Assembly (NCBI RefSeq): GCF_031769215.1
Contig: NW_026782148.1
Span: forward strand, 682,001 to 746,000
Direction: 5' to 3'
Source: Ylistrum balloti
Taxonomy: Eukaryota
Length of the DNA stretch: 64,000 nucleotides
Shown here: positions 1-64,000 of the stretch, piece by piece
Numbering within the stretch: position 1 is the first letter of the stretch
Layout: every line of letters starts with the position of its first letter
Translations under genes and position numbers: made by a program
Notes under the pieces: model-generated
Told to the model about the DNA's origin: nothing
Database searches by the model: none
What the model saw: only the letters and a program-made list of their open reading frames with translations

Positions 1-226
1 AACATGAAACAGTTTTCTACTGAGGTTGGTATTATCGCTTATATTGCGTGTCTCTGTAAACCGTTTACTTAACCAACACGTTGTAGACTTTTCCAAAATC
101 ATACTGTTTTAAAGAAGACATGATGAGTAAATAAAATCATTCTTTATTTTAAAATGAAATGCAAATTTACAACCTGCATTCATTAAATAACCCCAATACA
201 GAAATGCTTTAGAGCTCTCAAAAAGG

Positions 227-420
227 AAAAGGACATTGTATGAAAATATCTATACATATATGTTATCATACATTGTATCACCATTTAACTTACGCAGGAA
301 AAGGACATTGTATGAAATATCTATACATATGTGTTATCATACATTGTATCACCATTTAACTTACGCAGGAAAAGGACATTGTATGAAAATATCTATACAT
401 ATATGTTATCATACATTGTA
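227..420. repeat. Tandem repeat, ~71-73 bp unit, ~2.7 copies
   Basis: aaaggacattgtatgaa(a)atatctatacatat(a/g)tgttatcatacattgtatcaccatttaacttacgcagga recurs at ~228, ~301 and ~371; it explains the internally repetitive ORF 236..430. Confidence 0.9.
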
Positions 421-1569
421 TAAACATTAATCTTCCCCATTGCTTGTAAATTCTAACCGTAATTTTTTTTCAAAAATGTCGAAAATATATCAACGTTTAA
501 TCATAAACAAGAAAACAAACATTAATTTTGAATATTGAAGTTAATGGCATTGGGGCGGAATATGACTAAAATTATCAAAACGTAACATATGATCTCCACA
601 GTAATTTCCCTCATTTAACTGTGGTTGGTATAAAAACCGATTTCCTTTCGTATAATTAGTCATTCTATTGCTATAAGGCGACGGAACTTCCCGACATATG
701 CCGAAGACTACTGCAATGCGGGTTTCCTATTCATACATCTGTTCACTCGACAAACGTCTTGTTCTGAAACTCATGAATTTTAATGTTCCTGCCCATGCAC
801 TTAAAGCGTAGCTAGAAGAGGTGAGGGTTGTGCTTTGAAAACACATGATGTATGACCGTTGATATGTGTTATCGTATCAGTGTAGTTGACATGTAAAGAT
901 GCCACCCCTCGTCATCATTGTCACTATACATTGATGGGTGATCAGTAGAGCGTGACCAACGAAAATCTAGCCTAGTGCAAAAGAACATAAGGGAAAGCTA
1001 GTTGATGATAATAATATTGTGGGTTTCTCTTCATTAGATTAGTTTATTAAATAAGATTCACATGCTGGTAAACAAGTCAATGAATATCGTTTAGGTTATA
1101 GCATATATAATAAAATTCTCAGTATTTGCATTTAAATTGCGTGTTGAAAGCAAAAAAATAAACATTTTGTACAGGTTCTATAAATATTGCTTTCGTTAAC
1201 ATATGTATTTATGTATTACAACTCATGTCATCGCATTTCATTAAAAAAGCAATTGTCATGACACAGGTGCATTCTGATATCAAAGTTACTTGAAGGAATT
1301 TTAGATTAAATAATAATTTGTTTTTGAATAAAAACAAATAGATAATGTCTTACTAAAGTGAGAACATACACGAAATACATGTAATAAGAATATATTCTAA
1401 TAGAAAATAACATGAATGTATCATATGTTAATGCATTGGCAGTATATATTGCATTAAAATATGATACATCCATATTATAACAAAGCATTCTATACAATGT
1501 ATCACTTCATATAATTCAATTTTTGCATTTTTATGTTATCTTTAAAAGAAAAACATCTTTTTTATTAAG

Positions 1570-2060
1570 CAATGCCATCAATCAGGGATTCTAATGTGAA
1601 CATATTTCTCTAAAACATAGAACAATATCATTAATCAGGGACTTTGTTTTAAAGTGAATATATTTATTTAAATCATTAATCAATATCATTAATTAGGGAC
1701 TTTTAATGTAAATATACTTATCTGAATCATTACGCATTATCATTAATTAGGGACTCTTAATGTAAATATACTTATCTGAATCATTAAGCATTATCATTAA
1801 TTAGGGACTCTTAATGTAAATATACTTATCTGAATCATTAAGCATTATCATTAATTAGGGACTCTTAATGTAAATATACTTATCTGAATCATTAAGCATT
1901 ATCATTAATTAGGGACTCTTAATGTAAATATACTTATCTGAATCATTAAGCAATATCATTAATTAAGGGTTTTTAATGTAAATTATACCAGTCTGAATGA
2001 TTACGCAATATAATTAATTAGGGACTTTTAATCCGAATATATTTATCGAAATCATTCGAT
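1570..2060. repeat. Minisatellite, 54 bp unit, ~8-9 copies with degenerate ends
   Basis: cattaattagggactcttaatgtaaatatacttatctgaatcattaagcattat repeats with period 54 (cattaattag at 1741 and 1795); the central copies are identical. Confidence 0.92.
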
Positions 2061-5000
2061 TGTAATATTATTTGCGGTTTTCATTTTATGTGAATTACTT
2101 AACAGCCAGGAGTAAAAACTCGTATTCTTTTTAATGAGTCAACACAAGAATATTTGAAAATTGACCACCTTCGACCAAAGTATTTGACTGTAAAGATTAA
2201 CATTACTTCACTCAGAAGTTTACATTATGGTTTACGAGGCTGAATAAAAACATACACTCTACATTTTTCTTCATTGAACAAATGTTTTCTAACGAGATGA
2301 AAAAAACATAAAACAAAAAATCCTTACGCATACTTACAAACAATATCCTTCTGACTATTTCCATTGCTCAAATCTTGTCCGTATAGAACAAATCTCAGAT
2401 CATTTTCCGTGAAAGTGAGCATAGTATTGTTGTCCATGACGTCGACACTCTGCTTGTGTGTGTGTCCTTGTTGGAAGATTTGATATCAAATAACGGCAAA
2501 ATGTACCTTAACGGTATTTATTTTGGAAAAAATAAAAATTTATAATTCCAAACTACCCGGATGCTAAAAACTGTCGATCCGTTTAGTAGGAGAGATCTTC
2601 TGATTGGTTATTAGTTTCGTTTGAGATAATGGGACGGTCTGGCAAATACATCTACCCGCATGTCGACCACGTCACCACAAAAACAACGCGCAGTTGATTT
2701 TTGATATCGGTTTGTGCTGGGGCTCATTAGTTATTATTTTTAAAAAGTTCGCTCGTACTTGATTTTCCATGGTCTGGTTATAAAATTGCCATTTCGTTCT
2801 GGAGAAGTGATTTTCATTTTAAAACTGATTTCCTGTTAAATTTGCATTTTGCGATATTTTAAAATTTAATGTAAAATCTTTAATTTTCTTTGGGAACTTA
2901 TACTCATTTATTTCGTTAACACTTAATCCAAAATCTGTACGCACAGAAACTGTTAAAGGTAAGTATGAGTAAATTTTAAACTATATTTATCCACAAATTA
3001 AAGTGCCAAACAACAATTTTTGTTTTGAAAAATCACGAAAATTAAGCCCCGCGAAAATGACAGTAAATTATGCCATATCATGCGATACAAATTACCAAAT
3101 GTGATAGTGTGTTAAGACGTAGAGCAAGAACGTAATTGTTGTCAACAAATGCATAGGATTTTATATAATTATTCATGAAATCATTGGTATGTGAAATTTA
3201 AGAAAATGACACTAAAATCGATCAGTTGAAATAAAGCTGCAATGTTATAAGATGGAAGATTTGTAGTTATCATAATCATGTCATTTCTAACAAAAATATC
3301 CTTTCATTTATGTTTCATCAGAAAAATCGGGTGCACGAGCGAATTTATTTTAAAAAGGACAAGCTTTCCTAAACATTAGTAAACCAAATTAAGTGAAATG
3401 AGTAATGCATGTTATTTAGCTGTATGTGTAAAGTAATAAATCTGATTACAAATTATAGTCAATAAAATTATTGATGAAATATTATCATTTGACAGAATGT
3501 TCCCAATGCCGGGAAGTAACTGTCTTTTTACTTGACCCTAGCCATTTGTTATTGAGGAAATGGTAGTCTTTTGTGGGGGCCTTCTGGGAGATCCCGGATC
3601 ATTATCTGTTATTTATTCATGTCCGCAGAGAATTTATTTTTAAATATGTAATGGCATATGGTTACACTCCTATCCCGCATCTTATTGTATTTAATGAATT
3701 TTTATCAATTTCTGCAAATAGGCTTCTACGAACTACTTGCGGGTGTATTGAACTGACACATTGTATTAAAAAATGTTTTTTCACAGCTCGGCGTATTCAT
3801 TAAAGGACAAACATAGCTATAAATTCGCTAGAGTAAAACAATACAATTGGCTAATTAAAAGCATTCGGTTTGAAGAGTTGATTCAGGCCCGCATATCATC
3901 GCGGAGAAAATCTCTGCCCAAAGCGACCCGCATTTTTGACGAATAAGACGCGGATAACGCCCCAACCATTGGAAGGCTTTTGAGGGTATGGATCGTTTTA
4001 CATGGTTATTATAAATGCTAGAGCCAGAGGAAGGATCTGGTAGCATCGTTGAAACTTGATATCCGTATAATTATTACTCCATCATTAGAGTATCCCGGTG
4101 TCGTTTGGGACAAAATGGCAAACTCTTAAAGAAATGGTTCACACTTCGATACTGATGGAAGAAGCAGGCCCCCTGTCTTCTGAAAATTCATAATTTCGTT
4201 CAATGTGCCTAAAGATCTCTATTCGAGTATGTTTGTGAACGTTTAAGTCGTCCTAAACTAGTCCGGATTTCGTCATTTGGCTGTATACTTAGCTTTCTTG
4301 ACACGTCTGGCAGATACTGATAGCGTTCCTTTACATATTGAATGAATAGATAAGATGTTTAATTTGTATATAACATATTTAAGTATATAAAAGTAAAACC
4401 TTGATAAATAAACGGAAACCGGGTACGTTACAACAACATATACTAGTATACTTAGTATATCAAGTGTATTCTAAAGCACTATTTCTCCCGACAGTGTGCG
4501 TGGCTTTTTATGTTTCATATGCTAAATGCCTTCGGCAAAAGGGACTTTTTCAAGTGTTTCCGAAATGCCTTTAGTCTCAGTTGTGGACTTTCTCAAAAAT
4601 GAAAGATTAACCCGGAATCTATATGAATATTTTTTTTATTAATTAAATTCACATTTTGAAATTCAGTGTCTCCAACTTTCCTTAAAATTGATTTCTGAGT
4701 TAAAAATAAATTTGATAGATCCGCGTTACATCCAACGAATGAAGTACAATGTAAGTCTTAAGGTTTTAATTCATAGTTCATCACTTCTTGAAGAACTCTG
4801 CGTTTACTTCAAATCATCTCATACAAACTCAGATGTTATTTCATGAATGTGCATCCACGTGTCTAGTCAGTCACGTGGTATATATTGCATATAATCACGC
4901 ATAGTCAATAACTCTGCTGTCTCGTATATCATTGTAGAGTGAGGTCAGTCCATGTATAAGTTCCATCATTCGATCGAGAAGTTTCGATTTAAATACTGAA

Positions 5001-5942
5001 ATTCAACAAAAGTTTAATTAATTTCTCCATTTCTCGTTTTGTTATCAAACTCAGCGTGTGATATAATTTAATTCTCATTTCGAAAACCAATTCAATTATT
5101 TTTCATCATTGTTGCTTTACATAAACAAAACGCATTACATTTGTATAACAAACATTTTGATCAATTCTGTTTTAAAGCATTTTGTCCATACAGCTGTAAA
5201 TTGGTTGTCCTTTCAATTTTACATCTACATACAATCATTATGTCATAATTGATAAACCAATTTTAATCAGATGTAGCTCTGACGGATATTTTTCTTAACT
5301 TAAACTCAGATTTCTGTCAATATACATCGCATATACAAAAGAAAAAAGAAAGGACAGCAGATCCAATACTTAATCAAAGGTTAAACATATTTCTGACATT
5401 TAACAGAAAAATGATTATTTCAGAGTGACACATTTGGCTCAAAAGAGCTTTTGTATCTATATAGATAGAATAAACATTGTTGTAACGATAGTCCGAGTTT
5501 TTACCAAAAGCATGATGCAAAAAGGGTGCATTTTTCAGCAAAGTCATGAAGTGGGCTATTGTTTTCTCTATTAATTTAATTTTCTGTGTATTTTTCGGTG
5601 TTATATTAACACTGAAAATAGTTAAGGAAACATCTCTCGAAAATAGTAACCTTGCTGTATAAACAGTATACGTTACAATCGATGTTACATATGAATTAAT
5701 AACCTCCATATTTTGCATATGTTTTCTTTGAATTCAATTGCAGCATTTAATAAACATATTAACACATGATAATATATCGTAATAAACATAATCAGCAATA
5801 ACTAAGAAATATCAACTGTAATAATATTCCATATCGATTGGTCTGATGACAACACAAATATGGCTTATTGCTTATGCTATTAGCAACAAATACACTCTGG
5901 GCGTGTAATTAATATCTTTTATTTTCTTAATTTTCTACTTAC

Positions 5943-8900
5943 ACTTAGGTGTTGTCGGTGCAGGAGTTGTAGTAGTGACTACAACAAAAGAAAATACACA
6001 TATTTGCTTACATCAATTATTTTACCTAATGTTTTTCTGATGAAAACAGTCACCAGTTTATCTTTACTGATAAGGTAACCTTAGTCATGGCAATATAGCA
6101 ACAGTATACTTACATGTTTTTTTTTTAATTATGGAGTTTGCCTGCAATAGTATCCATGTTTAATTCACTCATTAGGTGCTTGAAAATAGCGCATCTATAC
6201 CATGTTATGTATTTTAAGTATACAAGAATGAGGAATTCCACGAATATATTTTCATACTTAACCACGTGAATAAAAATCTTATCATTATATTATTATTATT
6301 ACTATCTCATTTTATTATCTATTCGATTTCATATCGTTAACGCAAATATAATTTCTCATTAGTAATCTATAATTAGATATATAAGAGATAAAGAAGCAAT
6401 GGTAAATAGTATATCTTCCATAGTTTGGAACATTTTCATCACGGTGGTAATGTCAATTCGGCTACGCTTTGTTTAACTACGCATGTCAACGCTAGTACGC
6501 TCCAAAGTGGTCATTTGTTTAATGAAGGTGACCATTTAGTCATCGAAACCTTACACTCAAATCTTCTACTGGTTGTCTTATAAGAACTTCTATTTTATTA
6601 ATATACTTCCAGAATGTTTTATCGTATGGACATGACTTACCTGTGGTGGTTGGGATTGTTGTGGTGATGCAATCACACATGCGACATCCAGCGAAATCGT
6701 ACCTGTATCCCAAAGGACAATGTGTCCCATTACACACCTGGTCAGCTTCGTGGCAAGTGGGAACTTTCCCGTCCTCCACTTCAAATCTGATCACATAACC
6801 GGTCAATACAAGGAAAACGTCTGACGTGAATGTAAACTCTAGATATCTATCTGACCTGCTCGCGGGTCGTACTGAAATGTTAGAAATATCTCACATCTGT
6901 TATACAAGATATCTATATGCATATTGCTTTTCAAGTTACATATTATTGTCGATAACATTTAGCAATGAAACGTATCTATAGAATGATACACCATTAGAAG
7001 TACTAACTAAGGCCAGCAATATATAAAAAACAATCATGTAAAAATAATATACTAAATATACATTTCAGCATGAAATGCGCCAATGACTTTTTTATCAGCA
7101 CAGTTTTATGAATTCTACTTGCCTTTGATATTGTGTTCATAAGTATTGCACATTTTACATTACCCGCAACGGGCTGTAAAAACTATTATCATATCGTTAC
7201 AATTTTCCTATACACACTGGTTGTTCAAAACATCTAAATATCTGGCGATGTTACATAGAGGCAGTAGAATACGTGCACGCGAGATGAATAACTACCAGGC
7301 TTATCAATGGTACATATTTTAACGGACCAATCAGAAGTCACATAATAAAGAAAACATTGACCTGTTTTCAGATGAATACAAGGATCTATTAACCCGGAAA
7401 TATATTCTGGCCTTGGCAAAATAATCTTTTTGGTTTGATAAGCCCGTGTCAGGTCAGTATTTGTATGATGTTTTCACAAATTATTTGGAAATTAACCATT
7501 TCAGCAGACTGGGAGATACTGTGTATGAATATATAAATTTTGTATTTTTCTAAATTCCGATAAATATAATTACATGTTAAACATTGATTGGAAAGGATAC
7601 AAACACATTTACTTCTATCCACTGAAAAACATTTAAACTACTAAAAACATCTAAACTACTAAAACACTGTCCAGGCTGATTCACGCACAGTTGTAGGTTT
7701 GGTTCATCGTGATGTTATTACTGTCACAGAGTCGAGTATTCTCAAGCCCTTGAACGTTGTTGAACGTGATGTAATCACAGCGGCATGTTTTACCGTCATA
7801 ACCATATTTACAATGATCAATATCGAAGTGAAGGAACCTGGAGATGTAGAAAATTTAGTAATTTAAGCATTTTATCGCTAAGAAATAATAATTGTAATAT
7901 CCAAACGCATGAGTGTTTATACTTAAATTCGCTTTTGACACAAAGGTTGACTACAGGATTCTGATGTCAAAATAATGTAAAAATGGTATTTTCGTGGTTT
8001 TATCGATTTTAAGGCAAACATGATTTAATTTCCACTGAATTAATGAAGCAGATTATGTTTCGAAAACAGCAATTTTAACAGTATAAGAGAATAATTATAC
8101 ATCAATAGGATAACAATGAAATATTTTAAGTGAGTGTTCCAATATCTGCCGCACTTTATTGATTCTTTAGTAAATAAAATTTAACTTTCATGCTCTAGAA
8201 CATTTTAAAAAATTCTTAATATACAACCTGTAAAGTTTGAAAAGGCAATGGTTCTTGATTGAAAGTTTGCGATAAAATTTTTTTTTAAAAATTTCATGGT
8301 CAGCTTTGATAGATCTTCATACGTTGAATTTAATTGGAAAATATACCTAAAACCGAACGAGAAATGTCTGTATTATGAAAATAATGTATGTGAAAACTGG
8401 ATGGTAAAGTGTCCTTTACAAAACTTAAGGTAACTGACTTCGTACGTAAGTTTCACGTATTTGTCCTTGAAGATGTGGTCCTGGCCGAGGTCGATCCTGA
8501 TATCAGTTGTATAGACCAGGGGATAGTGACCAGGGTAGTGGGCCATACTGGGGGTCCTTATGTAACCCTGGTAAATGTATGTTTCATTGTTCTCCATTGG
8601 ATAATCTAAAATCACATGACACATTATCAGATAAATAAGTGTTTAATGTATACATGGATGTATTTTAGGATTGCTACAGAAATCAAATCATATTGATTTT
8701 ACTTTAGTGAAAGATTATTTCATTTCCATAAATTTGCAACAGGAAGCATGATATTGTTGTTTTCCTTGAACTATTTAGTGATCATTTCATTTCATTTCTT
8801 AAGGTAAGTAAATATAAAATAGTATCGAAATCAACCTTCCCCTAGCCTTAAGTCTTTTATTCTCTTCTATGAATTAAAAGTTTCCATCCTACCGTGTGTT

Positions 8901-11900
8901 ATTTATCTAGAGCGATATTATTTTCCATTTTATGATTAAACTGTTAATAATGATAATAATGATAAAGAAAATCATTTAATAGACATCAAAAGGTTAGGTC
9001 TTGGTCTGATAGTTAAAACTGTACGGTATTTGCTGGTATGCAAATCCATAACGACAGTATGGCTTTTACTGCTGAAACCTTTCGTAAAGCAAATAAATAA
9101 TAAACACAATATTTGACATTAAGATGAAAAGTTAAATAAATGACTTTTGGGGAAAAATGGAATGACATGTTTTTCGAATGTTAAACATGTCTCAAATACG
9201 ATTAAACATACATGTACATCATGATTATGTACAAAATCATGGCCAGCTTTACCAAGATCTAAACCTGGCGATAGGTCACGTCTTACCTCGACTTACCACC
9301 GTTCCTATCGGTACAGGTTCCGTGGGAAGTGAAGAAACCTGACATATACAGAAAGCTGGACAACGGTCATTATAGTACCTGATAGAGGTCAAACAGGTAA
9401 GTATCAATTAGATACAAGGACAAATCAACCATCATTAACATACAAACGCATACACACACGTGATTCTCCAGATCAGCAGAGCAAAAGCACATTACATATT
9501 GTGCACTTATTTAAATGAAGAAAAGTACTTCAATATTAAATGAACGACGTCACAAACGAAACATTTTTTTTTATAATGAGGTGATAAAAAGCGCATATCA
9601 TTTCATTTTGACAAAGTTTCATTATGGTTGCAAATTACACAACTTATTTGCCATCTGTTGAGAGTTTCTTGTCCAGGTGTGTGAATGAAGGAAGTTATCA
9701 TTTAAACAATACCCAAAGCATGTGTTTGATGAATTTTGTTTTTGAATATTGAACTTCACTTACCAAACAGAGAATCATTTCGTTATGTAAAGGACTTACC
9801 GGTAGGTAGGCGATTCACCAGCGGGACAAGTAGGACAGACAACAGGTAAACAAGATGGCATAGTTGAAGTGGTGATAGGTGTCGTAGTAGCTGGTAACAA
9901 AATCCCTATATTAATTTTTTTTTATAATGTCACCCTGCAAACTCTCAGCTCTTTTAGAGATTTCAAATCGTTCCGTATTAAACAGGTTTCAATTTTATTT
10001 TGAATTATAAAATTAATTACATTCAAGTCAAAATTCATATGTGTGCATAAGTAAAGATATCTTACTAGCAGTCATATTAACTTTACGTGCCATACAATAT
10101 AAACATTCTTAAAATCGCTTACATTTTGTTTGCATTCCAACCCCTTTTTAGCTGTTGTTTTACTTAACTAACCTTCATCAACAGGCTTAATTATCATTAT
10201 CATTGTTAGTTTTGCATTACTATTTTGAATACAGATTTTGAGGGGGAAAAGGCATCCTTTTTAGATGTTGATATGATATTTATAACTGTACGGTATTTCA
10301 CTAAACGACTATTATAATTATTAGATTATCGAGCTATTTTTCTTTTCCCATAGCATAACATGATAATATCGAACATCTTCATAAGGAATACATCCGATTT
10401 AAAAACACAATCTTCATAAATCACTTGATTCATAATGATTTATGAAGGAGTTTGTACATAGAGAATTCGATGATAGACCAATCATCAATCATATTTCCGC
10501 ATGTAATTATTTCAAAATATACAGTTAAAATTTAACTATTACATATGTTTGTAGCATTAACTATTATGTATACACTGATAAAACACGTCAAAGTATTGGG
10601 TTATCTTTCTTGAATTGCAACCGCACGATTTTTTTTTATTCAAATCAGAAACCAGGCAAACTTTTCGTTACCAGTTGATATAATATTGACCAAGAATTCT
10701 CAAAATATGTCATTTTGATAAAGTAAACACTTTTACCTTGATGCACCACAAATATGTTATATTTGGCAAAAAATCCTGATTTTACGTTGGTGTTGGAATC
10801 TGATATAAATCTGACACTAACTGATTCTGTACCGTCTCCAACTGAAACATCAACAATATAACATTAAAACATTATCCCGCTGACGTCATCGTGGTAGTTG
10901 ATGTTATAAGAAATGTGATATAACTGTACATCAGAGCCATGATCTGACCGTCTCCACCTAAAACATCAACAATATAACACATTGACGTCATCGTAGTAGT
11001 TGATATCAATAACAATTGTGGTATTTTCCAGTCCGTATGAAATCAAACTAGATGATGACACAATTGATACCGTGACTAAATAATGTTCTGGTTGAGATGA
11101 TGTGTGATTGTTTGGTCAAGGCTATCAAAGTTACCATTTCTTTATGTATTACGTTAGTCTCTACTACTGCCCTGTAAGTTTGAGTTCCGGTTTTGATGTT
11201 TCACAACAATAATCTTTATTAATTATTAGCAACCGGCGAATTACATAAGGTAGGAATTTGCTATATTATATTGCTTGTTATGCAAAGTTTACACAGATGG
11301 GTTTTAAGAATTCTGTACTGCATAATCTAATTCCCTAGAAACTGAAACGATTGATGTTAATTATAAACTTAGTAACATAATATACCGGGGCAAAAGTAGT
11401 TCGTGAATCAGTAGTTGTAATTGATAACACTGAGTCAAATAGTGGGAATCTTCAAAATGCCACGCTCATCGGGAATTTCTGGAAGTCATTTTGTATTTGT
11501 AGTTAACTCATAAGGTTGATAAGTGTAACCAGACTCACCTTGCACAAGACCATCTCCGTTTGGTAAGACACTTCCACAGAATGTCTTTGTAACAGTTCCG
11601 TCCCTGAGAATTTCCACACGGTCACAAGAACATGAAGTGCATTGCTCGATCTCAAAATATGAAAATTGTAACGATATGGACACGTCGTTTCCATGACTCT
11701 GACTCACGTTCCAGATGGAGTATGTTTTTGTGACGTTAGGTGGATACAGGTTCGGATAATTTGGTGACATGATGATACCATTTCCATAAACTGGAAGTGG
11801 AACCTATATACAACAAACCAAGATTGCTGATACAATACCCTTCAATTAAAGAATGCGATGCGCGCCAGTGCTTCTAGTTTCATTGGGGATGGGTTTCCCA

Positions 11901-13130
11901 AATGCGGAAACTGATTGATGTAAGAATATATATATATATATATATTTCAAAATTAATTTTAATACCAGTACTGGGCATGTGATATATGTTGTAAAGATAT
12001 TGACAAACTCGTCGGTAAAACAAGGAATTTAACGGTACAGACTGATATCGGAATATATGTAAGAAAATAAACTAAACGAGATAATCGTTGGTGATAAAAT
12101 CGTGAAAAATGGTTTGTGCTCACAACTATAGTCAGAAAATTTTACAGGCACGTATATATGTTCTTTGTGATTTCCCTACTCAGTATACGCTAGAAAAATA
12201 AATATTTGATATGTAACTGTGTAATAAATGTGAATAATGACCTATTTAATTTCGTCAATGTCATGCAGTGCTTAATGTGTAAAAACATGCTCAAACCGCA
12301 CCTGTATGAGCCACCAGTACTTAAATGCCATTCATTGCGATAGAGTCTATCATATTGCCCCATATTCTTGGTTACGACAGGGCATTCGTCAATATAAGAT
12401 CAACTAGACAACTAAGATATGTATTTTTATTATTTTTTTTTTCATGTGGTCCTGCAGATTTGATTAGTGGTTTCTGATTTTTTTTTTACTTATCGGCGAA
12501 GATCTTTCTTGTTTCAGTACCACACGTCAGGCCATGCTATTTTTTCTAATGGTTTGCAATATTTCGAAACTACTGTCCATATACCAAGGCGTGTTCATGG
12601 TGAATAAAATATATCATTTACCTTTTTTAAAGAGGCGGAAGCACAACCAGTTGCTGTCAGAATTTTGTTTAACATTTTATTAAAGCATTGAAAAAACACA
12701 AAAAACTTCATGTTTCTAGCAGACCAAAATATCTCCCACTTTCGCAAAATAACATAAACATATCTGGAAGGATCAAATGATGTCAGTCATCAGATATATC
12801 AATTTCAGTCAGCTGACGGGGGGAAAGACAATGCCTGTTTTTCGTGAGTTCGCTGGTTGTGACAATATCCCTTTGTCCTGATCCATTCTACTGGCGATGG
12901 TATTTCCCCAGATGTCTCCGTAGCTAAATCTGAACCTAATTTCTTGATTTTTTCACAGTCATTTCTCAGAGAATCACCTACTGCATTGCGTTTTATCAAA
13001 TAATGACTATAATAACGGTTGTAACAATTACTTAGGTACAACATGCAACATCGCTAAACCTGAAAAGATTTAGAAAATACCTGTGATAACTTACCATAAA
13101 ATACAGACAAACGAAGGCGAAAAGTGACAT
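5943..13130 (-). CDS. Secreted multidomain protein: signal peptide - CUB - Thr-rich linker - Cys-rich module - CUB - antistasin-like module - Thr/Pro-rich stalk; at least 388 aa, 3' end unresolved
   Basis: Nine phase-compatible GT-AG exons: 13095-13130 (MSLFAFVCLYFM), 11539-11803 (VPLPVYG NGIIMSPNYPNLYP...FSYFEIEQCTSCSCDRVEI...FCGS), 10737-10841 (SVSVRFISDS...SGFFAKY), 9800-9890 (SCLPVVCPTCPAGESPTY), 9287-9378 (YYNDRCPAFCICQ), 8446-8605 (GYIRTPS...YPGHYP...YVKLT), 7689-7837 (FLHFDIDHC...CRCDYITF...LCD), 6641-6871 (YLEFTFTSD...GY; CHEADQVCNGTHCPLGYRYDFAGCRMCDC), 5943-5978 (TTTTPAPTTPK). The joined 1165 nt has no stop. SPNYP, FxxFxIE and FxSD are CUB hallmarks; CPxGYxxDxxGCxxCxC is the antistasin-type motif. 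Confidence 0.85.
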
Positions 13131-13989
13131 GGTAATTCTTCACAGTATCTTATATCACCGACACCAGCGGTCCTCAGTTGTGTACTTATTGTACATGATC
13201 TACGTACGGAGCACGCGCAGTTTTAGTTGCCAAGAGTATAAGGAATATACACATGTACTAAAGGTAACTATCCCGTTGATCAAATAGTACGTGTCAAGAT
13301 TCCCTTGCAAAGAAAATCCAGAGGTCGACTTCACGTTCAACAAGCGACCTAACGGCTCATAGCATGATTTAAGTATACAGATTGAAAAATGGACCCTTTG
13401 CACTGGGACTGCACGAACATGTGACATATACATGTGCATGTATGTGCAAATACTTCAAAGATAATTTTAATGTAGAACGCTAATATTTTACTACGGAAAG
13501 AATAAATCTTACATATACAATGTAAGGTGATGTAGTAAACCAAGGTATATATTGATATTAACCGAGACCTTTAAGGTACAGATATTAGGGTGTATTGTGG
13601 ATATATACACGATTTACTGACGTGTACATGTTCTAACAGCATTGCCCGGATGTATTTACGGTTAATACTAAACAAAGCGAGTTTACCATTGTTTAACAGA
13701 AATGTAAAAAAAAAAAAAAAAAAGGCGTGAAATGCTTCATACTTGCAATTGTAAAGTACTCTCGACATTACACAATGGTCGGTGAAGTATTTTTTACAGA
13801 AATAAATTGAAATAAGTGTACAAGTATAATTACGTTAGTTATTAAATCAATGTCCGATCTGAGAAAAAAAATAAATTCGATATATTGTGACGTCACTAAA
13901 GAAAGAACTATGAACTGAATATATTGCCAAATTAAAAGTTATATAAAATACGATTTCCGATTATGTTTACAAAAGTATCAATGGCAGTA

Positions 13990-14250
13990 ATCAACAGCTT
14001 TACCATAACACCAGCTCGGTATCCAATACATTTACAAGGAAATTCTAACCGTGACCCTTCAGACCTAGAACATTTCTTAGACTTTTACTTTTCTATAAAG
14101 TTCTTCATCCATTAGTACAAACCTGGTAATAAACACTAGGTGTCCCCTCAGACACGCTGGTACATTGATCCACACCGGGAACTCGCTTTGGTTCCTACAA
14201 ATACTCTTTCTTCCCACACAATGTAACCCGGTGGAATGCCATATTCGTAG
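13990..14250 (+). mobile_element. Decayed 3' fragment of a CR1/L2-type LINE reverse transcriptase ORF
   Basis: Broken frames read LFYKVLHPLV and YKYSFFPHNVTRWNAI, matching the FYKI...YKxSFFPRTxxxWNxLP tail of these LINEs. Confidence 0.6.
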
Positions 14251-14699
14251 CACTGTGGTTAGATATTATCATCTGGGAACATATCATTAAAACCAAAAGC
14301 ATGTAATCTCATAAACTTGTATATGGTCTTAAGTAAAACACAACGTGAAAAGTCGAACGAACGGAATAGAGGAGTGTTGATTAGCGCCTGTTGATTCGGG
14401 AGAGACTCACTCACTCAACCTATAACAAAATTTATTATATTCTATTATATTCATTCATTACATTCGATACTATTCTTAAAAAGTGAACATGAAGGAGACC
14501 CCCACTATCCCCCTCCGCATACATTTTCTTACATCCGTTTGCATTCAATCCCTAGCACACCTATTTTCCCATAAAAATCGTTTATTTAATATATAGATTT
14601 ATATCATCTTGTGTAAATATTTAGGGTGTTGTACATTATATTTGGGAGCCGGGTTTGATACAAGTTGGAAAACTTGTGACCGACCCCATTGTATTTATT

Positions 14700-14890
14700 T
14701 GATACAATAAAAATATGTTTAAATCAAAAACACAAAACAAAACAAAAAACAAAACAAAACAAAAAAATAACAAAGAACAACAACGACAAAAAAACAAAAA
14801 AAAAACCAACAACAACAATAAACAGAAAACACAAACAAAAAACCCTAAGCAATGAAACAAAACAAAACCATACAAAAAACAAGAATACAC
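14700..14890. repeat. CAAAA/AAAC-rich low-complexity tract
   Basis: Degenerate (CAAAA)n run; it produces the spurious ORFs 14636..14911 and 14689..14913. Confidence 0.85.
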
Positions 14891-15358
14891 ACGTTCACAC
14901 ACAACCGTCATGACGCCCCCCCTTTAATTTTCTTAAACCTTGTTATTATATAATATAAAAATAAGTTATGTGAGGAAGAAAATCTTACATTCGTTTCCCT
15001 TTCATGTGACATTTCTGAAACTCGTCACTACTTTTTCATTTGACGTCACTAGAGTCTTGATAAAATGAAATTGAATAGGTTCGTTTCATTAATCTCTTCT
15101 TGTTCTTGTACATTTGATTCAAAAGTAGAGCATAGAAGGAAAACTGTCTAAAGGAAATATGAATATGTGGTTTTCAAATATTTTTTCCATTATGCATAAC
15201 GGTTACATATTATATACATATAGTAGTAAACATGTGGCTATGATCCACACTTTAGTGAAAATCTGTTGATGAATTTTATAGACTCATTTTTTATTGTTAT
15301 TTCATACATTTTTCTATTAACTTGCATTTATTTATTTTCTAACTATTTATTTATGTAA

Positions 15359-15359
<1 letters not shown>

Positions 15360-15431
<72 letters not shown>
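15360..15431. repeat. (ATT)24 microsatellite ~180 bp upstream of the SSNA1 start codon
   Basis: Uninterrupted attattatt run of 72 bp. Confidence 0.95.
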
Positions 15432-15432
<1 letters not shown>

Positions 15433-15608
15433 GATTCGTCATTCAACGTATCCGGATAATTGGGCTTCGACGCCTACGGCTCTTATTTTATGTTAAACAA
15501 CACAGAAAACGATGACGTTTTACGCTTATCAACAGCCTGTGGACGGAAAGACAAGTTACAACGCGCCAAGGGGATCTCGGAGGAGGAAAATTTACAGCTG
15601 TTGCTGAA

Positions 15609-18600
15609 ATGTCGCAGCAAGGTGCTGCTCTGCAGAGCTACAACAATGAATTAGTGAAATGTAAGTTATATTTTACCGAACTGCCTCTATTTCCCTTGGA
15701 AAGTGCAGTTTTGATTTTCACGACCCGTAGTTCTCATTGTTGTCATATGTCACCGTCCGTCGATTTAATGGTGTGTTTATGTGGGATTACCGTTAGAATA
15801 AAAAAAAAATCAAAGTAAGTGTTGTCGTATCTTAAAGAATATTTTTGTTAACGTTGGGAAGTACACTATTTTGTTTAGTTTCAGTTGCTGATCTGTGTGA
15901 AGTTACAAGTAGATTTTGAATATCGACTAAGGTCTACAGTGTATATAGCTAGATCCATTGATTTGACGCGAAACATTGAATTACAATTAAGGCCAAAACC
16001 TCTTAATGAACAGATTTTGGTCGACCAGCTTATTGTGTTTGGTCTGTTTCTATAAATACCTTCGTGAAACCATAGTAGTGACAACATGCTTCATCAGATT
16101 TCCTCTAACTACACTCTTTTGTCTTTACCAATTTTCAAGCTATCACCTAAATCTTCCAATTCTCTGTGTAGAGACATTTTTCATTGCGCCAGGTTAGCCC
16201 GTTTTGCTCTGTTGACAGGAGAAATGTTGATTTGTTTCTCCTTTATCCATTTGATTTTAAAAACCTCCATACAGTTTTACTGGAAATATTTCTGTTAACA
16301 TTATTACAAATGTTTGCCAAAGGCTGTCTGTCTGCTTTCAGTTCTCTAAAATTTTCCTTTAGTCACGTGTGGTTGAATTTTTGAGTTAGCCTAGTTTTTC
16401 ACCATTTTACACACTCCTGCGTTCACAGAAATTCCTGTAAATCAAATGTCTTAGGCACATTCAATCAGTCATCAATGCTTTGTAGAGATAAGTCTTTCTG
16501 AATCATACATACTACACCTTGTTTCTTGCCCTCACTTGTGTATCGACTGGCTCCATTTTGGTTCTGTTTGAAAACAAATCCATGTGAGCAGACGACATAA
16601 TAGAATGCTAATTAAAGCACCAGACTGTGTGTGATGTTTCCGATGCTGTAAGCAATGTCTGACAGATTTATGTATCATGTATACAGTTCCAACGTAAACA
16701 ACACGGAAACTAACATATAAGAATAGTTTATTGTTCCACTACTTTTGTCCAAAAACTGTATGTTGTATTATTTATGAAATTGGAATCAATCCATTTACTT
16801 AGTAACATGTTATATGCATGTACATTGCAGTACTCAACCATCATACAATACAACAAGGTATTTACCTACGATTTAATTTCATTTATTCATTATCTCCTTT
16901 TTAAAAAAAGAATGGAAATCATTACAAAATAATAGATCTGACCAGTTTACATTTTAAATTGAAAACTTCCGCCAGGTTTGGCAAGTTCATTGTATACATT
17001 TATATATTCAGAATTCAGAATAATCTTTCTCGCCTTCATGCATAATATGTACATTTTCAAATACATAATATTTTTGTCAGTAAAAAAGAATCATTTCTCA
17101 CTTAAAGAAGTCCTAGACTTTGAATGATACCGTCAAAGAGTTTGTAATAATTTTATCAACTTAAGTCTTTGGAATGGAATCAGGAAAATATAATTTAATT
17201 GGGAATAGTTTTGGGCATTTTCTGATTAGGAATGTATGCCATCCGTTCACTCGTGTATTTCAGTCATGTTGAAAGACATGAAAAACGTTTAAGTCCCTGA
17301 AGATTATCACATCAAAATTTATATTTTCACACATACATCACACAACAGGTACAGTCATTGTATTTATCAGGCAATGAACGCACCATACCTGGTAATAAAA
17401 TCACCCATATCTGTTGCCGTTGAATACAAGAAGAATTTCCACCTAAATTTGTTGCACTGCAGTAGTCCAATCTCCTGATTATGAGATAGAATCTGTATGT
17501 GAATGGATAAACTCAAAAATATGATGACCAATGGACCATCAGAGATTAATCTAGACTAATTTTACAAGTTACTAGAGGTATAAGGTTCTAAGTGGTTTTA
17601 CCCTCTGAAAATTGATCACATGGGGAAATTTCCCCAAAATACTCACCCCCAAATAGGGAAAATGTTTTTACTGTAATAATTAATTAGTATATTTCTACAT
17701 AACATACTCCAAATAATGCAATTATGAACGAGAAATATCAACATTTCATTCATGTGATTCTCATTTAAGCCATATGTTTCAACGCCATCCCTCTTTTGAA
17801 TTCTGACCAAAACAGCAGTCTGGAATTTCACCAGTTCTTAAAATAGGTAAAAAGATCTCGGTTTTCACAATGGGTAGTTTTACTCGAAATCTAGATTAAC
17901 ACCTGAATAGGTTATTCCAGATTTTTTGATGGATCCCTTCTTCATTTCAATTTTAAAAAATTTAGCTTCGAAATCACATTCCTAGGCATATTCAGACATT
18001 CTGTATCATTTTCAAAATTATTCATTTGATATCAGTGGTGCTGATATTGTTGACAAGTGGAAGTACATATTTTGTAAAAAGTTGCAGATTTCCAACTACT
18101 TGGCAGGACATCTTTATGACTTAGTAACAAGTAGTAGTGATTTATTTGAAATCAGTGATTTGACCATGACTTTTTATGGACAGGTAATATTAACACAGTA
18201 TTTAAGTGTAGCTCTCTGAATTAGCCATTAAATCCATAGGGTCACATGACATTATTTATACTGGTTCTTTACCATGCTATACTGCTGTCTAGCAGTTTGA
18301 TAAGCCAACTGATAAGTCATTTTATGTTTGTAATGGTAAAATTCAGGAGTTTGAAATCAGAGGCAGAATTAAGGCATTAAAAGTAAAGAATTATTTGATT
18401 CATGTATCTATGTTACAGTGTACTTGATCACTGTAGCAACTACAGACATGTTTTATAATTAGTAGTTCAAGAGCTGTCTGTCATGATGTGTAGTAGGTAT
18501 ATAATGTGCTTGTACAGAATGCTTGGTTTTATTTTTGTTCATAATCATACCTCAATTTTCTAATTAAGCTTCATTTTCTGTCCTGATCAGATTTAACCCA

Positions 18601-19432
18601 TGTATAAAATATTGAAAATTTATAGGGAATTAGACATTTCATTTTCTTTGTACAGGTATATCAGAGGCGTGTCCATTAAATCTCAGGACATGTCCAACAT
18701 GAATATATGATTTTCACTTTTGATGTATTATAAAAGATGTACAGCTGTGGTTCAGATTTTGTTCAAATAATCCTTTGAAACTTTGCAAATAATTACAATG
18801 AGTAATAAATATTTGTTAAGAATTAGTGGGTGTCTGTTTGGTAGTGATAAATATTTAATAATTCCTTTTCTATTCTGATATATACATTGGATTTGAATAT
18901 CTAATTTTTTGAGCTCCATTTCAGGTATAAATGATTTGTGTCACAAACGTGATGACATTCACAAGCAGATCCTCCAAGAGGAAGAGGAAAAGCAAAAACT
19001 GCAGAATGACATTCGCATCCTCACAGAACGACTAGCCAAGATTAACGAAAGTCTGAGTAAAAAGATGGCATCTCGAAATGAGTTTGACAAGACGATAGCA
19101 GAAACAGAAGCAGCTTACATGAAGGTTAATATTTGAATTGAAAAAAAAAACAGAAATAAATGAATAAACAGCAGTTATTTCAAATTAGAGCAATCAGTGT
19201 TACTTGATTATAAAGGGAAAACAAAATAAACCAATTATTCTACACTAAATTTGATCTTCTATAATATTAAAACATGGATTTGAATTTTAATTGAGTATTG
19301 TTTTATTTGTATTTTCAGATATTAGAAAGCTCACAGACATTATTAAATGTGTTGAAAAGGGAATCCCAAAGTCTGCGAGAGAAAAGCACAGTGGGAGGAG
19401 GAACGTCACAGAGAACATTGACCCAAACATGA
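15609..19432 (+). CDS. SSNA1: Sjogren syndrome nuclear autoantigen 1 (NA14) homologue, centriolar/microtubule coiled-coil protein, 121 aa
   Basis: Exons 15609-15660 ([17 protein letters not shown], gtaagt donor), 18925-19124 ([31 protein letters not shown]...[18 protein letters not shown]) and 19319-19432 ([16 protein letters not shown]...TLTQT*). Phases 1 and 0 match. The sequence closely resembles vertebrate SSNA1 ([18 protein letters not shown]...[27 protein letters not shown]). Confidence 0.97.
15900..16758 (-). mobile_element. Decayed Tc1/mariner transposon in SSNA1 intron 1 (one TIR plus transposase remnant)
   Basis: The minus strand starts TA-CAGTTTTTGGACAAAAGTAGTGGAACA, a Tc1-like TIR with TA target. 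Frameshifted frames give [33 protein letters not shown] and RKSDE, matching the Tc1 HTH-linker and start of the catalytic domain. No second TIR found. Confidence 0.65.
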
Positions 19433-22400
19433 TCTTTACATCCTTTAAAACGAGAAAGTCTGTTGTAGCTGAGTTATTTCCCTTGCACACCTGTTTGCTG
19501 GATCACTAGTGTAGACTCTGTAAGGAAATGGCTTCCTTTGGATGGTACCATTACACATCATCTGTCTTACATTTTTTGTAGAAAACTGAACCTTTAAATA
19601 AATCAGGTTTCAAAACATTCTTTTGACAAATGATAATATTTTTTAACAAACTGTTCAGTGAAGAGTAAACTTTCTGAAAGCATTTCAGTTCAGATATATT
19701 GTATTTTTATTCAAACCTTACACTGTTTGTTCAACCTAATGCTTTATAATTATATAATCTTTTTATAGTTTCATTGACCTTATTGTAATTGAAGCAAAAC
19801 ATACTATCTTTTGCAAGAGAAGTAAACATCTTGTACCAGCATTGTTGTGTCAAACTATATCTCATCTGTTAAACTGTGATAAACAATTACTGTATATACA
19901 TGTGGATGTTAGTTTTATTATTATAATATTTGTCCTTACTTATTAGTTATTTGAATCATGTGTAAATTCCGTATAAATATGATACAATTCTGTGTGTGTG
20001 ATTTTAGAATTTCACTTGCACTATTTGCTTTCACAGTTCTTTTTAAGAAAGAGACAAACTCCTATTTCTCCATGAGTTATATCATTGTGTTCTAGATAAA
20101 TAAGACAATACATTTTCAAGCTGAAAGATGTAAAATTCTTTGTATCATAGAAATAGTGCTTTAAGTAATGATAATTTATTTAAAATACACACCACTGTAT
20201 TTGTTTTACAGTCAAAACTGGGTTTTGTAGTTTAAACACAAAGATTCAATATGACCAAGTCATCAATGGATATCAATTTCCACAAAATTCAAGGTTTTTT
20301 TTCAGTTATTATTAATTCGACTAAATGTACAAATATATCAAATATTGTTGTGTGTTAAGATATCAGATCCATTTTTCCTGGTTTGCAGATGTGTTCTTAT
20401 CACTCACAATATGAAGTGGGGAATCAATTTGTATGAATACTGAAAATCTATTTCTAATTGAACTGTACTTGCTGGTTCCTTGTGCAGCATATTTCCTTGT
20501 GTATAGATTTCTTTGTTGCTTTTTCCTGTTTCACTGAGAAGATGAAAGTTTTGAGTATGAAAGAAATTGATGAGTAAACGACTAGCATGGCTATAATTTC
20601 CATCTACATACATGGATACATATACCATGTACATCACTGGCTGTAGAAGTAGATAAGATTTCTGCAAGGATATATGTCAATGATGTTAGGTATTATAACT
20701 TTCATTGTCATTTCTGGGCAAGTTATAGCTGTGGAAACATTTTTGCGAAAAAGATTTACACAGTTGAAAATTGCAAAGTCAAATTCCATCATGCAAAATA
20801 TTTATCAAACAGTGTTGACAAAGTAAATTTTGTTTACAGTTGTATGACATACGTTGGAGTAAATGATATAAATACTTAATTGTTTTTTGTCTTTATTACA
20901 AACATAAAATATAAAAAAAAAAGTAATGAAGTAAGTAAATTGTTAGTCCCTGATAGAAACAGCTTGAAGGGACTCAACAGGTCTATTTGTGTATCGTTTG
21001 TCAATAGATTGTCACATTTTAAGTTCCAGGACCATTGCACCTTGATGTATTCTCTTATCTTATCGCTCTACCATCCAAATGTGTGAAACAAAGGACAGAA
21101 ACTCTGGGAGCCTATAATTACCCATATCTACCAGAGATGTTCCTTAAGTCTCAGTACACCTCTATAACGGCTCACGGACACCAATAGTTGACCTGGCAGT
21201 CAGGGCCAAAGTTGACGTCTTGCAAAACTATGTCGACATCCCTGACTGCACAAACAAAGGCCACAGCTGTAGACTGTTTTGTGTCTTATCCATTAGCATG
21301 AAAAAAACCTCCTTTCCTAATATTGTAGCCAGTTTATTATCAGTTATTAAAGTATATGAATCACACGTCGGTAGTTGAAAAGTGAAGGTGGTTGTTTACT
21401 CAAAGTCAATCTTTCGCGATATAATCTTCAACACAACCTATAAACTAATGAGGTCATTTTTCAGAAGAATAATGAAGAGCTCTATTATTTCAATACGTTT
21501 TTCAAGAATATTGAAATGGCGTGAGCCGTTTACAGACGATTATCTTGATAATGAAATGGGGACTACTCATGTAGAGAGTTTTGTCCCTTTATCCACCAAA
21601 TACAACGCATCCCGCGTCATCTCTGCTGAAATATTTATCATGGATATAATGCTTTGTAAGTAGACAGCAGGGGTGATGTATATACTAAAACCGGTTATCG
21701 TTAACAGTATTAGACCGGAAGGACACTCTTTGTTGGTGTTGATGCAAGAGTCGGTCCAAGCACCAGTTGCTGGATGTAATTCACGTTGCTATTATGAAAT
21801 AAATCAGAACTTTCAGGGAATATAGAATTTTTTTTAATGTACAATTTTTCCAAAAGGAGGGCAGTTCAGAGAATACACCTATGAAAATATATTTCTTACT
21901 TGTATTTCTAATTTCAATAGAGAAGCTTACATTTTCGATTATTACTTACGAAATGGTGCACTACGCGGACCCAACTATGATATGCTAAAGTAAGAGCAAT
22001 TTGTTGAAATTTGATCGGTTTAATTTAGCATGGTTTTTTCCCCAAAGCATTCTCGTCAACAGAACTGAACTCTAAGAATTGGTCAAATCTGTATACAGGG
22101 TTAAAATTTAGTCTTACTAAGGATGTGATCTTTAAATACAAGGAAAATTCATATGTTCATATTTCGATCTTGTGGGGAAAATGATGTTAAGGTATGAAAC
22201 TTACTGTCTGTTTATATACATGATTTAAATTTAACAATATATGTTTATCTTTCTCATTTCATTCGGCTCAAAGTAAGCACACAGAAAATCCTTTTTACTG
22301 GCTATACGTGGCTTACATATATTCTTTTATCGGAAAGGACTGACTACGGACACAATATAGACACAAGTTTAAGTTCAGCTGTTTCTATCCTTATCCGAAC

Positions 22401-23149
22401 GTCCGTGTGCAGACGTACAGAACAATTATGGTATACAGTGGACCTTCAAGTATTCAAAAGTAATGCAGGCGATACCCTTACACACAACAAACAAGAATGT
22501 TATTCATTAAAAAAATATATTTTATATTTAAACCATAATTTGAGTAATCGTGATTAGTATTATAGCATTGCTGCTAATATGATTGTAATGCATCAGTGTC
22601 GTTTATTTCCTTTTTAACAAATACTTTAGGGACGAAATTTTATAGACAATAGAAACCGCATTCCACAAATTTACCTAGGATTTTGTATTTTCAAAGAATA
22701 TTGCGTTGCATTTTCATGTGAACTCATCTTTTGTTACATCAAGCAATGTCGAGGCGAAACTTAACTTTTGATGTTACACTAACACAATCGAAACGACCAG
22801 AAATGGAGACGTTTTAACTGTGGATGATTACATATTGTGAAAGTAATAAGAAAATTTTAAAAAATACCAAAACTGTGGAACCCCGCCCCTTTTTCTCTGA
22901 ACCTATTCCATTTGTCGCTCATAACGACATATTTGTGCCGTACTCACGTAGCACGTGTACAATGAGAACAAACTAGGTACGGTCCATGCGAAATCTGCAA
23001 AAAAGCAAATGTCAGACATTTTCATCTTTATGTTCAAGCAACAGAGTTAACATTGCCAGACTTCGAATACATCCTTTTGAAATATTGAATGTTTGAAATT
23101 TGTAGACAAATGTCGCGCTATTAAGATTTCCGAACTGGATCATTCAGTT

Positions 23150-26100
23150 TTATTCCTTTGGTTTTGTAGACTCGGAGGAAAACTCTGAAGAACTGTCACT
23201 TTCTGTCTTCACTGACTCTGTGTGTTCCTCGCCTTCGCGTGAAAACACTTCTTTTCTATGTGTTTCCTCGTCGATATCGGCGTGGTCTGCGGAACGGGAG
23301 GTGAATTTTAATTTGTGTCGATTCGTCTGATCCTTCTGGTCTTTCGTAGATTCAGTATCAGCACTTTGGTTTGTCGAAGACGGTGTGTGTCTGCATGTGG
23401 TTGCGTGGACAACCGATGGAATACGATTTTCTGTCCTAACTGAGGACGGAACCAAAGGCTCTGGTGGGGCTTCAGTTCTGGCTCGACCATCACTGACAGG
23501 AGGTCCCACCAGTAATGGGGACGGTTTATTATTAGTTCTCGCTTGAGTGTTGAGCGGTGCTGTAGTTGTAGGAGGGGGAAGAACTTGGCAATCTCTTTGG
23601 TTGTTTTCATCAGAACATAAACCTGCCATTGGTGGAGGTGGCGGTGGTCTCGGAAGGAACTGATCGTTGATAGGTGCCGTAGTCACGGGTTGTTTTTTAA
23701 CCAAAGCTATAAGAATAAAGATACCATTGAATTAAAGAATATAAAAATCAAATTGATTTACCAAAAGATTTTGAGGATGTGATATTTCACAAACTTAATC
23801 AAGAGTCATTTAATAAATTGGTAAAAGGTTAAACTAAATACATTCCATACACAACTCATGAATGATGAAACGTTAAGCGATAGGCTTCCTTCCCACTCGG
23901 CCAACTTCTAAAAAAATACGTGGACAAAAATAAGTATAGTCTATTTCAATACTTACTAGCATAATTCACCTGGTCAACTATAAGCATGATATGAGAAACT
24001 TGTAAAAATGAAAAGTAAAGGCAAGGATATAAAAAAAATGTTTAAATAAATATTTTTATAGACAGATATATATACCGTATATATGAAGACATGAAGAGGA
24101 CTAGTTGTTTATACAACAGAAACAATCATAAGTACATAGTATCACTATTGTTCACTCTGTTTTTTCAACATAAACTTTTATAACTTGTTTTCTCATTCCT
24201 TGGTTTGTGAATGTCATTATACTGGTTTATAAAAACATTGATTACAAAAGTAAAATAAAATCGTCGACATAAAAATAATTATTTTTCACTCTAGATGTGA
24301 GTAAAAGATTACTTACTTTGCCCCAATAATTTTCTGGGTTTTTTTATTACTATTTTTATGTAGTTATAATATATTTGACTTTTGAACTGTTTAACGTTAC
24401 CTATATGAAATGGCTTATGCACAAGTAAGAGTAGACAAAGGTAGAGCTGGACTCTATTTGGTTCAAGACGGATTCAAATATTCAATTAAGACTAGACGTA
24501 ATAATAGGTGTTATTTGGAGATGTGTAGATCGCCAGTGTCCAGCAACAGTGACCACATTGAACAACATCCCTGTGACGATCACGAACAATCACATGTTAG
24601 CAAACATATCTAGGTCACCTAAGGGTTTTCTGTATCAGCACCTTGTTGAAAATTTTTGTCTCCAATTTTATTAATGTAAATCTATAGAAGCAAAGTACAA
24701 ACGTCTTATTACTTGTTTCAGATTGTCGTCACATAATTTAAGTACTGAAGTCGGTAGACGGAATAATGTTTTTCGTCAAAATAGATCATGTACTCGTTGT
24801 ACCTCTGGTGAGGACGAATTTCACTTTATCCTAAAATGTCCTTTTTACCAAAATCTGAGACGTAAATATATCAAACAATTCTATCACAGAAGTCCAAATG
24901 TTTTTAAGGAAACATAGAATTTAGTGACTGATAGAACTAATTGTACACTACAGTATCATTGTAAGCTTACTCTCCATTTAACCTAATTTGTATAACATTC
25001 TTTCATATTTGTTCCACATTATGTAATGATGTGTTTGTTATTTAACCTAGGAGTAGGATGGCTCACGGAAAAAATAAACGAATGAATGACCCTATGACAC
25101 ACATCTATAATGATAATGGACAACGGTAAGTTGTTACCCGAGAATCGGTCACTTTCCTAAATTTGATTTACCATAAGACAAGGGCATTATATTCTTTTCT
25201 GACTTACCAAAGTAGTTATTTTTGCGTTTCTCGTACTCTTCATGAAGTAAATTCACCAAGTGTGTTTGTGTCCGATCTGCCTGTATCGCCTTTACAAATA
25301 TGTCGTAAGCATCGCCTCCTTTTTTCAGTATAATATCAATCATAACGCTAGCCTTTTTCCTCCTCGTTTTTTCGAACTCTATCTCCTCTTTGTCCTCTTC
25401 ATTTATTACGAACTTTGACCTCAAATAATCGAAATAACGTTCTGGATTCATATATCTACAAAGTATATCTCTTTTTTCCTCAAGAATCTAAAAAAAGAGA
25501 GAAGAAAACAAGTATTGTATTAGTATGAAGAAATCCACTTACGTTTGAAATTGTGGCCAATAACCGGAGAATACACCTCTTCATGAAACATTACTTTGTT
25601 AACTTAAAGATTTATTTTCTATTTTCTTATGGTTTTTAAAGGGTAACTATAAATGATATGGGATAAATTGAATAACTTGCGAAGCCGGTCATATAAAATT
25701 TACGCAGTTAATCTGAATATTTACGGGGTCACCTGCCCGACCACGTGGGTTTTCCCCGGGTTCTCCGGTTTCCTCCCACAATAAGACCCCTCGCGCGCTT
25801 ACATCCGGGCCAACAAGAGTGATTAGTATAAGTTGACATAACTTGTTTCGCAATTGTTGTAAAATATATAAAGTTTATATTTAATATTTACGGTTTTCAT
25901 TAACAGTTGCGTTTACATTCATTTCAAAGTTTTCTGAAAAATACCTAAATAGATATTCAGTTTGTCGTCTACAATGGGACCAGAGAAAATGAGCAATCTA
26001 TTTGAATATTTCACATATTTTCGTGTATCATTTGTTTTACGTATACCCATATATCATTTTCTAAATACAAAATTCCAGCATTTATTCTACTGAGATCCCG

Positions 26101-27549
26101 GAAAAGAAATCCCCAAAAGTTTGTTAAAGATTGACATAAGGACCGTTTTTCCAACCGACTTCGCGGGGTTATTTTAAAACACGCCGGAAATTCCTGCCCA
26201 GCGTGTGGTATGATGACGTTACGGGGATACCAGCATTCATGACGTCATACCACAATGCGTGTAAGAAACTATCATTATTAATGTATATTGATACATTTAA
26301 ACGTTAACTGTTAAAGTAATGGTATAACGTGTAGCTGGGCGTGGTGTTTATTTTGTTCAGTTTTACGTCCTGACATATATATATTGACAATGGTATTCTT
26401 TGGTAGCGATAAATTAGGATATCACAATATTTTACATACATGTCTATATACAATCAATACGTACACATTATTGATATATTGTAAGGTAAAGGCTTTTCTC
26501 GAACTTTAAATTTAGAATGAGTAACTATTTATGAAGTAATCAATGTAGGACTGTCCATCTCGATTGTTTCAGTCATACACTATACAAACAGTATTTGTAA
26601 CGGATCACCTTGCTTTTTTTACCAAAAATATTGTTTTTTTTCAAAAGATATTGTTTTTTTTCCTTAAAGATACGCCCTGGCAATGTTAATGTGGTCAAAT
26701 TCATTGGTAAATGAAACGGATCACATTTAGTAGGTTCATTGAGTCTGATTTGGGTAGAAATTGAAATATATTACGGTAAAATCTATCAACTCTTCATAGA
26801 GTATCGAACTGTATCATTAAGAAAAAACAATATTTTTTGTAAAAATCAAATTTCGCTGAATATAAATTGAAATGATAGTCAAACGCTAGATAATTGTAAA
26901 TTACCACTGTCGAACTGACAAGGTACATTTCTATTTCTAACGTTTATATATATATATTTAGACAAATAAATAAAAAAAAAATCTTAAATCATCCAAAACG
27001 AAAATTCAGTATGTAAATATACATGTATATTGAAATAATACAATACACACCAATGCAACAAGACGTAGACTGAGGGGAGGTAACTCCAATTAAAACCTGT
27101 TATCAACTCGGGTGGTTTTATTACTTTTAAAAAGTTCGGTTGTCATGGCCAGTGTGGCTATATAGGTATGTCCTAGTACAAAATACGGTAGATTTCAACA
27201 TAGAACATATACTTACGTATTGACACTGGCATAAATTAAAGTTAGGCATGTTTATAGTTTATGGGTAACCGCTCGAAGTCATGCTGGGAGGTCTGATTTA
27301 TATACGTTATATAATATTATAATTAGTCAAACGCTTTATTTAGCGTGCTAGGTTTAACATTTCAGAGCTGATATCAGTACCCTCGATATCGACATGTATT
27401 GTAGACGTAAAAGATTGTTTTTTTTATTGTGATATTCAATACTATTGTAATCACAGTAGATAGTATATATAAGATATTATTTTACGTCAGCAGGTACATA
27501 CCAGTCGTTTTATTCCAGCTAAGACTTCATCTTCTGTAGGTGTCCCCAT
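23150..27549 (-). CDS. BCL10: BCL10-like CARD adaptor, ~294 aa, with a long Pro/Ser/Thr-rich and acidic C-terminal tail
   Basis: Exons 27502-27549 (MGTPTEDEVLAGIKRL, gtatgt donor, phase 0), 25208-25487 (ILEEKRDILCRYMNPERYFDYLRSKFVINEEDKEEI...TRRKKASVMIDII...RTQTHLVNLL, phase 1) and 23150-23706 (ALVKKQP...LPRPPPPPP...TKPKE*). The CARD aligns by eye with the human BCL10 CARD (LCEKIIAERHFDHLRAKKILSREDTEEI...RKRAGKLLDYL...KTQNFLIQKI). Confidence 0.85.
24410..24605 (+). mobile_element. FLYWCH zinc-finger fragment, probably a MULE/Mutator-like transposase remnant, in BCL10 intron 2
   Basis: LVQDGFKYSIKTRRNNRCY continues after a 1-bp frameshift as WRCVDRQCPATVTTLNNIPVTITNNH (F/Y...W-x-C-x4-C...H pattern). 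Confidence 0.7.
24720..25090 (+). mobile_element. 3' end fragment of a non-LTR retrotransposon in BCL10 intron 2
   Basis: RQNRSCTRCTSGEDEFHFILKCPFYQNLRRKYIKQFY is the C-x2-C...DExHFxLxC zinc knuckle at the end of LINE ORF2; it is followed by an aataaac-gaatgaatga tail. Confidence 0.7.
25725..25875 (+). mobile_element. V-SINE fragment (conserved V domain) in BCL10 intron 1
   Basis: gtgggttttccccgggttctccggtttcctcccac matches the conserved V-SINE core GTGGGTTTxCTCCGGGTxCTCCGGTTTCCTCCCAC; the tRNA-derived head is missing. Confidence 0.8.
26100..26250. promoter_or_regulatory. Candidate enhancer in BCL10 intron 1: two kB-like sites and a CRE
   Basis: GGGGATTTCT (minus, 26105-26114), GGAAATTCC (26186-26194) and perfect TGACGTCA (26240-26247) within 150 bp of a CpG-richer patch. 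Motif match only. Confidence 0.35.
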
Positions 27550-28859
27550 TTTCATCAATCTCTACCAGCTACTTCCGCATAAGTCCCACTATTTACTTAA
27601 CACGATAAGGAAATAACATTTGAATACTTCCTTGTTCAACTGGTTTTGAAACTCTTCTATTTTGAAAACCATATTAGGTAGTTTTGGCGGGTGACTTTAA
27701 ATACTTACTTGGCAATAATACATTACAGTTTCATATATTTTATCAACCGCATAATGCTTACAGGAACAATTGTCGACGAGAATACCAATATAAGTAAATT
27801 TTCAGACGCTCTCCTAAGTGGATATACTTAAGTATATTTTTACCTATACTATTCTTATATTTGGCAATGCATTAATTTTGTAATAAGCACAAAATAAGCG
27901 TTTCTGTTGGTCAAAGACGTTGTCGTCCGACATTCCCTATCGTAACAAATGATGTAACAAGATGTTATCTATGAGAGAAAACACATAGTCTAGTGACTCG
28001 AATCGTGAGGCTGGGATAAAAAACAAATATATTAGCTTTAAACAATTAAGCAAATGTTAAAACAAATGTTTGTTTTAAATAAAACGTACTTTGACCACAT
28101 AATGTGATAAAAAATTCTGTATTTTGTCTGACGATAGGGGCATTTTATTGCAAACAAAAGACAAACGGATTGGATAAATGTTACCACAATTTACTGACGC
28201 TCTTCCGTAACAGACAAATACACGAAAAAATAATTATCACGCAATAGCCTAAAATTAGTAGAAGCATTTCGAGTTTAACAGCCCTGTAAACCTTTTATGA
28301 AGTTATCCACTTCATTGCATGATCAATAAGTTAGCTTTTGGCTGTACGTGTTATGACAAGTCACTGGAACGGGAAACAATAACATCAATCTGATTTAGCC
28401 AGCTATAAACTTTACTTCGTACTGGTACACTAAACTTTTCATTCATTAGATAATGAGATGACAAACACAACACATCAGGAACAGAGGGCGTCGAGCCTCA
28501 CACCTCACATCTCTAACTGACGGGCCTGAAATTCTACGTTCTACTGAAATAACATTATTTCAAATATATATTTTTTTCTCTAGTAAATCGTGTCGTTTAA
28601 TAACTCTATTTCAAAAGCGATCTTATTCAGTTGCATTTATCTTTATCAGAAACTGAATTTCATAATTAAAACAACTCATTAAAGCCCCAATATACGTAAC
28701 ATTCACCAAAACTTTAGTGTAGAATCACACATAATTATTGAGATATTCTCTAAGATGTAGTTAAAATTAAGTTATTCAAACAATAGTTACCATTACTTTA
28801 TGCATAAAGTATTGATATATGAGCAGTTGAAACTCGCTATTTGTAAACACACCTCCATT

Positions 28860-29240
28860 TTAAACACGCCGCCATCGAACTTACGATTGTTGCCGAACCA
28901 CGTCGGAAAGTTCATGACCTGATCTCGCGAGAGTTGAGGTTTCTACTTATAGAGGAAGCACATGCAGATATGTCTTTGGTAAGTTTTTGTTTACAAACAT
29001 TGTTTGCGAAGTCTTGTCGTAAACTTCAGGTATTCCTGTGATAAACATTCAGTTTTGGGAAATTATAAGAAGGAATAATTAGTTTAGAAACGATACGATG
29101 CACAATTATAACGTAAGAATTCAGAACTGGCCTGATGTATGATTGGAAAAAAGGAAGCGAATGGTGAACGTCTATACTGTGTCTGCCATGTTTACACACA
29201 CGGAATATGCGCATGCGCAATGTCATCGCTACGAGCGGTA
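28860..29240. promoter_or_regulatory. Probable promoter region upstream of BCL10-like gene (NRF1 palindrome, YY1-like motif, candidate non-coding first exon)
   Basis: TGCGCATGCGCA at 29208-29219 (NRF1 consensus), a minus-strand gtaagt donor at ~28884 followed by gatggcggc, and local CpG enrichment. Confidence 0.45.
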
Positions 29241-30362
29241 ATGTATGAATTATTGTGGGTCCCACATTGTTTATTTTCCGATTTTTTCAATTTTTATTTA
29301 AATTGAAAACAGTCAGTTTTATTTTCTATAACTAAAGGAAAGTATTTGTTTTGTTACATATTTTACGTGGAAAATAAGATAAAGTTTGTTTTTTATAGTG
29401 ATTTGTACGTATATTGGGGCTTTAATAAGATGTTGTGAAAGTCAACAATTCCATTATCATTTGAAGTGTTTTTATCTCTCATCGCAAGTAAACATTTATC
29501 AAGTGACGCCATGTTTCCATTACCATGAATTAAAGCCAGGAAGTTTGTCATGCGTTGATGATCAAACAGGTACCCTAACCAGGTAGAATAGATCAATTTA
29601 CACACGTATCTTACGTCTATTTTTTATTCTGTGTATTATTCACGGGTAACTTCCCTTACCGATTCAAAGCGAAGTCTCGGTTGATGAGACAGCATTTTAT
29701 GAACCATGTGACCTTTTGGAATCGGAAGTTTCTGTTACGTTCACACATAGCTTTGTGATTCTAAAAGTGACGTTAAAAGATCAAGTGAATATACATGATA
29801 TTAGACAAAATTTTTTACACACCAAACATTACACTCTACACATAAACAAAAAGTTTCAATATGAACACACGGTGTTTCGATTTCAAACCCTTTGTAGGTC
29901 AATCTTTGCTAATCCTCTATTACATTTGCCCCAGAATGTTTCTTTTCAGGGAAAATATTTGTAAGGATGGATATTTAAAGACTACACAGAGAAACCATTT
30001 ATAGACTTTGTCACAGGTGTGGGAATATCGACCAGTATTACGGTAATGTGAAAGACATGTTCATGCATTCATTTATCGATACATTGCTTAAGGATCGATA
30101 AAGGTATGTGTTGAAATACAGTAGTCACCTCATGTGATACATTTTTTACCTAAAATCATTAATTCATTTTACGGTCTATTTCACTAATTAAATGAATAAG
30201 AATGAGAAAGGCCCCATTTAGATGTAAGTTGATCTATTAGATGTGTTTATATCTATTTTAGTGGAGGGTGCACGTTGTATTATTGATTACTTTACAGGCA
30301 TGGCGAATAGTTTTTGAAAGAAAAGGAACACGCAAACGACTTCTCAGCAAGAACCATTAAAG

Positions 30363-30736
30363 CTTTCCACAACTTTTATTTTAAACAATATCCAAAGTGA
30401 TGTTAGCTTCCAGAACGTCTTTTTAAACACTATCCAAAGTAGTGTTAACTTCCACAACTTTCATTTTTAAACAATATCCAAAGTGATGTTAACTTCCAAA
30501 ACTTTTATTTTAAACAATACCCAAAGTTGTGTTAGCTTCCAGAACGTTTAGTTTAAACAATACCAAAATAGTGTTAACTTCCACAACTTTTTTTTCAACA
30601 ACATCCAAAACTTTTATTTTAAACGATATCCCAAGTTGTGTTAGCTTCCAGAACGCTTATTTTAAACAATTTCCAAAGTAATGCTACCTTCCAAAACCTT
30701 TATTTTAAACAATACCAAAGTTGTGTAAGCTTCCAA
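30363..30736. repeat. Degenerate minisatellite, ~41-44 bp unit, ~9 copies with alternating variants
   Basis: ttcca(c/a)aacttttattttaaacaatatccaaagt..tgtta(g/a)c alternates with ttccagaacg... variants. Confidence 0.85.
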
Positions 30737-31386
30737 AGAGAGAGAGAGTTTATTTCAAACCATATCATAAATCTTATGTTCCCGAATCTTCATCATCGAT
30801 ATATCTATACGTACAATCACGCATGTTGTCTGCATCAATTCCTCTAATCACATAACTAATTTTCAATTATATACACATAAATAATTCTGTTGTTTTATCA
30901 GGAAATCAGTTTTGTTGTGGAAGTACATTTCAAAGTGCTTAAGTGAGCAAAAAAAGTCATGACGTCATTAATAAATAGCAACATTACAATACGCAGGTCC
31001 TTGCTATATACATTCTGCAGGTTACCTTGTATTATGCGCCAACAACTCTGATGCCTTAATATAGATGTTTATAATAAATGGCAATTTAACTTGTACCTTG
31101 TACATATTAATAAAGTAAATGGGCCTAAAAGTCACAGAACACGATTAATTCAAATGTAGCCCCGCTCATTGTTGTTTATAGAACAATTCAAAAGGTCCAT
31201 GTATCACGTTAACATGTTCTAAAATCCGTAGTTTCTCCGCATCATTGTTGCTTAGAACAACAAAAGAACAAATACTGGCATGGCAACTCCAAATCGATAG
31301 AACTAGTGCAAAATATGAACATTTCAATGCAGTTCTAGCATTTTGTTTTTCATGAAGTCATTTTCTTAGTAAAGAAAGACAGAAAG

Positions 31387-34247
31387 TTAATCTTGAACAT
31401 ATATTTCTACCTCACACAAGCATAGAATATCCGACACCAGTTTGGATAGTTTTACATAGCGTCCATAGACAGGTGTCTGGCATGTGAACGTTTCAAACCT
31501 CGTGGTGCTAGTCTTGGTTCCGGTGCTATAACAAGTTGTGAAGGGGCCACTAGAGGCATGGGATACACCAATGCTAACATTAACCAGCGTTATACCTGAA
31601 AGATATTAAGAGGTAATGGACATGCTCATTAAAGAGTCAAAATGTTATGAAATGATCATCATCGAACTAAATTATGTCACATGGTAAAGCCGTAGTATGT
31701 AGGATGAAAAGTAAAACTTGGAACAGAAAGCTACCAGCAGAGCTTACCATCCACAAGTCTCACCGAACACGCTTACGTGAATGGCATATGATACATTGTA
31801 CAAAAAAACAAACATTTAAAACTGGATATAGTAGAAGTAAATCATCAAACAGCATCTTACAGCTGTCTCGTCCTCTAGGACTCGACAGCGATGCAGTTTT
31901 GAAGCCTAGGAGACGATTGAAGAAAATCAAGATTGCAAGATTTGTCAAATCCATATATGTGCTTTAACCTCATAATTCGATGAATTTCGTAATTTTCATT
32001 TATCTGATAATCGCAATACAACATCAAGTAAATGTGTATATTTTAAACATTGCTACTTTTCGATACGAAAAGAATAAAGGTGAACAAAACACCGGTCCGT
32101 CCCGGAGTTTCATGCGATGTTAGGAAAAAAAAGTTTGAAAATTAAGATGAGAAATCAATATCGGCCTGAATAAAATTTTAGATATAGGCAAGTATATGCA
32201 TCTAGAGTAGCGAACACGTTACATGTGCCATCCTTGAAACATGGTGGCGATAACTTGATATGTATTCTAACAAACATCCTACAACATCACAACTGAAACA
32301 AATATACCGCAATTGTTCTAATGTAAAAGTGAATCGCGGAATTAAGATTAATGTGACAAATTTTGTATTCTCATTCACTGTTGGAAAGAAGTTCAGAGTA
32401 CTACACGCATTTTATTACATATTAGATAGTACACTCAGCTTTATGATATCAAAACTTGTCCTCCGTGAATCTACAGCTACTTGTAAATTGTATGTTTGAT
32501 GGTCTTTTGACTAGGTTTGGTAGTATCATGAAAGTTAGGCTATGCATGCATCAGCAAAACGTTATAAAGTGTGAAAATATTTGTGTAAAAAAAAAGTGTG
32601 AATTGTGCAATATGTGTTTCATAATTGGTTTTAATGTATGTTATTTTTCGGTCCTTGAATCGGAAATAAATTTGTCCTAAATAAACATGACGAAATGACT
32701 TACCATCTGCGTCATCTTTTCTCTTCAACACGGCTACGTCTGTCACCAGAAAGGTATCCAAAAGGTCAACTCGCCACCATTGTGAGTTTGCTTTGTTTGT
32801 ACAAGAACACGAATCGTCAGGTTTCACAGCGACAGGATACCTGCTACCATCTACGGCCTTGGATGCACTGTAAATTCCGGAGAAAGGTGGAAAGGTAGAG
32901 GATTGAACCGCTGGTTTGCCTTCAGCCACATTACCATAAACACCTGGATAATATAAATAGACATGAGGACAAAGACAAAAATTGTTATGGATAGGCGAAC
33001 TAAAAACCTTAATATCAACCAAATGAAATTATACATTTCAAATGAGAAATATCATTTTCAATTTATGATGTTTGTCGCACAAAATTGGTGAATACTGATT
33101 AGTTTAAAAAGTGGTGCATTTATGGTTAAGGCCACTGATGCTTTAGCTTTGGGGCAAGTACTCCTCCCCATTTATATTTTGACATTTCTTTCGATCAATT
33201 TTGATTTTCCAAACTCTTCTAGATTTCATAATTTAGGCCCTTAGCATCGCTAGAAGGAGGAATAAGTTGTTTTTGGCTCTACTCCCTCCTATCATAAATG
33301 CACAATATGCCGTCTTCAGTTTTTGCATTTATCGAAACTTGACCAAATTCCACTTAGTTCGACGATCATCTTAACATATCATTAACATATTGCGTTTATT
33401 ACCATACAGTTTACAATTATGCACGTACATATGTAATAACACAAGTATTTATCTCGGTTTATAAAGACATTACGATCAATGACAACATTAACATTCATTT
33501 TGCGTATTGAAGCATTTTCCTAAATCAAGGGAGAAAAGCAACGAAAGACCTGACAGAATTGTTGCGTAGACATTACATGTATTGATCATATGTGTTAAAT
33601 GTGTAAGTAAAAAAGTAATAATCTGGAGGAAAATACTACCTTTCAGTTCATAGTATTGCATGTTTTCATCAAGTGAGGTTGGGGACAGATCGTCAGTTCT
33701 CGTGTTCCACCCTATACACTTTTTATCTTTGTAAAACACGGATACACAATCTGCCTGATAAAAACACTCTTGTGCACATGAAGATAGGCTTGGTACGGCG
33801 AGTTCCAACGTTATTCCACCACTTGGTAAAATATTATCAAATCTGTTATCGCCATGGAAATGGTTATGGCGAAATTCTGATAGGAAAAGAAGTACAAATA
33901 ACATGTTTATTCCGATTGTAATATGATATGGTCATTGTGATGTGATATGATGATTGTGATATGAAGATTTCATGGAGCAAAATACTTTTTTTGTATGACA
34001 AACAAATAAAACATGAATTAATTAATTACATCATATATACAAGTGATCTGATGCTTCTATCATGTACATTATTTACAATATTGAAATAAAAATTGAAGTC
34101 AATCAGCCGTTATCAGCATTCTTTCACACAATAGGAGGAAATATTTGTTCCATGATATGACAGAAGATAAAACAATTTTTGAATAAGTCAAAACAAATAC
34201 CTACCTGCCAGTACTGAAGTAACACAGAGCATCCTTAACATGTACAT
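31387..34247 (-). CDS. PAN/apple + F-type lectin (fucolectin-like) secreted protein, paralogue A, ~242 aa
   Basis: Exons 34205-34247 (MYMLRMLCVTSVLA; start Met tentative), 33640-33876 (PAN: SLSSCAQECFYQADCVSVFYKDKKCIGW), 32704-32943 (NVAEGKPAVQSS...ASKAVDG...SCSCT...WWRVDL...KRKDD) and 31387-31595 (FTCQTPVYGRYVKL...LCLCEVEIY..*). All junctions are phase 1 GT-AG and the 729 nt frame is open. Confidence 0.9.
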
Positions 34248-35877
34248 GGTTAATAGATGAGTGTTTGTATCATTCGATATACATATTATTGGTACCAGGA
34301 CCAAACAACTTTTCTCATAAAACATGCAATCAAGTATTCATCTATTCCATTAGCACAACAACCAACACGATTTGAATGACTGCAGTTATTCAACCAGGCT
34401 ACTTAGTAATCTATTATCGATTTGGGTGTGTGTATCTAAGGTGAATCACTCCCGAGAAAAAAATTGTTATCGTCGACGTTCGAATGATGAATGAAGAATG
34501 AGTTCACAAGAGCATTGGGTACAATGATTTTGAGATAAAATGGAGAGAAGTTACGCACTGTGAAACAAGGTAGGAGTTACCTTTCACAAGGGCGAATTTC
34601 TATACTAATAAAAATTGATGATAAGGATTTACTGGGGAAGGGGGACTAAGAAAATTCTGCCTCCTTGGATTTCGTTTCTAACGAAATCAGGATGGCAAAT
34701 CAGGATGGAGGCCTTAGTGACCCCCAACCAAAGCCTCCTCCAGTAACCAATGATGATATAGTGATACTATATAGGTCGGGGGTTGCTTAGCGATCGTCCG
34801 CCATCTTGAAATCTTGAAATCGTGCATAGAGGTAAAATAAAATAAGAAAGTTTATCTGAATTTAAGTGGTATCTAGACCTTGATAGAACCAATTATGAAC
34901 AATGTAAGTAGAGAACAGATTTTATCAAGATATTGTTTTTTCTTGTTTTTCCATTTCAGGTCATGTTTTTATAATTTCATTAGGCGGTTTAATACTAGTA
35001 TTCTTTCACAATCTATATACATGAACTAGGTCGCAATCTGGTAACAGAACTTGATCATTATGTTTAATGTAATTTTAAAATTACCTGAATAAAAAGAATC
35101 ATACAACGTTTGGTTTTTTTTCCTACTAAATAAATGTTTTATTGCAAAAAAATGAAAAAATTAACACTCGTTTGGATCAAAATTTGGAATCAGGAGTTTA
35201 AACTTGTTTAAATAAAGTTCCACTTCTTAAGGTTTTAAAAAGTAGAAGTACTCCAACTCTATAGTAAGTAACTCTTACATCAGAAAACATGTAGAATATT
35301 AGTTTAAGATAATCACACTCACTGTTGATTGTTAATGTTTCATTCCAATGAGGGTTAGTACATATCTCTCTACGAAAACGTCAGTTAAAGAAGCATTTCA
35401 TTAAGTATCCAATGTTTCTTTTTAGTTAATTACGTAGAATCTCGGACAAATCCTAATATGTCATAGAAATAGCATGCTTACTTGGTACTACATTTTCACT
35501 GAAACAACATCTGTGGGAATTACGTATGTCGACACAAACATAAGGATTGAACACTGTTTTGTAGATATTGTTGCCGATATGGCAAAAACCCGTATTTTGC
35601 TGTCTAGTGTCTCTATTAGAAACGTTGAAGGCGGCTGCAGAGCAATTGAACTAAATTCCTTTACTATAGTTACGGTGTGAGGAACCATGAAAAATTATAG
35701 GACACAGTCGTTACCAAGGCTGTACACTTGCGTAGATTCACTTATTTAAAGGTAAACCTCGATGCCTAATTTTTCTTCGGGTTGATATATCTCTTTTCCC
35801 CCGGATAATATTTTCTTTTTCGTAGTAGAATATATTTTCTCACTTTCTGTACAATTTTTCATCGTGGTATTCACGTT

Positions 35878-37340
35878 ATGATTGGTGCGTTTTCAGTTGT
35901 CGTTCTACGATTGGTGCGTTTTCAGTTGTCCTACTACGACTGGTGTGTTTTCAGTTGTCCTACTACGATTGGTGCGTTTTCAGTTGTCGTTCTACGATTG
36001 GTGCGTTTTCAGTTGTCCTACTACGATTGGTGCGTTTTCAGTTGTCCTACTACGACTGGTGTGTTTTCGAACGTTGTACTACGATTGGTGCGTTTTCGAA
36101 CGTTGTTCTACGATTGGAGTGTGTGACGTCATCAGTTTTGTTTACTTACCATTTCCATATCTTTTTCTGCAAAAGATTCTGTGTATTACAGCATGGATCG
36201 AGTGGTTGAAAGTGAAAGTGGAGGAGAACAGCATGCTTCGATTACTTGAAGTAAAGTAGATAAGGAAGAGGATCAGAATCTTATTTTATCTTTAAATTTA
36301 TGAATAAGAGAATCTGAATTTTAGTGTACATTTTAACAAAATGAAAAATGATATCGTTGAATCTGTCTTCTTGGTCTTTGTCTTTGTTTTTGCATTTATT
36401 CTACTTCTTTGATGTCTAGAAGATTGAAAGACAACATGTATCTAACTGAAGGGAGATGTGAATTTCATAAAATCACACACCTGGTCCAACAGTTAAAATT
36501 GATTTTTTATCTTTTCATTTCTTGTCTCTTCTTTTTATTTTCAAAAGCATGTGCGCGAGAATTTGAGAAAGGTATAGACTTACCAGGAAACGCTTCCGTT
36601 ACTTCCTGACTTAGGAAGAAATGTAATAAATCCCTTTCACAACGTGGAGCACCTACCTGCTCAACCTCTATTAAAGTCTCCTAGAACTGTTCAGTACACT
36701 CGGAAACCAATCGTAATGCAAAAGTCGAAAACGCACCAATCGTAGTACAGCATTTGAAAACGCACCAGTCGTAGTACGACATTTGAAAACGCATCAGTCG
36801 TAGTACAACATTCGAAAACGCACCAATCGCACAAATTGGAGTGTGTAACGTCCAAACTTTTGTTATCTTATCATTATGGGAGTGTGATACGTTATCATTT
36901 TTGTTCACTTATCAACATAGAATTGTGTGACGTCATCATTTTTGTTTACTTACCAAATTTTGTAACTTTTCGGCAACGATTTCTGCGAATTACAGCATGG
37001 TTCGAATGATTGTAGTGAGGTAGATAAGGATGAGGATCTGGATCTCATTTTATCTTAAAAGTTATGAAAAAGAGAATCAGAAGTGTTTATTTTATCATTT
37101 TATCTTAAAGTTTATGAAGAAGAGAATCGGAAGTGTCCATTTTATCATTTTATCTTAAAGTTTATGAAGAAGAGAATAGGAAGTGTCCATTTTATCATTT
37201 TATCTTAAAGTTTATGAAGAAGAGAATCGGAAGTGTCCATTTTATCATTTTATCTTAAAGTTTATGAAGAAGAGAATCGCAAGTGTCCATTTTATCATTT
37301 TATCTTAAAGTTTATGAAGAAGAGAATCGGAAGTGTCCAT
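35878..37340. repeat. Composite repeat element: 29-bp array, core, inverted 29-bp array, second core copy, 50-bp array
   Basis: tacgattggtgcgttttcagttgtcctac x~8 (35878-36115); its reverse complement x~4-5 (36695-36832); a core gtgtgacgtcatc...ttacagcatgg...gtagataagga at ~36120 and again at ~36924; and ttttatcttaaagtttatgaagaagagaatcggaagtgtccattttatca x~6 with period 50 (37046-37340). Confidence 0.85.
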
Positions 37341-37619
37341 TTAAACAAAATTAAAAGAAATAATACTGTTAAATCTGTGGTCTTTTTCTTTGCCTTTATT
37401 TTGTCACGACTTTGTCATAATTTTGTCATATTTTGTCATGATCTGTGATATTTTGTCACCATACCAGTATTCCGTTGACAATTTATTCTCTAGCAACGAG
37501 CAAACAAATCTGTGAATACAAAACATTTGCAGCCCTGAGGATTTCCATGATGTTGTCGAATTCAGCTTGCACTATATTGGCAATCATTCGTTCTCCATTC
37601 AAAGTTTACAACCAAACTT

Positions 37620-38480
37620 ACCAGCATTTTAAAACTTTACAAAGAGACAGGATGGGATCCACTTAAAACTAGAAGAAACTATCATAAAATTATCCAGCTT
37701 CATAAAATGGTCCATAGCAAAACACCGCCATATTTACAAGATATACTTCCTCAGAGACACTCCAATATACACGGTCACAATACTAGAGAAGCCAATAACT
37801 TTCTTCCAATTCGCTGCAGAACAAATACATATAAAAAGTCCTTCTTATCTTCAACAATCCACATTTGGAATGATCTCCCCGCTGCTATTAAAAATAATCC
37901 CTCTCTTTCAAAATTAAAATTGTATTTAAGTGCCAATGCTACTTCAGTGCCAACATATTATTTTGCTGGAACTAGACTTGGACAAATATACCATGCTAGA
38001 TTGCGTATGGAATGTAGTTCCCTAAATGACCATTTATTTAAGAAAAAAATTGTTGAATCTCCGTTGTGTAATTGTAGGTTATCAAATGAAACTGTCGAAC
38101 ATTATCTTTTATAATGTACCAAATATAGAAACATTAGACAAGACTGTTTTGCTACTTTACCTTTACAGATAACCTTGGATACTTTAGTTTATGGAAACAC
38201 TAACTTACCGAGAAATACCAACGAAATAGTATTTCAAAGTGTTCAAAATTACATTTTACGCACTAAAAGATTTGAATGATTGTTACATTATTTTTGTATG
38301 ATAATTAAATATTTATATACATATAGTATCAGTATCGGCGCTTACAGTGCTGTTAAGTAGAATCACATCAAGGAGACAGATTTATATAAGTGTTCATCAC
38401 TTGTTTCTGAATCCTTTTCTTTTGTATACCTAAGTACTCTGTAATATGTTATGTAATAAGAAAGAAATAAAGTTTAAACT
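37620..38480 (+). mobile_element. 5'-truncated CR1-type LINE (3' end of ORF2 plus 3' UTR)
   Basis: LYKETGWDPLKTRR...HKMVH...YKKSFLSSTIHIWNDLP...QIYHARLRMECSSLNDHLFKKKIVESPLCNC...ETVEHYLL*C; ends at aaataaagtttaaac near 38465. Confidence 0.88.
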
Positions 38481-38889
38481 AAAGTTTACTCGAGGTGAAA
38501 ACTGAGAAAAAGAAAATTGGGTATTGCCGATTATGATTATTAAAAAAAAACAAACAAACAATCAAAAACAAAAACAAACAAACAAACAAAACAACGAAAA
38601 AAACGAAAAACAAAAAGTTATTATCAGAAAGCGATAAATTATATAGACAATACCAGGATTGTTATTTTGTGAAATATTTTCCAAAAATTTGTGTACAAAG
38701 AACTGATTTTAGATGTTTGTAGAAAATCATTTATAGATTTATAACCATTCGCGAGTTGTAGGGAAAACATGTTGTCGAAAAAGCAGATTTTCTGAGGAAG
38801 ACTCAAAACACACGCTGGGTTTCACGACCCCAAAACATTCAACGAGGGTATCAATAGTTAAAAGTCTATCACAGATCACCGATTGGTGG

Positions 38890-39290
38890 CAGAATCAAGA
38901 TCATTACAGCGTTTGAAGACTGGTTCGACACAGGCAGTGGATTACATGTGGGATCCCGATTGAGAACATGTCTCCAACATCATAGACTATAACGATGACA
39001 CCTCTTCCTTATTAGTGGTGGTGCATCACTTTTCAGGCAATACTTCGGTGCTACACCTGAAGAACAAGAAGGCCAGCATGGTGTTGGAAGCTCTTGAAAA
39101 GATATTTGCCGAGAGGAAACCAAGCATCGTCTATAAGATAAATGATCCGAGTTAAAAGGTACATAGATATTGCTGCAAAATACATCATCCCAATGAAACG
39201 ATATATAGATACTGCTACAAAGGCGTACGAAACCAAATTGATTTGTGACAAAATATCCACTGCCGCGCTTTGCAGAAAGGGCTGCTGACC
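38890..39290 (+). mobile_element. Decayed Maverick/Polinton-type retroviral-like integrase fragment
   Basis: One frame with stops reads VDYMWDPD*EHVSNIIDYNDDTSSLLVVVHHFSGNTSVLHLKNKKASMVLEALEKIFAERKP, matching the Polinton integrase pattern WQADLxDMxxxxxYNDGxxYLLxVIDxFSRYxxxxPLKNKxxxxVxxAFxKIFxxRKP. The catalytic Asp residues are degraded. Confidence 0.72.
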
Positions 39291-40185
39291 TTATTTTTTT
39301 GTTTACTTATTGTTTATTCCTCATTGATTTGAAAGATGTTTGCTCACTCATCATTAACAAAAGCAATTTTGAAATCAATAAACTGATAAATAATGCTAGT
39401 TATACAAGAAAACTTCAGCATCTGTCATTTTGTCGACGGAAATGGAAATTGGATAAAAGCCTGCCTTTGCCATGTTCTCAAAATTGGTATCAGAGACACC
39501 ACACGGTCACCGAAGATTGCCATGACGACTAAGCAGCCTTTCTAGTATTCTGTAATTAAATTTGCATCATTTAAAAGCTTTCCGCAAATAATATTCAGTA
39601 TGGAATGAATTATTTGGATACAAGCCCTAGAGCATTTTGAATGCCACCCTATCGCGTTCGCGGTCTATTTCTATCCTTACTTCTAAAATAACACCGTGCA
39701 TGCATGATTTATTGCCATGCCAACATCAGTAACATCTTCAAAGTAATATTACAATTTGCTTTATATAAAATTGACAGTTTGAAGAAAATAATTTGTCGCT
39801 TTGTCGAGCAACAATGACTTTGCCAGAAGTGTTTGAAATAGCAGTAATACTGTGGTCTGTGCAAGTATCAAACATTTTAAAAACCTTGTGTATCTGGGAA
39901 GCAACAGAAGTAGAGTAACTGTGACTATTGGCACTTACCTAATAGAAGTTTAGTGTGTGATAAGGAGGGAATGAACGTAGAGACATATGGTTATATAAGT
40001 TTTTGAATTATGTTTTTTTAAATGAATTTCCTTCAATCGTTTATATCACTAAGTATATATGAAAAGGTCACAGGGTAAATCTATCTATTGTTATTTGGGC
40101 GTCAAACTTGTATTTCAAGATGGTTGACTCCTCAGACTGACTGTATTCGAGGCCAGGACATTCTCGTTTAGCTGGAGGAAACTTG

Positions 40186-40697
40186 TGAGTGGGGGACTAA
40201 TGGTACACGAGATTGGCAGTAACCTTGTGTCTAGGGGACTAATGGTGCACGAGACTGGCAGTGACTTTGTGTCCAGAGGACTAATAATGTACGAGATTGG
40301 AAGTAATGTTGTGATTGGAGGACTAATAGTGCACAAGACTGGCAGTGACTTTGTGTCCAGAGGACTAATAATGTACGAGATTGGAAGTAACCTTGTATCT
40401 GGAGGACCAATAGGGCACGAGATTGGCAGTGACTTTGTGTCCAGAGGACTAATAATGTACGAGATTGGAAGTAACCCTGTGTCTAGGGGACTAATAGTGC
40501 ACGAGATTGGCAGTGACCTTGTGTCCAGAGGACTAATAATGTACGAGACTGGAAATAACCTTGTGTCTGGAGGACTAATAGGGCACGAGACTGGCAGTAA
40601 TGTTGTGATTGGAGGACTAATAGTGCACAAGATTGGCAGTAACCTTGTGTCTAGGGGACTAATAGTGCACGAGATTGGCAGTGACCTTGTGTCTTGA
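40186..40697. repeat. 42-bp minisatellite, ~12 copies, open in one frame on each strand
   Basis: Unit gagattggcagtaaccttgtgtctaggggactaatagtgcac (EIGSNLVSRGLIVH on plus; PISCTISPLDTRLL on minus); explains ORFs 40185..40697 and 40115..40846. Confidence 0.92.
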
Positions 40698-41076
40698 TGA
40701 ATAACAATGTAGGTACAAATAGCTCCGAGATTGACCGAAACCGTTTGACTGTAGGAATAATAATCCTTATGTTGATATTTTGCAGTACCTCTTTGCTCAA
40801 CTCTCCTTTTATCCATTTTGCTCAGATTCTTTTTACATTTTTTCATATTTCTAGTGATATTAAGTATTTAACACACGTTCATGCCTACCTTGACATATAA
40901 TGCGGCTACATTGTGCTATTTGACCAAAGTTATCTCTGGCGTTAAATAATTTCATAATATACAACATCCTGTTTTGGAAATTTTACGCTTTTTATTACAT
41001 AAAACAAAATGACGTTAAAATAATTTGCATGGAATATGTGATACACACGTGAATCTGATTATGAAGTTCTATATTA

Positions 41077-41415
41077 TCATAATAAAACCCTGGAATATTT
41101 CGTAAACACGCAAGTCCTGATTGTGAAGCTCTCTATTATCATAAACCATGGAATATTTGGTAAACACGCGAGTCCTGAGTGTAAAGCTCTCTATTATCAT
41201 AAAACCATGGAATATTTGGTAAACACGCGAGTCCTGATTGTGAAGCTCTCTGTTATCCTAATAAAACCCTGGAATATTTGGTATACACGCGAGTCCTGAT
41301 TGTGAAGCTCTCTATTATCATAAAACCATGGAATATTTGGTAAACACGCGAGTCCTGAGTGTAAAGCTCTCTGTTATCATAAAACCACGAAATGTGAAGC
41401 TCTCTATTATGATAA
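41077..41415. repeat. Tandem repeat, ~59-62 bp unit, ~5.5 copies
   Basis: taaaaccatggaatatttggtaaacacgcgagtcctga(g/t)tgt(a/g)aagctctctattatca repeated. Confidence 0.9.
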
Positions 41416-41823
41416 TGAAACTATGGGCTCCAATAACAACCTCGTACCTAGACTATTTCGTTTGAATATGTATAATCGAATGCTACTTAATTGCCTGGAA
41501 ACTTCAGTTGCTTTTATACATCAAGGAAATTCGTTCATCAGTAGCAGTGCTGATGGAAGTCGATAAGGTTTTTTTTTTTTATAGAATCTTGATACAAACG
41601 ATGTTTCATCTTTTATGCTGTTGTTTCTACTGTTGTAGTGCCGTGGTCTTACATTATCGGTGTTGTTCATCTTTTAAATTTGGAGCTTTTCAACTCGTGA
41701 GCTTATATATTTCTAAGTGCCGTTAAAGCTTGGTTAGGAATGGAAAAAATGTTCCTGGTAGTCGACGAAATTTCCAGAGCAGCAACAACAGTAACGACAA
41801 TTATCATTTTTTTCATTCAAAAC

Positions 41824-44800
41824 TTATGCTAGAACGTATATTTCAACCTCACACATACAATAATAAGATTGTACAAGTTTCGAGAGTTTTACATAACGTC
41901 CATAAATTGGCGTCTGGCATGTAAACGTTTCAAATCTCATCACGGAGTATGTGGGACCGGTGTTGTAACAATGTGAGAAAGGACCACCGACATCCAAGGC
42001 AACATCGATACTGACATTTACCAGAGTCATCCCTGAAAGTACACAAAACAAATTGGGATCCTTAAATACCAGAATATTGACATCACCAACGACATATATG
42101 AAACATAATACAAGACCACGCTCATTCTCGACTGTTAATGCAACATAAACACTTATCACTGTATTATCATAAATAAATAAGTCCTTCAGCTGTAACTGCA
42201 TTCCTGATGATAATCCTTGTATCGATGACTCACAGATTCAAGGACAAACAGATAAACAAGTTTTCAGACTCACGGACAGACAGATTAACAAAAAAGTACT
42301 CACACTCACGGACAGACAGATAAACAAACAAGTTATCAGACTCACGGACAGACATATGAACATACAAGTTCTCAGACTCACGGACAGACAGATAAACAAA
42401 CAAGTTCTCAGATTCACGGACAGACAGATAAACAAGTTTTCAGACTCACGGACAGACAGATTAACAAAAAAGTACTCACACTCACGGTCAGACAGATAAA
42501 CATACAAGTTCTCAGACTCACGGACAGACAGATAAACAAACAAGTTCTCCGCCTCACGGACAGACAGATAAACAAGTTTTCAGACTCACGGACAGACAGA
42601 TAAACAAACAAGTTCTCCGCCTCACGGACAGACAGATAAACAAACAAGTTCTCAATAATACGTGAAATGAAGTACATAAATAAGGAAGGGAAGGTTGACT
42701 TCGAAAACTAGAACGCAAACAAAATACCTAAAACATTTTCAGTTGAAAGATTTGTTATCATAGACAAAAATGTGGAAAAGATAACTGAACAAGTTTTATG
42801 GAATGTGTAACAAGAACTGTACTAGGGTCATCTTTCACGCGTTTTATACAAATAACTTTCTATCTGGGAAATGAATATCACTTATATGATTTTAGTAATG
42901 ACAGCTCCTCCTGCATGGGTATTTTGTCAGTGTCAATGGCTCCATAGACTATTTAAATATATAGAAATTGTACTAGCTCCATTAAGACAATGGTTTTTTC
43001 TGAAGTACTGTTCTGTAAATGGTGCTGTTTCGACTGTTTCTTTCTACTTGCGAAACTTTGAATCTTTGAAAAATCTTTACAATAGTTTATCGATCATTTT
43101 ATAAAACAGCTACATCAGGAAGATAAATGTCGCACCAAATATATCATCCTGCCTCTTCAGCACGGCTACGTCTGTCACTAGATAGGTATCCAAAAGGTCA
43201 ACCCGCCACCATTCCAAGGTCGTCTTCCCCGTGCACGAACAGGAATCGTCCGGTTGGAAAGCGACGGGATATCTGCTTCCGTCCACGGCCTTGGAAGCGA
43301 CGTATGATCCTTGGAAAGGCGGAAAGGTGGATGACTGAACCGCTGGTTTTCCTTTAGCAACATTACCATATATACCTGTATAATGGATCGTCATAGTGTC
43401 ATCATAATAGACCTTTCTATAGGGAATAAAACTTCATTATACAGGGTATAAAACGTTATTGTAGTTAAGGGCTATGAAATCATTCACCCCGTTTGACATA
43501 ACGATTCTATACCAAATGATAAACGAAGCCGATCTCAAGCCATAGAACTATCAAATAAAGAAAGGGCCCTGTGATCATTATATAAGTACATTAAGTGAAT
43601 TTTACACAGCTCTATGAATAACACGATTGATTTACCAATGTTTCAAATTAACAGGAAGTACATCACAACTCAGGTTACGTAATGTTTAAAATTTACAGAT
43701 TGCTGATGTTTACCTGACAAACAATGATTAATTATTATGCATGATATAAAGCTACTGTACAATTGATTGTAGCAGTGAACAAATATTCTAAAAATAGACT
43801 GGCGATTCCGTAAACACGACGGTATTGTATTCGTCACTTAGTAATGATTTTCCTTTAAAACTCTCACCCGACCCCTTCTACTGCTAAACAAGTATGTGAA
43901 ACACTGTACTAAACTTTTTTCCCCATAAAAAAGATCCGGTAACAACTAATTTAAATTAAATGTTTATTTCATTGAGTAGTTCATCTGAAAGTGAATTAGA
44001 TATTCCAATATTAAAGTAAAAACTAGGGGAAAAATGTAAAATAGTTGTATTTTTAAATAAATACGAAATGAAAATCTAGACAATTACATGAATTTCGTTG
44101 TAATATAAACGGAGGTCATGGGAAAGGTAGAGAGAGAATAAGATCAGAGGTGTCCCGGAATCGTTTTTCACTTCATTGACTATGGTAGCCATGTAAGTAT
44201 AGGTAACTGACGCTTTCTTAAATAGGCAAACTAAACGCTTCCCATAGCTCACAAATATGAAGAAAAATCTCATCCAATGTACGCATGTACATAAAACCTG
44301 TCATTTTTTACCACTGAACTAAAACTATGTTTAATCACATCTATTGCAATAAATAAACCAACAAAATCACTTACTGGAAAATTAAGGAAAAGTTATATCA
44401 ATCATCTCCTGTTAAGGTAATGAACCTCACGAAAAAATGCTAGAATAAGATCAGGTGCTCAGGATAAAGGAATTCAACCTCTCGTTTTGTTTTCCATTGA
44501 ATTTTTCAGCCAATTTTTTCACTTGCCGAAGGACCAAATGAATACCAATTAATTAATTAATTTGCTTATATAGAGCTCTGAAGGTAACATCAACCGAACG
44601 ATGAATGGTTCAGGCAACTCGGTCGATATCACGATCCTCTGCTGACGTTGACACATCTTTAATTGTATAAATGCAAATTAAAACTAGTTTTAATGTTATT
44701 TATACAGGCTGATTGTGATTATATACAAGGATTAAATTATTAGCGGAAGGAGGTAATTTGGGGGTGGAGCAAGGTGGCCCAACTGTCGCCCGTGCGCACT

Positions 44801-45113
44801 AATTCGTTGGCTAATTTTAGACCGCTATAAATATAAATGACGCAGCATTTTCTATTCAGAAGCTGACAGCAGAATATGGCGGAACAAGGTTCGTACGGTC
44901 AAGGCCAGTTTATTTAATTTATATTAGTCTATTTATATCATTGGTAAACTAAAACATTTTCATTCAATTTTAGCCCACCACCATCCCCTACTTTCCTCCT
45001 TTCTTTTCTTGAGCCTTTATATATTGTTCATTTCTTTTAAATTGTTCCAGACTTGGATGATGAGAATTTTTCATTAGTTTCAATTTTCCATCAAATATGA
45101 ATAGGAAGTGTCC

Positions 45114-45153
<40 letters not shown>

Positions 45154-48100
45154 CCAAGCGTTTATGCTATGTACATGACTCGTCATATCCGCTGTGTTAA
45201 GTTTGTAATTTCATAAAGTCATTACCTAAGCCTGAGTTGTTGATTAGGTCATTTAGAGATGTATATATATATATATGTCTCTGGGTTACTGAACTTGTAC
45301 CATTCAATAATTCACAATTAATGTTAAATTGTCTACCCTTTAGTATAACATCCAGGTATGTCATGTTCTTGTTATATGCTGTAAAGTTTTCCTTCATATC
45401 TGATAAATTTGTACAATGTTTGTTTTCTTGACTTGTATTAACTGTATTGCTTTATGTTTATGTATGGTGATGATGAGCCCCATCTAAGACTTGTTTATTA
45501 AATTTAAATGATAAACTTTGAACCAAATAACAAATGTCGTTTACTAAAATAAACGCCCACATCTTTAATTGTATAATTACTATTTACACTCAATTATCAC
45601 CAAGCCAACACAAGTAACGTTATCACCGGAAATAGTCTACGATATACTAACTATAAAAACCCGATCTTAAACTAAAAACGGAACATATATGCAGGCACTT
45701 ATAACACATGGTCAGTGTTGGAATTGCTAAGTTGTCTCAACACTCATGACCACCCAAACATCACTGACGATTCTAGGAAGGACAAAACAGCTATATGATG
45801 CAGTTATTAATTTCGGGAAAGGTATCACTATTAAGCAACCATGCATATATCTTTCCTTCATATTTTGCTAAAGTTTAGAGGATGTTCAAATTGTGTTTTA
45901 TTTCCAAATTGGTAATGCCTAAGACTGATATCAGAATAATGATGTTATCAATATATACTGTACTAGCTCTGTGTAACATACAAAATGCATGTTCTTTTTA
46001 TCTTATTCAAAATACAAAATAGAAAACACGATTCAGCGTTGAACGAAGGGTTTTATGAAAGCTAGACTGTTCCGTGGTATACATTTTTTGTATTCAACTA
46101 CACATACAAGAAAAGATGGAGATAACCATTCCAAATATATATCTATTAAATTTACGAATCACGAACTCGAAATGAAAATAGATGCAATGAATAAAAACTC
46201 ATTATAACGAACGATTTCTGTAATGATGCAATTTACATTTATTAATAAATACATCGACACACTTAACAATTTACTCTGAGCTCATCACTTCCGCTAATTA
46301 CCTATTAATATTTAACTGACGTCCTAACTAATACTGGATTTTGTCATATTTAAAAAAGATTTCCAGAGTTCGGTGACGGGGTATAAAACATCAACCTTAA
46401 AACATAAAGAAAAAACACTCTGTTCCATTTGTCTAATAATTCCTAGCATTTTAACTTGGGGCGACATGGTGATGTCATTTTTGTTTTAATTTACATATTG
46501 TCAATTACTCATGATGAGGTCTTGTAGTGGTAAAAAGGTCAGACATTACATATATAACTACATTCGTGACAGAAACACATATTGAGGCATGCTATTAAAC
46601 CGTTTCATTGAAGATCACTCTCGTTTATAAATGATAGTCTGTTGATATCACGACATCATGTTTTTTTTTAAAGTACTGTATTTGCGCTACAGAGAATTTT
46701 GATTTGAAAAGCTGGTACTGTATATAGAGCTATGCAAATGTGTTAACGTTTAATAGTCTCAATCTCCATCATGATTCTATATATGTGTTTAAAACCCTTA
46801 AAAAGAACTAGAAATGAGGTTTTGAAATGAAAACGTATTACATGTGATAAAGTCGGACGTTTTTTATGAGGGATATTTTGTTTCTTTTCTTTTTGTAGTA
46901 TGGCATGTCTAATGTGAATAACGAATGATACAGGTCAAGAGGACTGATGAAAAAAATCGTTATTACCTCTCAATTCATAATATCGCATATTGTCGGCTAG
47001 CGAAGTCGGGGACAGGTCGTTCAGTCTCGTGTTCCATCCAATGCATTGCCCATCCTTGTAAAACATAGATATACAATCGGTGTGGTGATAGCACTCCAGT
47101 GCACACGAGGCGAGACTTGACACGATGAAGTTCCACTTTATTCCGTCTTCAGGTAATTTACTATCGTACCCTCTGTCGAGGTGGAAAAAGTTCTGTCGGA
47201 ATTCTGTGATGAAATGCATTAATTATATAAATGTATATCAATTGATCCTGTGTGCAAACATACTTTTTAACATAAGGAATTTGCAATAATTTTGCGTAGA
47301 AAATAAGCAATTCTTCATATCATTATATTCGGAGAGTGTAAAAAAATGTCTTATAAATTAGAAAGTCATAACAAAGTGGCGGGGTAAAACGAGGTTTCGA
47401 AAAGTCACGTGATGAACGTGGTAGACTGCGAAAGTCATAACAAAGTGGCGGGTTAAAACGAGGTTTCGAAAAGTCACGTGATGAACGTGGTAGACTGCAT
47501 AACAACGAGTGCCGACCAATTTCAGCTTGAAGCTGATATCATTCCAATTTTCTCAGAAAGCTCTGTAATTTTGTGAACAGTCTTATCTTAAATATATCCA
47601 CTTGCCCGAAATCAAACGCATGGGGAAAATAATCTAAAATCTAACCCTTTAGTCCCTTTCAATAAGACTCTTTTAAACACAAAGTTAGAACAGCAATAAG
47701 TCTACTATGGTTACAGCTATTTTACTAATGTTATTACTTGGTTATGATTTTGAAACAAATCCGGGACCTTGTGCTTTTAGTGGAATTTCTTTTTTCCCAT
47801 TTAGATAGCAGAAACATTCGTAATAAGCTCTCGGCTATCGAAACTATTGTCCATGATTATCACGTAGTGTCTATCACAGAGCCTCATTTGGATTACACTG
47901 TGGATAATTCTGACCTGTTACTGGAAGGATTTTCCGAGCCTCACGTGCTTGACAGGAACTGTTTTAGGGGTGGGGTATCCGTTTATAGTAAACGATGTAC
48001 ATTTCAAACGTGGAAATGATTTAGAATTTATCAGTGGTGAAGTTATCTGGATGGAAAACAACATAAGTAACAGAACTTATCTAATCTGCACTGTATACCG

Positions 48101-49698
48101 TCCTGAAGGTGATATTACACCTTTTTGGGACAACTTTCAATATTCAATAGAAAAAGCATTTACTCAGTGATATTATTATGGTGACAAACGATATGCTAAC
48201 AGTATAAATCATAAAATCAATGGATTTATTGTTAACTAATGTTATCGTGTGTCACGGACACTACCCGTACTCTAATTGGTCCTATATTCATTAGTATGTG
48301 TTTGTTTGTTTGAATCGTCAGTTATCCTATTGATAAAAATATCGGTGATCACTCGGCTACACTTTTAAATCTTAAGTCTCCGGGAATAATGAGAGAAAAT
48401 TTCAACATGAAGTTATGATCGATAAAAATGTCAATTCGCCTTTCTTAAAATCACCAAATGAAGCATATGATATTTTTACTTCCGAATTAACGGAGTTTGC
48501 AAATATGTGTACCCTCCCCCCCACTCCCCCCGGCTCATGCCAGGTAGTTCTGTTCGGCAACCTAGGATAGCGGCGTCGCAACACTTCCAGGTGCGAAAAT
48601 AGATTAGAAACACAGACAGTAACAAAGGACGAAACACATGACATTGTAAAGCAATAGAATTGAATAAGGCATCTGGATATGATAAAATTAGCCACAATAT
48701 GTTTAGAACACTATTGAGACAGTCTGTGAACCTCTTAAAATATTATTTAATCTATCTCTAAATCAGTGTTTCCCCAACAATGGAAACCTGCAGTGGTTAT
48801 GCCTTTATTTCAAAAGAATGAACTTTTTTACAGGTACATTACAGCCGATTTCATTTTTTAGTTCTGTTAGTAAAGTCTTCGAAAGGGCTGTGTATAAACA
48901 TTTACATAATTTTCCAATAACCTTTTATATAAATATCAATCATGTTTTGTTCTTTGTCACTCTACTGTATATCAGCTAATTGAGATATATGATAATTTAT
49001 GCTTAGAATTAGATAGTAAACCCCAGACATGTATGGTATTTTTCGACATTTCCAAAAGCTTTCGACAGAGTCTAGCAAAAGGATCTGCGGACAAAAATAC
49101 ATTGTAATGGTATCCAGGGCAGTCATCTACATTGGCTAAAAGATTATTTGAGTGGTAACAAACAAAAAGTTTTTCATTAGAGAAGCATGTTCATCAGTAA
49201 GTGACAATAATGCCGGAGATCCACAAGGGTCAATACCAAAGGCCACTTTTGTTTCTAATCTTAAGTGACATATCAGACAACTTGTATTCTCTAGCTAGAA
49301 TGTTTGCTTATGACACTTCTGTCGCCTATTCTTTTAATAACTGTTTAGAAAAAGAACATTTTGGTACGTTTAAAATTTAACAAAAAAGACCCAAAACTTT
49401 TCACAAAATACAATATCAGTATATCTGAACAAAAAATATATCTCTTTTGTTCATGCCTTTTTTGATACATTACCTTGAAGGTTCTATTAATGTAGAGGAA
49501 AACTTGAAGTCGGAAGAAGTTTTAAGATATTGAAAGGAAACGGTAAAACGTTACTTGTATGATTCTGTGCTTGTCATTTACGTGTTTTAAAAAATGAGAT
49601 AGCAAAGCACTTTTTCAAATCCGCTTACCTGTCAGAGCTAATGAAGCACAGAACACTCCTAGCATGTACATGCTTTGAAGAATACGTACGCACTCCAT
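41824..49698 (-). CDS. PAN/apple + F-type lectin (fucolectin-like) secreted protein, paralogue B, ~251 aa
   Basis: Exons 49629-49698 (MECVRILQSMYMLGVFCASLALT), 46967-47203 (PAN: SLASCALECYHHTDCISMFYKDGQCIGW), 43136-43375 (NVAKGKPAVQSS...ASKAVDG...SCSCT...WWRVDL...KRQDD) and 41824-42032 (FTCQTPIYGRYVKL...YCMCEVEIYVLA*). Exons 2-4 have the same lengths as paralogue A (237/240/209 nt) and all junctions are phase 1. Confidence 0.92.
42229..42655. repeat. 32/36-bp minisatellite, ~12 copies, in intron 3 of paralogue B
   Basis: ctcacggacagacagataaac(aaac)aagttctcaga repeats with recurring variant order; explains ORFs 42238..42543 and 42414..42677. Confidence 0.9.
45117..45150. repeat. (AT)17 microsatellite
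   Basis: Direct reading of the sequence. Confidence 0.95.
47361..47498. repeat. 69-bp near-perfect tandem duplication
   Basis: gaaagtcataacaaagtggcggg(g/t)taaaacgaggtttcgaaaagtcacgtgatgaacgtggtagactgc at 47361 and 47430, one mismatch. Confidence 0.92.
47735..49330 (+). mobile_element. Decayed CR1-type LINE (APE endonuclease + RT) antisense in intron 1 of paralogue B
   Basis: Endonuclease-like SRNIRNKL...VVSITEPHL...DRNCFRGGVSVY...LICTVYRP; RT-like KASGYDKISH, WKPAVVMPLF, VFFDISK, NAGDPQGS and MFAYDTS, with many stops and frameshifts. Confidence 0.82.
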
Positions 49699-51699
49699 GA
49701 TTGTATCGTTATACATTAGCTCGAAATCGCTATTTCAGGCTTGTCAAAGAGCATTCAGCCGTAGAACCAAATTCCACTAAAGCTGTATTTAAATTTGTCC
49801 CTGTGTTTGCAATAGCTCGGCTCGATATAATGAACTTGCGCACACTCAGATTTCCATTACCCCAGAATCATTGATACGATGTCCGGTGTACAAGCACCTG
49901 GAGCTGTACAGAAGTGTATCACAGTGTCAATATCGTGTACCGTTAAAGGACTTTTACGCTGAGACTTTTTTGCTCGACTCTCTTAAATGAATTCAGTATG
50001 TTCAAACTACTAACAATTTAAACAGCGCGTGGAAATTCCGGCAACCTTATTTATTTCCGAAGAATGCCGGAAACTCGGAATGTTGCGATTGGTGGAATTA
50101 AAACAATTGCACTCGGGTGTTTCCGTCGAACGATGCAGGCGAAAGATGCAAGGATCTTGTTACCGAACACACCAACATGCGCACTAGGCAAAAGCAGAGA
50201 TATATCCTTAGACTCTTTGCTTTTTAATTATATACTACTATCCCAATTCATCCCAATAATTTTAGACTTGGAAGCACATATAGCAGTTGAGCAGATTAAA
50301 CATGTCAGGTAGATATTGAAATGCTAAGTTTTGTTTTCGTATAAATCCGAGTTAAATGTTCACGGTTTCTGTAAAGAACAGCTTGGGATTTACAAGAACT
50401 TGTCGTCATGTAACTGAAGAGTGGAATTTCTTTTGTAATGTAGCATAATCACAACAATATTGATGTCCTTCAAAAAAATCTTTGCCATGAAACTGCCTCT
50501 TATTAAATAGCTACATACAAGTCGATATATAATGGAAATGTTGTATGCAGTATTGTTGGTTTAATGGATTTGTTGCAAATATCACCGATCGATGTGTTGC
50601 CAACACTGCGGGGTATGTATTACCAATGACGGATAATGCTATGTAATCTAAAAATCAAAAATGCTTTTGAATAGGTACTGTTACAGTACACAAGCTTCTG
50701 TCCTTACTATTTCATGAGATAATGGCAAGGATAAGGACTAAATCATAAGTTTGTTTTGTCAGTTCATAAAACATTTGTTCACAATCACAATGCCGATTTA
50801 CCAGTCGGATGTAAGAAAAATGAACTTCACGTGATCGTGTGGTAACTATAAAAAGGTCAAGCACAGGCATTTCTATTTCCGTCCGCTGAGTGTCCGAAAG
50901 GCTGTAATAATGGACGTAAAACCTGTCAGATAAATAGCCAATAACGTCACTTCAAATCCCTTTTCCCTTCTTTTTTTCTATGGAAAGCTATCTTGTATTT
51001 AGGGGGAAATTATGAGGATCGATAATTATAATTTAATTAATCAAAAAATGGAATAATGTACTAATGGATTTAATTATAGGTTTGATTCATTATTAATTAC
51101 CACCATCATATCAACTTTCACAAAACGCACTCATCCGTGTGCTTTCTTATTGATTGTTTTTCGGATTAAAATATTGGTTTAGTTAAAGTATGTGCTAAAC
51201 AAGGAATGGGAATGTTCACTTGGTTTAATTATTTTATTCAACTCCCATATTGATATGATCAGTTGAATCCGAAACACATTGCAGACAATTTACCTTTTGT
51301 TATGCATAGGTTAACTAGGTTAGGTGATTTATTCATTGTGTCTAAACACAAAATGGTACGGCGGGTTTCAAAATTGGTCACACCATACATATCTTAATGC
51401 TTATAGTTTGCTGTTCATGACTTTCAATGAGGATCTGGTGACTATGAGCACATTTGATAAAAGCCTGGTGATCAACAAAGTTACCAGGGCAAATGTCTTG
51501 GAACCGTCTTCAGGTATAATCAAACGATCACTGCTGCAGACTTTTCCATCCATCTGAAGGGGGTGCAGGTCGCCCACTCACGTCGCCAGAACACTGACAT
51601 TCGTCGGTGAGACATACCCGAACACGGGAGGAGTCGCGGAGACGAAAAACCTGTGTACCAACAGAGACGTATATATCATGATATATACGTCTCTGGTAC

Positions 51700-53750
51700 C
51701 AACTAACAAACCAACCAAAGTTACAGCATGCTTTTAATATCTACATAAGCCCAAGTATCACATTGGAGAAATCAGACATAGAAAAAAGCATTAATGGATA
51801 TCATAATTTCATAATATCTGGGGACTTTAACGCTTCAAGCAATTCATGGGGTAGAAATAAAACAAATAAAAGAGGGTGTCTTATAGAAAATTGGATATCT
51901 GATAACGACATCACTGTACGTAACGACCCTGAATTGGCAACAACGGTCGATATAATAACTGAAAAAATATCAAATCTAGATCTTACATTAGCGTCACCGG
52001 AAATACCACTCTCAACACATGTACTTCTAGCAACAGCACACTGGGATCAAATCACTACCCTACATTCAATGGATTTTCGATAAGGTTGATAGGAACGAAT
52101 TTCCAAATGTATGTACTAAAGTAAATAAACACTCCATCAAAAATGATAATGTAGATACATATACAACAACTCTTACAAACACAATCATAGATATAGAACA
52201 CAGTATACCCCGTGTAACCTATACCAACATAAACCGCATTGTTTTGGACTTCATTAACACTATTCGTGAGACAGGAAATTACCAAGAATTATGGAACAGG
52301 GCTACTGTTATTCCTGAATCCGGGTAAGGAAAAGGAAGATCCGGCATCATATAGACCAATATCCTTAACATCCCACCGTAGAAATAATAATAAATAATAG
52401 ATGAAAGCACTACCTTACCACCCATAACGTAATAAGGCAAAATGAAAGCGGTTTCCGGAATTATGATCCGCCTTTGATTCATAAGTAAGGCTATCTTTTG
52501 AAATTAAAAACTCCTTACGTAAAAATTACCATACTTTGGCAGAATTTTAGATTTAGAAAGGCTTATGACATGGTTTGGCATGAGGATCTCTTGCTTTTAT
52601 TAAAAAGTAGGAATTACAGGAAATATGTTGAAATTCATAAGAAACTTTTTAAAAGATAGCAAAACACAGTGAAGAATCCGATTAATTAACCTTAGAGAAT
52701 TGAGTCCCACATGATAGTATGATATCTCCTACCTTGTTCAACGTATATATATAAACAAATTAGATAAAGAAATAAACAAAATCTAGGGAAGACAGGACAG
52801 TTCGCCAATGACACCAGTATTTGGCACACAAATAAAGTTACACCATACAATGGTACAATAACACAGAGAACATTAGATACCCTACAGGAATGGGCTGATA
52901 AGTGAGGTTTTAAAATTTCAAAAGGCACTACCGTACCTATGTCATTTTCAAGAACGGCCAAAACACCAGAGCTCTACTTAGGCAACCAAAACATCAAATT
53001 TATTTTTAAAACACTATATTTAGGAATGATATTTGACCGAAAATTAGACTGGGCACCCCATATAGATAGCATTAAAGGAAATTGAAATTGAGCTCGAAGT
53101 ACAATGATTAACGCTCGGGAAACAGACTTGGTACAAATAAAGTAAACTTTTTAAATATATACAGTGCATTTATTAGGTCAAAAATAGATTATGAATGTCA
53201 AATTTATACCTCGGCCTCAGATAACGCGAAAACACTAGTTATAATACAACACAAAGCATTAAGAATAGCAACAGGGGCAATAAAAACACACCCATCATAA
53301 GTCTACATGCGGAAACTGGTGAAATACCATTTAAACTTAGGAGAGAAAAAAAACTAAGAACATTAAATATAGAGATAAACTAAAACAACACGATTAACCA
53401 CCATATAACCATGTAACAAACCAACTTCTTGTCGAACACACTTTAGACCAAGTTAAAATTAAAGAAATTATTCCAATCTCACTCCGTCCTGGAAATAAGA
53501 CACTCCGGAAATTAGCAGCGAAATTTTAGACAAAACCAACAAAAGGCATATCACCAGATTGTACGCGTTATAAAACGGCAGAGACAATTGATTGTATTTT
53601 TATGTATTGCAAGAGACTCGATCAGGAAAGAAAGGATCTCATTGCCAAATTCAAAAGAATAAGAATCCAATGATACATTCACCAGCTAGGTTTCAACATC
53701 AAGTCACATGTCACTAGTGCATATATCGACTACTTATATAAAATATAAAC
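51700..53750 (+). mobile_element. Decayed I/Nimb/Jockey-group LINE (endonuclease + RT)
   Basis: IISGDFNASSNSWGRNKTNKRG...NLDLTLASP (endonuclease); YRPISLTS, FLDLEKAYDMVWH, FANDTSIW (degenerate FADD), YLGMIFDRKLDW, ALRIATGA...SLHAETGEIP in shifting frames. Confidence 0.8.
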
Positions 53751-55215
53751 GGTAATCCGAAAGGTCGAAGGGAGACAACTTCCAAAACATCCAACACCGA
53801 CACAACACTATTCACAACAGGTAGGATTCCCAGGATACCCAGGGAGACTGTACCAGGGAGAGTTACTACTGATCCCCTCATTCATTGGTGCATACTGACA
53901 CCTCCTGAGGTATATGGTGTCTTCATCTGTGCTCCAACCCCCGCATTCACATTTGTAAGATAGTGTGCACATACAGCGAAGGCAGTTGTGTACCCAGGAG
54001 TTTTCCGAGCGGAATGCTAGTGCCGAAGTTGTACTCAAAAATAAACAGCATACACCAGTAAACAAGCCTTTTCAAATCTTTGTTAAATAAACCACTTAAT
54101 AGGAAGGAAAAAACACAAACAAACTCCACATTTAAGGCCCTGCGTCCAGTATAAATTAAACATAAAGGGAGCTTCGGGATACATGGACTAGTTGGCAGTC
54201 GGACTCGGGTCTTCTACCGTGGCTGGTAGCATATGAAACCTTGTTAGGTAGGGTAACGGGGATAACGAGTTCTCTATAACTTTTATACAGAACTGTTTAT
54301 TCAAGACCGGCTGTAGGGCCAAAATGCAAACACATCACCAATACCACAATCTCAAAATCTAGAATCTCACACAATTCTACCCAACAAAAACCGGCATACG
54401 TACAACACAACACACAAGCATACAAACTAAACACCATACAAGACCCCTCCTTTTGGTGGCATGACACCAATAACTATTTCGTCATTCCAATGACTGTATA
54501 TTTGCGTAATTAATACCACTACATAATGTATTGGTGAAATCACATGATCATCCTATACAATTGTTAACTATCACCCTTTTATGAATGGCAAACAACTTGA
54601 AACGGTTCAAAATAAACTATATGGACGGCAAAATGACAAAAATGTCCATAGGTTAACCACTATCCTTCATCTAAATCAAAGTGCCGTTATCATTTGGTAA
54701 AAGTAATAAGAAATGAAGGAAACATAAAATGTTCACAATTACATCTGTCACAATGACTTAATTTATAGGAAAAACACACCATTTGAAGTCAACAATTTGA
54801 CCTAATGATGTATTGGATTTAACATTTCATTTATTTAAGTTTAACTTCAAATTATAGCAATCGGTTTATTTTATCCTGGTGGATGTTGTATCATTTTAAA
54901 TACAAATACGACAAATAAGATGGGAGTTATTTGCCCTTGGGAGACGTAGACGGTGTTTACAGAGCTGCGAGTAATACGTGAATTGTAACTTTACGGAGGT
55001 AATGATGTGTATACGACTGCCAATTGAGGTAACTGATTCGTTATTATGTAAATGAAGTATTTCACTGTATTCGGGAAATTCCTCCTGAGTTTATGTTGTC
55101 TATTGCGTAACATACCTGTGACAAGTGAACCGTGAACTGAAAAAACGTACATGTACACGCAAAGCACGGTATGCGCCTATGAGAACTGTAGTGTCTCGCT
55201 TACATTTAAATATAC

Positions 55216-58200
55216 ATGTCTGACAACCGTTTAGCAACTACGAAAAGAGCACTATCATTTGCATCTACTCCCTCTCCTATTCGTAGAGACAATAAAAAGT
55301 TAAACAGTTACCAAACAGTAAACAACTGTGGTACTGATAGCTCTGCTGAGGATGTTTCAACCGAATCGGACACAGTGGAAAACTCTTTTAAAGAACTGTA
55401 TGACCTTAGAGGTAAATACGCAAGAAACTTGATTTTATCCTACATTAATATAAACAGTATACGATATAAGTTTAATGAACTGTCGGATGTCCTCAGAAAG
55501 TCCACGACGAACATTCTTTTTATCGGAGAGACTAAATTAAATGTTTCTTTTAACCAATCCCTATTTCAAGTGGAAGGTTTCACTACTTTTCGTAAGGATA
55601 GGTCTGACCGTGGAGGTGGCCTCATGTGTTTTGTAAACTCTAATTTACCATGTAGACATAGACCCGACTTAGAGTTCCAGCTGGTGGAGTCTATAGTGTT
55701 GGAGGTAACCATCAACAATAGGAAATGGGCCATCATAAGAGTATACAATCCCCCATCCAACTCTAAACCATCTGTGTATGACGATTTGACAATTGGTTTA
55801 GATAGAATCAGCTCACAGTATGATCACTTTAGAATAGCTGAGGATATGAATGTAAATATGCTTTTATCAGAAAATATTTCATCTGATTTATGTGACCTTT
55901 TTGACATGACAAATCTAGTTAAGAATCCTACTTGCTTCATGAAAAATAGCATTCCATCATTAGTTGATGTATTTTTAACTAATAGTCGTCAATTTTTATA
56001 TAGTACCATGTCTTTTAACACGGGAATAAGTGATTGGCATAACATGATCACTACTGTCTTTAAAGGGTTTTTAAAACCAATGCCCAAGGGAAAGAAAAGT
56101 TTTAGAAGTTTCAAAAACTTTGATGAAAAAGCTTTTAATGATGATGTGGGCAACATTCCTTTTCATTCTACTTATGTTTTTGAAAATGTAGATAATATTT
56201 ATTGGGCTCATGAAAAACTATTCATGGAAGTTATAGATGAGCATGCCCCCATTAAGGAAAAGCAGGTAAGGCAAAAGAAATGTCCATTTTTTAATAGCTC
56301 GCTTCGTAAAGCTATTTATCGTAAGCGTATGCTTTTTAACAAGTATAAGAAGGTCAGAACAACATAATTGGGAGATGTATAGACAGCAAAGAAATTTGGT
56401 GACAAAGGCCTGAAAACAGTCTTTGAGAAACTACTTTATTGAAAGGTGTGCTGGTGGGCCAAAATCTCGGGACAACATCAAACCTTTCCTCTCCAAAAAT
56501 GGCTATAGTGCTGACAATAACATTATCTTGAAAGAAAATGAAACAATTGTTTGTGACCAGACTGAAGTGTGTAATGTTTTAAATGACTTATGTAAATGTG
56601 GCTAGTGATATTGGTGGTGATGTCGCAGATGATGACGACATCATTACCAATATCAAAAGTCCTGAAAATAACATTTTTGATTTTAATCCAGTTTCTCCTG
56701 TGTATGTTCACAAAAGTATAAAGCAGTTAATTACCAAAAAGGCAACAGGCCTTGATGGAATTTCGGCCAGACTACATCAGCTATCCACTCTGCAATATTA
56801 TCAATTTCAGTTTCCAATCCAGTACTTTTCCAAGTCAACTTAAAATGGCTCAAGTGGTCCCTGTTTATAAAAAGAAAGATGCCATGGATAAGCAAAATTA
56901 CAGACCTGTCAGTATCTTGCCATGTATCTCAAAATTTTTTGAAAAGAGTATGAATGACCAACTCGGGCAATACTTCAGTAATATTTTTAATTCCTTTCTA
57001 GCCGCCTTTCGACCAGGATTTGGTTGTCAATCTACCCTGTTGAGATTAGCTGAGGATTGGCGAAAGGCCTTGGATAACCAGGAGTATGTCGCCGCCATAC
57101 TCATGGATCTATCCAAGGCTTTTGACTGCTTTCCTCATGATCTGCTGCTCAGACAGCTTGAGGCTTATGGTCTGAGCTCTGACTCAGTAGACCTGGTCTC
57201 TAGCTATTTGAGTGACAGAATTCAGCAGGTTAGGCTGGGTTCCAAATGCGGTGACTGGATGAAAGTGCTGAAAGGTGTCCCTCAAGGCTCAATCATGGGC
57301 CCTTTACTTTTCAATATTTTCATTAATGATTTGTTTTTATGTCAAGTCATCCAACTTATATAATTACGCTGATGATAACACCATCAGTAACTCTAGCAAA
57401 GATCCCCTCACTCTAAAACAAGCTGTTGAAACAGACTGTTCAAACTTGGTTAAATGGTTTTGCAAGAACCAAATGAGGGCAAATCTTGAAAAATTTCAGG
57501 CTCTATGTGTAGTTAAAAAATCAATGGAGGCACATGCCAATTTCAAAATAGATAATGTAACCATTTTACCTGAGAAAACTGTAAAATTGCTTGGAGTTTA
57601 TTTTGATTCACTTTTAAATTTTGACTTTCATGTCTCGGAGCTATGTATAAAGGCCTCCAGACAATTGAATGTTCTGAAAAGAATAGGAACTTACTTAAAT
57701 AAACAGGGCAGAAAAGTTATATATAATTCTTTTATACTTTCAAATTTCCAATTCTGCCCATTAGTCTGGCATTTTACAAGTATGAAAAGTGTGCGAAAGA
57801 TGGAAAAGATCCATGAGCGTGCTCTAAGATTTGTTGAAAGTGATTATGAGTCGTCTTTTATTCAGCTTTTAACAAACAGTAAAACTACTCTTTTACACAT
57901 CAAGAGACTTAAAGACATGGGCTGTGAAGTTTACAAAATTTTATACAAATTGTCCCCTGAATACATTTAAGATCTGGTGAAATGTAAAGAGTCTATTTAT
58001 AATTTTAAGAAGGACTACACAGTCACTGTGCCAAATGTAAAGTCTACCACGTATGGACAAAAATCGTTTAGTTTTGAGGCAGCACGGGTGTGGAACAGCC
58101 TTCCGAATGAATTACGGAAGTGTGAATACTACCCAGAATTCAGGAGGCTGATCCACACCTGGGATGGCCCGATATGTTCCTGTTCTATCTGTGCCAAAAT

Positions 58201-58628
58201 GAAACCTTGATCTGTTTTCTGTGTGTGTTTGTCATTTGGTCTATGTTGCCAATGTTTATTTCTTACTGTTTGTTTCTATATATTTTTTATGGACTAGGGA
58301 CCTGGTTTGTGGGGACTATATTGGCCCAACTTACCAGACCTCTGGGCCATTTTAATTTATAACCATTAGTGCTTTCATAACTTAAAAACTGTGTCTTTAT
58401 GTACATTTTAATCAATGGAAATCCCGTAATTAACATCTCGAGTTACTACTCTGTGCATGTTTTATGTCCATACACGTATGTTTCACATTTTGTTTTTTTT
58501 CTTTTATATTGATATGTTTTGTCGTAATAATAGCTCCTCTGAGCTAATGTTGACTTTGTTTATCATATACGACACAAAATAGTTTATCATATACGACACA
58601 AAATAAAGCTTATTGTATTGTATTGTAT
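55216..58628 (+). mobile_element. Near full-length CR1/L2-superfamily LINE with one APE-RT ORF disrupted by frameshifts and stops, and a (TATTG)n tail
   Basis: ORF pieces 55216..56367, 56423..56605, 56752..57363, 57275..57970 and 57977..58210 tile one polyprotein: ININSIRYKF, FIGETKL, KDRSDRGGGL, SLVDVFLTN, NYRPVSILP, MDLSKAFD, GVPQGSIMGPLLFNIFINDL, YNYADDN, WNSLP...DGPICSCSIC. The element ends aaaataaagcttattgtattgtattgtatt at 58628. The 5' UTR boundary (upstream of 55216) and TSD were not identified. Confidence 0.92.
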
Positions 58629-59154
58629 TACCATATGTGTCGTCTCCATTATCGGACAGCGTGTTTGAGACATCATCCCCAATGAACACTAACGCCCCCA
58701 TCCCCGATCCCTCTTCCAGGTGTTCAACATCTCCAATCAGGCGTTTCTCAGAAATCTTTTATTCTTCCTTCTACTCCTGGGGACACAAGTTTTCAACCAA
58801 CCGATCCCGGGGAAGCGTCTCTGATATGACGTCCAGAGAATTGCCATGGCTGTACGTGTACACGACACCCGATACGCAAGTTGTTCAGAACATCCAACAC
58901 AGCGTACATCAGCAAATCGCCCCTCTACCGGAGAAAGTTTCCCGAGACCCGAAAACGATGATCTTCGCCATCAAATAGGTGATAGAATAGTATATCAGGA
59001 GAACTCTGGTGAAATTGTCCTGCTCTCCCAAGCAGGAGAACGAGAACACAACGGCAACGATCCTGCAAGCAGCCCAAGAAGTAACGTTGACCTCCCACCC
59101 GAAGCTGTGGAACGGTCACATATGTCAAATACCCGTAGATTTTATTTCAAAATT

Positions 59155-59631
59155 TTAAATGCTTTTAACTCCCAGTAAATTGGTTAAATTCACGTCAGTC
59201 GTTCTGGATAAGACGTAATTTAATAGAAAAATTGGCGGATGGCTAACATGATGGCAAACACTCATCAGTCCCATCGACAAGTTGAGCCAATTTATGAAGT
59301 TGAAGACCGACAGACGACGAGCCTGCATTATGACACAGAAAACAAAATACAATGATATTAAGCTACAATTTATTGCATTAAAAGCTTGAGTAGAATTAGA
59401 GTCAAACAACTGATAACATCCTCCACAACTATAAAATAACAAGTCTAATACTTCTTTTAGTTCAGCAATGGTATCTTCGTCATAAAAAACAACCAGGTCT
59501 TCACAAATAACAGCCTCTAGTTGTATACCCAACCAGGCGGCTGTAATAAAATGGGTTGTATACATGTAATGTGTAACGTTTTCCTTTATAAAAGGATAAT
59601 ATCCAGGTACAAATACCAGAAGTGTTACCTG
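59155..59631 (-). other. Unassigned ~158-codon open frame, candidate terminal coding exon
   Basis: Stop-free frame in AT-rich DNA beginning at a ttacag acceptor; the in-phase opposite strand is full of stops. No family recognised. Confidence 0.4.
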
Positions 59632-62600
59632 TAATACGGATATCATCTAAACAATGAAATATATCCTACAGACAAGCTCGCTGGTTTTATGAAATTGTTC
59701 AAATAGAACATAGGAATTTGGAATATCTTTTAATCATAATATTAATTAGAGTTAACAAGAGATCCTACAGGCATCTTGGCACCCATCATCGTTTGATATT
59801 TACTGAATCTTTGATTTAAAGTTGGATCTTTTCCTTCTTTTCTCTTCTAACTCTTGATTACATTAAATTTGAAAATTTTTCTTTCAGAAATAGTGATAGT
59901 CTTTTACTGCCAAATTCAAGAGGGTGGCATGTCCACAATTTTAATTTTCTGATCGGTCCAAACATCAAAATGCCACAACTTGGTGGCAAGGGGCACCTAT
60001 GTTTGTACATATCAGAAAGATCCATCCAGTACTTCATAAAAAACAGCATTACAAGAATTGTTTACAATGATGGACTCGCCACAAACCACAGAGTAGGGCG
60101 ATTTGAAACACCAACTATCCTCAGATGGTGGGCTTAAAATTTCATGTTTCATTTCAATTAATAAATTCAACCTAAATCAATCATGAGGGTTCTTTCAAGG
60201 AAAGTAATGTGGATGGGTGTTTAAATCAACATTCCATAAAAAAAGGCTGAGAAAAAATTGTAACTTCCTGTAGTGCACTTGTATCTGACCACAGCAATAA
60301 CTGTTCTGTACCTAATGCGTCAATATTAATTTTGTGATGTGACTAATGATGGAAAAAACAAACACAGCTCACATTCCTGGTATTTTCATTGCTTCAGAAC
60401 TTAAAAAGAAGAAACATGATCATGGGAAAAAGCAATTCTCTGTGATTGGAACAATCATATATCTGACTTTGCACTGAAGTTAGTAGTAAAGAATGCAGTA
60501 GAATAAAATGGCACACTTCAAGTTTGAGGGACAGTATTAATTAATAATGGAATAATGATGTGCAATTTTACCTAAATATATATCATATTTTTATTTTGTA
60601 GGATAAAGATAAAAATCTGGCAGAATGTCATTCCATACTAAACTTAACTGTGTTACTAATATGCTAATTTACCCCCCCCCACCTAACAGTTTTGGCTTGA
60701 AGGCATTTCTAACAAGAAATATGGGTGGAGGCGTTTTGATTATAATAACTCCAAAGTTGAATGTGTTAAGACAGTAATTTTCCAGTGTTTACTCTGGTTT
60801 TCATAGTGTAATACACTTGGGTGGTGTTTCTTACTACTCGTTTGTGACTATGAAGACAATTTATAAGGACATAACAATACGAAATTAAGTTAATGTGTTA
60901 ACAATACAGCAACAGGTCTGGAGAGTAGACTAAGCAGGGTCCTAACAGCACAAATATGTAACAACAGCTTTTCTGAAATTACGAAGAAAACCCAACATAT
61001 TAAAAACGTTAACATGATCTATTAAATATTACTAAGAATATATCTTATATATATATATAGCCAACACACACCTTGGTTACTCAACTTCACACCAACATTG
61101 TATAAATGTTATCTAAATTCACATAGTGCCTCTCTAAAAATAGAAATATATCAGTTTTGATTAATGAGGTCAATGCAAAAAACGATCATGTTAAATTCAT
61201 CAAAGACATCACTCCCAACAATCTGACATGGGGTTGTTAGGATAATCCTACCACAATAATAGTGTATGGCATGTGTTAATACAGCAGAATTCACATTTCA
61301 AAAGAACCGAGATACATCCTATAGGGATCAAACAGTCCAGAATTGTTTACGATACTAAATAACATCAAACAGTTGTTGCTTATATATTTATCATCACTAT
61401 ATAGTATGACTGCCAGAAACTGGATATACAACATTACACTAACTAGGTATTTTTCTAGATTTAACATGCAATATAGAAATATAGTGATTAAATTTGCCAA
61501 AATAAACTTTTTTAAAATAAGGTATAATAAACAAAGCATTTTCTTTATGTCTTGTATCATATCTATGGATTTGCATGCCTCCAATGCTTGTTTTCCTCTT
61601 TTGAGACTCAGTATGGAAATTGAAAAGCACCAAATGAAGTATATGGTGCAAGTAGACGATTGAGCAAGAAAAGTAGGGCCCGACAATATAAGAGAAAATA
61701 ACACAGGCAATAACAAGTGGAATGCTAGGAGTATAACATAAATAGTTATCTATACAGAATAGTGGAGGATTAGCAGGATTATAACACAGGCCATACATGT
61801 ACCTATGGTACACTTCTCCGAGGAAAACACAAACATTTAACATCTATATATCTACATTCCTGCTGATGCTGAGGATACATATTGGTTTGAAATCTGGTGT
61901 AAATCTGATCGTAAACAATATTGTAAAAATGTTTAATCTTCCATGAACTACATGTGGATCTAATATCACTAGAATTTAACAAGCTCTAGCAAGGTTTAAA
62001 AACCAACCATACACAATTACTGCAGAAAGAGATGGATACAGACAACTTAATTGGGTAAGTGTTCACTTTCATTTCAAAAATGTTATATATACGTGGTGTA
62101 GGATTGTAAGGCCAAGTTCAAATACTGCTAGGATACAAATGCAAAATAGGAAAAAAAAACCCTAAAAAACCCAAAAAACAAAACTATAATACAACACAAA
62201 CTACAAACTAATACCTACTTCACACTACATCACGCAAGACTACAAAACTCAAATTTCCTGAAAGCTGTGAAAATGAAGCTGCCTAATAGGATGTAGTAGG
62301 CCTGGGCTGTTCATAGTGCTGTTAACTTTAGACAGGTATTGACTCAAATTTTCAAATTAAATTGTGCACGTGATTTAAATTTCCTTCTTGTGTTAGGTCA
62401 CAGAATTCCAATGTATGCAGAGAAAAGACAACCAATATTAGAAAACTGTTCACTTCTGGTTTCAATGAATATGAAAATATTTTCTATTGATAAATTGGTG
62501 TGTTCTAGAGTTACACAGCACTTAAAAACAACTAGGCTTTTGCCTTGAAGTAGAACAGTAGAGACATATATTATGGAAGAACGATTCTAGTTGTGAAAAC

Positions 62601-64000
62601 CGTCACTCACAAAGGCATGATTACATAAAAATACTTCAATGTAATATATAAAATTTTTGTATTTAAACTTGCGATTATTTCAACATTTCAAAAATGTTTT
62701 ACACAATAATCTGACAAGGTATTACATATACAGTACAAAGTGGAATATCAGCCATTTTTGAAAATATATTTAACAAACCTCAGACTCTGTTACGACTGAA
62801 GAAGTCAACAATGAAAGGTATCGCAGTTGTTAATGTATTCTGTAGAATTTGATTTTAAAATCACCCAAATAAGAAAAACTACATTATAAGATTTATTGGT
62901 GAATCATTGAGATATTGCACAGGTGTGGATGAAAAACAAATTCCAAATCAAATGCTCTAAAGAGAATTGGGATGCTGAATAATCTAAGTAAAAACAATGT
63001 ATAGATGTATAAAATAGTGTTTTAATCACAACCTCTACCACATTCATCTACAGAACCAATTTGACTAGTTTTTAAACTAATATGCAGAGAAAACTCTTCC
63101 AAATATATCTTCTGATTACAAATTTGTAAATTCTAAACTCAATTTGAAGATTATAGTGGTAGGCGAAAAGGACCTCAATTTTTTTAAACAATTTTCTATA
63201 TAGTGACCACTCTATGGCAAGTTCTTGTTTAACACCAAATATTTCAATAATTACAGCTATTCATCATGAAAACAATATTTAATTTTTCAACAGAAATTTT
63301 CATCCAAATTTCAAGAATTGTTTAAAGTTAAATCTGGAAAATGACCTACATATAACTCATTCGCATTAACATTTAATTTTCAAAGCTAATTTGCAACATT
63401 TGCATCCAGATACATACATGGTTGTGTCCCTTTCGTGATCTAATCGGTCAAAACTGATCAGAAAAATTTGCATATGTCAACAATAATATTTCCCAAGCAT
63501 ATAATTACAAATACATTGATGTTCAATCTGTGAATACGACTGAACACAGAATTGATTACATGGTTTGGCCAAAGTGGCAAGATAATACATTAAATATTTC
63601 AATAATAAATAAGCTGTGTTTCTGTAAATGGTCACTAACTGTTGTTAACAACAACCTGTACTAAATAAATGCACCAGTGTTGTAAAAATAAATGGCAAAA
63701 TAAAAATTCTACAATTTTATAATGAAATATTTACAATTACCGGTAAATTTGTTAATTGAAAATTATAAACAAAAGACAAAATAACACTATCCATCCAACA
63801 ACCTGTTATTTTCAAATATTTTCATCACATTTTCACAAAAAAAGGAGAAAAAGAAACTACCTATTCAAAATCCTACCAACACCTCCAATACAAAATGGTT
63901 TTTACCTGAACTATTTACTTATTGAAGATAAAATATTAGAGACAAGTTATGAATCACCCGTACTTTAAGTATGAAAACTACATCAAATGTCGGTTGAAAA

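What the first reader, a model, noticed from the sequence alone, without database searches (positions are those of the whole stretch)
31387..43375. Disulfide-locked F-type lectin domain: both paralogues swap the fucose-binding His for Cys and gain a facing Cys
Seen: both domains read S-C-S-C-T where F-type lectins have C-x-H. The spacing C-x26-R-x-D keeps the canonical H-x26-R-x-D-x4-R register, but the last Arg is replaced (RKDDADGI, RQDDIFGM) and the vicinal CC is absent. The C-terminal strand is L-C-L-C-E-V (A) and Y-C-M-C-E-V (B) instead of L-x-L-C-E-V. Known, from memory of eel agglutinin AAA: disulfides C50-C146, C82-C83 and C108-C124, His52/Arg79/Arg86 bind fucose, and the strand reads LHLCEV (His144). 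Inference: with 50:146 bridged in antiparallel register, 52 and 144 are cross-strand neighbours. The two extra Cys would then form a new disulfide at the sugar pocket, giving a rigid non-fucose or redox-switchable recognition module. The change is retained in both diverged paralogues, which argues against decay.
Basis: partly seen in the sequence, partly recalled or inferred. Interest (0 to 1): 0.72.

Follow-up and report, generated by a model that had tools for sequence, protein, structure and literature searches.

The report
Scallop lectin-fold genes with extra cysteines
Two neighbouring scallop genes encode small secreted PAN + F-type-lectin-fold proteins that have lost the usual fucose-binding residues and carry two extra cysteines that probably form an additional disulfide at the old sugar pocket; this is a modest structural variant of a known family and is not unique to molluscs.

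Summary
The window is Ylistrum balloti (scallop) DNA. It holds two minus-strand paralogous genes, NCBI 'fucolectin-like' (237 aa) and 'fucolectin-6-like' (233 aa). Each encodes a PAN/apple domain plus one F-type lectin domain (FLD).

Both FLDs read S-C-S-C-T where eel agglutinin AAA has S-C50-T-H52, and C-x-C-E-V where AAA has H144-L-C146-E-V. Both lack the vicinal Cys82-Cys83 and the last basic residue of the fucose motif.

The genes are not decaying:
- dN/dS between the paralogues is 0.17.
- All 10 Cys are conserved between them.
- A second individual shows 3 synonymous and 1 conservative coding SNPs in gene A.

The disulfide reading is supported but unproven. AlphaFold models (pLDDT 91) show matching short strands at 48-50 and 139-141. 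Coevolution analysis puts 50:146, 51:145 and 52:144 in one antiparallel register.

Among 829 FLDs, 7 of the 10 with Cys144 also have Cys52, against 21 of the other 819. These fall in three independent lineages: scallops and two fish lineages. Cys52 alone is nevertheless recurrent across Metazoa, and Cys144 alone occurs in a sister scallop protein.

This is a new variant of a known kind. There is no evidence for a redox switch.

The parts
34205..34247 (-). Gene A, probable signal-peptide exon (MYMLRMLCVTSVLA + phase-1 G, donor GT at 34204-34203); absent from the NCBI model
   Evidence: Scan for ATG + hydrophobic peptide + G|GT upstream. It is homologous to the equivalent piece upstream of gene B, and similarity ends at the donor. 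Orthologues P0003 and P0005 have a signal peptide ending just before E-F/I-R. Inferred; no RNA data.
33640..33904 (-). Gene A PAN/apple exon as annotated (Met at 33904). The true exon probably starts at 33876, after the acceptor ..tatcag|AATTTCG.
   Evidence: Exact match to P0001 residues 1-88. Pfam PAN_1 scores 22.1 bits against a cut-off of 21.4. The acceptor was seen.
32704..32943 (-). Gene A FLD exon 1 (strands beta1-beta5, Ca site, S-C-S-C-T, R-K-D-D-A-D-G). Cys50 codon 32807-32809; Cys52 codon 32801-32803.
   Evidence: AG acceptor and GT donor; phase-1 introns on both sides.
31387..31595 (-). Gene A FLD exon 2 with stop codon. Cys144 codon 31420-31422; Cys146 codon 31414-31416; also the Cys108 and Cys124 equivalents.
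49629..49671 (-). Gene B, probable signal-peptide exon (MYMLGVFCASLALT + phase-1 G, donor GTAAGC); absent from the NCBI model
   Evidence: Inferred.
46967..47219 (-). Gene B PAN/apple exon as annotated. The true exon probably starts at 47203, after ..atcacag|AATTTCG.
   Evidence: Exact match to P0002 residues 1-84. Acceptor seen. PAN_3 is below its cut-off (17.8 bits against 21.1), but the exon is 59% identical to the gene A PAN exon.
43136..43375 (-). Gene B FLD exon 1. Cys50 codon 43239-43241; Cys52 codon 43233-43235; CDR4 reads R-Q-D-D-I-F-G.
41824..42032 (-). Gene B FLD exon 2 with stop codon. Cys144 codon 41857-41859; Cys146 codon 41851-41853.

Best explanation
These are two anciently duplicated, functional scallop genes. 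Each encodes a small secreted protein made of a signal peptide, a PAN/apple domain and one F-type-lectin-fold domain (FLD).

What the FLD keeps: the jelly-roll scaffold, the structural cation site (A-V-D-G-S, Ser49, Glu147) and the two canonical disulfides (50-146 and 108-124).

What the FLD has lost: the canonical fucose site. His52 is Cys, there is no basic residue at 86, and the vicinal Cys82-Cys83 is replaced. Only the Arg79-Asp81 salt bridge remains.

The extra cysteines: Cys52 and Cys144 sit opposite each other in a short antiparallel ladder, one rung above the Cys50-Cys146 bridge. They most probably form a third disulfide, giving a two-rung C-x-C / C-x-C ladder like that of protegrin-type hairpins. 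This would fix the floor of the former sugar pocket.

Likely function: the domain then serves as a non-canonical recognition module. The loops around the pocket (CDR3, CDR4, CDR5) are the most variable parts among orthologues and paralogues.

Shown: gene structure, fold, loss of motif residues, purifying selection, neighbour register, and association of the two Cys.
Inferred: the disulfide itself, secretion, and loss of fucose binding.
Unknown: the ligand.
For: Gene models and identity.

Fold: AF2 pLDDT 90.7 and 91.3. Foldseek's best hit is 1K12 at E 6e-13 and TM 0.82, followed by SpX, FBP32 and lectinolysin FLDs.

Motif status: checked against the published motif in PMC5712786.

Selection: dN/dS is 0.165 overall and 0.174 in the FLD, with dS about 1.4. 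The FLD intron (the one compared) is unalignable and all 10 Cys are conserved. A second individual's DNA contigs show 3 synonymous changes and 1 Y>F change in the coding exons. No change falls in a Cys codon, and SNP density is about twice as high outside the exons.

Geometry: DSSP on the models gives E at 48-49 and 140-141 in A, and at 48-50 and 139-141 in B. These are equal-length mini-strands whose register (i+j=189) contains 47:142 (=50:146) and 49:140 (=52:144). Mean-field DCA on 588 FLDs ranks 47:142 second, 48:141 fourth and 49:140 96th of 10,440 pairs. After every Cys52 or Cys144 domain is removed, 49:140 still ranks 83rd, and the best partners of residue 140 are 48 and 49.

Cys parity: 6 Cys in the FLD and 4 in the PAN domain, all conserved in the five full-length pectinid proteins.

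Association: of 829 FLDs, 28 have Cys52, 10 have Cys144 and 7 have both. Fisher p is 2.6e-9 on raw domains, which are not independent. Cys144 arose three times on the tree, and each lineage contains Cys52 members. One is P0203, whose nearest relative P0261 (71% identical) has Leu52/Ser144.

Other: every Cys144 domain lacks RGDCC..R.
Against: - No coordinates were available, so the S-S distance was not measured.
- The DSSP pairing is inferred from equal strand lengths plus DCA, not read from a hydrogen-bond list.
- Cys52 occurs without Cys144 in 21 domains of 16 proteins from many phyla.
- Cys144 occurs without Cys52 in P0068, P0199 and P0263, so neither Cys needs the other.
- P0068, the sister of the clade, has Leu52 with Cys144 plus an extra C-terminal Cys. 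This shows that another partner for Cys144 is conceivable.
- Three independent lineages are too few for a formal sign test.
- There is no RNA or protein evidence for these genes in this species.
- Loss of fucose binding is inferred from the motif only.
Confidence: 0.62

Rival explanations
1. The two extra cysteines are independent substitutions that stay unpaired, either as free thiols or used for intermolecular bridges. The FLD is simply one more degenerate F-type domain that has lost sugar binding and serves as a scaffold or a protein-binding module.
For: Cys52 alone is recurrent, with about 15 origins on the tree and 21 domains, most with an odd Cys count. Cys144 alone occurs in P0068, P0199 and P0263. 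FTLDs without the basic triad are already known in oyster isoforms and Drosophila CG9095 (PMC5712786).
Against: Both Cys are invariant in all five full-length clade members over a duplication with dS above 1. The Cys count is even. The neighbour register comes from two independent lines. Cys52 is enriched about 27-fold among Cys144 domains. Two adjacent free thiols in a secreted protein would be expected to oxidise.
Confidence: 0.22
2. Cys52 and Cys144, together with the acidic residues around them (D-D before S-C-S-C; R-x-D-D-x-D in gene A), form a metal-binding or redox-sensing site rather than a static disulfide.
For: The only support is the clustering of two Cys with several Asp at the former pocket. 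No tool result speaks for it directly.
Against: The acidic CDR4 residues are not conserved between paralogues or orthologues (DDADG, DDIFG, DDIYG, DDPSG, DDLFG). The proteins have signal peptides in orthologues, so they sit in an oxidising environment. There is no known precedent in the F-type lectin reviews searched.
Confidence: 0.08
3. The genes are decaying or are annotation artefacts, and the Cys changes are noise.
For: There are no RNA runs for this species. The NCBI models lack a proper signal peptide.
Against: The reading frames are intact with canonical splice sites. dN/dS is 0.17. Orthologues exist in Pecten maximus and Argopecten irradians. Probable signal-peptide exons are conserved between the paralogues. 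Polymorphism in the exons is mostly synonymous.
Confidence: 0.03

Closest known systems
Anguilla anguilla agglutinin (AAA, PDB 1K12) and the N-domain of striped bass FBP32 (3CQO): canonical F-type lectin domains
   Same: Same fold (TM 0.82). Same WWRVDL core, the same cation motif h-h-D-G-x with Ser49 and Glu147, and the same Cys50-Cys146 and Cys108-Cys124 positions. Arg79 and Asp81 are retained.
   Different: His52 is Cys, residue 144 is Cys (His in AAA; Thr or Ser in most FLDs), there is no Cys82-Cys83 and no Arg/Lys86. A PAN/apple domain is fused at the N-terminus. Identity is 33% or less.
FTLDs that deviate from the fucose motif (Crassostrea gigas FTL isoforms 3, 7, 8, 9 and 10; Drosophila CG9095), as reviewed in PMC5712786
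   Same: F-type fold with the basic triad replaced. In bivalves, multigene families have variable CDR loops.
   Different: Those reports describe 'different combinations of residues'. No Cys52/Cys144 pair is mentioned in the two reviews read.
Mizuhopecten yessoensis fucolectin-like XP_021350065.1 (P0068)
   Same: Sister of the clade (SH-aLRT 94) at 44% identity. It lacks RGDCC..R and has Cys144 in M-C-L-C-E-V.
   Different: It has no PAN domain, has Leu at position 52, and has an extra Cys in a C-terminal tail.
Fish tandem FLD proteins P0183 (Onychostoma macrolepis, C-domain) and P0203 (unnamed, nearest to Anarhichas minor, N-domain)
   Same: Independent occurrences of C-x-C-T together with L-C-x-C-E-V, in domains that have also lost RGDCC..R.
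   Different: These are vertebrate proteins with tandem two-FLD architecture, and they are 31-32% identical to paralogue B in the alignment. P0183 has also lost Cys108 and Cys124.
Two-rung cross-strand disulfide ladders of beta-hairpin peptides (protegrin, tachyplesin; C-x-C ... C-x-C). This comparison is from general knowledge and was not tested here.
   Same: The same sequence logic: two disulfides at i:j and i+2:j-2 of antiparallel strands.
   Different: Those are short peptides, not a jelly-roll domain, and there is no homology. The comparison only shows that the geometry is stereochemically feasible.

Membership tests
F-type lectin domain (FTLD / fucolectin tachylectin-4 pentraxin-1 domain) | F-type jelly-roll fold | tested here: met
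   AF2 models have pLDDT 90.7 and 91.3. The Foldseek top hits are 1K12, 2J1T, 2J22, 3CQO and 3LE0, with TM 0.77-0.82.
F-type lectin domain (FTLD / fucolectin tachylectin-4 pentraxin-1 domain) | Sequence homology to solved or curated FTLDs | tested here: met
   phmmer of exon 1 against 3CQO gives E 2e-11 and against 1K12 gives 3e-5; exon 2 against 1K12 gives 1.4e-4. Pfam PF22633 scores 51.7 bits (cut-off 27.8) and PF00754 scores 36.8 bits (cut-off 28.2).
F-type lectin domain (FTLD / fucolectin tachylectin-4 pentraxin-1 domain) | Fucose-binding motif H-X24-R-X-D-X4-(R/K), as given in PMC5712786 | tested here: not met
   His is replaced by Cys and the final basic residue is absent. Arg and Asp are kept at AAA spacing. 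The proteins are therefore members of the fold family but not canonical fucose-binding F-type lectins.
F-type lectin domain (FTLD / fucolectin tachylectin-4 pentraxin-1 domain) | Cation-binding motif h-h-D-G-x plus Ser49 and Glu147 | tested here: met
   A-V-D-G-S, Ser before Cys50, and C-E-V are present and invariant in the clade. Metal binding itself was not tested.
F-type lectin domain (FTLD / fucolectin tachylectin-4 pentraxin-1 domain) | Disulfides 50-146 and 108-124; vicinal 82-83 | tested here: inconclusive
   Cysteines are present at 50, 146, 108 and 124 and absent at 82 and 83. Bond formation was not tested.
F-type lectin domain (FTLD / fucolectin tachylectin-4 pentraxin-1 domain) | Binding of L-fucose or fucosylated glycans | not testable with these tools
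   Needs recombinant protein and a glycan array.
PAN/apple domain | Pfam PAN profile match and the conserved Cys pattern | tested here: met
   For P0001, PAN_1 scores 22.1 bits (cut-off 21.4) and PAN_3 scores 21.9 bits (cut-off 21.1). P0002 is below the cut-off (17.8) but homologous. Four Cys are conserved.
Cross-strand C-x-C / C-x-C disulfide ladder (a structural motif, not a homology family) | The two Cys pairs occupy i:j and i+2:j-2 of directly paired antiparallel strands | tested here: inconclusive
   The register is supported by DSSP strings and by DCA ranks 2, 4 and 83-96. No coordinates or hydrogen-bond list were available, so the distance was not measured.

The most novel reading that the evidence does not exclude
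A 52-144 disulfide has evolved convergently in scallops and in two fish lineages, and only in F-type domains that have given up the RGDCC..R fucose site. It would replace the lost vicinal Cys82-Cys83 and His52 as the structural floor of the pocket. The FLD would then become a new, non-fucose recognition scaffold whose CDR3-5 loops diversify. In parallel, His52-to-Cys alone would be a recurrent and possibly functional alternative in otherwise canonical fucolectins.
Probability: 0.4. Interest if true: 0.45.

Novelty: new variant of a known kind. Interest (0 to 1): 0.36.

Why it matters
F-type lectins are used as fucose probes and are studied as innate-immune and fertilisation recognition proteins. 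It would be useful to know which sequence variants still bind fucose.

A conserved extra disulfide exactly at the sugar-binding His would give a simple sequence signature: C-x-C-T together with C-x-C-E-V and no RGDCC. That signature would mark FLDs that have left fucose recognition but remain under selection. It would also point to a compact, extra-rigid scaffold for engineering.

The finding is of moderate interest. It concerns a handful of uncharacterised proteins, and loss of the fucose triad in bivalve FLDs is already documented.

Tried and rejected
- Direct distance measurement. Structure prediction returns no coordinates and nothing is written to /data. I used DSSP strings and my own DCA instead.
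- RNA evidence. The look-up of sequencing runs found no RNA run, only one DNA run. Read laying on that run gave a second individual's genomic contigs, which were useful only for polymorphism.
- Word-based protein search with a single query. It found only 9 proteins. The profile query and the exhaustive representative search were needed.
- Literature. The two F-type lectin reviews that were read, and the text searches run, turned up no mention of a C-x-C variant or of these scallop proteins. Bishnoi et al. 2015 (Glycobiology) is not in the library and could not be checked.
- Pseudogene reading. Rejected on dN/dS and intact splice sites.
- Formal phylogenetic sign test of co-gain. Only 3 independent Cys144 origins exist, so it cannot reach significance.
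- Earlier scan notes. They held only the same first-reader note, plus a PAN + discoidin + C-type lectin gene elsewhere in this genome.
- Operator restrictions.


Full report
WHAT IS THERE

The window is genomic DNA of the scallop Ylistrum balloti. A protein search with the exon-bearing ORF returned two 100%-identical NCBI models, P0001 'fucolectin-like' (237 aa) and P0002 'fucolectin-6-like' (233 aa).

Both genes lie on the minus strand.
- Gene A has exons at 33640-33904 (PAN/apple), 32704-32943 and 31387-31595.
- Gene B has exons at 46967-47219 (PAN/apple), 43136-43375 and 41824-42032.
- The spliced exons translate exactly to P0001 and P0002.
- Splice sites are canonical and all introns are phase 1.
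- tblastn finds no further copy in the window.

Pfam calls a PAN domain and a discoidin-like F5/8-C / NedA-like domain above the cut-offs.

THE OBSERVATION

Both domains read S-C-S-C-T and C-(L/M)-C-E-V at the stated places.

phmmer against PDB aligns the first exon to FBP32 (3CQO, E 2e-11) and to eel agglutinin AAA (1K12). The first Cys falls under Cys50 and the second under His52. The second exon aligns to 1K12 with the extra Cys under His144 and the next Cys under Cys146.

- disulfides 50-146, 108-124 and 82-83;
- His52/Arg79/Arg86 binding the fucose 4-OH;
- cation ligands including Ser49, Cys146(O) and Glu147;
- the motif H-X24-R-X-D-X4-(R/K).

In both scallop proteins Arg79 and Asp81 are kept. 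Cys82 and Cys83 are replaced by D-A or D-I. No basic residue stands at or near position 86. Profile alignments prefer a one-residue deletion there. The cation motif (A-V-D-G-S, Ser49, Glu147) and the Cys108/Cys124 pair are kept.

ARE THE GENES ALIVE?

- Nei-Gojobori dN/dS between A and B is 0.165 (PAN 0.12, FLD 0.17), with dS about 1.4.
- The intron between the two FLD exons, the only one compared, shows no detectable similarity between A and B.
- All ten Cys codons are conserved.
- Orthologues of both paralogues exist in Pecten maximus and Argopecten irradians (P0003-P0006). Every full-length one has both extra Cys.
- A DNA run from another individual covers gene A with about 1% divergence. 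Within the coding exons there are four differences, three synonymous and one Tyr>Phe. None touches a Cys codon.
- No RNA run is available for this species.

The NCBI models begin at in-frame ATGs that lie just upstream of good acceptor sites (..cag|AATTTCG, encoding E-F-R). P. maximus and A. irradians orthologues carry a normal signal peptide that ends exactly before E-F/I-R.

Upstream of each gene there is a short ATG-initiated hydrophobic exon ending in G|GT. In A it is MYMLRMLCVTSVLA at 34247-34205. In B it is MYMLGVFCASLALT at 49671-49629. The two are homologous, and similarity stops at the donor. I take these to be the true first exons. This is an inference, not a demonstrated fact.

FOLD AND GEOMETRY

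AlphaFold2 with 70-74 diverse FLD rows gives confident models: pLDDT 90.7 for A and 91.3 for B. Foldseek's best PDB match for A is 1K12 (E 6e-13, TM 0.82), followed by pneumococcal SpX modules, FBP32 and lectinolysin.

Two indirect lines speak to it.

First, DSSP on the models. In domain numbering, Cys47 = AAA 50, Cys49 = 52, Cys140 = 144 and Cys142 = 146.
- Model A shows a two-residue strand at 48-49 and another at 140-141.
- Model B shows three residues at 48-50 and three at 139-141.
- Equal lengths, and the register i+j=189 that also contains the known 47:142 disulfide, indicate one antiparallel mini-ladder in which 49 and 140 are bridge partners.

Second, my mean-field direct-coupling analysis of 588 FLD domains.
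- It ranks 47:142 second, 48:141 fourth, 48:140 23rd, 53:137 41st and 49:140 96th of 10,440 pairs.
- On a larger set, with every Cys52 or Cys144 domain removed, 49:140 still ranks 83rd. The best-coupled partners of residue 140 are 48 and 49.
- The coupling of beta2 is to 57-59, not to 48-49. This removes the alternative partner suggested by the published strand order.

The shared cation ligands Ser49 and Cys146/Glu147 fit the same register. By general knowledge of beta-hairpin peptides, a second disulfide at i+2:j-2 is stereochemically feasible.

COVARIATION ACROSS HOMOLOGUES

The exhaustive representative search found 1,944 relatives. The best 150 are mostly multi-FLD proteins. A profile word search added 120 more.

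jackhmmer extracted 931 FLD instances, of which 829 cover both positions. In those 829 domains:
- Position 52 is His in 433 and Cys in 28.
- Position 144 is Thr or Ser in 629 and Cys in 10.
- Both are Cys in 7: the five pectinid PAN-FLD proteins, the C-domain of P0183 (Onychostoma macrolepis, a cyprinid) and the N-domain of P0203. P0203 is unnamed; its nearest relative, P0261 of Anarhichas minor at 71% identity, has Leu52/Ser144.
- Raw Fisher p is 2.6e-9, but the domains are not independent.

On a tree, Cys144 arose three times and Cys52 about fifteen times. All three Cys144 lineages contain Cys52 members, but three events cannot give a significant sign test.

All ten Cys144 domains lack the RGDCC..R site.

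Against a strict dependency:
- Cys52 stands alone in 21 domains of 16 proteins. These come from Rana temporaria, several fishes, two nemerteans, Ptychodera flava, Oscarella pearsei, Mya arenaria and Gigantopelta aegis. Most have an intact RGDCC..R and an odd Cys count.
- Cys144 stands alone in P0199 and P0263 (cyprinids, which also carry a C-terminal F-C).
- Cys144 also stands alone in P0068 of Mizuhopecten yessoensis. P0068 is the sister of the PAN-FLD clade (SH-aLRT 94). It has Leu52 and an extra Cys in a C-terminal tail.

Each Cys can therefore exist without the other. Even so, the pair is strongly enriched, was gained repeatedly, and is invariant in this clade.

MECHANISM PROPOSED

The proteins are secreted PAN + FLD proteins. 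The FLD keeps its scaffold and cation site but no longer has a canonical fucose pocket. Cys52 and Cys144 most likely form a third disulfide directly above Cys50-Cys146.

Among the five clade members the invariant parts are the Ca segment, the C-x-C motif and the core strands. The most variable parts are CDR3 (all six positions vary), CDR4, CDR5 and one bottom loop. This fits a recognition surface that is still in use and diversifying, but five sequences are a thin basis.

The ligand is unknown. Loss of fucose binding is inferred from the motif alone. Nothing supports a redox switch or a metal site, and the acidic CDR4 residues are not conserved.

COMPARISON AND NOVELTY

FTLDs lacking the basic triad are known, for example oyster isoforms and Drosophila CG9095 (PMC5712786). 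The two reviews I read, and the text searches I ran, turned up no C-x-C / C-x-C variant and no study of these scallop proteins. One relevant survey, Bishnoi et al. 2015, is not in the library.

I rate this as a new variant of a known kind, of moderate interest. The signature is real, conserved and convergent. It concerns a few uncharacterised proteins, and the key claim, the bond itself, remains to be measured.

LIMITS

- No coordinates, no RNA and no biochemistry were available.
- The DCA used about 460-530 effective sequences.
- The trees are poorly resolved (FastTree or quick IQ-TREE on about 141-143 columns).
- Taxon names for most multi-domain hits were not looked up.

Noticed in passing
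34205-34247 and 49629-49671 (minus strand): Both NCBI gene models appear to miss a short 5' signal-peptide exon (MYML...). They start instead at an intronic in-frame ATG just before the acceptor ..cag|AATTTCG. The two candidate exons are homologous, and similarity ends at the GT donor.
   Followed up: partly
related proteins P0007, P0008, P0038, P0059, P0062, P0092, P0097, P0119, P0127, P0156, P0198, P0206, P0252: His52-to-Cys alone is a recurrent substitution in otherwise canonical fucolectin domains (RGDCC..R kept). It occurs in frog, teleosts, nemerteans, a hemichordate, a sponge and molluscs, usually giving an odd Cys count. His to Cys needs two nucleotide changes, so repeated fixation may be functional: a free thiol beside the vicinal disulfide.
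   Followed up: partly
P0068 (Mizuhopecten yessoensis XP_021350065.1); P0183, P0199 and P0263 (cyprinids): FLDs with Cys144 but no Cys52 tend to carry an additional Cys in a short C-terminal tail (..VSSCELP in P0068; ..VFC[WQ] in the cyprinids). This may be an alternative partner, or a link to a linker Cys.
   Followed up: no
42233-42654: A 36-bp-unit tandem array (about 11 copies, with higher-order periods of 104-176 bp) lies inside the intron between the two FLD exons of gene B. It produces long spurious minus-strand ORFs (LSVRESENLF...).
   Followed up: partly
35880-36097, 36706-36829, 37045-37342, 40194-40711, 41028-41387: The intergenic space between the two paralogues is packed with minisatellites of period 29, 50, 42/84 and 59/121 bp. 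The 29-bp arrays at 35880 and 36706 look like inverted copies of one another.
   Followed up: no
55216-57970 (+) and 37707-38114 (+): There is a non-LTR retrotransposon split into three ORFs: an endonuclease-like ORF of 383 aa, then reverse-transcriptase-like ORFs of 203 and 231 aa. A separate fragment resembles the C-terminal tail of a LINE ORF2. These calls are from the ORF translations only and were not run against Pfam.
   Followed up: no
23150-23704 (minus strand): A 184-aa ORF rich in Pro, Thr and Ser (PPPPP, TTAP repeats), possibly an exon of a mucin-like or low-complexity protein. It is unrelated to the finding.
   Followed up: no
31300-34300: A public DNA run from another individual differs at about 1% of sites (34 SNPs and 4 indels in 3 kb). 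SNP density in gene A's coding exons is about half that of the introns and flanks.
   Followed up: yes
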